DNA of 63,537 nucleotides from Octopus bimaculoides (taxonomy: Eukaryota), in contig NC_068997.1 in assembly GCF_001194135.2 (NCBI RefSeq), positions 6,775,387-6,838,923 of the forward strand, read 5' to 3'. Made by a program: the position numbers and the translations under genes. This document shows positions 1 through 63,537 of the stretch, piece by piece; positions within the stretch are counted from its first letter, which is position 1, and each line of letters opens with the position of its first letter. The notes under the pieces are model-generated. The model was not told the DNA's origin. It worked only from the letters and a program-made list of their open reading frames with translations, and did no database searches.

Positions 1-2951
1 ACTATATAATATAACGTAGTTTTAGATAAAGCTTTTCGAACATGTGACAAAATAGTTACGGCTGGAACGACTTTGGTAAATGTTCGGTTGAATCAAGGTT
101 GACCTAAGTTTAAATAACAACAATACAAAATCTTTCGTCTTTTTTTTTATACTTAAGTGAGTTTAAGTGAAGCTCTGTCGGTCTAGGGCAGTGTTCTCAA
201 CCTTCTAGAGCTCAGCGGCCCCCTTTCACTGGATGCCATTTTATAAATGACCCCCTCTCGGTATTTTGCAAAAAAAGAAAGAAAAGAAAGTAGATTGGTT
301 AAACTAAACAGAAGCCAATGTACAGTGATTTATGGCGCCTATTTTCTTGTAATATCTCATCTTATATGTTCATGTTAACGTTTGTAGGGACAAGGACTAC
401 CTAAGATAAGCTTTCAAGGAAATTACTAAAGAAAGCGAATACTTCTATAATGAAATTATTTTTGTGCTTTGGTGCATCATTAGTCACTAAGCATTCTGCT
501 CTCTGAGAACACAATGTCTTGTTCATATTCTAATGGCGACGAAATTTTCTTTGAAAATGTGTTTAAAATATAAGTTTTGCATAGCCATTCGTGTATCCTA
601 CTTAAATATATCGCAGAAAGTGCCGAGTAATGGGAGTGAACCCGAAACCATGTTGTGGAGAAACGAACTTCTTAACTAAACAACCACACTGGCACCTATT
701 AAAAAGAATTATTCCCTCTTAATTGTCAATATGTCTTTAGCCTTAATTTTAAAATTCAAATTCAAAGGTATTAATTTTCTGATTGATTTCTGATGTGTTT
801 GCTTTTGATATTCAGAATCGATTGAACGACGAGTAGAACGACTTGTGATATTTCGTTGCATATTTTTGTGTTCTTAGTTCTAGTCCCATGTGGTAGACTT
901 TGTCTTTCATCCTTCCGGGGTCGATAGAATAAATATCAATCAAATACAAGAGTTGATATAATTGACTGCGCCTTACTTGAAAATGTGTGACATTAATGAA
1001 TATTAGAAGAAGTCAACAGGTCGGTTGGATTAGAAGAGCCTCAATAAATTGAGTTTGTCATTAAAAGAGAAAGAAGCTAACGTTTCGGAATGTTGTCCTT
1101 CTTCCGAGAGAGAATATATAAAAGTATTATAGTATTGGTGGCGAGATTGCAGATGGATAATGGAGATCGATAAAAGAGTAATGTGTGAGTATGGTGGTGG
1201 TGGCGGGGGGGGAGGTGTAAAAGACAGCGTGAGGTGCTATGAGTAGAGTGCTTATAGAATGAGGGAGGGAGGGAGGNNNNNNNNNNNNNNNNNNNNNNNN
1301 NNNNNNNNNNNNNNNNNNNNNNNNNNNNNNNNNNNNNNNNNNNNNNNNNNNNNNNNNNNNNNNNNNNNNNNNNNNNNNNNNNNNNNNNNNNNNNNNNNNN
1401 NNNNNNNNNNNNNNNNNNNNNNNNNNNNNNNNNNNNNNNNNNNNNNNNNNNNNNNNNNNNNNNNNNNNNNNNNNNNNNNNNNNNNNNNNNNNNNNNNNAG
1501 GAGGAGGAGGGGGAGGTGGAAGAGGAGGAGGAGGAATGCAAAAAGTTGTCAATAACTAGGATGAGTTGAAAGATAGTAAAAATGACAATTATAAAGGAAA
1601 CGACGACTTCTACTGTCCAAAGCGGAGGTCAGTGAGGATGTGGAGAAGTGTGCTGGAGGTGGGATGGGAGAGGGCGATAGAGGGAACAGAAATAAAACAG
1701 CAAAGAATTACAAATCAGGTGAATACATACAACACAATATATTTAGTCACAGAGACACATAATGTTTGTCTCCATTACTGCTGTGGCTGACTTTGCTATC
1801 TTTCCGAGCTTGATATAACAAGAAGCTGTTAAGTGGAATGGAGTTGAGCTAATAGAGAGTTCTCGCTCTGAAGCTTTGTGACAATGTTAGGAATCAACAG
1901 CTTAAAGATGACTGTGAAAGGTAGAATGAAGGATTAACTGTTTGAATGACACTGGAAGGTAGAGTAACGGATGAAATCTATTGCAATATTTAGTTATGTA
2001 CCTTTTCGTTATGAGTGTAAAACGTCGAAGGCAACTTTTTCTTCCATCTGTCTGAGGCTGTTAGCACCAGTTCATTCTTGACCGAGAAGGCTTTTGGCCG
2101 AAGATATTCCAGACGTGATAATCCTCATTTTGTTTTTCACCTACAATGAATTTTGGCGATACAGTAATTATATAAATGTGTCCTTTTTAAGCGCAGTAAG
2201 TCATAGTTTGAGTAGGTTTTGGCTGTTAGTTCTAGTGGGTAGAGCGACAACGTCTAGGCTCCTTCACTGACTTGATTTTTCTTTGGCCACTAAAAGAAGT
2301 AGCAGCCATGTCTGTACTCTTCTCTCACAATATTTCTGGCCTTTTCATCATAAATCTTTTGAATATGGGAAGAACTTAATTGTCTTTTTGCTTTCTAAGT
2401 TCAATTCCCACTATGACATCAACTTTGTCTTCATCTTACTGGGGATCGATCCAAAAATGTACCAGTCATATGCTGTGTGACAATTCTAGAAATCAATATG
2501 AAATCCCTTTGGGGCAGACGACGCAAAGCAAGAAGATATAAATAAATAAAATATTTTTAAAAAAACTAAAAAAATCAGCGAAGTAAAACTGACTCTATAA
2601 TCATATCGTTAAAGAACTTGAGAACGGTATATATGTCATAACATCCCACTTATTGCCCCACCCCTGATTTAAAATGGTTAAGGCTGGTGTTTTGTCAAAA
2701 GAAACCAATCTTGAATCGTCTTTCAAATCCCTGTTGCAATATAAAATATCGTCAACATTTCCTTCATCAAATGTCCCTAAATTTATGGCTTTATATTTAT
2801 TTAGTTGTCTTTATCTTTTCCGGGTGGGGTTAGAGATCTTAGCAACGGTTCTCTAAAAATAGTTCCCAAATCTTAATCTTTTATGTAAGATAATCTTGTC
2901 TAGATCGTAGAAAGCAGAAAACAAACAAAATTTGATTTATGCCATTGCGTA

Positions 2952-2993
<42 letters not shown>

Positions 2994-3374
2994 TTCTCTC
3001 TGTCTGCCTCTCTCTCTCTCTCTCTCTCTCCACACACACACACATATATATCTGTCTGTGTTTGTCGGTGGTGCACACATTTATGCACGTGCTTGACATG
3101 AATTCATTGATAAACTAATAAAAACTTCAAATAATTACCATTCCTTTCTAATCCATCAGATGTTAAACTGAAGTGCTTCAAAGATATTTTTGTGTTTATC
3201 TCGACTTACCTATTGAAACTGAATTTAATTTCCACTGAAAAACCCCGTTGCACGTTTCTATCAACGTGCTCACAATAATTTATTCAAGACATTTCTTTTG
3301 AATAACAACTCGATCATAAATCTTCTTGTATTAGATCCATCAGGGAAAAATCATTTATTTATTTATTTATCTAT

Positions 3375-3383
3375 TATATAAAG
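3375..3383 (+). promoter_or_regulatory. Candidate TATA box of gene A
   Basis: tatataaag about 46 nt before the ATG; weak evidence in AT-rich DNA. Confidence 0.3.
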
Positions 3384-3428
3384 TTTGTTCCGATTGACAA
3401 AGTTACAAAATATGTTTCACCTTCAACC

Positions 3429-3512
3429 ATGACTGGTCTCAGAATTACAGAGAAAAACGTTTTGTACGTGGTGGTTTTAATGAGTCTAACCACTGGTAAC
3501 TTTGCAACACGA
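3429..3512 (+). CDS. Gene A exon 1, signal peptide
   Basis: [28 protein letters not shown] followed by gtaagt; phase 0; hydrophobic core. Confidence 0.8.
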
Positions 3513-6500
3513 GTAAGTAGTGAAATTATTTTCTTTCTAGAGTGTTTATATTATATTAGATCTAAGTTGTTTGAAGCAGATGAAAATAAAACTCAAGTCA
3601 TATTTTGAAGAAGTGGAAATCGATCTTCATCCGTCTGTTATTGACAAAATGAGAGAAAACTGAAATGTATAAAGCATGTCAATAATCTGGGAGGCAGGTC
3701 GATATTTCTATGTGACCTATCTGTGTGTTCAAAGTAACTTTCAGGATTTTAAGAAGGGCAACAGATACTGGGATATTTCATTTTAGAATTGGTTAATGAT
3801 GACAAAATACAGTTTGAGAATTACGAGAATCATACTCTGAAGATTTAATACTTTTGTTTATCCTACAAATTGATTTATGACGGATCGATCACACCATCTG
3901 ATTGTATTTTATGAATTTCCTCACATTCCATTGATTACATTTAATTATTATGATATAATCTTGCTCCATTTCCTCACGCATATGTCATACGTATATTGGC
4001 AATCTTGAAATTCCGTATTTGACATTGCTTATGCTGTTATTTAACTTCTTTCTCTAGGAATTGTTCAACGAAGGCTTCTGGTATTTCAATGGCTTTGAAA
4101 CATTGAAATCAGGTAAGTAAAAAGTTTTCATTTTCATAAAAATTATTAATTATAATTCGTTGCAGTTTCTAAACCCATCTCATGAAAATAAACGTTGAGC
4201 TCTTCTTAACAATTACGTTCGGTACGTCTATTTGCAAAACGTTAATTGCTCATTAATGAATTAATTAAAGATAAAATAATTTTATTCCTAACTAGCAAAC
4301 ACACCCGTCCTTTGGATAAGTTACTTTGCTGATATTTTTTCCACCAAATAATTGAACTACCGAGAAGGTTTATGAGTAGCACGGCAATCTATGTTTCCGA
4401 TTAACCTAGGAACGGAAAATCGAATTGAAGGCTGGTTATTGTGAAAGTTGTTGCCCTTTTATTGATCATAGAACATATAAATTTGCAAGCGATGCAAAGT
4501 AGAGCTTCTGAAGTGTTTTGGGAGTAGATTACGGGTAATGACCACAAAATATAGTTGTTTAACATGAAAGCGAAATTTCTTGTCAGAAACACCCACATAA
4601 ATGGTATAAGANNNNNNNNNNNNNNNNNNNNNNNNNNNNNNTCAACAACAAAGGGAGTTATTTTTTCGGAGAGATAAGCTAACAAAAGCCTTTTTGTTCT
4701 GCCTTCCCACATAGTCTGCGCATAGACTAACAGTGAATGCTGCATAAATTTTAATTGATATGGAGCTTTCTGAAAGATACGTATAACTTTCGCTAGTGGA
4801 AGCAAAACTCTTATTTGAAGACTGATTCTTTGGGACGAATCATATGTGATTGTTTAAAAAAAGCTAGAACGACAATGCTAAAACGTATTTGAAACAATGG
4901 ACAACAGTCGAAATATCATAATGGATGGGTAAATAAGCATCCTTAAAGTGAAACAACGCATTGGTAGGTAAATAAAGGTATCAACAAAAAGAAGAGAGGG
5001 AAGGAAGCATCACCTTTCAAGTAACTCAGAATAGGCAAAGGTAAATGTTTAGTGCATGAGCATCCTTGGGACATAAGTAACGTGTGCGTAAAGTTTGGTG
5101 AAAATAGGTTGAGAATTGTGGAAATGTATGCATTATCATTATACACACACATACTGTGGTTTATATATATATACTACATTATCTGAGAACCCTAATAAGA
5201 GTATTTTAAACATGGATTGCTATGGTCCCGTAGAGGAAGGATTTACAGGAAATCTTAACAACACAGCAATACTTGTTTTCTATTCTATGCTATCTTCTTT
5301 TTATATGTTACATGTTTAAATATACGTAAACTTCATCAATACGCCAACTCTTCTATCAGTATCCCGTACATACGCCAAGTCTTTCAATATCCTGTACATG
5401 TGTCAACTTCATCAGTACCCTAGACGTACAATATCATCGTGAATATATTCAGACATACATCAACACTGTCCCAGGCACACTGACAATCAGTGAAAAGAAT
5501 TCAATATTTCTTTGACAAAAACAATAGAAAGTTGAATGAAATGGTTTGAAGTACTTCGTTTGCATCCTTCTATTTTTGTTAATTCGGATTCTTTAGGAGT
5601 TGATTTTACATCTCATCTCCTTATGGAATATTTAAATAAATTTTAGCTAACAGCAAGAACTAATATACCTTCGCGCGTTAACTTTGAAATCTGTGAGTTT
5701 GAAACAAGTTCAGCCTTATCTGACTCTCGTTTCCTTCCTCAAGAACTCGATGAATTTACAAACTGAATAAATAGAAATGGGATCTGTATTACTTATCTCA
5801 AATTGATATATTATTATTTTTTTCATTAATATTTAGCAGAAGTAACTGAGTGACTCAAGGTCCGAGAGTTTTGTGCTTTGGCACTTATCAAACTAGTTGC
5901 AGATCGAAGACCTGTGAGTTTATATAGCCGCTGATAAATATATTTCTCGGCCTGCAACTAGATTGATAAAGTGCCAACGCACGAAACTCTCGGACCTAGA
6001 GTCACTTTGTTACTTCTGCTAAATATTTATAAAAATATATATAGACTCATATTTTGAGTTTTATTTTCCTGTTTGCATCAACATACCTATAACATTATTT
6101 TAAAATTCTATTTTAAAAGATAATTTCACTGAATTTTTCCTGGCCACTGTTTCGAGCGACTCTAATCCGTAAGTAATGTTGTTTCGTGTTTTTAGTTTAT
6201 CTCTGATTAGTCATTTTCCCTGTTTAAACTAATGCGATTTGTTTGGAAACACTTTATACTTCTTTCATTCATAATAATATACCTTTATCGCACTACTTCC
6301 CTAAGTTAGCTCTTCAATGCTCCCCGAGTTATACATTTGATCACTAAGTTCATTATTGTCTTATCCAAGCAGAGGAAATCGTTCACATCTCACGATCATT
6401 TACCCTTTAAACAATTTTATTTTCTTACACCAACGAATGTAGAGTTTTACACTTTTTTCCCCAACTCCGAAAGGATGAAAGGCAAAGTCGACCTCGGCGG

Positions 6501-9500
6501 AATTTGAACTCAGAACGTAAAGACGGACGAAACACCACTAAGCATTTTGTCCGGCGTGCTAACAATTCTGCCTAACCACAATTAACGACAAAAAACAGTA
6601 CCAACAACTAATTAGTGCCAGGCAGACTGAGCTGTTGTGAGGTCTTACCATAAATTATAAGCTACTTTTTATATACAGACAAGATGAAGACACTGGTCGG
6701 AAGATGTCATTGTTTTGAGTCAGTTATACTTGCAATGTACGTGGTAATTATGATTACTTTCGATTTCTTTTCAGATACAATTCTGGTCCAAGCCAAATTT
6801 CTGTGAACAGCTCGACTAAATTTCTGGCCATACATACATCACAGTTTAGTTTGTTGTTAGATTTGTGGCCACCACAGTCTGTTATTCATCCCTCTGCTAA
6901 AGTTGTCGTCAGCGATAAAAATAATGAACATGAAGAAAACATTCGGTTCGAACCAGAATGTTTCTTGTCTGGAAAACCTCAATTTGGAAGAGGAATGGTG
7001 TCACTCTCTTATTGTAACGGTTTAGTAAGTATTGAGTTTGTTGATATTTTTTATTTTACTTTCAACGAATTCTTTCATGTATGGGTAAGAAACCCTGAGT
7101 CCGCCGGTGAAATTTTGTCCACGTTCAAATAAAACAAAATAAAACAATAATTTGATATAAGTTGCTTGCTAAAGAATTTATAAAATTAAAGAGTAAGAAA
7201 ATATCTAGAGAAAACAGTAACTAGCAGAAGGGAGTTAAAAGCTGATTTAGATGAGGTTTTTAGAAAGGATTTCGCAGTAGTGACGGTGAGAATGGCGCTT
7301 TTGATTATTCCTTCGGCACTAAACACGAAGGTAACGTTGTCCAAGTTGAGAGACAGGTACAAAAGCCCGACGACACTTAAGCTGTTCGATGTTCCCGGAT
7401 GGAAGAGATGTACCGTAGCAGCGGAACAAGGATATTGATATTGATGAGCCGTGAGGAATGATATTTAATTTCGAGTGAATATCTATTATTTTCAACAGCA
7501 CCTTCTTTACCAAACTGCAAATGGCAAATTAACAGAATTAGACACTCCCGACTTCGATGCATACAAACTTTAGCGTCAGAAGTAGAGTGGTGTAAGAATC
7601 TAATTCCAGCTTCTAAAATAACGGATGCTGCGTCTAATCGTATGAGAAATAAGTTATGTAAAAGTGAGAATGAAATGGTAACGAAATCAAGTCTGTGATT
7701 TTGCATCTCGATTCATCGAGAGGCAAGTTCATGTCGTTAGTGACGGTGTAGTCTGTTTTGGAATCGAGAGTCCGGTTATGAGTCTGTTTAGGTCCAAACC
7801 TCCAAGAACTGAGACGAAGTTAGAAGTGAGGTGACCAATCTCACCTAAAAGTGCATCGATGGAAAGCTATCGGCTGATCGGCGCGCCTTGCTCCAGGCTG
7901 CATTTGACTAGGTTAGACCATCGGCTTTGTTGCTCCTTTTGCAAAGATTGGGTTCTCTGGCCAAACATCTCTGCTGCCAACATCAATGCTGATGATGCAC
8001 AAATTTGCACCGAGGTTGCGACGTCTGCAACGATACAGAAACGCCGAATAGGTGCAGCCGTATTTGTCAAGTATGTTCTCCCGCAGCTCGTCTTTCCGAC
8101 AGAACTGTCGACCAAATTTGGGCAGCTGAAATATTATCAGATGTTCATAATCCTCGACCAGTAGGGCAATGTCGTCAGTCATTCTACAAAGGGTTAGAGT
8201 GCTGATACGGGAATCCATTTAATTATTTAATTCATTATATTTCCCTTCTTCTAAATTCCGAGCCATGTATTAATGACAAAAACAACGCTTTGGGGAGTTG
8301 AATGGCAGAAACGCTACAGCACTGAATACGATAATGTATTTGTTTCATTCTAATGGTTTTGAGTTCAAATTCTAAACATAATGAGTTTGTCTTTCATCAC
8401 TCTGACTATCAACTTTACATATTTTTTAGAAATATGAACCAATTAGAAAATTCATTATTATCATTAACACCATCTTGTACAGCGGAATCTGTTTGATTAT
8501 CAGAGGGAAAGGTCACCAGGTAGAGGCAGGTGGTTATTTCTGTGTTTAATTATTGAACTTTTTCTGTGCTTTCTGAGCACTATTTGCCTGAACTTGGTCA
8601 TTTCCTTTGCGTATGCAATAGCGCTTGCGTACACACACACACGCGTGCGCGCAATTTCATATCTTATTTCTTGTCATTTTAATGTCACTTTGTTGTCCTC
8701 GTAGGAAATAAGAAATTATTGTTGTTGTTGTTCATAGCGCCATAAGACAGAATTACTTTCTCGATTTAGCATATTTTACTGCCCTTACATCTCAGTAAGA
8801 CCAATGATGATGTCACAAATTTTCTGTTCCACTCCATCATTCCTTAAACATCTTAGAATATCTATAGAACTTTCGACATGAAGCTGTCCCCGATTTTTAC
8901 ACAATTTATCAATAATCACTTCCTCCAGCACGGAATAATTGTTACCAATGGCAGTGACTATCAAATAATTGCTCCTCGTTCAACTTGTGCTGAAAACATT
9001 TATTTGATTGCAAGACGGGCATCCAGTAATCTGATGCAACAAGGTAAATTAATATTTTACATAACTTTTGGAAAAGAGAGATCAGCAGCAATAAAATAAA
9101 TTGATCTCGCTTCGTTGTAACGCGTGAAATTTGTCTCAGCTTGTGATCCATTACACGATTGAACATATTTTTTTATATTTCCTACATATAGATTCAATAG
9201 CCTAGTGAAATCTCATTCACTAAACTAAGGGTCTACCTATTATTATTACTCTCGCTTCTGATGATGATTGTTGTGCTCATATCATTGTTGTGAAGCTCCG
9301 AGTCAAGGTACGCAAATTGGCGGGAGAACGATTTGGCGCGGCGACCCACAACCTTTTTCATTAAATTCAAGTTTATTTTATTCGGTAGTTTTACCAACGT
9401 TAAAGACGCTATGGTAAGATTTCAGGCCGAATGAGCTGACCCATTGACCTACGTGTCTTACAAAACATTGAAATAGTGGCCAAAAGAAGTGGAACACTGA

Positions 9501-12500
9501 AGGAAATAAAATTTTAATTTAAACACCACCCGGCGATAGAAATAAGGCATGAGACAATGAACGGAGATCAATTCGTTCTGAAAATAATGTTGAAAATATT
9601 TTTGTATAAATTTATCAGAGTAAGAAAGGACAGTGCTCAAAACCACTGTTAGACCCGCCGATCCTTGTTGTAGGGAGATATCCAGAGATATGATGCCTTG
9701 TCCGAATGTTTCCCACAGAGTAGACTCCACAAAAGGCAACCAAAAGCCAAATGGTTAAACCGAGTGTGTTGGATGGTTTGAGTGAAGTCGATATGTCATT
9801 AGTTAGTACTGGGAAGCAAAGCAAGCCATAGTAGCGATAAAAAGCTAGGAGCTTGCAACTGTGCATTAGAGATTTGGGTATGTTATAGTGTGAGTTTTTG
9901 TCAATGAACTGAAAATCTTTCCTTTTAATCTAGAGTGTTTGTCCTGGTAGCAGCGGCTTCAAAGTTCTTCCAATAACATAGATACTACATTTTAAAAGAA
10001 TTCAAGCATGTAATTAAAAATGTTTTAAGAGTTCGATTCTTTCACTTTCGTTCCCCAAATAAGTAACAGGCTTCTGCAAAACAGTCATTGTTTCCGCAAA
10101 AGTTTAAAATAAGAATTTTTTTCTTTCTGACGAACCTTATTTCTTGACGGACCTAAATTTTTATTTTTTTGACAACATCTATTTCATAGAATCAAGTGAA
10201 ATTTGCATATTTTTAACATAACGTTTACGCTATATATTTTAAATTGTATTTTGTAATAATATACACGTTAACGCAAATGAAAACTCTTCTTGTTTTCCAT
10301 ACTAAATTTCACAGTTATCATCCTCTTGATCAAGAATGTTTTAGCGATATATACTTTAACGGTCCAGAAAAAAGAGCATTTCAGTCAACTTTAACACGGT
10401 TGATATAAGAAAATGAGAAGACCCTATAGTTCTGCCAACACCATTTTTTCTTACAGAAATCTTTGAAGATAAAGGGTTTTTTTTGCTATTATGTTATGCT
10501 CAATAACAAAATATGAAAATGATTTCCAATGCTGAATTTTTTTTTTTTTTGTCACCCAAGTAAACAAAATGGAAGAAGCGAGAACAACACATGAAAAGTT
10601 AACGATAGAATTGGCTTTATTTTATGACCAGTCTGTATACAATTACTTGGAAGAGAAAACGAACTCTAAGTCTTTGAAAGAAAAACTACAATATCTTGTG
10701 GCTGCATGGAATACGGTAAGTAAATAATCTAGAAATATATTTCGTATTTTTAAACACTATTTCCTTTCTGTATTGAAAACTGTTTGAAATACAAAGAGAA
10801 GCAAAAAATCTACCATTTCAGTATTTCTTCTGCATTTCTATGTTTCAGGTTCAATATGAGTTTAATAAAGAAAACCAACTGGGATATTCGATAAAACTAA
10901 TCATTAAGTATATCAATATTTTTAGAGAAAATCCAGTAAGTCTCAATTTAATTCTGTATTCTGACAAAATACCTTCTTCCATGATATCGTTTAAAAAAAT
11001 AATTTTAGAGAAAATTTGACGAAAACAGAACGACTGATAAAAATAAAAGAAAATATTAAGATAGGAAAAAAACTAGGAATCGTACAAATGCTGTAGATAT
11101 TAAGTTAAAATTAGCAAAGTTCTATCAGAATTGTTTTCATCTCTGTTCTAGAGTTTAATAAAACCTTGTACGATTAAACTGACATCTAATGAATACCGAT
11201 TTTGATAAATCAAAGGATTCACATAACATAAAATCTCGATTGCGAGAAAACTGGTGAGGGACTACAACAATAAACAAAGAAAAGGTCGTGAATTGTTGAA
11301 TAAATTCAATAACGGCGAGGAGAAGAAATCTCTTACATATTTTTGCCCTTCAGCAATAAGTACAATATGAAGTAGGTGTTTATATCATCGAGGGTAGAGA
11401 TGTGAAGCCTTCCAAATACTTCCTGTTCAGCAGACAACTGTTGAAGGACAAAAGCTCGAAACGTTAGATTTTTTACTCTCCTCAGCGGTTTAATGTATTC
11501 GACATGCCACAAACTTTGCCAGAGGATTCATGACTAATAAAGAACAAATCATCACACAAGATTGAATTATTTACTTCAGAGTAAAGACATAGATAGCTCA
11601 ATTAGTATGAACCTATCAACCGATTGAAAGGTCGATAGGCTCAATTAGTATGAACCTATCAACCAACTGAAAGGTCGATATTTCGTGTCCCGTCAACGAT
11701 GCTGTCTTGTATTAACACTCGATGATAAATAACTCCTGTTAGCTAAGTCCACCGAGCTGTAAATATATACCATGGTCAAATATAGTTCACGACTGTAATG
11801 TGCTATCACTATATAACTGAAAAGTGTTTAGCAATACTAACTGTAATCCTTCCCATTGGAAAAGGAATCACACAGTCTGAAACCAGCGTCTTCAGTACAC
11901 TTGGTCGTATTTGCCACTGGATTCGAGCTCTGTCTACATGTGATGACAAGTCTGCAACATCCCATTCCGTAATATATTATTCAATGACAGACATCAAACA
12001 TCAGATGGAAGGTAACTTAATCAAAATGACGGCTCCGATCATTGTAAAGACAGCGACAACGACGTGTCAAGCTTCCCTGTTGACAACCGAATTATGAATT
12101 CAATTATTTCCCCATTTCTTTGTGCCATTAATCAGTCCATTGTTTTTTCATATTGAACAAACATTTATCAGTTGTGATGATTACTTTCAGTCTTGGTACA
12201 AAACAAACAGTTTCGCGCTGGCTCTACGAAGTGTTTGTGTTTGGGCAGAGGAAAGGAAACTCAACTATGATCACATACACATCGTAACTAAGTGAGTTTT
12301 ATTATCAATCTTTATTTAAATGAGAGTGAACAAAATCGAGCAATAATTCGTTGTTGTAGATCGACAAATAATGAACAGCTTCATTCAGAAATATTCTTAA
12401 TACATCAAAAGCATTTATGTTTTACGTTTTTTATTGGTTTCGCATATTAGACTGCGGTCAAGCTGGGGGCACTGCCTTCCAAGAATATTGCTGATCATAT

Positions 12501-15500
12501 CGGTCCAGGTAGACATTTCAGTTTGGTACCTATTTTATCAATTTGTATTTATTGGGTGGCTGAGTTATCTTTTAATGCGAAACTGGTTTTTATTGACCGT
12601 CTTGTGCCAAATGCATAAACGAAGAAACGGTGACACGTAGACACTCATGCACGCGCACGGACGCACACAATACCTCTTTCTATTATTTACTCTGAACGAA
12701 AATTCTTTATAACGAAGTAATATGATAGCATTTTAAAGAAAACGTCAAAAGTCATTAACGTTTGTTTTTCGCTAAAAAATATAAATCTTTGTGCTGAGTC
12801 AAAAGATTTTGTGGACCGATCATGAGAAAGCCCAACATGGGAAAGCTGAATTTCAGAATACGGAAACTTGAAGAATCGAATGCTCAGGACACNNNNNNNN
12901 NNAGAAGACAACAAGAAGCAAAAGGACAGAATGAAGCGTTGGACCTTACCTTGCCGACCGCAGCGGGGTACACGATCGCTCCTAATCAGAACACGTCTTT
13001 CTCGTAACGTCGCTGTTTTCTCACTGGCCCCACGTGCTAGCCTTCGACCGCGTGTCGCAGACTTCCGATCTGACACTTCCGATCTGACCCTTCCGGTCTG
13101 GCCCTTCCGGTCTGGCTTCACCTCTGTTTGCCTCACCCCTCTCCACCACAACACACAGCTCATCACAGCCCATAACCACATATCCATTTTGAGGTAGCAT
13201 AATACAGAGTAAATATGATTCCTCAAATAAACTCCGTTTTAAAACTGTTAAATACATATTTTTAAGACCGTTTTCTTCTTATTTTCTCCTTAAGGTTCTG
13301 ACGTAGCATATAAAAACAAATGTGTTATTCTATGTCGCTCAAATAAACTCCCTTTTAAAATCGTAAATACATTTTTTAATGCCATTTATCATATTTTGCC
13401 CCAAAATATTTCTAAAATTCGGTGTTTCAAATATTCAGTCTCTCGAGCTTTCGACATTCCGATTTTAGGTTAATTTGAAATTTGGCCTTCTCAGGTTTTT
13501 GCCTCTCGCGTCAGGCCTTCACGCATTTGAACTTTATGATCCAAGTCCAAAGATGTCATCTGTAAATGTTTTTGCTAAACTTGAATACTTTTATCTAATG
13601 TCTGTCATCTTACTTCGTTTAGCAAAACTTTCCCCATATTCTTCGTATCAGAAAGTTTTTCTAGAATAAATGTGAACCACAAACTCGTAGGTTTTATTCA
13701 TTTACAACTCATGTCGATAGAAATCCATGTCATAACTAGTTACGAAATTTAATTTTCAGTGATGAACATATCAGATCTCGTGTGTACTTTGATGTTGCCT
13801 AGAAAATTGTGTTCTTTTTTATTAAGTTCCAGTATAATTCTTATTTCAGTAGCAAAAATAGCAACCTGCTCGGCCTTGGAGGTTCTGGAGGAATTTGTGG
13901 TGGCGGTAGATGTGCAATTTCCAAATCAATCAAGTGGGGAGACTACGACACTTTAAGTCATGAAATAGCTCATGGGTATGTACTTCGTAATAAAACAAAA
14001 CTTGCTGTTTAGGCTGGTCCTGGTCAAGTAGACCTATGATCAGGAACTTTTCAATTGTGACCAAACATGAAATTTAGCTGATATTTCTATAATATCAAAA
14101 GACCACTTAGAGGTTCCCTCGCTGGCTTTAAACGATGAAAGATATTTCAGAGCGATGACTCTTGGAGATTTTAAGAATAGTTTATTCATTACTTTAACAA
14201 CAAACTCATCTAAAAAATACCCCTTACGTTTCGTAGTTCTGGTTGGTTCGCGTCTCCAAATCAAGCTGGATTATTCGACCACATTCATTGACTCAGCTCC
14301 AATTCACCACTCACATTCTACTTCTCAGTATCTATTTTTTTCTTCCGTCTTTCTTGCCCTCTTCCTCCTTACTATCACTTTTCATCTCTCACCTTTCTCT
14401 CCACAAAAGTACAACCAAACGGTATTTCAAGAGACCAACAATTCGATTCTATGTCGATGTGATATGAGAGACATGGTCCCTGGTAATCACTGAAGACTGG
14501 ACTTATGAAGCTGTGTAGATATGACATTAATAAATCTTGTTATAATTTTTTAAATCTTGTTATAATTCTTTAAATCTTGTTATAATTCTTTAAATCTTTT
14601 TAAAACTTCAGATGAAGAAAAGTGTATTCTAATATTTCAAAGAATATTTGTTGTTGCTTTCAGTATTGATATTCCTCATGACGGTCATCCCAATTGTGCA
14701 AATTATACGGGAAGAAGTGGTGTAATGGGCGACAGAAACACTGGATGGAGCGTCTGCGCAGCAAAATACTTCGAAAGATGGTTAAAACGGTAATTCTTTA
14801 TAATATATTATGACAATAGAATCGAACAAACATTTAGTATTTTTGGAATCAATGTTGTGATGGTTTAGTCTAGGCTTAAAAACATAAGTTTAGGATAACT
14901 AAATACATATATTTTTTTCAATTTGTACTTTCGTTTACAGAATACGAACGTAACTTTCTCTCTCTATAGCAGGAGTCTGGAGAATGGTATTAGTGGTGGC
15001 AATGGTGTCAGTGGTAATGGTAGTGATCTCGTGTTATTAGTAATTACGATGTTGGTGCTGATAGTGTTTTTTGGTAGTAGCGTTTGGTGGCGGCGATGTC
15101 GGTGCCAATGATGGTAGTGACAGTGGTAATGATTGTGATGGTAGCAGTGTTAGGTGGTATTGACAGTGGAGGTTGTAGTAGTTGTGGTGCTTGTGGCAAC
15201 ACTAGTGAAGGCAGTGGTGTTGGTGGTAATGACCAATGGCATTATTGACAAAGACACTGGCAGCGTTGGTAACAACGAGTAACGATCACAGTTGTAGTAG
15301 CTTCCCATCTTCTTTATCTTCCTTCGGTGGAATTTAATGAATTGATAAAAATAAGTCAAGTTTGAAGTTCATATCGATTTGTGGGAATCCTATATTTTGC
15401 AAATTGGATAAATATTTACAAAATCTTTTTCTTTTAGTGGTAAAGGCAAATGTATGCAAGAAGAAAATGTTTCCGTCAGCGTAACCAAAGGAAAGACTCA

Positions 15501-18500
15501 TTCCATTGTAGATACTTTTGGTAGCGGATTACTACCTGGTAAGTGTGTGTGCCTTTTCACTTTTTACTTTATTATTTTTCTTCTGTCTTATTTTGTTATC
15601 TGATAGCTATATCTTGCTCTTTCACGTTCAGTGGATCGTTCTAAGATATATTTCCTGGTTTCTAGTTACAAAAGTGATTGTATCTTTAAACATGGAATTC
15701 AAGACAAACACTAAGTCCATCGACAATAAAGTCTTTGTTTAAACACTTGCCCATCTCGATTTACTGCAAAATACGAATAATTTTGTTAACCAAATTATAT
15801 TTCAATCTCAAAGAACCAATATATCCAATTGATTCTTGATTGGTTTGACCACACTGAATATCTGTATTATAGGTTTAATGTCAAAATAAGCAGTATTACA
15901 GAGAGGCAGTATCATTGTTCCTTCGTGAGGTTATTTGTTCTTTATTTCTAAAATAGTAACATTGCTTTTATTTTACTAGATAATGGATAAAGTTCGTTCC
16001 TGTTAGCCAGTTGGCATCACTTGATAGAACCACTAGTTGGATAACTGTCAGGTGTTGTACTAATTCTAGGTACTCGTTTCTACTCTAAGCACAAGGCTCA
16101 AAATTTTGGGGGAAGGGGCCAGTCGATTAGATCGATCCCAGTACGCAACTGGTACTTAATTTATCGACCCCAAAAGGATGAAAGGCAAAGTCGACCTCGG
16201 CGGAAATTGAACTCAGAACATAAAGACAGACGAAATACCACTAAGCATTCCGCCCGGTGTGCTAACGTTTCTGCCAGCTCACCGCCTTTAGCAATTCTAG
16301 GTATTAGAACGGCTACTGGACAGAGAATAACTCTGTGAGAAGCTTCTCATACTGCAAATAATCAGCTGTATTCCTTAACAAAAAGACTGAACTTTCATTT
16401 TGCTTTCATCAACGGAACTCATTGTTAGCTAATNNNNNNNNNNNNNNNNNNNNNNNNNNNNNNNNNNNNNNNNNNNNNNNNNNNNNNNNNNNNNNNNNNN
16501 NNNNNNNNNNNNNNNNNNNNNNNNNNNNNNNNNNNNNNNNNNNNNNNNNNNNNNNNNNNNNNNNNNNNNNNNNNNNNNNNNNNNNNNNNNNNNNNNNNNN
16601 NNNNNNNNNNNNNNNNNNNNNNNNNNNNNNNNNNNNNNNNNNNNNNNNNNNNNNNNNNNNNNNNNNNNNNNNNNNNNNNNNNNNNNNNNNNNNNNNNNNN
16701 NNNNNNNNNNNNNNNNNNNNNNNNNNNNNNNNNNNNNNNNNNNNNNNNNNNNNNNNNNNNNNNNNNNNNNNNNNNNNNNNNNNNNNNNNNNNNNNNNNNN
16801 NNNNNNNNNNNNNNNNNNNNNNNNNNNNNNNNNNNNNNNNNNNNNNNNNNNNNNNNNNNNNNNNNNNNNNNNNNNNNNNNNNNNNNNNNNNNNNNNTATA
16901 TATATATACAGCTGATGTGTTACGGCAAAGGATGTAAGCGTTGGCGGCAAATGGTGCTCTTGCTTCTTGAAAGAAGTTAAAGCAACGAATTACAGTCATT
17001 TCATTGTTACTATCACCATCAGAAATGCCGTGAATCAATGATTTGTGAGTTAGAAACATGTAACCAACGACAACATTATTCACAAATTGCAATATAAATA
17101 AAGTGAAAATTTCGTGAGCTAGAAACGAATTGACAGTAGATCGTGGACTTGGTTTGGGTTAATGAATAATCTCAACTCAACGAGCATGCTCACGTCGCAT
17201 AAACATTCTCAAGGAGATAAAAGAAACATTGAAATAGTTGTTAAATAACCGCAGATGAGATTCATATTAAATAACAGATACCATATTTTAATTCGTTCCA
17301 CAGCAACATACACGACTCCGGATGATTACTGCCGGATTAGGTACGGCAAAGGTTTCTCTTATATTGATTTATATCCGAAATATGTGAGTATATTTACTAT
17401 TATGTAAATCTTAAAAACTTTATTCATTTCTTTCCCACTAACTCATTTGATATTTAATCTTTAAAAATATATGCATGTATGTATGTATGTATGTATGTAT
17501 ATATATGTGTGTGTGTTTTATATATATATATATTTGTATACTCTTCAGAAATGTGGAATAATTTCGTGTGCCTACTTGGAAAAAGGAAACCAGTATGGGC
17601 GAATTAGAATCGACACGGGAGGGACAAATGGTCTTTCCTGCGGGCCACAAATGGTGAGTTATGTCTTTCACTCGATTCCTGTTTAACATGTATTTAAGAA
17701 ACATTGCTAAACTTCACTACAGCATTGCAAAACTGTCATAGCCAGATCCCTGAGTATTAACAGAAACTCTACTAAATGGATTCCAAGCTTTTGAAATGTA
17801 GGTATGTATGCGTGCCTGTGTGCGTGTACACTTTCAATTAAATTGACCCAGTTCTTCACTATGAATTTTATCGAATCAGAACCATGTAACACAAAGCGAT
17901 GAATACATTCCAAGTGTGTTTTTCTGGCGGGAATATAACTCATAATTTAACTTTATTCAAGTCTGAATCTGCAAAAAAACTATCTTCTCTTATCATTATA
18001 TCATAGCAATTATAGCAAGGGGTACTAAGCGAGAATAGACTCTTCCATTTCAGCAGATACCTTTTCGTTCTTTCTTTCTTTTTTTTTTGAACCCCAGTGG
18101 TTTTAAAAGACAACTTTATAAACAGATTTTCATGGAAGATATCTGTAAACTTGAGTTTATTTATCTTTTCACAATTAAGGTCAGTGTATTAGCGAATGCC
18201 GTTCTAACACTCTCTCGATTTACCTGCTGACAATTTAGGTTTGCCGTCCAAATAAGCGTTGTGAGAGTTTGAACGAAACTAATTTCTGGGCATCAGCTCC
18301 TGTGATAACAGGTGGTTGGAGTGCATGGAGTTCTTATTCACCCTGTGATCGAAAGTGTGGAACAGGCGTTACATTGTCCACACGACAATGTAACAATCCC
18401 AAGTAAGTAAATTTATTTGAAATTTATTTATCTAACCTGATGCAAGACATATCACTAATTTTCTGAGATTCTTATCTGACTTGAAACAAGCTGCTGACTT

Positions 18501-20070
18501 CCTAAGTCAACCTTTATAAATATGTGCTGATCTGTTTGAACACGCGAAACATTCTTCTTACTCCTACAAGAAACTTACTTGAAGTGTTTTTACAACTGCT
18601 GTAAGTTAATAATGTATCTCATCCTTAGACGGCTGTTGAACTTCAGCCATTATTGAGCAGACCTTTAGCATAAAGCTGGTCGGTCGATCGTCTCAAAATC
18701 CATTGTTTCAGATATACTAAGTTTCAGCGTAATTCAGGACTTGGTTCAAAAAATAAATGATTTTTTGAACCAGTTGAAGTCACACGAGATGTCGAAATAT
18801 TGTTCACTAGATAACAAATGGTACTCTTCTTTTAATTTTGACTCTATATCTTCAGGAGGAGTTACCTCAATCCTTTCTATATTATTATTATTAATAATAA
18901 TAATATTATAATAATAATAACAGTATGTATTGCAAAAGTCAACATTACTTGGAACTGCACGCGTATTACGTTAAGTACTGTTTATCTGAAATCCCCCGGT
19001 AGATACATCTTCAATCAACAACCTCACGATATTGTATACTGTGCGACGACTATAATAATAATAATAATAATAATAATAATGGTTTCAAACTTTGGTACAA
19101 GGCCAGCAAGTTTGGGGAAGGGGTTGAGTCGATTAAATCGACTCCAGTTTTCAACTGGTCCTTATTATATCGATCTCGAAAGGATGAAAGACAAAATTCC
19201 TTTCCAGTTCAAATAGTTATTATTACCATCCTTGCCACAACCACTAACATTGTCTTCATCATCATTAATCGATCTTCCAGAATCATTAGTACGCCGGACA
19301 AAATGTTTAGCAGCATTTCGACCGTCTTTATGTTCTGAGTTAAAATTCCGCCGAGGCCGACTTTGCCTTTCATCCTTTTTGAGAGTCGATAAATTAAGTA
19401 CCAGTTGGACATTTGAGTAATCGACTTGCCCACTCCTCTGAAATTGCTGGCTTTGTGCCAAAATAGGAAGCAATAAAACAATTATTATCATTATTACCAT
19501 CCTCGCCACAACTACTACCACACTCATTATTATTCATATAATAACATAATAATAATAAAATAATAATAATCATTTCTACTTTAAGTCCAAAGCCTGAAAT
19601 TTGAGAGAGTGGGGTAGCTACACGATTATACTGATCCCAATGGTTTAGCTGTTAGAAACTTTTTCAAAACTTTAATTTAGAAACTGTTGAAAAAAAAAAT
19701 GAGTGGAAATAGGGATTGAGTTTGCACACGTGTTTTATAGAAGCTGGTCCTCATTAATTAAATAACTATCTTAGCTGAAGACGACAAAGAAATGAAACCT
19801 TTGTTTTATATTTGCAGACCAGTTGGAACTGAATGGTGCAGAGGAAGCAGTGTCCGAGCCAAATTGTGTAATACCCATGTACGTACTATTATAATACTAT
19901 ATAAGTCATGTGTCGCTTATACTGTTTGACTAGCATATTATTAAATGCCCTGTCGGGCTGAATAGCGAATAATCTCTGTACACTTAATTGCACAATATTT
20001 TCCGTGATCATCGATTTGATGATCAACTTCAAGTAATTCCAATTTAAAAATACTTATAAAAACCACATTT

Positions 20071-20111
<41 letters not shown>

Positions 20112-23100
20112 TAGAATTTGTAAAAGTCTTCTAGAGACAGACTTTAATAATTACTTTCTTTTAGTAAAAGTTACATATTGCAAACTAATTACTAATTTAT
20201 AAGCAACTTTCTTTATTATAGTATAATGATAGTATTTAATACGTGTGTGTATATANNNNNNNNNNNNNNNNNNNNNNNNNNNNNNNNNNNNNNNNNNNNN
20301 NNNNNNNNNNNNNNNNNNNNNNNNNNNNNNNNNNNNNNNNNNNNNNNNNNNNNNNNNNNNNNNNNNNNNNNNNNNNNNNNNNNNNNNNNNNNNNNNNNNN
20401 NNNNNNNNNNNNNNNNNNNNNNNNNNNNNNNNNNNNNNNNNNNNNNNNNNNNNNNNNNNNNNNNNNNNNNNNNNNNNNNNNNNNNNNNNNNNNNNNNNNN
20501 NNNNNNNNNNNNNNNNNNNNNNNNNNNNNNNNNNNNNNNNNNNNNNNNNNNNNNNNNNNNNNNNNNNNNNNNNNNNNNNNNNNNNNNNNNNNNNNNNNNN
20601 NNNNNNNNNNNNNNNNNNNNNNNNNNNNNNNNNNNNNNNNNNNNNNNNNNNNNNNNNNNNNNNNNNNNNNNNNNNNNNNNNNNNNNNNNNNNNNNNNNNN
20701 NNNNNNNNNNNNNNNNNNNNNNNNNNNNNNNNNNNNNNNNNNNNNNNNNNNNNNNNNNNNNNNNNNNNNNNNNNNNNNNNNNNNNNNNNNNNNNNNNNNN
20801 NNNNNNNNNNNNNNNNNNNNNNNNNNNNNNNNNNNNNNNNNNNNNNNNNNNNNNNNNNNNNNNNNNNNNNNNNNNNNNNNNNNNNNNNNNNNNNNNNNNN
20901 NNNNNNNNNNNNNNNNNNNNNNNNNNNNNNNNNNNNNNNNNNNNNNNNNNNNNNNNNNNNNNNNNNNNNNNNNNNNNNNNNNNNNNNNNNNNNNNNNNNN
21001 NNNNNNNNNNNNNNNNNNNNNNNNNNNNNNNNNNNNNNNNNNNNNNNNNNNNNNNNNNNNNNTGGGGAAAGGGGAAAATGTCTAAAAATATAACACAATT
21101 GCTCCACATCCTTTCTTGAGCACTCAATTACTAATGGGGTCGTAGGAGCACCATTGTGAAATGACGCGTGTCTTGTGCACTTTAAACCTGGCAGAGTCCC
21201 TTCCCTCTCCAATCGAATTTTCCATGAAAGAAGGATGAAGAGAAGAGTAGACTTCATTCAATTCTCACTGAATGTAGACTTCAGTGAGAATTGAATTCAG
21301 AGTGGAGGGTCAGAACGAATTCCTTAAGTCTTTCTCTCCGACGATCCAACGACTCTGCTTACTCACCGATGATCGCTTCTATTTAATGCCTGATGGAAGA
21401 GAAAGTTTTAATTTATGTCGAATATTGTCTATATGTGAACAAAAAATTATTAAGGAAAAAATTAAAAAAAACCTAATTCTTCTATTTCTACATCTAACAG
21501 AACTTCGTTACTTCGTCCAATATCCACTTCGCTCAATTAAAGGTTTTGATGATCTTCATCGCCATTTCAACGTAAGTCCCTCGGAGTGTGCGTCTCTTTG
21601 TCTGAGAAATAATGATTGTCATTCTTTTGAATATAAAAGAGAACATCGAAAATGTGATCTTTCAACCAAAACAACGTCAAATCAAATGCTGAATGTGCAA
21701 GAGTATTGGGATCTGTATATACTGCCCTCACCAGGTGAGTTCTGTGTTGACCCTTTAGTATTCAGATTACGTCACAATGCTTATCAATCCACATTGATTT
21801 GAATTAATCAAGTATTATCATGCACCGTCAATATTTCTATGATGTGATTATTTAGTTTTAGACTGACATTGTAAGGTAGGTGTAAGAAGCCAGATCTGGC
21901 TGATTTAAACATAAAACAGGTAGAATATTTGGACTTGATATGGCTGGTTTAAATACAAAAGAGTTAAACTATTAGGTTGGCAACCGAGTTCCCGCCGTTT
22001 TATAAAATTTAAGGTTTTTAAAAGGTTTAATAAAAAATAACAACTAATTAATCAATAATGTATTCACCCTTGTTGTTTACAACTTCTTCCCAACGTTTAA
22101 CAAGATTTTCAATACCTCGTTGGTAGAAATCACCCGATTTCGACTTGAAAAATTGATCCAGCTAAGCTCTCGATTCTGCATCAATATTGAGCGAAACTCC
22201 GCGCATAACATTTGAAAGAGATGGAACGAGGTGGAAATCCGTTGGTGCCAAATAAGAAGAGTACAGTGGATGTGGCAGCACTTCCCAGCCATGCGTTTGA
22301 GTGGCTTCCTTGGTCATATTGGCGATATGACGGTGGGTGTTATCGTGCAGCAGAAAAACGCCAACACAATAGTATTGGAGTTTCTTCTTTTGACCATTTT
22401 GTAAATTTCGGGTGAAATTGCAGCTATCTGCAGAAATTTAATTTAGCATGAAATAATAAAAGCAACAGTGAATGTAACTTTTTTGTAAACATCCCAACAA
22501 ACATTTGAATATAATCCAGTAGACATTTGTATAAATAAAGTATTTATAATTTTATTGATACAGATTTCCATATTTACAACCATTCACATAAATTTAGAAA
22601 TCTAGAAAGTATCTCAGATAGAAAGCTGCATTTAAGTTTGATAACAAACTGTTCAATTATGGTGTTATATTGTAAATTAATATAAGAGCTGTCTCCACTG
22701 AATATGTCGATGCGAACAAATGGGTCCGCAATACCATCACAGCAGCGTATTCTAAAGTCTCAGTACAGGAATATAGACAAGAAACGAAGAACGGTTGACC
22801 GTAACATATCAACAGTTATTTCGAGATGAACATAAATTAATGAGATTTATAAATTGATTTGTTGTGAGGAGTGAAAAAAATCTAAGGTTTTGGCAACTCG
22901 TTTATCTTTCAAGAGAGTGAAAGCGGGTATCAAGGGAGAGAGAGGGGGAAAGAGAGGAGGAGAGTAATATTAGTACATGACAGTATCATCATGTTAGAAA
23001 ATAACGTGTAAGTCCGAGATTAATAGTTATTATGTTGTTTCTTTCCTAAATTGAAACCTCTGAAATATCTTCGGCGATTACTCATTTCCATTCCTCTTTG

Positions 23101-24931
23101 TGATTTTTTAGTCAGCGATCTATTTAAATACATTCCTAAACACTCCATCTACGGATATGACGACTTGGGCCGGATTTTCAATGCAACTGTCGAAGACTGT
23201 GCAAGAGAATGTCTTAAAAATCGATCTTGTAGGTCATTTGAATACAAACCACAACAATCGAAGTGTGATCTATCCACAGTGACAAGTAAGGAAAAACCAA
23301 TCACCACAAAGGCAGATTGGGACCATTACGAAATAGATGAGGACGGTAAGTTACCGAAACAAATTCATTTCTTTCAATAATAATAATAATAATAACAGTT
23401 ATTTAGAAAAACCCTGGCAAAACGTTTTGGGAAAGATTAAATATAAGTGAAAGAAAAACAATAAATCTTTTACCGCAAACCCATTTGATTATCATTATAT
23501 TTCAAGTAGAACCCCCGTCCCTACTTCAGTCAAAGTATGAAGAGGAAATGAAAACGCTCTGGTCTCTCGTTACTCTGTTAGTTATAGTAACAATAACAAC
23601 ATGGAGGTATGCAAATTAACAGCGTGTCGCCGCATCCACCATTTGTTGGTGATCCCCTACTCCTGGTGGATGTCACCTTTACACCACTCAAACGACAACC
23701 ATGGTTCTATTGGGGTAATCGTTGCCGGCGAGGATTTTACGAGGTCCGAGTGCAAATCTCACGTGAACTTCTTTTAGTCACCTTTTATGACATCAGAGGA
23801 AACGTAGGGTCTATTCTTTGACAATGCCGACCCTGACAAACGTGAGGACACATGGCATTGCGTTTAAAATATTGCGCTCACGATCGCGCGCGAGATCGTG
23901 GTTTAAATTCTTGGACCGAGTAATGAGTTGTGTTCTTGAGCAAAACATTTCATCTCACGTTGTTCTGCGACACCTGACGTGTGGTACACCGTGGACCTGT
24001 TCAGGTAAATTCGATTTGATGGAGGGATCGATCACAATAAATGAAATATTTGTGCAGGTTGTTCAGAAAAGAGTTGCAGAATCGTCTTTCTCGGATTATG
24101 GGAGGAGGCTACCGTCATGGTGGCTGTCGAGACGTTGAACTACTAATGACCATCACTGATAAACAATCGTTTAAGTTTTTTCCTCTAGTAAGCATACGGC
24201 CTACAATGGCTTTTAAAGCTGGTAACTGACTTAGAATTGTTGCTGCCGAAGCAGTATTCATATTCCTGTGTTGCAACTAGATGCTTGTTTTGTAAAGCAC
24301 CTTGATCGAGTACTTTCGTTTACTCTGTGAGCCTAGCTCAGCTGAAAGATTCCCGACCATTTGGATCACATATTTTTCTGCTGGAAATTCGGTGTATTCA
24401 ACTCGAGGCCTTTCAGCGTGTTTATGTCGGTGATTTGTGAGGCTAATCCTGGAGAGGCACAGTTCGCATTCGTTTCACACAAATCGTGGGACTGCTGGAC
24501 CAATAGATTCTCTTTTCCTGGCTCCTCATTATACATTAGCCCATTCTAATGAAGATTTCTGAAACTTCTGGGCACTATTGATTATTTATGTGTGCCAATT
24601 ACTTCTTTTAAGCACTGAAGACTCCTAGTCAGTTGTTTCAATCTTGTATTGAGTCAGAGAACATTTTACACAATCCTTATACATATTCCCACATAAATCT
24701 GCTCTAAGAAACAAGAGCAACTGTTAACAAATTTTGACTTTCTTTTTTTGTTTATTTTAAAATCTTTTCAATCAAACAGATAAAAAGATCGGCAAAGAAG
24801 GTTTATGTGAAGTAGAATGTGATCTTACCAGTCAGTCTAACGAAGGGGCTTCCGGACATATTGCTTTAATGCCTGATGGAACTCCTTGTAACATAAATTC
24901 CCAATGGCGCTGTCTACGAGGAAAATGTGTT
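3429..24931 (+). CDS. Gene A (spliced, whole span): ADAMTS-type secreted zinc metalloprotease with TSP1 repeat and two PAN/Apple domains inside the cysteine-rich region
   Basis: 18 GT-AG exons with consistent phases (84,55,49,250,115,155,87,101,126,126,101,80,105,164,61,[missing],234,234,152 nt). Signal peptide, prodomain [20 protein letters not shown] zinc motif, Met-turn GVMG, TSP1 WSAWS..C.R.CG.G, DGTPC motif. Exon skeleton mirrors gene B. Confidence 0.92.
4058..4112 (+). CDS. Gene A exon 2, prodomain
   Basis: ttctttctctag|[18 protein letters not shown]|gtaagt; 55 nt, phase 0-1, same length as gene B exon 2. Confidence 0.8.
6120..6168 (+). CDS. Gene A exon 3, prodomain
   Basis: [17 protein letters not shown]|gtaagt; 49 nt, phase 1-2; aligns to gene B DGFNEFHWATINADYLR. 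Confidence 0.8.
6465..6572 (-). mobile_element. tRNA-derived SINE (family A), partial
   Basis: aaaggatgaaaggcaaagtcgacctcggcggaatttgaactcagaacgtaaagac core, shared with the copies at 16.1, 19.3, 37.5, 48.9 and 63.2 kb. Confidence 0.85.
6775..7024 (+). CDS. Gene A exon 4, M12B prodomain
   Basis: ...[14 protein letters not shown]...[24 protein letters not shown]|gtaagt; typical ADAMTS prodomain ending. Confidence 0.9.
7300..8210 (-). mobile_element. Degenerate non-LTR retrotransposon (reverse transcriptase remnant)
   Basis: Frameshifted ORFs with [14 protein letters not shown]...[14 protein letters not shown], resembling YADDxxLL...GLxxNxxK; locally raised GC. Confidence 0.5.
8929..9043 (+). 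CDS. Gene A exon 5, prodomain end
   Basis: [38 protein letters not shown]; 115 nt, same length as gene B exon 5. Confidence 0.88.
10561..10715 (+). CDS. Gene A exon 6, start of catalytic domain
   Basis: [33 protein letters not shown]...[10 protein letters not shown]|gtaagt; first strand corresponds to the ADAMTS VETLVVAD motif. Confidence 0.9.
10849..10935 (+). CDS. Gene A exon 7, catalytic domain
   Basis: [29 protein letters not shown]|gtaagt; 87 nt. Confidence 0.9.
11596..11681. repeat. 43-bp tandem duplication
   Basis: gctcaattagtatgaacctatcaacc(gatt/aact)gaaaggtcgata occurs twice. Confidence 0.85.
12191..12291 (+). CDS. Gene A exon 8, catalytic domain
   Basis: [33 protein letters not shown]|gtgagt; phase 0-2. 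Confidence 0.88.
13062..13117. repeat. 14-bp tandem repeat x4
   Basis: cttccgatctgaca / cttccgatctgacc / cttccggtctggcc / cttccggtctggct. Confidence 0.85.
13850..13975 (+). CDS. Gene A exon 9, HExxH zinc motif
   Basis: [42 protein letters not shown]|gtatgt; 126 nt. Confidence 0.93.
14531..14598. repeat. 20-bp minisatellite x3.4
   Basis: taaatcttgttataatt(t/c)tt repeated, just upstream of gene A exon 10. Confidence 0.9.
14664..14789 (+). CDS. Gene A exon 10, third zinc His and Met-turn
   Basis: [41 protein letters not shown]; WSxC motif typical of ADAMTS. Confidence 0.93.
15438..15538 (+). CDS. Gene A exon 11, catalytic domain end and linker
   Basis: [34 protein letters not shown]|gtaagt. 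Confidence 0.9.
16073..16292 (-). mobile_element. Full-length family A SINE with 11-bp TSD
   Basis: Complete head-to-tail copy; aattctaggta at both 16062-16072 and 16293-16303. Confidence 0.92.
17304..17383 (+). CDS. Gene A exon 12, disintegrin-like domain
   Basis: [27 protein letters not shown]|gtgagt; 80 nt, same length as gene B. Confidence 0.88.
17549..17653 (+). CDS. Gene A exon 13, disintegrin-like domain
   Basis: [35 protein letters not shown]|gtgagt; 105 nt. Confidence 0.9.
18239..18402 (+). CDS. Gene A exon 14, TSP1 repeat
   Basis: [54 protein letters not shown]|gtaagt; 164 nt. Confidence 0.93.
19079..19200 (-). mobile_element. Family A SINE, 3' part
   Basis: tttggtacaaggccagcaag...atcgatctcgaaaggatgaaag. 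Confidence 0.75.
19288..19470 (+). mobile_element. Family A SINE
   Basis: gttctgagttaaaattccgccgaggccgactttgcctttcatcc...gtcgataaattaagtaccagt. Confidence 0.85.
19818..19878 (+). CDS. Gene A exon 15, TSP1 C-terminal half
   Basis: [20 protein letters not shown]|gtacgt; 61 nt, phase 2-0. Confidence 0.9.
21501..21734 (+). CDS. Gene A PAN/Apple exon 1
   Basis: [56 protein letters not shown]...WDLY; four-Cys PAN core; 234 nt, phase 1-1. Confidence 0.92.
21970..22430 (-). mobile_element. Mariner transposon remnant: transposase C-terminus plus 3' TIR
   Basis: Reverse strand reads [15 protein letters not shown]...[18 protein letters not shown]...[24 protein letters not shown]; TIR tattaggttggcaaccgagttcccgccgttt. 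Confidence 0.85.
23112..23345 (+). CDS. Gene A PAN/Apple exon 2
   Basis: [55 protein letters not shown]...WDHY; 234 nt, phase 1-1. Confidence 0.92.
24780..24931 (+). CDS. Gene A cysteine-rich region, second part
   Basis: [51 protein letters not shown]|gtaagt; CxxxC...DGTPC...CxxGxC pattern; 152 nt. Confidence 0.92.
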
Positions 24932-25137
24932 GTAAGTATACTATATTCGGGTTTACGATGCACTGCTATCAACACATTCAAATACCAATATTTGGGTTCC
25001 TGTTTTAAAACAGTTTGCTTAGGTATTCATTCTATTATCTCAGAAACTATTGTTACTAGAAAGTTTATTTTTGAAAATATTTAACTAAATGAAAGAAATA
25101 TTTTTCTTGACAGTCTGCTTTTATCTAACAAGTTATT

Positions 25138-25179
<42 letters not shown>

Positions 25180-25837
25180 AAATTTAGTAGGATATTAAAA
25201 TACGACTTGCTATAAACAGAGCTGTCGCTATAAAACCACAAATTACTCACTATTAAAATACACACGGCGAATACAACAAATATAACAGAAATAGGCTTAC
25301 CTTGTATGAACTACAGAAGTTAAGAATGCATATATTCCAAGATGAATTGATTTCACTTTCTGTATGAAAAACATACTTAAGCTCTTCAGCCAGACTTAAC
25401 GTAACAACATCTATTTCTGACATATTCATCACATTACACCGTGTGCGTTATTACATTTGAATGTGCCCTCGACATTCAAACACGAACATAACGTGAGCCA
25501 GTATATATAAAACTAAACAGGTATCATTACCATTATTAATAACAAGCAACACACAACAAGGAGAAAGAGACAAAAATAAAATAACACGTGTTAAATTTTT
25601 TTTCTTTTTCTAAAAGCGTTCAATGACGTTAACTGGAGTGTGGGGTTCGAGTAGACGTCATTCCACCTTTTGATTTATCATTACCATTCTTTTCATTCGA
25701 TTTTATTTTTCCTCCACTTTTGTGTTCTTTCTGTCCTTGTGTTGTTCCCTCTGTGTTCCAAAATGATTAAAAAATAGAATTCTCGAAAAAAATAGATTCC
25801 AAAATCTAAAAACGCAATAAATTCCAATTTTTTTTTT

Positions 25838-25868
25838 AAACGGCGGGAACTTAGTTCCCAACCCAATA
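25838..25868 (-). mobile_element. Mariner-type TIR, inverted relative to the TIR at 21970
   Basis: Reverse complement tattgggttgggaactaagttcccgccgttt, 27/31 identical to the 21970 TIR. Confidence 0.75.
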
Positions 25869-26403
25869 CATTAAATGGTATATATTTGGGCTGCTGTTAT
25901 TAACATNNNNNNNNNNNNNNNNNNNNNNNNNNNNNNNNNNNNNNNNNNNNNNNNNNNNNNNNNNNNNNNNNNNNNNNNNNNNNNNNNNNNNNNNNNNNNN
26001 NNNNNNNNNNNNNNNNNNNNNNNNNNNNNNNNNNNNNNNNNNNNNNNNNNNNNNNNNNNNNNNNNNNNNNNNNNNNNNNNNNNNNNNNNNNNNNNNNNNN
26101 NNNNNNNNNNNNNNNNNNNNNNNNNNNNNNNNNNNNNNNNNNNNNNNNNNNNNNNNNNNNNNNNNNNNNNNNNNNNNNNNNNNNNNNNNNNNNNNNNNNN
26201 NNNNNNNNNNNNNNNNNNNNNNNNNNNNNNNNNNNNNNNNNNNNNNNNNNNNNNNNNNNNNNNNNNNNNNNNNNNNNNNNNNNNNNNNNNNNNNNNNNNN
26301 NNNNNNNNNNNNNNNNNNNNNNNNNNNNNNNNNNNNNNNNNNNNNNNNNNNNNNNNNNNNNNNNNNNNNNNNNNNNNNNNNNNNNNNNNNNNNNNNNNNN
26401 NNN

Positions 26404-26466
<63 letters not shown>

Positions 26467-26469
<3 letters not shown>

Positions 26470-26655
26470 CTCTTTTACTTGTTTCAGTCATTTGGCTGCG
26501 ACCATGCTGGAGCACTGCTTTAAAGGGTTTTAATCGAAGGAATCGACCCCAGGACTTATTCTTTGTAAACCTAGCATTTATTTTATTGGTGTCTTTTGCC
26601 GAACCTCTAGGTTACGGGAAATTAAAAAACACCAACATCGGCTGTCAGCGATAGT
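26467..26655. mobile_element. SINE (family B)
   Basis: tttactcttttacttgtttcagtcatttggctgcgaccatgctggagcac...; a related fragment lies near 37310. Confidence 0.7.
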
Positions 26656-26691
26656 GGAAACACAAAAACACACACACACACTCTGTCTGTC

Positions 26692-26722
<31 letters not shown>

Positions 26723-29527
26723 GTGTCTGTCTGTCTGTCTGTCTCTCTCTCTCACTCACATGTTTACATACAAGTACAACCTGCATTATGCATTCTGTTT
26801 GTGTTTGAGCATGTGCACATTATTGTGGAGTTTCATAGATTTTGACTTCAAATTTGATCGATGGGTTTGTAAATTTATAAGTCCATGGGGTTGTGAATTC
26901 AGAGGTTTGTGTATATATGTATTTTCTTCTGCGAATCATGTGATATCATGAATATTTGCAAAGCACATATATCTGTGTAATTAGGGAATCCAACATAAGT
27001 TAGTAGGGACATATGTCTTTTATACATAATGTTCATATATGTTATGTAACTGATGTCTAAAGAAGAAATTATCCAGGTTGGAGGGTGGCAAAGTGGGTGG
27101 GGGATCATGTTTGAAATTTTGAAGTATTAACTGTTGCTTGTGCATATAGTGGGAGAAGGTTCAGACCAACCAGAACGTATTAAGAATGAATCGATACGTC
27201 TTGGATTCTCGCTAAATACGATTATTTAGGAAAAGAAAATAAAAAAGTTATAGAGCTTATACACTAGAACAGATCCAGTGGTGAAACTTAGAGCAAAAAC
27301 TGAATAAAGGACAGGGACTAATACTTCTTCATATCAGTGAGATAAAATATTTAGAATATAAAACTTTCAACAATACAGACGAGTATTTTTGCATCCACGC
27401 ACACGAATATTCTTACTTACATTCAGATGACTACATAAAAGTAAATGTGAGCATTCGTAATTATGAAATCCCAAATATTTCATTGTCAGATAACGATATC
27501 AGAAGAGCAATGTGTGTACATCAATAAAAACAAGACGAATAATAATAATCATAATAATAATAATAATAATAATAATTTCTTACAAAATGTTATTTGATTT
27601 GATTTACTCGAATTTATATATATATTGAAATTCTATTAGATTTATTTCGATTAAAATATTGTCAACAATATTTTCATTGCGTTATTCATTTTCTTCAAAA
27701 TAAATTCCAAACTACACCAGTTGATGAATAGGAAATTATCAACAGTGAAAGCTTTAGGAGTTATGAGGGTGACTGGAATCACTTGGCGTACAGCTTGTAA
27801 ATATTTTCTTTATCCTGAAAATGTCTGGTTCTCGAATTTCTGGAAAAGAAATATTGGCAAAATGAAACACAAGAAAAAAAAAAAGGTGTTAAATGTGACG
27901 TTGAAAACATTTCAGATGTTTTCACTGTAAATATTCATAGAAACAAAAACAATAAAAAACGTATCAAAAGCTGCTTCTTTCATCCATAAACTACGGCTCA
28001 TAGTTACCATTTTCTGCCTTTGGACCCCTTTGATTTCTCTTTTACTTCACTGGACCCTCCAGAGCCATGTTTTAAAAAATCTTATTCTTTTAGAATTATT
28101 ATTAGGAATTGTATAAAAATTGTTAAAAGTTTTTGTGTAATGTTGAAGTCTAACCAATTAATTGCAGTTAAAATTTAACAAGAAAATCTTATACGGACTC
28201 CCAAGGGCCATATGGACCCCGTTTGAGAACCACTGATTTCAAATTTGGTTCCTGAAAGTGATTCTTCTACCGTTAGAACAACAGATTTCCTTAGTTTGAA
28301 CCTTCTCATTTCCTCTAATTGCATTTGGTTTGTCTTTACGGTACTTATATTGTACTTTCTTACGACGTTTCCTGCAGGCCAGCAGTAAAAGTCCCCCGCT
28401 TTTTTTTTTGTGTGATGGTTTTAATGGACATCAAAATTAAAATTAAGTGAAATCATAAGACTAGTTTCTCTCGCCACGTAACAAGGTTTCGTGAAACTTT
28501 TAAACGTTCAAATGAAAAGAAAAAATAAATAAATAAAATCATCATCATCATCATTTAATGTCCGTTTTCCATGCTGGCATGTGTTGGACAGTTTGACAGG
28601 AGTCGCACCAAGCTCCATTTGTCTGTTTTGGCAAGGTTTCTACAGCTGGACACCTTTCCTAACGTCAATCACTTTACAGAGCGTAGTAGATGCTTCTTAT
28701 GTGGCACCAGCTCCGGGGCTTTTTGACGATGAGGATTAAGTTGAGCAAGCAACTGAGTACCTGTCCTGAACTGATGTGTAAGTGGCCGAGTACTCCTCAG
28801 ATACGTGTATCTTAAACGTGATTCTCAAGTAGAATCCGCCTAACACGGTGTGACAAGCTAAGACTCATGAACTAACGTCCAATCCATCTGGCGGGCATCC
28901 AACATAATTTCCTTCGACCCAGTTTCATTCACATGCCTTGAGTGAATCCGAATAAAAGACACTCATTCAAGACGTCACGTAATGAATTTGAACCCGAGAC
29001 CTCATGATTGCGAAGCGATCTCCTTAGTATTTTGGTTATTCTATGTGAAACATTTATGAAATGCTTCCCTTAAATACATCATTAAGCTCTTATAAAAAGG
29101 TAATTATATACCAGAAAATGTTGTCCTTAATATTAGAAAACACGGGATGAGCACTGCTGGAACGCATTTCATCATAACTCTACTCAATAGGGACATATAT
29201 ATANNNNNNNNNNACAAATACCTATGTGAACAAATATTTCTATTGGTTTCTCCATCATACTAAGGATGGCATCTGGGAGAATCTTGGTAAAAAACTACGT
29301 CTTCTGCAAATTAACCAATAACAAGGGAACGCTTTTGTGCAGTTGATCGACTTGCTTCATGTAACAGATAAATTTTCCTGAATTACAACCTGCTAATGGG
29401 GAGAATGCTACATGAAAACAGATGAGATGGTCGTGACTGGAACGTCTTTTATCATACCTCTACTATATTAGACTAAGGTGGAATTAAACAACAGTTAAGT
29501 ATTGGAGGGCGGTGGGGCTATACTTAC

Positions 29528-29679
29528 TCGACAAGTTCCTCTTATACATCTCCACTGAGTGTTCACGTCAGTGTTACACGGTGATCCATCAGGAAGAAAA
29601 GCTACATGAACTGACGTGAGAATATCACTTTCATGAAGTGGAACACAGCTTACTTCACAAACACCATTTTGAGGGAAGT
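29528..29679 (-). CDS. Gene B cysteine-rich region, second part
   Basis: DFPQNGVCEVSCVPLHESDILTSVHVAFLPDGSPCNTDVNTQWRCIRGTCR|gtaagt; 152 nt, same length as gene A. Confidence 0.92.
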
Positions 29680-29931
29680 CTAAATAGGAAGTCAGTAACA
29701 AAAAGGGCAAACGTTATAGATTTACATATAATCTATTTATGAGCATTTGGGCGTTTAGAAATACAATTTTGGTTTTGAACAAACTTAAACAAACAGTAGA
29801 ATTATGACCCGGATTTAGACAATGCAAAGTTTATTTTTACATAATCCTTTTGATAGTTAACTGTTATGTCATGTGGATGTGTGTTGGCGTGTGTATGTAT
29901 GTATGTATATATCTATCTATCTATCTATCAA

Positions 29932-29962
<31 letters not shown>

Positions 29963-32909
29963 NNNNNNNNNNNNNNNNNNNNNNNNNNNNNNNNNNNNNN
30001 NNNNNNNNNNNNNNNNNNNNNNNNNNNNNNNNNNNNTATAAATTCTCAGAATGAGATAAAAATCCAAGGCTGTGAAAGATTTTAGAACATTTATAAATAG
30101 AAGGTCTTACAGCTGTTTCCGGGATATTTTATATATCCCTTCATCGGAGGCGGTGTGAGAAAATGGTTAAGCAATAGTTAATTTAGATAAGATATGAAAT
30201 AGAGAGTGAAGTGGAAGAATGAAAATAAACGTGAGATACGCAAAGATATTGCATTTGTAGATCCATTATTTAGGCAGAATGGTATACATAAAAGATTCCA
30301 GTACCTTGTGAGTAAGTTCCAATAGTATTTAAAATTGGTCACTCCAAGTATAGAGTTTGTACACGGTGTTATTGAATCGAGGGTTAACTATGGTCTGTCC
30401 ATAGAACTTACTCAGCATTACCTGACACCTTTGGGTCTTATTGATACCATTACCTCTCATAACCTCTCTCTCTATATATGAATGAGAAAATGAAGAAAAT
30501 AGAAAAAATTGACGTACAGACGTTATTTATTTAAAGACTGGTTTCAAATATGGAAATTTGAATTTTATTTCTGTAATTGAATTGATTGGGCGTGGAAACA
30601 GCTGAAGACAGGAATTTCTCTACAAGAATTGAAATGTCTTTTTTGTTCATTTCCTCATTCATAAAGTCTTTTAATGCCTGTGCGTTTCAATGATAGACCA
30701 ATATACTTGGTTTTCATTGTACGCTGATATAAACCGGAGAACTAGGATGCTTGCATCCCTTAAGGAACTTTAGTTCCTTGACTAAATAATATACATATAT
30801 ATATATGTGTGTGTGTTTGTTTGTATGTATGTACTGACTTAAAACGCTTGCATAGACACTGCTGATACATCTGTCAGTGATGTCCATGGTCATCTTACGA
30901 GTAGACAGTCATCATTATGAATAGAGGTTGTTAGCTGAGTGAGCAATGTAACATAACTTTCATGGTCATCAAGGAGCATCTATGCGGTTGTTCGACCTGC
31001 AACAAATAGCAGACGACAACAACAACCGTCAGTTCTCACCAATTCGACCAACCATTATCTATGTAGATAATACAAAACCATCACCCTAAAGGAAAACAAT
31101 TTCCTTTAGAGAAGTTTATTAAACACACGTTAAGGGTTTCAAAAACATAATCGGCTGTTCACATCATTAAAGATGGAGGAGTTGGTAGAAAGGTGTATTT
31201 TACATTGTTTATTATTGTTGCATACGACTCCAATAACCCATCGTTCTACAACATGACAATGATGATAATACAAATAATATCAAAATATTAGTAATACTAC
31301 GTACACCGTTGTGCTACCACGGAGTGGCAACCATCAGGAAGTGTATCAAAGACATATTAACTGGTGAAGTTCATTTCTTTTTGAAGTGGCATAGAGCGGG
31401 TGAATTACCGGAAATCGATTATCGCCTTATCAGGAGAATACAAGGTTAGAGGGTTTGCATGGGCAAAGTACGAATTAAGTTCTGCTAAAATGGTTACATA
31501 TAGATATAATATCATTTACCTTTGTCATGTCTTTCATAGAAGTCCCAAAAGTCATTCGAATTTAAGTCGTGTGTCTTCGTAGATATGGAAGATAAATCAC
31601 ATTTTCGGTTCGTTGGTTTATATTCGAAGGAATAACATTTTTTAGTTACAAGACATGCACTGGCACATTGTTCCAAAGACACATTATTTTTTCTGCCCAA
31701 ATCATCGAATCCTCTCACAGATCTGTTCGGATACATCTTAAAGTATTTTAAGGCTGGAAAATATTTCAATTTTGGAAAATATTTTAATATTCAACATGTG
31801 TGAAAATTAAAGCAGATATTCGAAAAGGTTAATATTGAGAAAATATTTAATTTATTTTTGCTGTCATATTAATATCAAAAATAATTATCAATTTAGTAAG
31901 GTAACTTTATAATTATTAAGCTGGCGTTGGAAATTAGCAGGAACGTTTTGATGGAACGTTTAAATTAAAACTCCTTTCGAAAAGGACGTTCGCATTATAG
32001 AACTAGGGCTATTCTTAGACGAATCAGTAACAAAAAGGTTAATACGAAATACGTATTCTGCTAATACGCATATATAATCCTTAATGGCACCACTGTATGT
32101 GAGGAACATTATAGGGGTGAGGTAGCATCGGATACGCAACTACAATAATAAAACTGAAACTGAGTGTCAAATAAAAAAAAGTTACAAAATATTATAAATA
32201 AATTTAGCATAAATAAAAGAAAGGTGTGTTTAGTCGGCATATGACGAATAGAATCTTTCGCTCTGATTTTATTTAAATTTACCAGCTAAGCAATGGTGTT
32301 TACTGTGTAACTAAGGGCATTTGTCCATACTTAACAACGCAAGTCTTCTTTTAAAATTCAAGAGTAACGTAATGTCATAATATTCGTGAGACACATTGTT
32401 ACTTCAAGAAAACGCTGCAAAATTTAACATCAACTGGAAATTATTGAACAATTGCAGACCTCACCTCAACAGTAATAGGAAGTCCAGACTTTGCTTAGAA
32501 AAGTGTTATATTAAAGAATTCCCTTTACTCAAAGGTTTGTCACAATTCTAAAAGCGAGATGTTTTCCCCTTGTCCTCAGGACCGTAGATATATCTTAATC
32601 AACTAGTTGGCTCCACTCTAGCAGTAAGGATTGGTTCTTCATTAGAAGTCCTCTCACGATAAATAAGAGGACCCAACAGTCATACACACCCATGTGCATA
32701 CGCGATCAAATATGCTCTTCAAAAATTCCTTCTTCACTTCTCTCCCTTTTCTATCTCACTTCCTGCCTATTCTCTCTAATTCACCGTTACCCCACTCTTC
32801 ATTCCAAACACGTGTACAAAAACTTGAGGGAGACAGTTGCCTTTTGAATGTTAGTGTGAAGGACAATGGTCCCAAGGAACCATTCTAAGGGACATAGTTC
32901 TGATGGTTC

Positions 32910-32952
<43 letters not shown>

Positions 32953-34294
32953 ACACAGACATGATATTAGTATTTGCTGTTGATGTAATAAGAGCTGTAA
33001 AATGGATATAAATTTGCGCTCGAATTTTGATTCTGGTTGTTGTTACAAACGATAGCAACTAACTCAGTGATATTATTTACCTTTCCCATCTCTTTCATAG
33101 AAGTCCCATAAAGAATTTGGATTTAAGTCGTGTGCCTTCGTAGATATGGAAGATAAATCACATTTTCGGTTCGTCGGTTTATATTCGAAAGAATTACATT
33201 CTTTAGTTGAAAGACATCCATTGGCACATCCTTCCAATGACACGTTATTTATTCTGCCCAAATCATCAAATCCTTTCACAGATCTGTTCGGATACATCTT
33301 AAAGTATTTTAAGGCTGGAAAATATTTCAATATTGGAAAGCATTTTAATATTCAACAAGTGCGAAAATTAAAGGATTTATCCAAAGCAGAGACTTGAAAA
33401 GGTTTACATAGTGAAAGTATTATTTAAGTAAGTCAGAAATTCAAAAACTCTATACGTGTTCTGTTATTGTGTATGTCCTGTAAACCTTATTGGCACAAAT
33501 GAAACCGTTGTCTTCGTCTGGTTTGTAAAGAGTATTACAGCAATGAGGTAAGAACAGATTTTTAACCTTCGTAAAATTGGATTGAAATGGTTTAACAGAC
33601 GACTGAAACGCAATCTAAAATAATAAACTTAATTTACAATACAGAAGTATCATTTGTAATGAAATTTAGTTTAAAGAACAGAAGTGTTTGCTTAGTTGAT
33701 GTAAGGTAAACAAAATATTTATTCCTGGTTTTATTAAAAGATATCAACTAAGCAATAGCTTTTTGCTGTTTTAGGGTATTACGTGTGTATGTATACTCCG
33801 ATTTAAAGCGACATTTATTGACTGAAAAATGATGAGCAACTCCAACTGGAATCGAACCCACATATCAACGCTAACATGGCTCCTTGTGCATCCGATTGAG
33901 CCAGAACACTAAACCATAAATTTCAGTCAAATTTTATGTGTTAAACCGTATTGTTTACGTAAATGTCGCTTTAAATCGGTGTATATATATATATTTATCA
34001 TGCTATATGACTATATAGTTATTATTGTATAAAAGACTTTAGTAGCCACTTTTTCTCCGTAACTTATCAAGTCTCCGGGTTTGTTTACAAATATTATATG
34101 TAGTACTTGACAGTTTAAGCATCTATACATAAAATTTGACTGAAATTTGTGGGTGAGTGTTCTGGCTCAATTGGATGCGTAAGGAACCGTGTTAGCGTTG
34201 ATATGTGGGTTCGGTTTTTGTCGGAGTTAGCTCATCATTTTTCAGCTAATTGTTTAGATAAATGTCCCTTTAAATCGGAGTATATTATTATTAT

Positions 34295-34325
<31 letters not shown>

Positions 34326-35042
34326 TTCAACAAAGCATTGTCTTCTGACAGAAATGCAGAAGAAATAAATCTCAACGTGACACATAAACAGTAGAATGTA
34401 ATGACTATGGTCACATGGTTACCACGAGTGCAAGAAATATGTTACTGTTAAAGAATTACTTACTTCCGTTTGGACTGGCTAACGTTCTGCCATTGGAACT
34501 AAAGTTCTTGGAATCAAGGTAACCATACTGTAGTAACATGGTGCATACTTCAGAAGCTCGTTGTTTCACCAGTTCGAAGTAATTGCTACTGTCATTGAAA
34601 CAGGGCTGCAATGGAAAACAGTTTTTAATAGATTTACTGAGTTAGTTAGGGTGTGAGTAGGTAATTGAATTAAGAATGGTTTACAAATGAATATGTTGAG
34701 TAGCTGGAAGAATCTAGAAAGAAATAGACATACAGAATGATCTGGCTTAAAAGACACAACTGCATCGGTTGTGAATAAGGCTGCGGAATTTTACAAGAAA
34801 GGTAGACAATGCGTGAATTGTAATGTGAGAAAAACAGGTCGTTTATATAATGACATGATCAAGTTGAAACGATGATCAACAACTATTAACCATCTCTGTC
34901 TATTGAAACAATAACTAGAGATTTAATACGTTAAAGATCGTCTTGATTCTAACGAGTAGAAGTTTCCATCTTCATGTGTAATTTGAATATTAAAAATACA
35001 GCTGAGAAGTATTTTCCAATAACGATAAGAAATATGATATTT

Positions 35043-35084
<42 letters not shown>

Positions 35085-38000
35085 CCACTTCACAGCTAGT
35101 TATATAGAAATATATATATTAGTTAATTAAACTTCGGCATTGTCGGATTGTTGGATGAAATGAGTGAACTTGCAATTAAACAACTGAGATTGGTCAATAG
35201 AGACGGGCCAATTCTCTTGCAAGACAATGCTCGACCACATGTTGCACAAAGAACACCACTTAAGTTACAGGAACTGAACTTGGAAGTACTCTGTCATTCA
35301 CCAGACCTTGCACCAACTGACTATCATGTTTTCCATGTATTAGACAAATTTTTGCAAGGAAAAACTTCAAATCTGAAGAAGATACAAAAACAGCCTTTCG
35401 TGATTTCATCACCACTTGCTCTCCAGAATTTTTTGCTGCCGGCATAATTAAGCTACCGATAAAATGGCAAAATTGTGTTGATAATTTAGGTGTATACTTT
35501 GATTAACTGCATTGTTTTTTGTTGAGATAAACTTTCAGTTCAAAATCGGACATTTCATTCTTAACGACCTGATAATTAGAAATAATTATTCGGTGAGGAA
35601 AAGTCGACATTACCTACAAATTTATTTAAAGATTAAATGAATATTATTCCAGTCATTTCGAAAAGTACGATGGTCAACTTGGGACATGTTTCGATCCTAT
35701 ATTAGTCATCGTCAACAAATCGTATATATATATTTAATTACGGAAATAAACAGACTGTTTTAAAACTTAACATTTGTACACAATCTATGATGCATTAATT
35801 AAGTCGTTGTATACTATAAGCACAGAATATATTATTTGACTTGTTATTATCGTCATAAAAAAAATGAACAAAAATTTTTAATTCATTTTCAATGTACAAA
35901 ATTATAGAAATATGACATAAAAATTACCTGCACATTGCAGAGTTGGCCGCGAATTGACTGGCCTTTGCACCATTCTGTATTGACTGGCCTCCATTAAAAA
36001 TGTTAGAAAATGCAGAAAATTCAAGATAAGTAAAATTCATATCATTCTGTTCTGTAAAGTTCAAACGGTGTAAACATTAAGAGATCATAAAATTGTTATT
36101 AGGACAATTCATTACCTTAGAATTTAAATCCACATTTTTTTAAACCTCTAATCTAAAATAAAGCCAATTAAAACAGATATGAGAAATAACCATCAAGAAA
36201 TTCTCCCAAATATGATTAAAATGGTAACCAAACTCTAACAATGGAAGAACTAATTCTTCCCCCTTCTCGTATCTCTCAGTTTCTACTGTTTAGCACCGGA
36301 GACTTCATCAGAAGATACAATAGCATCAAATGTACAAACAGAGAAATTATTATTCATGCAAGAACGATGAAATGAAGCTTCTGTCTGGAGGAATAAAAAT
36401 CAAATCTTACAGTCTCATTTGATGTCGGTGTGAGATCGTTTAATAACATAGATATATGTCACATTGTTGAGTTAAATGTATAAACAATTACATACGAATT
36501 TCTTTACGTCAAATAAATCATTAAATACAAATAACGGACTGTTGTACCTGTATACACCAACAGGTAAACATAAAGGTACTTGTAGAAGAAAGTTCAGTCT
36601 TTTAGAAAAGAGTTCATATTCAATATAAATCAGTATTGTCTTAAAAGTTCATTCTCACTTCTTACTTATGAAGACTTCGTTTTAATCAATACATTTAAAG
36701 GCTATTTGGCCACCTTTTTGCATCATTTAATTTGCATTAAAAAATCATGATGGTAAATGGATCTTTTTACTAAATATATATTTCTGTTTTCCTTTTATAT
36801 TTTTATTTTCTTTCGTTAGGACATACCTTGGATTATCACATCTCCGTGTTGATATTCTGACTCCAGCACCACACGATCTACTACAATCAGTGTAAGGACT
36901 CCACTCACTCCACCCTCCACTTACAACTAATATAGGAACCCAGAGATTAGTTTCAGTAAGGTTTTCACATCTCATGTCAAAACGGCAGACCTACAAAATA
37001 ACCAATAAAGAAATTAGTCAAAAACGATATTTTAGAAGGTAACTTGGCCAGCTAATAGATTTTTATAAACTATGGCAAGTTCTTATACTAAAATTACCAA
37101 AATAATAGAATGATAAACATTGACTTTTTCATAAGGATTCAAAACCACAAACTTGAGGGAGAGGATTTAATCGACTGATACTTATTTTATCGATAACGAA
37201 AGCGTGAAAAGCAAATAAGACCTTGGTGACATTCGAACTCAGAACGTAAGGGATGCAACTAAATACCACTACATTCTCTGACACCTAATTGATTCTATCA
37301 ATCTATGGCACTGGACTGCAGCCATGCTGGAGCACTGCAATGCTTTGGGGTAACTATTTTTTTAAGCACAAAGCCTTCAAAGTTGGGGTCGATTACAACA
37401 TGTCCTCATTGTCACTGGAAAGGATTTGGGCGCGAATGGTACACAAAAGGCTGAATATTCTTTTCTACTCTAGGCACAAAGCCCGACATTTTGGGGGAGG
37501 GGGCTAGTCGATTCGATCGACTCCAGTACGCAAATGGTACTTAATTTATCGACCCCGAAAGGATGAAAGACAAAGTTGACCTCGGTGGAATTTTTATAAG
37601 TCAACGCCACATTCTACTGCATTAGCAATGCACTTTACATTATTTTGTTAAGATTATTTCAACAGAAATATTAGTGAGCGCTGATTCTTGCTTCAACGTC
37701 TCGATACGAAACGTTGTAGCAAAAATCAGTGCTGGATAATATTTCTGTAGAAATAACCTCAACAAAATAATTTAAGAAAGCAATTGTAGTTGGTATTAGT
37801 ATTGCTACAACTGCTGTTTCTAGTACAATTTCTGTTCCTTAAAATTGTCTGTTCTTGTACCATTTCAATCAAGCCTATTTACCATTCTCATTTTCATCCT
37901 ATTAAGAGAATTTCCTCGTTTGGCCGCTCATATCAACACATTTCAAACCATTTTGTACAAAGACAGTTCAACACTCCTACCAATCACCAGACTTTCAAAT

Positions 38001-41000
38001 ACTTGGTAATTCTTCGAGATAATACAATAAAAGCAAAACTAATTAGAAATAAAGTATACGAATTATGTCAATTTGTTGTGGGAAGAGGAAATGACTTTAT
38101 AATGAAGAGTCTTACTGAAAGCTTAAATACTTCCTCTCGTAATAGATACGCCAGTGTTTGTTTCTATTAACTAATTAGAGTTTGCCTCTATTCCAAACAA
38201 GTGTACTAATTGTCCTTTACTCTTGTAGATGGTGAAATGTACAGAGATATCATTTATTAAGGAAGAAAGCTTTACGGATATAATCATATATACCCCATCG
38301 TTGTTCCGTAGCTAATCTGATAGCCTACCAATCATCTTCAGAAAACTGCGTTGGAGAAAATTGATACAGAAATGCTGAAAAACGTAAGACCGATACAAAC
38401 GGTCGTTCATAAGTGTCTGACTGGCAAACACAGATGCGCAGCTCATTGACTTGGTTATCTTACAGGAAATGTTTTGCAGTTAAAGGACAAAGTAAATATT
38501 TCGCTAAGTAACCAAATAAAAAGAAATGAACTTTTAGAGCCAACATGTCTGACTATATTTTATTTCTAAGATATTGTTGTGATATATGTCATTGAATATT
38601 AGTTAATATCAAAGTAATAGGCAAAAGTCAGCTTACTTTTCCTTGACCACAATAAAGCCCATCCAAGCCGTGGTTGTTAACCTTCAGGACGCCATAATCA
38701 GAGCCAGGCAGTAAAATAGCACAAGACTGAATCCCACAAACCTGTAAAGTAATTTTAGAAAAAAGGATCCATACAATAACTAAAATATAAAATTGAAAAG
38801 TGATAAGAGACAAAGTTTATATGACATCAATATTTAACGTGGTGTTACTTACATGTGCAGGATAGAGGGGGATGTATTGGAAACGTTCTCCAAACCTCTG
38901 CTGACACAACACATCAGAACTTTCATACATTGCTGTGAATTAAAAAAAGAAGAAAAAACCCAACGATATATGAAATAAAAACAGTCCGAAGTATGATAAA
39001 ACGTATTGGTTTAGGTGAAATTACTTGCTGTATTTTGTTTGAAATGCACTGGACTTTGATGTAGAGCAAACTGAATCGACCAACCCGAATAGAAAACTAT
39101 AGCCATTGAATTATATTGTAGTATAGAAAACCCACCGCGTAATTTTGCTGAATTTAGTGATTTATAAATTTTACCTGGAAGCAGGCCATAGCCGTTCGTA
39201 TTGAGAACATCTTTGGTTGAGTTAACGTTTTTGTTTTCCGGAATGAAAACATTCACTGTCTTTAAGCATTTGCCTTTGCCACTGAAATGAAGACACCAAA
39301 ATTGCAATCTGTTTTATTTATTTACATTAGAAAATAATGTGAGTGTGTTTGTGTGTGTGTGCGTGTATGTGTGTATGTGTTTTAATGAAAGGAAACTAAC
39401 TATGCGTAGACTGCTTTGTGTAATATTCTGTTGAGTTGAGACTAGTTTTGACTAACTTGTCATGAGGAAATTTTTAAAGTCTTCAAAGTTTACTTAATAC
39501 AAACTTTATTAACATATTAATGTAAATTGTGGAATATAATTCTTAAAAAATATCTCTCACGTGGCGTAAATAATTGCAAAAGTTAATTTAATAATGTGAT
39601 TAAAAACTATTTGATAATTATCCGAGTCAATTCTATGATTTATCAGTCACTCTGGTCAATCTGGTCACTAATGACGCCAACCTCGACACTGCTACAAATT
39701 ATCCCGAGCAGCTGAAAAAAACAAGGCTTTTGAAAAGGGATTACACACCAGAGCAAATATACACTGTTAATAAAACTTCAATTTTCCAGAGGCTCATGTT
39801 GGTCGAACTTTTATTTATTCGAAATTTCAAGCTTTTAAAGCTCATTCTTTTTTGTATCCTTACATTTCATCTCTTTCTATGTTTTTACCCTTGTTTTGTC
39901 TGTGGTTTGCAATTTCAATTTTTCTTTACAATTTCCTTTTGTTTTCTCTTCCATATATTTCTACTCCTCACCTGCCCTCCTTAGTGACCCCTATCCACGT
40001 CTTTATTTTCTTAAAACAGCGTCTTATGTCTTATGCTCCTTTCTTTTCTATCTTCTAAAGGACATTGTCTTAAATGCTAGATATATCGTCTCCCTATCCC
40101 ATAATGACTTAACTTAATATTCTGGGGTTTTTTTTTCGTATCCTGAGCATTATCTTGATAAACATTTTAGATGTCTCATCATGAATGTATGCATTTTTTT
40201 TTACCTATTTGCATCCATGTTCCCGATCCGTACAGTAGGACGAACAATAATATTGTTCGGTATACTTTGTACTTCACCTGGACCATCACATACCTGTTGT
40301 TCTACAATCATACCCTCAGCCTTCCAAATCCCGAGATGCTGTTGGTCATCTTTTGCCATCGTTAGTGATTGAACTGCTCGCACAAGTAAGCTGTCTCACT
40401 TCTATCAGCTTCCACCCGTTGGCAAAACTAGGCCTAGGTCGTACCACCTGGCTCGCGTCAGAACTGAGTTCATAAAGAACTTTAGTTTTCTGGACGTTAG
40501 TATTCATGCTAATATTGTGGCGGTGCCACCCAAAACATCCTCCACATTCTGAATGTCATCTAAAACAGATCATGAATAGTACCCGGAATGACATCAAGGG
40601 TATAATCACCCTAAAGAAAGTCAATTTTACTAGAATGGAAGAGATATTGATGCAGTAAAACCTCCGCAGGTTTGAAAATATCCAAAGAATGGGAAAAAAA
40701 GCTTCGGTCACCAAAACAGTCTACTCATTGTTGGTTAGGGGTACAGAGACCTCCCTACCCAGGCCGAGACACAAAATGTGGTTAAGCATAAGAAGATTAA
40801 ACATCCACAGCCTCAAATGGACTGCAGCAACTAAAGACAGAAACCCAAAGAGGAGAGCAATTCACTTTTGGTACAATGAGTCACGAATTTGCATATGGGC
40901 GGCAACCATCGTTGACCATCGATGGATTGTGTAGAGATGTGACTATTAATATTTACTGGAACAAGATGAAAAGTGTGTTTAGTCTATGATCAGAAATAAT

Positions 41001-41985
41001 GACAAACTGTTGGGAAATAAAAAAAAAGTCGTAGACATACAAAGTTGAAAATGTCTCCTGGCAACAAATTAATATCAAAATGGTTACCTTTTCAGCCAGC
41101 GTCGTAAATGCCTTGAGGAACATTGACTCCAGCCAGTCTTACGTGATCCCATCAATCCAGAACTTTCTTGAGTCATGTTACCACAGTGTGTCATTGCATC
41201 ATGCGGGATACCAAGACTGGATACCAAAAGAAAAACAATATTCCCTTTAATCGTAACAAAGTAAATATTTTGTAGGGAGTTTCTTTGTTTTCAGGGTCCC
41301 GTGAAGTTGGGTTCGTCAAATATTTTGATTCCATAATGATGTGAGCAAAGCAAGACTCAAGAATATTGTACATTAATAGAAGAAGAACGATAAACAGGAA
41401 ATGTATATGAGGCATGGTTTGTATCATCATCGCATTCACCGCTTTTGCTCCCAAAAAGCACTTTTTGACCTGGAAAACACATTCTTCTAACAACAAATAT
41501 GTTTTTCACTTCTAAAGGGTCTGGAAACAAAGAAGCACTATATATGGAATAAAATCGAAAGCTGAGGAAAGTAGTGATGATCTGCATCAGCAATAGTCGT
41601 TTTTAATTAATAAATTAATTAATCAATGGATAAGTTCACATGAGATTTCAATGAGTTTAGTTTTTACGAAGAGGGAATTTAAAATTTTCAGATCTTGTTT
41701 CTCATCTGTGAATGAGACGTATAGAGTATATAAAAACCGAAAGGGAAAACGTCGTGATCATGATAACCACCTCATTACAATCTTAAACAACTTGAAAGCC
41801 TGTTTCGCGACCTGCTCAAAATAATATTAAAAAAAAATCTCTCTCAAATGATATTCTAGAACCTTTAAAAAAAAAAAAGGAGAAGCATTGGATAATGTGG
41901 TTGAATCTATACAATGTCTGATTAAATTACGGCATGACCAAGTCGATAATGGCTCTGATCATAAAGATTTACTCGGGGGTTGGAT

Positions 41986-42017
<32 letters not shown>

Positions 42018-43644
42018 AATCATCATCATCATCATCATCATCAATACCACCAACAACAACGAACTTTCTTAAGCACATAATTAGAATGTAAAATAAGTGA
42101 ATAAGTAAATAATTGCGCAATCATATGAATGAAAGTATTAAGTTTCAACTAAAATGGAGCCTGCGTTTATAATTCTGTCAACATACAATATTTGCCGATC
42201 TCAAGGCTTTTTCTTCCACATTAGTTAGGACATGACCAAGTATTCGTTATCAATGATATACAATTTTGGCCAACAAGCTCAGAAAGCATAATTGCGACAA
42301 AAATTACAGATTCAAGCAATTCCTAGTCAGAGTTATGTGAAAATAAGGATTCGAATAACAGATGGAAAAAGATTTAGCAACCGAAATGTCACGTATGCTC
42401 AACAGAACCGGAAACGGGTAATTGTTTATGTCGTAGGAGTTAAAGAAAAATCTGTTTGCTCGGTGACAGGATGACAGTTAATTTAGTAAATATCACTGCG
42501 TGCTAAAAATGGGATTTTTATCGGATGAGTAATGATTGTCAGGACAATTAAACCTAAATATTACTGAAGATATAACTAACTAGAAATAAATTTCATAGAC
42601 CTTTTTGCCAGTAAAATTTTAAAATCATTGTAAAAATAATTCAATTGTAAAAGTTATAATTTCGAGAATTTAGGTTCAGTCTTTTCAAACCGAAGCTACA
42701 CTGCTGCAGATATCTGTCCATGGAAGTTATTTTGTAACAGTTTGCTTTTAAATGCCATTAATACTATTTAAAGAATATAGAACTTTTGGAAAACTTTTCT
42801 TGACCGCAAATTCTTTATTTTGTCCCACAGTCGTTATAATCCTTCTTAGAGTCATTATTGTGGGTTTTTTAAAAGGCTTTCCATCCCAACAAACCATAAA
42901 CATTATCATTCTGTTTGTCCCGATATGTATTCGAGTGTTATGCGTTTTAGTAATTGTAACATTCGAAATCTTTAAACATAATGAAATAAATTCAAGTGTT
43001 ACGCTTTCAACAACCTAAACTTTACAACAAAATCGAAGACAATGTCGAAGTCTTCAACATAATAAAATAATGTAATAAAAATCAGTAAATTTGTACAGCA
43101 AAAGAAAAAGAAGCCAAGTTTATAAGGAAATAGAATAAAATATCAAATATCAACAGAGACTGAGCTTTATCTTTTACTTGGCACACCAAATGATATCTGT
43201 TTAAGACTTGAGTTTTGAATAATAACATTTACAATTAAAAAAATCGAAGCAGTCCTTCGGAGATGGTATCACAAGCGTGTAAATGAAAGTTGTTCTGTTT
43301 TAGCTATTCATTCGACAATTTCTGTAAAAATTTTTTATTTCCTCAATTTTTTTTAGCTCACACACAGACCTATACATACATACACAAACGTACATACGTG
43401 CACAGAAACACATACACATACTTACATACACAAATATACATACATATATGTATATATAACTCTTCGAAACGCCAGTGTTATAATAGTGGCAGCTGATGAA
43501 GGATATGTTCTCTATGTGGCCTGTGTGTTTTTTGTACCTTGTTTATAATTTTGTCCATGTTTTTTTGCAACGTCATGTACTCAGATATGCATCTATATAT
43601 ACATGTAGATGAAGGTATGTACATATATATGCATATACTCATAT

Positions 43645-43675
<31 letters not shown>

Positions 43676-43775
43676 NNNNNNNNNNNNNNNNNNNNNNNNN
43701 NNNNNNNNNNNNNNNNNNNNNNNNNNNNNNNNNNNNNNNNNNNNNNNNNNATATATATATATATATATACATATA

Positions 43776-43810
<35 letters not shown>

Positions 43811-44340
43811 TATATGTGAGTGTGTGTTCGAGTGTGCGGCTGTTCAACTCGATCGTGGACATAAAAGACAAGGTGTGTGTGTGTGCATGCGTGCGTGCGT
43901 GCGTGTGACCATGTGTTTCACTGTCCAGCTGAAAAAGTAAAGAAATTTTTAAAATTACGGAAATTGCCGAATATATAGATAAAACATAAGGATTTTCATT
44001 TTCGTGATACTATCTCCGAAGGAATACCAATATCGAATGACTTGTATATTTATTATATATTCTTTATCTCAGCCCTCCAAACACAAAAGGGATGAAAACT
44101 TACTTATGTGCGAGCTCATGACTTAATGTATTCCGAGATAACCACTCCCAAGATCTTGACAGCGAGCATTTTGCTGGTGTACAAGCTGCAGCTGACATTG
44201 AGAGTCCAAGTGCAAAACTACCCCGGACTCTGTGAAATAAAACGAGAAACAATCATTCATTAAATACAATCAAATGTTATTGATTGTCAGTAAAAATATT
44301 TGTCAACAAATACTAAAGAAAAACTCTATATCATGTCTCC

Positions 44341-44375
<35 letters not shown>

Positions 44376-44637
44376 GCTCTNNNNNNNNNNNNNNNNNNNN
44401 NNNNNNNNNNNNNNNNNNNNNNNNNNNNNNNNNNNNNNNNNNNNNNNNNNNNNNNNNNNNNNNNNNNNNNNNNNNNNNNNNNNNNNNNNNNNNNNNNNNN
44501 NNNNNNNNNNNNNNNNNNNNNNNNNNNNNNNNNNNNNNNNNNNNNNNNNNNNNNNNNNNNNNNNNNNNNNNNNNNNNNNNNNNNNNNNNNNNNNNNNNNN
44601 NNNNNNNNNNNNNNNNNNNNNNNNNNNNNNNNNNNNN

Positions 44638-44686
<49 letters not shown>

Positions 44687-47600
44687 ACCTGATATAATAA
44701 TAGTCTATATTTGTTTATGGAAAAGGACACGGCAAAATGAATAAAACATTCGAAAGAGTCTTGCTGATGTCAAATCAATTTGTAAAAGAAATTCTTTAGG
44801 TGCTCGACTTAGTTTTTTTTTTTTACATAATTCTATTCACGAAGCTAGCATTTAACATGTTAAATACGTCCTTGTACGAATAAAAGCCGAGGGTGACCTT
44901 ATCGGAATTTGATAAAACGTAACTCAATACGGCAGACATGTTGTCAGGCATTCTAACATTTCTACCGATCTACAGTCAAAAAGTAAGTTTTTGATGGAAG
45001 ATTTTGTCCATATTAAGAGCAGTTGTTCTTTGAAAAAATATTGAGACATTGAGTATTTTATATTAAGCAATTAAAAATATTAACGTGATCAAAATATTAA
45101 CGTGATCAAAAAAATTAACGTGATCAAAGCAAAAATTATATTTACCCGCTCACAATATGTATATGGTCGGCAGACAGACTTCTCTGGTTTGCCCACGTGC
45201 AAGCCTTAGCCAATCTTTGTCTCAATGTCGACACACTTCCAATCTATTAAATACGAAGAATATTTCGAGGCGATATTTTGACTCGCTGACTTTTTAAAAA
45301 GAAAATGAAAATCAATAACCAATTAGCTTGAAACAAAATATTTGTAAATGTCTTTTTTTTTTGTATCGGATAGTTAAATTAAAACCAAATAGAAGCTCTC
45401 ATTACAATGGTCACGAAATTGATTAAATTAATTAAACCATTGAATAAAATACAAATTATTTCTCTATAGAGTCGGTTCTTCATAGCTATAATTACTTGCA
45501 GACATTATTTCAAAATGTACTAAGAGCTTTTGTAGTTGCACATTTCAAAGCCAGAATAAGACGTAAGAGATGATATTGAAGATTTTATTACCTGATTTGT
45601 CTTCCAAAAGAATATGTTAACTAATAAGAACTTCACAGAATAATTTAATTCGTTTTCTTTCAGGAATTCATATTGAACCTGGAATATTAAACATTGAAGT
45701 TGATTTGAAAACAGAAAGAACAACGGATGTCTAGCAGTTACAATCACTTGTTTTTACCGAAGTCATCTTAATTATATTTGTCATGGCTATATTTCGTCCC
45801 TTTTCAATCCTCACAGGGTCCCGTCCTTTAAGAAACACCGTTCTACGCTAACTGCAATGTAGCATAGATTTACAAACGACCATATCTGCTAAGGTCCACT
45901 GCTAAAACAAAATATTCCCTACACCTGGCATGAAGTTACGTCATTGACTCAAATTAATGACTTTCATAAGAATTCGTAATAGGACGGGGCTGAAATTCTA
46001 CTTTTAAAATTGGGCTGTTAATAGTTTATTCTAGGAAAGCATCTTTAAATTTTTAGAAAACTCCGAAGTCGAATTTTAGAGCAGAAAATTAACAAAGTTT
46101 CAGAAAAGGCTTACGGTATTCCAAGTCGTAATAATGTATTGTAGTTTTTGGAGGAATGTTTTAGCTTGCATCACTTCTTCCATGTATTTATACATATATT
46201 CATCATATACAAGAGCCATCTCTATACTAAGTCTCTCCTTGGGTTGTTCAATACTTTGGACTTGTTTCAGAACTTCACATAAGAAACAGAAGTGGAAATA
46301 CGAAAATAATATTTCTTGTCATCAATTAAACAAGTAATTTGGACAAAATACACAAATATTTTAATATCATATTATTATATTATCATATACAATATTACCT
46401 CTATGTTCAAAATTTACTAAAACCTTTATAAACACTAAATTGTTTGTTGGCACTCCGTCGCTTACGACGTCGAGGGTTCCAGTTGATCCGATCAATGGAA
46501 CAGCCAGCTCGTGAAATTAACGTGCAAGTGGCTGAGCACTCCACAGACACGTGTACCCTTAACGTAGTTCTCGGGGATATTCAGCGTGACACAGTGTGAC
46601 AAGGCTGACCCTTTGAATTACAGGCACAACAGAAACAGGAAGTAAGAGTGTGAGAAAGTTGTGGTGAAAGAGTACAGCAGGGTTCGCCACCATCCCCTGC
46701 CGGAGCCTCGTGGAGCTTTAGGTGTTTTCGCTCAATAAACACTCACAGAGCCCGGTCTGGGAATCGAAACCGCGATCTTATGACCGCGAGTCCGCTGCCC
46801 TAACCACTGGGCCATTGCGCCTCCACAAACACTAAATGTTGTGTGTCAAATACTTATTCTTTTTGTCTGCATTTTTGTATGTCGGATCGTCTCTGTTTTC
46901 CAACCATGTTGGATTTCTCTGTTTTCCAACCGAACTGTTTTCTTGTTTGCGTATCAACCTTCAATTTGACTGGGTAACTTATCATTTCAATAAATGCCAC
47001 GCATAAGACCACATTAATTGCAAGTCATTTTAATCTTAATGTCTTTGGCTACAGTATTTACAGACCTCTGAAATGCTGCAGCTTGAGCATTTTACAAATT
47101 TCAAGTTTCTTGTAGCTCATAATGAAATCTGACAAAATGAATCTGAGTTTGACTAAACCGAGATTCGATTTTGCCATTGTCAGTTTTAACTCGAGAAAAG
47201 ATACCTAAAACAAATTAACTGTTTTATTAAACCTAATAATTTAGCTTACCATTCTCCCAAAGGACTCCGGATTGTCTGGTTGCAAGAAGATATTGACCTG
47301 GTCTACAGTTTGGTTCTGATGGTAATACTTGGTAATCAGTTCCATTAGTAGTAATTATTCCACGCTAAAAGTTTTTGGAAAAGATGTTATCTAGTTGTAT
47401 TAACAATAAAGTTTTGTTTCTGTAATATTATTGGTTGGCTATTTGTTTTAACACAGAAAAGCAATCAAAATTATCTAAATTATGGAAATTCTTAATAAGC
47501 ACTCAACCGAACCCTGATTTCATATCGCTGAGGAAAATAGGCTGTAAAGGGAACACGCTAAATGCCACTCTTTAAAATTTAACTTTTGGTCCTGACCGAA

Positions 47601-50600
47601 GCCAAATTTAAAAACTGACACTCGTTCTTTCATTATTTTGTGATCCATTCAGTCCATATCTAAAGGAAGGAATATCTAGATTGAGTAATTTGAGCAGCAT
47701 TTTTCCTGTAGATTTCTCCATATTATTTTATCCTCTAAAAAGAATCTTGTGCAGCAGACACGTTTTGCTAAGCAGTTAAGTCTAATCTGTTTCTGTGAAT
47801 AAGAACAGCAGGTAATTTCAATATTGTAGGTAGTCGCTTTAAAGTAATATATCAAATCTAAGAAAACCTTGACCGAATAGATGCAACAAAGTAACATTGA
47901 AGAAAGGAAGCCAATAAAACGGGGTCGGATCAAGGCTTTCCCTTTCTCCCCTCTCTCTCCCTCTCTTTCTATATATGTATATGTGTGTGTGTGTGTGTGT
48001 TTGTGTGTGTATGTATGTGTGTGTGTGTAAATAAAATGGAGTTGCTACGTTTTGCTATACATTAATTCTGAAGAAGTAGTTGGTGGGAAAACTGGAAAAC
48101 CATTTACTCTGAAATAAAAGGTGTTTATCTTATCTTTCAATTGGATAAAGTCTGAGATACATCTTTTGCGAAATACTTATTTTCGAAATAAATATGGTTT
48201 GTTCAGTTAGACAGAATAGTTCACAAATACAATGACAATAAACTGTAGCATATCAGAATAATGATAAAAATTATGCTTACCAAACCATCACAAAAAGATA
48301 AAGATGCCATTCCATAACCATTTAGAGTTTTACCAAATACGTGACATTTCGGAAGAAATGTGACATTTTGAACATGTTCTTCTTGACCGTCGAATATGAT
48401 CACTTCACAGTTTGGATGGAAAACAGAACTTGGTTCCCAGAGCAAAAGATCGATGTGGAAGGATTCAGTATGAACGCTGAGAGTAGAGTTTGTGCGGTTA
48501 GCAAACGTAACTTCGTCTCTAAAATATAAAACGATGTTGAAAATTAAAATGTGGTTGTGGCGACAAGGTTTATTAGTTGTCGTTATAATAACTGTGATTG
48601 TACAGAATTATAATATTATTCAATTAATTAATTACAATTATAATTACGGAATAAGTGACAATAACATCGACCTTCCATGCATCCTATTTAGGTTACTGCT
48701 TAACTTTCCGCTAGTATTAATTCTTAATTAATATTCGTTGTAAATAAGGCGATCAACTGGCAAAAACGTTAGCAAAATGCTGACCACTTTTCTTTCCCAC
48801 CCCCACTCCGAGAAATAGTTGGCCTTGCGTCAATATTACTTTCGAATTTCGGTACAAGGCCAGCAATTTTAAGGGAGGGGTGAGTTGATGACATCCACCC
48901 CAGTGTTCAACTGGTACTTACTTTGTCAACCCCGAAAGGACGAACAGCAAAGTCGGCCTCTACGGAATTTGAATTCAGAACAAAGACGAAATGCCGCAAA
49001 GCATTATTTCCGGTGTGTTAACGATTCTGCCAATTTGCAACCTTAAATTCCTTTTAATTAATATTAAGATTTTGCTCCGTAGTTTCTAATCTTATTCGAA
49101 GCAGTCTTAATCGTTCAGCTAACAAATATATCTATTTACTTGTATCAGTGTCATGCATTTAAAAGCCCTATTCCTCAATTGGTCTTAATGAGTTTGAGGG
49201 AATGCAAATAGCAGCTGTGGCATTCATGTCAGCCTCTTCTAAGGCAGCCGTTCCCAATATTTCACTTTAGGTTCCTTCCGTGCTGCGTGGAAACGATATT
49301 TATTATCCAGAGTCTTTATCAAAGGACTCGTCGCTATTAACGAAAAAAAAAGCGGAATAACAAAGGTGCAATTCTAGATAAACGGTAGTTATAGTTGTGT
49401 GTGTGTGCGTGTATGAGTGTGTGTGAGTATGTGTGTATATATTCATATATATATGCGTGTGTGTGTGTAATAGTGAGTTCTCTAATACATTTATCAAATG
49501 GAAGGAGCTTTCCAAATTCAGTGAGTTTTGTGTTACTTTATGATACTGTAGATTACCAGGTGGCCCGACTCGGTATTTCATCCCAGTGTAGTCTTCTCTT
49601 ACAAACATCAATTTGTGCCAAATTCTCTCGACTTTTTTGAAAAATATATTTTATGCCTTATTTTGAAATTGCAATCACCAGGTTAAAAAAAAAATGAATT
49701 AATAAGAAAATATATTTACTTTCGACTAAACATAAGAACTACACAATATCCTTTGTTTTTATCACCTACAATGCTACTGAAATGAAACTTTAACTATTTC
49801 TAGTTGCAAATTATAAAATTCTATGACTTTCTGATGGAATCAAACAAATTATCCTAATTTAGAAATTACGCTATTTTCTAAAAATCTAATTCCTTCTCAA
49901 TTCTTCTTCTCTTACCTATCAAATTTCCTTGCTTGAGACCAGAAATTCTTTTCAAAGAATTCAGTGCTACCTTGTTGGGAAATACTGCTATAAGGCATTC
50001 TTGACATAGGGTAAACTGACTGGTTCTGCTAAGAATTCACGGAGAAATTATCTACGCCCAACATTCTTTCGCCACATTTATTCAGGTGATGAATATTAAT
50101 GGCATTCAGATAATTCAGCCCTATATACATTGTGCATGTAAATAATAAACGGGGTCAGAAATTACTTTAAACCCTTAGATGATTGCAAAAAAAAAGGTTT
50201 GAAAATTTAAAGTCAGTTTACCTCAAATAATCAGCATTAATGGTAGCCCAGTGGAACTCGTTGAAACCATCTAAAACAGTGAAAAGAGAAATAGACTGAT
50301 TGCTGGTGCAACAGGAATATATATAACGTGTTCTGTCTAATATGTCATAACTGATGTGGAGGCGCATTGGCCCAGTGGTTAGGGCAGCGGACTCGCGGTC
50401 ATAGGATCGCGGTTTCGATTCCCAGACCGGGCGTTGTGAGTGTTTATTGAGTGAAAACACCTAAAGCTCCACGAGGCTCTGGCAGGGGGTGGTGGCGAAC
50501 CCTGCTGTACTCTTTCACCACAACTTTCTCTCACTCTTTCTTCCTGTTTCTGTTGTGTCTGTATTTCAAAGGGCCAGCCTTGGCACACTGTGTCACGCTG

Positions 50601-52083
50601 AATATCGCCGAGAACTACGTTAAGGGTACACGTGTCTGTGGAGTGCTCAGCCACTTGCACGTTAATTTCACGTGCAGGCTGTTCCGTTGATCGGATCAAC
50701 AGGAACCCTCGACGTCGTAAGCGACGGAGTGCCAACAACAACAATCATAACTAATATCTATCTATCTACGTCCTCCTACCCAATTCAGGATCACCAACAT
50801 ATAGGTACACAATTTAGATTATTTGGAACAAAAAACGGAATTTCGACAAAAATTCGAAAATAAAAGTGTCTCTCGTTATTTCCTCACATTATGAAACTGA
50901 AAAAAGGCAACAGAATTTAAGAATATTGAAGTTAAATTACTGAATATGTTAGACTTACCACGATGGAGAGCATCTTTCATTGTGTGGCAAGAGAAATCTT
51001 CAGAAGGAATTTTCTAGATACAAAAATAATCAGAAATTAGTTTCAGTTACTCGAATTGAAGGCATTTAAACAATAACACAATAGCAGCTCTAAAACAATT
51101 CTTCTCTATAGTCGGGAAAGTTGTCACTGATTAGTGAATCCTGTAAGGAATAGTAAACTGAGCAGATGATGGATGAAACTTGAATGTTCAAACTAATCTT
51201 TTTAATGAACAAAATGAACAGAAAAGAAAAAAGTGAAGTGTGATGGAAAAACGATGTCACAATAAAGTAGTGAGTGCAATGTTATCGGATTTAATAAAGT
51301 AAACTTCACAAATCTAATTAGAAATACTTATACGTAGACAAGACAGAATTACCTTAATAACGAAAAATTTCGAATCATTTAGACAAGTAGGAGAGATAAC
51401 CGAGGACATGTTTCAGCCTTAACAGACATCCTCAGGGAATTATACAATTCACCGTTCTTACTGAAGTAAGAGCCACTGAGTAGATATACAATACTATATA
51501 CGAGTTTATATTTTGTGTCTGTGTGAGACATACTTATTATTATTCATTTAGAACAGAACCAAAGTTATATTCAGTCGGAAATCTATAATTTACGTTATTG
51601 TGAAATTACAAGTTACTCGTGTAAACACAGATGAATAAAAACATTCGATATACTCAAGCACAAATGTCTGTATGTGAGGCTAACCTCTTATAATTATGAT
51701 TTACGATAGTGAACATTATGACCAATAGCTATTTCTCACAACAGGGAACGTTTTTTTTTTTCTTTTTTGTTAATATTCCTCGAACAAAAAAAGACTGCGG
51801 AAGATTATCTCTTACCCAGTTATAGTCAAAAGAGGGTCCGGCCAAGATTTATATGTTAAGAAAACACTATTAACTACAGAGATGATTCAAAACTTTTCGT
51901 GATGTTTATAGCCGGATGGATGGGTTCAGGTAAGTCTCAATCCTGCGGCTTTTCTGTGCGCGACGGAGGGCAGGAGTCAGTGGTATGTTGCTAACTGTCA
52001 GGGCATCTAAAGTGGCATTCCAACAACTGACTTCACCATCCACGGAAGATTGTGCTGGCACTGCTACTGCTGTTGTTGTTGAA

Positions 52084-52118
<35 letters not shown>

Positions 52119-52451
52119 CTACGACGACGACGATGACGACGATGACAGTGATGATGATGATGATGAACTGAGGAAGCGAGGTGCATGTATCTTATTTAAG
52201 GCTGCAGTGCAGATAAGCTGTCTCCAGCGATTACAGACAGCCAAACGAGACTCTGCAAAACCTCATGAATCTAAATTAAATGCTGTAAAAGAAAAATTAA
52301 TAAATTGACACAAATGGTTGCAGAAAAGCTTCAGAAACAATGAGCAACAAATAGTTTCGCATCTCAAAAATCTTACCTGGGGGGATGGATCTAGTTGCAC
52401 ATTGCAACACAAAGTCAGGAACATAAGACAAAATATGAGAAATGCTTTCAT
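29528..52451 (-). CDS. Gene B (spliced, whole span): ADAMTS-type secreted zinc metalloprotease, paralogue of gene A, with two PAN/Apple domains inside the cysteine-rich region
   Basis: 19 GT-AG exons (75,55,49,238,115,146,87,98,126,129,107,80,105,164,61,142,234,234,152 nt = 2397 nt = 799 codons, no stops). HELAHNLGIPHD zinc motif, Met-turn GLMG, TSP1 and DGSPC motifs. Confidence 0.94.
31520..31753 (-). CDS. Gene B PAN/Apple exon 2
   Basis: LKYFKMYPNRSVRGFDDLGRKNNVSLEQCASACLVTKKCYSFEYKPTNRKCDLSSIS...WDFYERHDK; 234 nt, phase 1-1. Confidence 0.93.
32419..32515 (+). mobile_element. Penelope-like element remnant (C-terminal part of GIY-YIG region)
   Basis: KFNINWKLLNNCRPHLNSNRKSRLCLEKCYI resembles the Penelope W.IL...PY.N..K.C.LCL.EK..I motif. 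Confidence 0.55.
33081..33314 (-). CDS. Gene B PAN/Apple exon 1
   Basis: LKYFKMYPNRSVKGFDDLGRINNVSLEGCANGCLSTKECNSFEYKPTNRKCDLSSIS...WDFYERDGK; 234 nt, phase 1-1. Confidence 0.93.
33792..33985. mobile_element. 194-bp MITE with 26-bp TIRs and an internal tRNA-like segment
   Basis: tatactccgatttaaagcgacattta ... taaatgtcgctttaaatcggtgtata (1 mismatch); second inverted copy at 34127-34284. Confidence 0.75.
34464..34605 (-). CDS. Gene B exon 16, end of TSP1 and first part of cysteine-rich region
   Basis: ttgcag|PCFNDSSNYFELVKQRASEVCTMLLQYGYLDSKNFSSNGRTLASPNG|gtaagt; 142 nt, phase 0-1, bridges TSP1 to the first PAN exon in frame. Confidence 0.85.
35140..35573 (+). mobile_element. Mariner (Hsmar/SETMAR-like) transposase remnant with 3' TIR
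   Basis: PILLQDNARPHVAQRT..KLQELNLEVLCHSPDLAPTDYHVF; ends caaaatcggacatttcattcttaacgacctgata. Confidence 0.9.
35928..35988 (-). CDS. Gene B exon 15, TSP1 C-terminal half
   Basis: PVNTEWCKGQSIRGQLCNVQ; 61 nt. Confidence 0.9.
36827..36990 (-). CDS. Gene B exon 14, TSP1 repeat
   Basis: VCRFDMRCENLTETNLWVPILVVSGGWSEWSPYTDCSRSCGAGVRISTRRCDNP; 164 nt. Confidence 0.93.
37462..37593 (-). mobile_element. Family A SINE, 3' part
   Basis: ctactctaggcacaaagccc...gaccccgaaaggatgaaagacaaagttgacctcgg. Confidence 0.85.
38637..38741 (-). CDS. Gene B exon 13, disintegrin-like domain
   Basis: VCGIQSCAILLPGSDYGVLKVNNHGLDGLYCGQGK|gtaagc; 105 nt. Confidence 0.9.
38853..38932 (-). CDS. Gene B exon 12, disintegrin-like domain
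   Basis: AMYESSDVLCQQRFGERFQYIPLYPAH|gtaagt; 80 nt. Confidence 0.9.
39175..39281 (-). CDS. Gene B exon 11
   Basis: GKGKCLKTVNVFIPENKNVNSTKDVLNTNGYGLLPG. Confidence 0.9.
39661..39810 (+). mobile_element. pogo/Tigger-like transposase remnant
   Basis: NDANLDTATNYPEQLKK...RDYTPEQIYTVNKTSIFQRLM resembles ADEEAA..FPE.L....GY.PEQIFNADETGLFWK. Confidence 0.5.
41088..41216 (-). CDS. Gene B exon 10, third zinc His and Met-turn
   Basis: LGIPHDAMTHCGNMTQESSGLMGSRKTGWSQCSSRHLRRWLK. Confidence 0.93.
44104..44229 (-). CDS. Gene B exon 9, HExxH zinc motif
   Basis: VRGSFALGLSMSAAACTPAKCSLSRSWEWLSRNTLSHELAHN|gtaagt; 126 nt. Confidence 0.93.
45074..45126. repeat. 17-18-bp tandem repeat x3
   Basis: aaaatattaacgtgatc repeated, 20 nt into the intron after gene B exon 8. 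Confidence 0.85.
45146..45243 (-). CDS. Gene B exon 8
   Basis: IGSVSTLRQRLAKACTWANQRSLSADHIHIVSG; DHIHIV shared with gene A. Confidence 0.9.
45592..45678 (-). CDS. Gene B exon 7
   Basis: VQYEFLKENELNYSVKFLLVNIFFWKTNQ; 87 nt. Confidence 0.9.
46115..46260 (-). CDS. Gene B exon 6, catalytic domain start (an alternative in-frame acceptor 12 nt upstream is possible)
   Basis: VQSIEQPKERLSIEMALVYDEYMYKYMEEVMQAKTFLQKLQYIITTWNT|gtaagc. Confidence 0.88.
46441..46826 (-). mobile_element. tRNA-derived SINE (family C), full length, 11-bp TSD
   Basis: Head gtggaggcgcaatggcccagtggttagggcagcgg; TSD aaacactaaat at 46430-46440 and 46827-46837. Confidence 0.93.
47250..47364 (-). CDS. Gene B exon 5
   Basis: RGIITTNGTDYQVLPSEPNCRPGQYLLATRQSGVLWEN; 115 nt. 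Confidence 0.9.
48281..48518 (-). CDS. Gene B exon 4, M12B prodomain
   Basis: DEVTFANRTNSTLSVHTESFHIDLLLWEPSSVFHPNCEV...PKCHVFGKTLNGYGMASLSFCDGL|gtaagc. Confidence 0.92.
48840..49045 (-). mobile_element. Family A SINE, diverged
   Basis: ggtacaaggccagc...ccccgaaaggacgaacagcaaagtcggcctc...ttctgcc. Confidence 0.8.
50222..50270 (-). CDS. Gene B exon 3
   Basis: DGFNEFHWATINADYLR; 49 nt, phase 1-2. Confidence 0.82.
50356..50744 (+). mobile_element. Family C SINE, full length
   Basis: Near-identical to the 46441 copy; TSD tcataact(g/a)at at 50345-50355 and 50745-50755. Confidence 0.93.
50959..51013 (-). CDS. Gene B exon 2
   Basis: KIPSEDFSCHTMKDALHR|gtaagt; 55 nt, phase 0-1. Confidence 0.78.
52084..52165. 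repeat. (GAT/GAC)n microsatellite
   Basis: Directly visible; source of the spurious poly-Asp ORF. Confidence 0.95.
52377..52451 (-). CDS. Gene B exon 1, signal peptide
   Basis: MKAFLIFCLMFLTLCCNVQLDPSPQ|gtaaga; phase 0. Confidence 0.88.
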
Positions 52452-52489
52452 AGTGAGGAAATTGTGAACCGAGCTTCTCGCTAACAATT

Positions 52490-52497
52490 CTTATATA
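52490..52497 (-). promoter_or_regulatory. Candidate TATA box of gene B
   Basis: tatataag about 40 nt before the ATG on the minus strand. Confidence 0.3.
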
Positions 52498-52845
52498 CAA
52501 CATGATATTATGGATTACACGTTTATATATAACATAATTATACAAAGCAAGATACGTAGTTTCATCTCCTTATACGTATCAATAATGAAGCACGTAATTA
52601 ATAGAACTGATAATGTGAAACTGTCTCCGTCTTCCTAATTAAAACTCTTTCAGCTCTGTCATGCTTGCATCTTTTGGCCAATCCGCACCAATTTATACTT
52701 ACACGTGACTGTTATGTTCGAGCTGCATATGCGTGAACCTCTCTCTGTTTCACTGATTTAGTAATATTTGCATTAGAATTCTTTCCAACATGAAAACAAC
52801 TTATTATCTCTAATTATTACCGTTCACTATCTTTGCACACACTCA

Positions 52846-52912
<67 letters not shown>

Positions 52913-52952
52913 NNNNNNNNNNNNNNNNNNNNNNNNNNNNNNNNNNNNNNNN

Positions 52953-52985
<33 letters not shown>

Positions 52986-54863
52986 TCTGAAAATAATTTT
53001 CTCTTTTTCCATACTTCCTGCAGCACTCTAACTCGTTGCATGTATGTATGTATGTATGTATGTATGTATGTATGTGCGTGTCTGCGTGTGTGTGTGTGTG
53101 TGTGTGCATGCATGTAAGCATCTATGTATGTGTTATATGTGTGCTTATTGCGTGCGCGCTAGCATAAGTTGGTGTGACAATGAAAGAGAAAGATAGGCAG
53201 CAAAGGAAAAGCAGAAAGACATCCTGGACCGGCACAGCCACAGCCACAGCAAACAAACACATAAAAAGGCTGTTTAACTTTATTTGTATTAAATCTTAAG
53301 AGTACGTTTCTGTACAAAGGGGATTCGTTTGCATAAGAAATACTGCAAACATTGACATATAACAAAGCATTGATATAATATTCATATTTGATATTTCTGC
53401 TCCAGTTCTCTAATACCAGTTCACATATTCCACGTATATCTGCAAATCTCTCATAGAATACACTTTATATCTTTGAAAGTTGCAGCCAATGTAGCATTGG
53501 TATTTACTTCGAATTGTGTGCTAAGTTACAATAACAAAGAATTGTTACCCGAGTATTTAAGCCACTTGGTATCTCGGCCATCTCATGTTTATATTATGTT
53601 GTACCAAATTCCAATTGTTTAGGGTCGTTGCTGAACCAAGTCTCGTCAATACGCTTTTACGGTTTAGCAATGGCAAACAATGCTGGATTTGACTTCTGCG
53701 TAGTCTAGCGAGCTTCAATTCAACTAAAAGACCACTGTATTTTGTATCGCTGCATTCTGTTCTCCACATTCCATCCTTGTTTGCGCCGGACATTTCATGA
53801 TTACAGCTTCTATGAGAGTGCCACATCATACTACAGGATTCTATCAGTTTGCTTATACCATGTTAGAGGGAAAAAGTCCTCTGTTGCATTTCTTCTGCTC
53901 TTCATTTGTCGCCATGTCCTGCTATGGAAAGCTAAAAAGGCGCAACCAGATATCGCTAGGTCCCTTGTGTTAAGGCGTCCGGCTTATCTATGTGCTGTAG
54001 TTATACGTAAGAGATGTGGCCACCAGGATCTTGTTGAAGCGAAGAGTAATTCTGATTCAAGTGTGATTGAACTTGAGTTTTAAGCAGAGTGGAGCAGTAT
54101 GCATAACGAATTTCCCTGGCATTCAATTGTTTATGATGGTGGTGCAGAGGTACTTGAATTGAAAAGAATGTTTAAGCACTTTCCCCGAAAGGTGACCGTC
54201 ATGTCACCTATGGTTAATTATCAACTTTGTTTCCTCAGCCAGCATTTGCTGTAATCGCCGGAATATCGTTTTCATGTTGTCGGAATAACTTTTGCCGAGT
54301 TATCTACGTTTTTGTTCTTTGTACAGTGCACTCCTTCACCATGAGGTCCGCTTGACGAGGTATTCGTCATATCTATTCACACATGAAGTGTTCCTTGCAG
54401 AGATTAAATAACGCTGGTGAGAGAGCATATCCTATCTGTACTCTGACAGGTGTGTAGAAGAGGAGTGTCTCCCCATTTCAGAGATACTACGATGAACTTT
54501 AATGCAGAGATTTTCAAACAATCTTATGTCTTCAAAATTTATCAAGCAATCTTATGTCTTCTAAAGTATCAAAGAATACCAAAAACATTGCCATGCAACA
54601 TTCAGTCGAATGTTTTATTAAATCCTCGAACACCCGATATAATGTTTGCATGCTGGTCCCGCCAAATACCTTCGAGGCGATGTATTACATCCACTGTCCA
54701 CTTCCCAGTCATGAAGCCGCACTGCGTGCCCAATTCTTTACTTTTCACGATGGTATTAAGACTCTTTTGAATTCCATGCAACGCACATTCTACATTTGCC
54801 ACGATCATTCTTCTTATGAGATGTAAGTTCTATAACACAGAACATACACACATGCATGCATAA

Positions 54864-54904
<41 letters not shown>

Positions 54905-55218
54905 CAAACATCTTTGATTATGTATATATGTTTGGATGCATATACACAAACGTGTGTTTATGCATGACTGGTATTTGCTCGTACCAGTTTGTGTGTATAC
55001 AAGTGTATACGAGTGTACATGCGTACGTGTGTGTGTTTGCGCGCGCGCGCATGTATGCGAGCGTGCGCGCGTATTTGAATGGTTGTGTGTACATACGTGT
55101 GTGGACTTCCTAACAGTACATGCTCCAAGTAACATGTCATTAACAATGTATAAAATAGCAACACGGGGAGCCACTTCATCTGCTGTTAGTCAATATCGCT
55201 ATAGAATTAAATTGCCAT

Positions 55219-55256
<38 letters not shown>

Positions 55257-55332
55257 TATTATTATTAATGAAAAATAATAATATAAGTGGCTAGCAAGCA
55301 TAAAATCACCAAAAAGGTAAAATTATTAATTC

Positions 55333-55506
55333 ATAATCAGGGTACACGATAGTACACAGCATTGCTAGAAATAAGAGTCCAAAGTTGGCATCTTATAGAC
55401 TCGTTTCCTCGAATTCATCAATATGTAGAAGTGATTTACTGTGGTTCTTGAGTCGTTTGGATTCTTATTTCTAGCAATGCTGTGTACTATCTTGTACCAT
55501 GATTAT
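55333..55506. mobile_element. MITE-like foldback, 51-bp TIRs
   Basis: Arms 55333-55383 and 55456-55506 are reverse complements with 3 mismatches. Confidence 0.7.
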
Positions 55507-55984
55507 ATATATACATATGCAAGACTTGCAATATAATGATTCTCCCCCCCCCCCACACACACACACATTTGAGATAATGTACTCTTAGATAATTAGTGAA
55601 GTAGGTATGGTTGGAGCGCCTTCAATTACAGGGCCGTTTAATTATCGCTGACCTTGTGTACGAATAACAATAGAACAACGAGTTCTGACATGTCATGTAT
55701 ATCCTGATATAAGTTGTATTTGTCCATTTTGTCTATGCTTCACTGAAACCATCCGTTGTCATGGCAACGAACTCGATAGATGGGTAATTTTTTTCTTTCT
55801 CTTTTTGTCTCTTCCAGTGAAGACAACTAAGCAAATTGGTGAATTCATCAAAAAGTAGTCTTATCGACTTTTAATGAACATACTGTAAGTATCATATTTT
55901 GGCTGTTATATATATATGCATATACATACACATATATAAATATATCATATTATTATTATCATCATCATTATCATCATCATCATT

Positions 55985-56741
55985 ATGTTTCGGTTCAGGT
56001 TTGGTCTTATTCCTGGTAGGAGTTATGTGGTTAACGGGTTACTACCTGTAACCTTAGGTATCCACAAGTTTTCAGCAGTCTTTCAAGTGCTTAGAACTCT
56101 CCTGATAATCCTTGCTGTCCCTAAGAGACAAACTTTCTGTAGGAGCTCTACTGGGTATCCTCTTCCAATCTCCTTCAGCCATTTCTCTATATCTTTGTTT
56201 ATTGTTCCTAATGCACCAATTATTATAAGCACGACCTTTACTGTTTTCATCCTCCAAATGCTTCCAATTTCGAATTTTAAGGGATTGTATTGCTTTTGTT
56301 TTTCTTCCTCTTTCTTTGTGATCCTGAAATCAAAGAAGCATGGTGAGTCGATAAGTAAGCAACTTCACTTTTCCTTATTTATAATTGTTATGTCCGGTCT
56401 ATTATTTTCTAACTTCTTGTCCGTTTGAATAGGAAAGTCGTACAAAATCTTACGTTTCTCCGCCTCTAGTGCTCTTTCGACTCGGTGATTGTATTATGTG
56501 TTTCCAGTTTCAATCCCCGTTTCTGGGGATTTGAAAACTTTTCTGTAAAACTTTCACAACCTGGTCGGGCCTCTATTATTATTAGATGCTCTTCAACTAC
56601 GTACCAAGTGACCAAAGCGACAAAACTGATTTGGGGTCCCGTATTTATAATTTTTCTCACTAAATTAGGTCAGGCGAGACAAAGAATTTTCCGTTTCTTA
56701 TCTGCCTGAACTCTATTTCATGTAAGAATGCTAACTTAAAC
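55985..56741 (-). mobile_element. R4/Dong-like non-LTR retrotransposon 3' remnant (restriction-like endonuclease domain)
   Basis: Reverse strand reads KILYDFPIQTDKKLENNRPDITIINKEK*SCLLID...EEEKQKQYNPLKFEIGSIWRMKTVKVVLIIIGALG...LLQKVCLLGTARIIRRVL; ends in a (TAA/TGA)n tail. Confidence 0.82.
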
Positions 56742-59023
56742 NNNNNNNNNNNNNNNNNNNNNNNNNNNNNNNNNNNNNNNNNNNNNNNNNNNNNNNNNNN
56801 NNNNNNNNNNNNNNNNNNNNNNNNNNNNNNNNNNNNNNNNNNNNNNNNNNNNNNNNNNNNNNNNNNNNNNNNNNNNNNNNNNNNNNNNNNNNNNNNNNNN
56901 NNNNNNNNNNNNNNNNNNNNNNNNNNNNNNNNNNNNNNNNNNNNNNNNNNNNNNNNNNNNNNNNNNNNNNNNNNNNNNNNNNNNNNNNNNNNNNNNNNNN
57001 NNNNNNNNNNNNNNNNNNNNNNNNNNNNNNNNNNNNNNNNNNNNNNNNNNNNNNNNNNNNNNNNNNNNNNNNNNNNNNNNNNNNNNNNNNNNNNNNNNNN
57101 NNNNNNNNNNNNNNNNNNNNNNNNNNNNNNNNNNNNNNNNNNNNNNNNNNNNNNNNNNNNNNNNNNNNNNNNNNNNNNNNNNNNNNNNNNNNNNNNNNNN
57201 NNNNNNNNNNNNNNNNNNNNNNNNNNNNNNNNNNNNNNNNNNNNNNNNNNNNNNNNNNNNNNNNNNNNNNNNNNNNNNNNNNNNNNNNNNNNNNNNNNNN
57301 NNNNNNNNNNNNNNNNNNNNNNNNNNNNNNNNNNNNNNNNNNNNNNNNNNNNNNNNNNNNNNNNNNNNNNNNNNNNNNNNNNNNNNNNNNNNNNNNNNNN
57401 NNNNNNNNNNNNNNNNNNNNNNNNNNNNNNNNNNNNNNNNNNNNNNNNNNNNNNNNNNNNNNNNNNNNNNNNNNNNNNNNNNNNNNNNNNNNNNNNNNNN
57501 NNNNNNNNNNNNNNNNNNNNNNNNNNNNNNNNNNNNNNNNNNNNNNNNNNNNNNNNNNNNNNNNNNNNNNNNNNNNNNNNNNNNNNNNNNNNNNNNNNNN
57601 NNNNNNNNNNNNNNNNNNNNNNNNNNNNNNNNNNNNNNNNNNNNNNNNNNNNNNNNNNNNNNNNNNNNNNNNCATCCTGCGCCAAAAGTTGAGACTAATA
57701 TAATGAAATGCCTTTCTATTTATTAGAGACCCGGATGGAAAAGACTGCGATGTCCAACTTGGTTATTCAGGTAAGAATAATCTTTAAATTTCTGAATGTC
57801 TGAGACAAACAGTTGTTTGTAGGATTATCCTTTTACTGCATATTAACCTCACCTGGAAGATCTCTTTTTCTTTTTTTAATATTTCTAACTTTGCAGATTT
57901 AAATATTTAAAAAAAAGTAATGGATAAAGATAATAATCCGATAAATTGTATTTGTTTTAATAATAATTTTTTTTTTTCTGACATCTCAAATCACGCAACA
58001 ATATGTTTATATTTCTTGTTAATTATTGAATCAGATATGAAATTTTCTGAAATGAATTTGAATATTTTAATTAGGGAGCATCAGTTCCAGTAAAGTCGGA
58101 TCAGAAAAAAACTTCCAGGTAAAATCCATTTTTTATATACTCTTCTGCTCTGATTCATACAATATCAGGAATTAATTTTCATTAGGAAATCTACTTGTAT
58201 ATCAATATGATGGAATTATTCCTATTATCAGATTTAATAATCGGTACGCTGAAGTTTGAGAAGAAAATATGTGAGGGAAAGGAATATCTGACAGTTTAAC
58301 GGAACTAGAATGTTACAGGATTTGTGAAAGCAACGCACAATTCAGTTGTATGACAGGAGTTTCTGTGGTGATTGTAATGATGAGGTCTCTAACATGACGG
58401 AAAACAATAGGAATATTTACACCCACACATAGATAGTTAAGTTTTTCTAAAATCAAATCAAATGGTTGTTATTTAATCTAATATCAATACCATTCACTTA
58501 ACTTAAGAAACGTCTCATAGTTATCATACACAGATCAACACAAATGGAAATATTAATCTTGGAAGTATAAACTTTCAACCAGTTAATTCTGCGATCATAA
58601 TTCACTTAGTCACATCTTGCTTTTGGAAATGTGATTTTTCCATTTCCTCTTCCTTCAAAATACAGGCTGGAGCAGAGAAGACAGACGTTTTGAAATATAT
58701 ATATATATATATATANNNNNNNNNNNNNNNNNNNNNNNNNNNNNNNNNNNNNNNNNNNNNNNNNNNNNNNNNNNNNNNNNNNNNNNNNNNNNNNNNNNNN
58801 NNNNNNNNNNNNNNNNNNNNNNNNNNNNNNNNNNNNNNNNNNNNNNNNNNNNNNNNNNNNNNNNNNNNNNNNNNNNNNNNNNNNNNNNNNNNNNNNNNNN
58901 NNNNNNNNNNNNNNNNNNNNNNNNNNNNNNNNNNNNNNNNNNNNNNNNNNNNNNNNNNNNNNNNNNNNNNNNNNNNNNNNNNNNNNNNNNNNNNNNNNNN
59001 NNNNNNNNNNNNNNNNNNNNNNN

Positions 59024-59057
<34 letters not shown>

Positions 59058-60086
59058 CCGCATATACATAAGGATAGGCATATTAAAAGGGGGCCGTGGG
59101 AAAATTCATTTAAACAAAAGGGTTGGGAACCACTGATTTAGATGTTCCATTTTCGAAATATGATTATCTAAGTGTAGTCAAGGAGATAAAATGCATTATT
59201 TAATATTAAATCAATTGCATACAAAATGTCCCTCAGACAAGATAAACATTAGATGCCAGTCGAAGGAAATTTTAACGAAACTGTATTTAATAGTCCAAGG
59301 ATAATTCAGAAGGAATTTTATAATTCAAGCTTCGAAACTGATCCATGTAATACTTGTAGGGGTGGGGTCATCAATTACCAGTCTTATTTGATATCCTGTT
59401 GAATTTTGTGTCAATAGATTATTTAACAAATAAAACTTTGAGTATCTGTAATTTTGCGAAAAGTTACTTTCTGAACCACAGACAACTTGCTTAAAAATAA
59501 AATTAGTTTTTCTGTGACTGTAATTTTCTTCTAAGAACTAATTACAGCTGTTTCGGCTTGTGATCTTCATCAGCATGATATTATTTGGCTACTTTTAAAA
59601 TAGGGAAGGAGAAACAAAGAAAATACCTGCAGTGAGAAGTAAGAGACACACAAACCGTGTTGATAAAGAAGAGTCTGGCAAAATACTGTAAGTCGGCATT
59701 TTAAATATAGCAAACAAGAAATTCTTTTAGCATCATTCCACATTTCTCATCGCTTTCTTCAACAAACGTGTTTTACTCAGCATACTATGGTTGTTTTACT
59801 GAATCTTCACGTTGAACTTTATATCTATTCTGATTTTCATCATCGCAATACTCTGTCATGTTAATCCTATCTTTGCCCAACAGAACATGGTTTCAATGAA
59901 GCTTGTAGAAATGTACGTGTTTATTTTCATTTGATCTAATAATGAATGTTAGTATGATGCAGAGATAACTTGTAAATTATGGATAAGTAATTTCCTGATT
60001 TATAAATATGAAGGTGGGATTTGTATGTATGGCATCCTCAGTATTTTCGTTTCTACCTCTATATTTCTATGCTATACAATGCAACA

Positions 60087-60432
60087 GTGGAGGCGCAATG
60101 GCCCAGTGGTTAGGGCAGCGGACTCGCGGTCATAGGATCGCGGTTTCGTTGTGAGTGTTTATTGAGCGAAAACACCTAAGGCTCCGGCAGGGGATGGTGG
60201 CGAACCCTGCTGCACTCTTCTACCACAACTTTCTCTCACTCTTACTTTCTGTCTCTGTTGTACCTGTATTTCAAAGGGTCAGCTGTGTCACGCTGAATAT
60301 CCCCGAGAACTATATTAAGGGTACACGTGTCTGTGGAGTGCTCAGGCACTTGTACGTTAATTTCACGAGCAGGCTGTTCCGTTGATCGGATCGACTGGAA
60401 CCCTCAACGTCGTAAGCGACGCAGTGCCAACA
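60087..60432 (+). mobile_element. Family C SINE with internal deletions
   Basis: Same head and body as the other copies; TSD acaatgca(a/g)ca at 60076-60086 and 60433-60443. Confidence 0.9.
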
Positions 60433-61588
60433 ACAATGCAGCAATAGTCTGCTGCATAATATTTTTTGAATTTGACTCTTTTTATCAATGACGTTTGATC
60501 AGATCACATCATCTCAGGCCTGCCTTTCACACTCAACTTACCATCCTTTTTCATCTAATACTTTCTCTATTCACAAAACATGCTCGCCCTTGCGGATTTT
60601 GTGCTTTATTTGATAGCATGGACTCAAACTAAACTTTTTTATCTCTTTCCTTTTAAAATGTTAAGATTCTTCAGTTTTCACAACTATGCAGAACCATGTT
60701 TTTATAAACGCCTTACATAAGTCTGTCTTTTGGCTGTTCCTTAACGTTATTATTCCAAAATTCTAACTCAGGAACTTAAAGCCATTTATTTTTTTTAAAT
60801 ATTTGAACTTTACGAGTTTTGTGTCATATGCTCGGGTGGGAAATCTTAAGGTGATTTATTGGTTGGCAAAGAATACGTTTATTCGGTGATTTGCACATTA
60901 GCTTTATTTTAATTAAAAATTTAAATAATGTAGTGTCACTCATTTTGTTCTTGCTCAAGGAATATCTGAACATATTTATTGCAGGAAAAATGAAGCTGGG
61001 GTTTCACTCCACGAAACAGCTAATCCAGGTAAATTTTTACTTACAAATGTCTTTTAATGCAGCTTTCTGATTGAAATAGAATAGGTTTATATATTAAATC
61101 CCCATGGCATTCTTCAGTCTACACCGCTCATCACAAGTGAAATAATACATCGGAATAACAAAGACCAGCGACACCTTGTCCATAACCGATAAACGGTGAC
61201 GAAAAGGAAAGATGGAGAGAGCGCGAATGAATGTTACAGAACCGCATCGTCTGGATTAAGCGGGCAGAGCAGTGATATATCTAAAATTAATCGACCTCAC
61301 CACTTCTTAAATCGATATGTAAATTTACATTATATCTCTTTAAGCTGACCGATTCTGTACAAGATTGTCATTGTTGAGAACTAAACAGCACTTATAACAA
61401 ATGTCTTGCAGATTGGATCGAGCCTAATGCATAAAATTATCTCAAGAGATGGACGCTCTTAGTTTACAATGCATTTGAAACGGCTTTCCGTGGGTTTATT
61501 GCTTGGAATGTTTTCTTCATATTCTTATCTGAAAATATTTTCATGTTGTACTTGTCCCATCATATTAGATGGACATTTTTGTTCTCAG

Positions 61589-62019
61589 TATCGAACCGAA
61601 CATAAACATGGCGAGATCCACAGGGATTGTTTCGTCTACCAATGAAAATAGAAACCTGACAGGTAAACCTTCCTCCCAGAGATATTGGTATGCAATTTAA
61701 ACATTCATTGATATATTTATTTATTTATTCCGAAAGCTCTGTTCTCTATTGAAATGCCGGTGTCTCATTACAGTAGAAGAAATCTCTCCAACAGAAAAAG
61801 GAAATTTAAAAAGTATATTAAGCGGAAGACTAGACAACCTACCAACCTTACCAAGTTCCATCGTTCGAATATTTCTAAGTTCGACATTTAAAGGTAGGAA
61901 TTTTAATGTTTAAAATTATTCTAATTACTCATTTCTGACTGATTCACTTCTTTATTCCAGCGAAGAACTGTAACTTCCAACAGGCTTTATATCCAGACCA
62001 AAAGCTTAGAGAACTGGAC
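61589..62019 (+). CDS. Two candidate exons (61589-61662 and 61961-62019) of an unidentified transcript
   Basis: Clean polypyrimidine-AG/GT boundaries; joined in phase from ATG 61608 they read MARSTGIVSSTNENRNLT-AKNCNFQQALYPDQKLRELD. No recognisable domain. Confidence 0.3.
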
Positions 62020-62055
62020 GTAATTTGATTAACTCTTAATGAGAAATATAAATCT

Positions 62056-62087
<32 letters not shown>

Positions 62088-62175
62088 TAACTGAGCTAGG
62101 TTTAGACTGGAGGAATTAGAAACTATGATAGCGGAAGAGGGGCAGGTGTGTAGATGAAGAAGTGAATACATGAGC

Positions 62176-62177
<2 letters not shown>

Positions 62178-62268
<91 letters not shown>
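62178..62268. repeat. (GA)n microsatellite
   Basis: Directly visible. Confidence 0.95.
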
Positions 62269-62273
<5 letters not shown>

Positions 62274-62346
62274 AAGAAAGAAATGTGAGGTCCAGGTACT
62301 ATGTGAATATGAGAGACAGAATAGGAAGTGTAACTGAGAGAAAATA

Positions 62347-62510
62347 ATGTGCACAGTTGTGAAAATTGACTGTCCAGCGGATGTTAATATAAAGCTGAAG
62401 ATCAGTGAAAAAGAAAACACCTATGCTGAACTAATGAGAAATCTGCAGTTATTCTATCCAGATTACAAGTTCAGTTTCATACCTGTAATTATTGGGGCCC
62501 TGGGATATAA
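62347..62510 (+). mobile_element. RLE-type non-LTR retrotransposon endonuclease fragment
   Basis: CTVVKIDCPADVNIKLKISEKENTYAELMRNLQLFYPDYKFSFIPVIIGALGY; EK..Y..L...PVIIGALG motif. Confidence 0.7.
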
Positions 62511-62649
62511 ATACCAGTCAGTCCCCATCTCCGCAAGATACTTCCTCATCTGCTGGGACTATGTGGCATGTGGTCGAGCCAACACAAGCCATCAACCCAT
62601 TCGAATTCGGATCCTCAGTGAAGAGAACACGGTAAGGCATTTGATTCGG

Positions 62650-63150
62650 TGGACATAGATGTGCTTTGGAGGATTCTGATGCTGCGAAGTAAATCCTCCT
62701 CTCATCTGATTGGGTCGATGATGTCCTTTGTACACCGGAACAGTCAGTGCAGTTCATCTAGGGGAGCACAGCATCTGACTTCTTCCCAATTAGATCTGGG
62801 GGTCTGTCAGGGTTTTGTCTTGCCCCTCCCCCCACCTCTCTGTTTCGTGGATTTGATATTTGGCCGAATGGTGGCTCGATCGAGCTGTGATCTACTCATT
62901 GGTGAAATTAGGAATGCAGACCTATATTTTGCACATGACGCATTTATTCTTGCTGAATCTCTGGATGCCTTAAAGAGCACTCTCCTTTCTCAGAGTGAGG
63001 AACCGGAACCACTTGACTTTAGAGTTTTCATGTTATTGAGTATCTCGAATTTCTAGCCTTGTACTTCAGTTAGAAACGACCGTTGTAATCGGAAAGGATT
63101 GATGGGTTACGCTTTTGCGGTCTGTATTCGTATCCGAAATCGAGATCGAG
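62650..63150 (+). mobile_element. RTE-like LINE reverse transcriptase remnant
   Basis: GVCQGFVL...FVDLIFGRMVARSSC...ADLYFAHDAFILAESLDAL...EEPEPLDFRV resembles GVRQGCVL...DLDFADDAVIFAE...EE.EPLGLRVS. Confidence 0.78.
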
Positions 63151-63164
63151 GTTGACAGAAACGG

Positions 63165-63362
63165 TAGAGCGCCCTGAGTTCAAAATGCTTAGCGGCATTT
63201 CACCCGTCTTTATGTTCTGAGTTCAAATTCCGTCGGGGTTGACTCTACCTTTCATTCTATCGGGGTCGATAAAATAAGTACCAGTTGAGTACTGTGGTCA
63301 AGGTAATCGATTTAGCCACCCCACCCCCGAAATTGCTGGCCTTGCGCCAAAATTTGGAACCA
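63165..63362 (+). mobile_element. Family A SINE
   Basis: aaatgcttagcggcatttcacccgtctttatgttctgagttcaaattcc...ggtcgataaaataagtaccagt...ggccttgcgccaaaatttggaa. Confidence 0.85.
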
Positions 63363-63388
63363 ATATTTAATATACACTTTGGAAACAT

Positions 63389-63520
63389 TTGTTGTTGCTG
63401 TTGTTAGTTAGCCCTCAGACGTATCAACAATATGCCTAAATAAAAAAATTAAAAAATTTGAAAAAAGATAAATTCATATTGTTGATACGTCTGAGGGCTA
63501 ACTAACAACAGCAACAACAA
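63389..63520. repeat. Perfect 46-bp inverted repeat with 40-bp A-rich spacer
   Basis: 63389-63434 is the exact reverse complement of 63475-63520. Confidence 0.9.
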
Positions 63521-63537
63521 TAACAATAAACAATAAA

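Follow-up and report, generated by a model that had tools for sequence, protein, structure and literature searches.

Paired PAN modules on class 1-1 exons within the Cys-rich region of two octopus ADAMTS-like genes: a probable case of exon shuffling into a phase-1 intron

Two neighbouring genes of Octopus bimaculoides encode ADAMTS-like metalloproteases in which a pair of PAN domains interrupts the Cys-rich region. The best explanation of the data as a whole is that PAN modules were shuffled, as class 1-1 exons, into a phase-1 intron of an ADAMTS-like gene, a reading to which we assign a probability of roughly 80%. The insertion site is probably inside the ADAMTS Cys-rich domain and not between domains. 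The genes are convergent paralogs and lie in the window, by which we mean the whole 63,537-nucleotide stretch of DNA that was analysed. Gene A starts at 3429 on the + strand and ends beyond 24931, and gene B occupies the - strand from 52451 down to 27810. The gene B model is 100% identical to P0001, an O. bimaculoides protein named ADAMTS 1.

The two genes are collinear with near-identical exon lengths (...164, 61, [gap], 234, 234, 152 in gene A and ...164, 61, 142, 234, 234, 152 in gene B), the 234-nt exons being those that encode PAN. Gene A carries PAN exons at 21501..21734 (A1) and 23112..23345 (A2) on the + strand, and gene B at 33081..33314 (B1) and 31520..31753 (B2) on the - strand. On the coding strand AG precedes and GT follows each of the four stretches, and each is open only in the frame with offset 2, which corresponds to a phase-1 intron on either side. 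Pfam PAN_1 matches every one of them above its gathering score, with 40-45 bits per exon against a cut-off of 21.4 (E 1.7e-10 to 7.7e-12 for the set, with 2.8e-10 listed for B1). The matches span profile positions ~3-74 of 76 inside the 77 residues of each exon, and exon boundaries thus coincide with domain boundaries. RNA contigs join A1 to A2 and B1 to B2 at exact junctions, and the 3' boundary of B2 is marked by RNA loose ends. The initial annotation had described four 234-nt exons of phase 1-1, and these observations bear it out. On sequence grounds, the equal length of the four exons reflects common descent and not chance. As a constant of the family the figure does not hold, since the PAN modules of a third homolog, P0003, measure 237 and 231 nt.

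Each PAN module has four Cys residues in the pattern C-x3-C-x5-C-x11-C, and the modules of both genes lack the outer apple-type disulfide pair. In the AlphaFold model the product of each PAN exon folds on its own with good confidence (pLDDT 70-90), and the model is confident for the PANs only. The four copies share 42-82% protein identity, and no fifth copy was found within the window.

In gene B the PAN pair lies between a 142-nt phase 0-1 exon (34464..34605, - strand; splice sites, frame and an RNA contig of run X18) and a 152-nt phase 1-0 exon (29528..29679, - strand; splice sites, frame and RNA). Of the ADAMTS Cys-rich domain, the first probably encodes the N-terminal half and the second the C-terminal half, with the motifs CxxxC...DGSPC...CxxGxC. 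As the initial annotation had predicted, these flanking exons join in frame when the PAN exons are left out, the direct join being open. The last coding segment (27810..27839, - strand) encodes KFENQTFSG followed by a stop, agrees with RNA and with the C-terminus of P0001, and belongs to an exon that runs on as 3' UTR. Gene A has a homolog of 29679-29528 in a 152-nt phase 1-0 exon at 24780..24931 (+ strand), which is supported by RNA. The claim that all PAN exons occupy the same intron position can be verified directly in gene B; for gene A it holds by way of RNA and not through the assembly.

This difference stems from a gap in the assembly at 20256..21062, to which the RNA upstream of 21501, absent from the letters of the window, would belong. 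Upstream of A1 the gene A RNA ends in a loose end only (...CTGACCTTTTTTCT), and the 3' end of the upstream exon (...CTGACCTTTTTTCTG) is known from RNA alone. The gap, into which a DNA contig of run X12 reaches for 668 nt, probably hides the phase 0-1 exon of gene A, the homolog of 34605-34464. A second gap, 25907..26403, probably hides the next or last coding exon(s) of gene A, as the RNA past 24931 reads AATTTTGGCTCAAAAGGG... / AATTTTGGCTCAAAAGGGTATGCGAAAGTT and is not found in the window. Because of the assembly gaps, the public gene A model XP_014774985.1 lacks one exon and runs into an intron. The gaps at 29963-30036 and 29204-29213 are harmless, as they fall in introns of gene B whose removal is seen in RNA.

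With many gaps in the region and a public gene A model visibly damaged by them, one could suppose that the repetition of the 234-nt exons, or the place they occupy, is an artefact of assembly or annotation around runs of N. We regard this as extremely improbable. Every junction is reproduced by independent RNA contigs from at least 7 runs, 98% of sampled words of 31400-33400 are present in DNA runs, and the four exons differ in sequence from each other. Specifically, the gene A junctions 21734>23112 and 23345>24780 are present in RNA contigs of four runs. For gene B, 34464>33314 occurs in run X18, 33081>31753 in run X20 and 29528>27839 in four runs, while the join 31520>29679 is based on loose ends in runs X18 and X15.

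Genes A and B encode short secreted ADAMTS-like zinc metalloproteases composed of a propeptide, a Reprolysin domain, a putative disintegrin-like region, one TSP1 and a probable half-length Cys-rich region; for gene B the domain content is Reprolysin, TSP_1 and two PAN_1. Pfam Reprolysin is matched with E 2.9e-15 in gene B and 1.8e-9 in gene A. The TSP1 exon lies at 36827..36990 in gene B (- strand, WSEWSPYTDCSRSCG; next exon 35988-35928) and at 18239..18402 in gene A (+ strand; next exon 19818-19878), and the TSP_1 matches (E 4e-9 and 1e-5, respectively) are both above cut-off. The disintegrin-like region matches ADAMTS_CR_2 below the gathering score (E 0.03-0.11). The zinc motif HExxHxxGxxHD, conserved in canonical ADAMTS, reads HELAHNLGIPHD in gene B and HEIAHGIDIPHD in gene A, where Asp takes the place of the conserved Gly as it does in P0003.

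Once the PANs are removed, the flanking exons align Cys for Cys, including the DGxPC and CxxGxC motifs, with canonical ADAMTS Cys-rich domains, and a profile including both of them matches ADAMTS13 (PDB 3GHM/3VN4) in one stretch with E 1e-15. The C-terminal half matches canonical ADAMTS Cys-rich regions in hhalign with a probability of 83% (E 9e-6), a result that concerns that half only. When octopod sequences alone are considered, the assignment of the N-terminal flanking exon to the Cys-rich domain is weak: Pfam Adt-1 matches it below cut-off (E 7e-4), and a PDB search with octopod-only sequences gave no match for the Cys-rich region. The octopus genes share with canonical ADAMTS such as ADAMTS16/18 and ADAMTS13 the Reprolysin catalytic domain (with the full zinc motif in gene B), the central TSP1, the Cys pattern of the Cys-rich region and three introns, namely a phase 0 intron at CNVQ/PC (common to a wasp gene; slashes mark splice sites), a phase 1 intron before CxLxC (common to fish ADAMTS16) and a phase 0 intron after CxxGxCx (common to both). 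Unlike canonical ADAMTS, they have a PAN pair within the Cys-rich region and are without the spacer, the C-terminal part of the Cys-rich domain and further TSP1 repeats. No match to ADAMTS_spacer1 was found in the proteins of genes A and B, and the gene B protein ends 9 residues past the CxxGxC motif, with the C-terminal (GCD...) part of the Cys-rich domain missing. Despite the database names, ADAMTS-like or truncated ADAMTS is the better label for these genes.

The initial annotation had proposed that PAN entered a phase-1 intron that already existed, and had suggested looking for that intron in PAN-less relatives. The comparison supports the proposal, as an empty phase-1 intron is present at this place in an octopus paralog and in fish ADAMTS16. 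The closest PAN-less relative is the octopus ADAMTS paralog P0020 (O. vulgaris 'ADAMTS14', whose cluster has the O. bimaculoides member XP_014788797.1), the best-scoring full-length PAN-less match with 30-33% identity. Like genes A and B it has no spacer, and its TSP1 is followed by the same succession of one 61-nt-type exon, one of phase 0-1 and one of phase 1-0. Unlike them it has no PAN exons and retains a short GCD... Cys-rich tail. Its phase 0-1 exon (L005:50440-50575), homologous to 34464..34605 of gene B, is separated from the homologous phase 1-0 exon by one 4313-nt phase-1 intron with donor AAAG/gtaagt and acceptor aaag/GTTAC that splits a Gly codon. In fish ADAMTS16 (...YTKVD G/gtaag ... 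acag/AG CAA) a phase-1 intron lies 4 residues before the CxLxC motif, and the next intron follows GLCE/ in phase 0, as the octopus one follows ...GTCR/. The wasp ADAMTS, the one insect gene examined, lacks the homologous intron and carries the Cys-rich region on a single exon, and the age of the intron therefore rests on two PAN-less genes together with the octopus genes. The distance from the split codon to the first Cys of the CxxxC motif that follows it varies among the genes from 4 to 9 residues, and the loop that holds this codon contains indels. "Same position" is accordingly to be read, as far as the alignments indicate, as the same loop and the same phase and not as the same aligned column.

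The structure of P0020 could also have arisen in the opposite direction. If the ancestor of the short octopod ADAMTS-like genes had carried the PAN pair, deletion of both exons in the P0020 lineage would have left one fused phase-1 intron. Deletion of symmetrical exons gives exactly the structure observed, and P0020 shares both the spacer loss and the exon pattern after TSP1 with genes A and B. Against such a loss, PAN is missing from all other ADAMTS that were recovered, the phase-1 intron is likewise undivided in fish ADAMTS16, and neither a PAN remnant nor a PAN-like ORF was detected in the 4313-nt intron of P0020. We thus consider loss distinctly unlikely. Furthermore, the PAN-less state with the intron is the outgroup state given the fish gene and the other ADAMTS, so that a gain of PAN is required on either reading.

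The taxonomic distribution of the architecture is narrow. In a homolog search of 1.84 billion representative proteins, the combination of Reprolysin, TSP1 and PAN was found, among those examined of the best 150 matches, only in P0001, P0002 and the fragment P0040, and the PAN-bearing ADAMTS-like sequences among these matches are all from cephalopods. P0003, which was found by a word-based search, has the same architecture. The nearest PAN domains in a library search are those of octopod multi-PAN/Sushi proteins (P0014 of O. sinensis, P0023 and P0145 of O. bimaculoides, P0152 of O. vulgaris and P0075 of Argonauta hians), at 33-36% identity. Unlike the genes described here, these proteins have no protease domain and mix 3 to 20 PANs with Sushi domains. 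In the one multi-PAN/Sushi gene examined (P0145; LOC128248838), which is unrelated to genes A and B, PAN and Sushi are each encoded by one phase 1-1 exon. Its PAN exons measure 240, 231, 240 and about 234 nt (4980-5219, 7052-7282 and 12612-12851 among them) and have the same domain-exon boundaries as those of genes A and B; its Sushi exons measure 171 nt. At this level of similarity the multi-PAN/Sushi proteins appear too divergent for any of them to be named as the donor. PAN/apple domains also occur in plasminogen, HGF, prekallikrein and factor XI, where they are binding modules joined to a protease. These belong to the same Pfam family and share the core four-Cys pattern, but they stand at the N-terminus of serine-protease relatives whereas the octopus PANs are internal to the ancillary region of a metalloprotease. 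Vertebrate apple domains are encoded by two exons each.

Class 1-1 modules have an established role in exon shuffling (PMC8001218), and the octopus genes resemble the cases known from metazoan extracellular proteins (Patthy; PMC8001218) in that a domain on a symmetrical phase 1-1 exon was probably put into a phase-1 intron and then duplicated, and in that unrelated genes of one genome contain the module with identical boundaries and phase. They differ from these cases in that the recipient intron lies within a structural domain and not at a domain boundary, and in that the event is lineage-restricted, with an unoccupied paralog surviving in the same genus. We regard the octopus genes as a clean, textbook-type instance and a new example of a known process, whose general principles they leave unchanged.

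Subsequent duplication of the PAN exon, as the initial annotation proposed, is too simple an account. Two PANs are present in all three lineages (A, B and P0003). Between B1 and B2 the identity reaches 82% for protein and 89% for DNA, compared with 42-51% for the other pairs among A1, A2, B1, B2 and the first PAN of P0003 and 32-38% for pairs with the second PAN of P0003. Their likeness is confined to a tract of 304 nt (33070..33373, - strand, around B1, matching 31509-31812 around B2; blastn, 89.8% identity) that consists of the exon and adjoining intron sequence, 59 nt on the 5' side and 11 nt on the 3' side. Beyond it, the remaining ~1.26 kb of the B1-B2 intron is unrelated to the flanking introns. 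The differences are patchy, with none in the first 39 nt of the exon, 15 in the following 101, one in the 54 after that and 9 in the final 40. Trees of the 77-residue PAN sequences did not resolve the orthology of the copies. The tract thus indicates, from its extent and pattern, a later gene conversion or a small local re-duplication.

It is possible, though doubtful, that B1 and B2 are instead recent tandem duplicates that arose when one ancestral copy disappeared and a small segment with the other was duplicated anew. The elevated identity, the extension of homology into both introns and a dS of 0.19 (dN 0.10) would suit such a history. At a period of 1561 nt and a dS of ~0.2, however, a tandem duplication should have left a recognisable intron repeat, whereas homology stops sharply on either side of the exon, and the patchy differences fit conversion tracts. 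In addition, gene A and P0003 both contain two divergent PANs, and two copies are therefore ancestral.

The initial annotation had also raised the possibility that alternative splicing tunes the number of PAN domains, through cassette exons giving forms with 0, 1 or 2 PANs. Every skipped form would indeed stay in frame (234 = 3 x 78, phase 1-1 and an open direct join), yet this arithmetic is all that the suggestion retained. No joints or loose ends that skip a PAN exon were seen for either gene in RNA contigs of 8 runs, a test that shows presence and not absence since contigs drop rare variants. In run X45, where the gene A exons are covered at a depth of 2e4-2e5 (contig depth ~6e4) and error variants at a depth of 15-40 are still listed, 21734>23112 and 23345>24780 were the only joints. 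The 5' end of A2 is reached by two contigs, and both of them originate from A1. For gene B, a single contig in X18 and likewise one in X15 continues from 29679, and each comes from B2; raw-read RNA runs have almost no depth on the exons of this region. Long contigs (2.4-2.6 kb) of three further runs contain both PANs. Apart from the loss of rare variants from contigs, the cassette interpretation can draw on the first 39 nt that B1 and B2 share, owing to which a single-PAN form of gene B would be indistinguishable at its 5' junction. We nonetheless judge it quite improbable and propose that the PAN pair is constitutively included in transcripts.

Under the shuffling model, an ancestral cephalopod ADAMTS-like gene would have had a single phase-1 intron at this place, a state retained by P0020 and by fish ADAMTS16. 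Recombination would then have brought a class 1-1 PAN exon, of the type that makes up the octopod multi-PAN/Sushi genes, into that intron, and the exon would have become two copies before the lineages of A, B and P0003 split. Whole-gene duplication in inverted orientation would have produced genes A and B, after which, in gene B, a ~300-nt tract of one PAN exon may have overwritten the other by gene conversion, or a small segment may have been re-duplicated. The PAN pair is predicted to protrude from a loop of the Cys-rich domain, and it probably serves as a protein- or carbohydrate-binding exosite that replaces the missing spacer.

A more specific and speculative version, which we think unlikely to hold in full, is that a cephalopod-specific PAN insertion is nested in the Cys-rich loop and bridged by a Cys-rich disulfide, and that it gives a new substrate or glycan exosite to proteases that one octopus tissue, such as a salivary gland or another secretory gland, releases very abundantly. 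As a weaker addition to this, one or both PAN exons may be skipped in a tissue-specific manner. If true, it would lead from datable exon shuffling to functional innovation inside a folded domain.

It is unusual for four pieces of an exon-shuffling event to be visible together: the occupied site in two paralogs, an empty site with matching intron phase in a paralog from the same genus, the corresponding intron of a vertebrate homolog and a genomic pool of PAN exons of identical format. A practical consequence is that the public gene A model XP_014774985.1 needs correction, and the names 'ADAMTS 1' and 'ADAMTS 7-like' mask a distinct spacer-less, PAN-bearing subfamily. For cephalopods, these genes can be used to date the gain of a domain and to study how a module is accommodated when it enters the interior of a domain instead of the space between two.

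Genes A (plus strand) and B (minus strand), two ADAMTS-like paralogs, each carry a pair of PAN exons: A1 (21501-21734, +), A2 (23112-23345, +), B1 (33081-33314, -) and B2 (31520-31753, -). Read on the coding strand, all four have AG directly before them and GTAAG or GTGAG directly after. Stops occur in two frames of every exon, and the sole open frame leaves two bases over at the start and one at the end, which means that phase-1 introns flank each PAN exon. All four translations exceed the Pfam gathering score for PAN_1 by a wide margin and cover profile positions ~3-74 of 76. The splice sites, open frame and PAN_1 matches thus bear out the initial annotation, which had described four PAN exons of 234 nt, all phase 1-1. 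Protein identity among the copies is 42-82%, and their equal length reflects homology, not chance. No further PAN copy was found by tblastn of the window.

When the halves of the window were compared by tblastx, two collinear, convergent paralogs emerged. With splice sites chosen, the gene A exons measure 250, 115, 155, 87, 101, 126, 126, 101, 80, 105, 164, 61, (gap), 234, 234 and 152 nt, and the almost identical gene B series is 238, 115, 158, 87, 98, 126, 129, 107, 80, 105, 164, 61, 142, 234, 234 and 152 nt. The gene B coding sequence (52451 to 27810, minus strand) gives a product 100% identical to P0001, an Octopus bimaculoides protein of 812 residues that NCBI names ADAMTS 1. Gene A (3429 to beyond 24931, plus strand) corresponds to P0002 (XP_014774985.1, 'ADAMTS 7-like'). 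In both products Pfam recognises Reprolysin, TSP_1 and two PAN_1 domains. Matches to ADAMTS_CR_2 and Adt-1-like profiles are weak and no spacer domain was found; the gene B protein ends nine residues past the exon downstream of its PANs. Gene B has the canonical zinc-binding motif (HELAHNLGIPHD, exons 44104-44229 and 41088-41216). In gene A (exons 13850-13975 and 14664-14789) and in P0003, a third PAN-bearing homolog, it is HEIAHGIDIPHD, with the conserved Gly replaced by Asp.

The genes stand tail to tail, with the gene B stop at 27810 and the last visible gene A exon ending at 24931. This inverted duplication leaves the convergent 3' ends only a short distance apart, separated by an N run and by TC/TA microsatellites (26404-26466). 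Short interspersed repeats of two families occur in the introns and flanks of both genes (19274-19470, 48845-49033, 37463-37593 and 6403-6572; also 28768-28857, 50579-50668 and 60155-60400) and give spurious tblastx matches. A reverse-transcriptase-like open reading frame at 62622-63053 on the plus strand (REHGKAFDSVDIDVLWRILM...) is probably a retroelement fragment.

RNA contigs document the joins around the PAN exons. For gene B, 34464>33314 was seen in run X18, 33081>31753 in run X20 and 29528>27839 in four runs, and 31520>29679 is visible as loose ends of contigs; microsatellites at ~30800, 32930 and 34300 swamp the joint lists over 30040-34900. The gaps at 29963-30036 and 29204-29213 fall within spliced-out gene B introns and therefore leave the frame unaffected. 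For gene A, 21734>23112 and 23345>24780 are each present in four runs. The gene A transcript directly upstream of 21501 (...ACTGGGAGATCTCTTTCTGACCTTTTTTCT+G) is absent from the letters of the window, so the homolog of the gene B exon 34605-34464 probably lies in the N run 20256-21062, which is expected to hold an exon of ~140 nt, phase 0-1, ending ...CTGACCTTTTTTCTG. The sequence directly downstream of 24931 (AATTTTGGCTCAAAAGGGTATGCGAAAGTT...) is likewise absent, which places the last coding exon of gene A, expected to start AATTTTGGCTCAAAAGGG, probably in the gap 25907-26403. These two gaps account for the damage to the public model P0002, which passes from ...CNTH directly to the first PAN, skipping the RNA-supported exon, and reads past the 24931 donor into the intron (tail VSILYSGLRC...).

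Alternative splicing had been proposed to tune the number of PAN domains. Skipped forms do stay in frame on paper, but the idea finds no support in RNA: among the contigs of eight runs no join that skips a PAN exon appears in gene A or gene B. In run X45 the contig depth over the gene A exons is 2e4 to 2e5, error variants of depth 15-40 still show up, and the only joins in this region are 21734>23112 and 23345>24780, with both contigs that reach the 5' end of A2 deriving from A1. Three other runs, with gene A contig depth of ~10-15 and full transcripts assembled, yield gene A contigs of 2.4-2.6 kb that include both PANs. In gene B the 29679 exon is linked to an upstream exon by a single contig in X18 and another in X15, and in both cases that exon is B2; three RNA runs of raw reads barely cover the PAN-region exons of this gene. 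Rare forms can be lost from contigs, and the view of the loose ends was incomplete, and we regard skipping as unsupported rather than excluded. Our analysis shows the products of both genes to be M12B metalloproteases of the secreted type, each with a zinc motif that is intact or nearly so, one TSP1 and two PANs that appear to be constitutive. Gene B is expressed in other runs than gene A (depth about 700 in X18) and is almost absent from the three raw-read runs. The paralogs thus differ in expression, probably by tissue, and the extreme depth that gene A attains in a single run points to a secretory tissue.

The gene B PANs lie between a 142-nt phase 0-1 exon (34605-34464, -) and a 152-nt phase 1-0 exon (29679-29528, -), and splice sites and frames confirm that these two would join directly in frame, as had been annotated. 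With the PANs removed, the Cys residues of the flanking exons line up one by one with those of the canonical ADAMTS Cys-rich domain (...QC... then CxLxC...DGTPC...CxxGxC). A MAFFT alignment with the PANs left in placed the Cys-rich CxxxC onto the PAN CxxxC, an artefact that gave way to a clean alignment once the PANs were removed. A profile that includes the flanking exons gives a single continuous match to the ADAMTS13 Cys-rich domain of solved structures (E 1e-15), and in a profile-profile comparison of octopod-only with canonical sequences the C-terminal half is significant (83%, E 9e-6). PDB searches with octopod-only Cys-rich sequences returned only insignificant lysozyme and MotB matches, and an AlphaFold model from a 3-sequence alignment is confident for the PANs only. 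Motif and exon correspondence, not a fold, thus point to a PAN pair that would sit inside the Cys-rich domain and not beside it.

If the PANs entered a phase-1 intron that was already there, PAN-less relatives might be expected to keep it. When 1.84 billion representative proteins were scanned in full with HMMER, the best full-length relative was the PAN-less P0020, O. vulgaris 'ADAMTS14', whose 90% cluster includes O. sinensis and O. bimaculoides members. After TSP1 its gene (locus L005, 50440-55058) has the same layout as the PAN-bearing genes: a 136-nt phase 0-1 exon (PCPSD...RAYGGK+G), a single intron of 4313 nt that splits a Gly codon after the first base (AAAG|gtaagt ... aaag|GTTAC), and a phase 1-0 exon (YNDDCDVHC...CFRGKCQ) followed by a phase-0 intron. 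No PAN-like reading frame was found in the 4313-nt intron. Fish ADAMTS16 (L002) also has a phase-1 intron here (...YTKVD G|gtaag...acag|AG CAA GAT GTA TGT), with the CxLxC motif four residues on, and, as in octopus, a phase-0 intron after ...GLCE. A homologous phase-1 intron is therefore present in a PAN-less octopus ADAMTS gene, and this empty intron together with the fish one supports insertion of the PAN module into a pre-existing phase-1 intron.

A wasp ADAMTS gene (L004) lacks the phase-1 intron and shares the phase-0 introns CNVQ|PC and GKCQ|KVGCD, a pattern compatible with intron loss in insects; the gene of a further protein, P0013, is intronless. The phase-0 intron at ...CNVQ|PC... 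is common to the octopus and wasp genes and that after ...CxxGxCx| to the octopus, wasp and fish genes. Both are old positions in the ADAMTS ancillary region. According to published work, some ADAMTS intron positions are common to worm, fly and vertebrates (PMC549037). Depending on the gene, the split codon lies 4-9 residues ahead of the first Cys, in an indel-bearing loop, and the intron correspondence is one of same loop, same phase.

Class 1-1 shuffling is expected to involve a module on a symmetrical phase 1-1 exon (PMC8001218). This is the format of the PANs in one multi-PAN gene of the same species. In P0145, a multi-PAN/Sushi protein of O. bimaculoides (LOC128248838), each PAN occupies a phase 1-1 exon of its own, 240, 231, 240 or about 234 nt long, with exon-to-domain boundaries that match those of the ADAMTS PAN exons, and every Sushi domain is a single 171-nt phase 1-1 exon. 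The nearest PAN domains in a library search belong to Octopus and Argonauta multi-PAN proteins at 33-36% identity, and no specific donor gene can be named among them. Another PAN match, P0086 from Photobacterium damselae (WP_340642378.1), combines a StcE-type metalloprotease beta-sandwich domain with five PAN_1 and a crystallin/I36 domain, a different protease type joined to PAN repeats.

Among the library matches examined, Reprolysin, TSP1 and PAN occur together in P0001, P0002 and P0040, a fragment of 243 residues. The same architecture was recovered in P0003, an 816-residue transcript product, by a word-based search; such a search with the 252-residue PAN region gave zero matches, the product of its own gene included, and succeeded with a full-length query. 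P0003 resembles A and B about equally (40-42%) and carries a PAN pair at the same position, which makes the two-PAN state older than the split of the A, B and P0003 lineages. For its PANs, lengths of 237 and 231 nt are predicted; the length of exactly 234 nt, which all four exons of the window share, therefore does not hold across the family. B1 and B2 are far closer to each other than to other PAN copies, with 25 differences in 234 nt (dS 0.19, dN 0.10). Their DNA similarity covers 304 nt only, comprising the exon and short pieces of intron, 59 nt on its upstream side and 11 nt on its downstream side, and beyond this tract the gene B introns are unrelated. We read this likeness as probable gene conversion between old copies; the main alternative is that one copy was lost and the other then re-duplicated locally on a small scale.

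PAN relatives are binding modules, and the spacer is the part that other ADAMTS proteins use for substrate recognition. The PAN pair would project from the Cys-rich region and would probably serve as an exosite in these proteins without a spacer. Our literature searches found no paper on PAN-bearing ADAMTS in cephalopods. The initial observation is real, and the main reading of it withstands the intron test; the octopus PAN/ADAMTS combination represents no new kind of process but adds a neat case to a familiar one.
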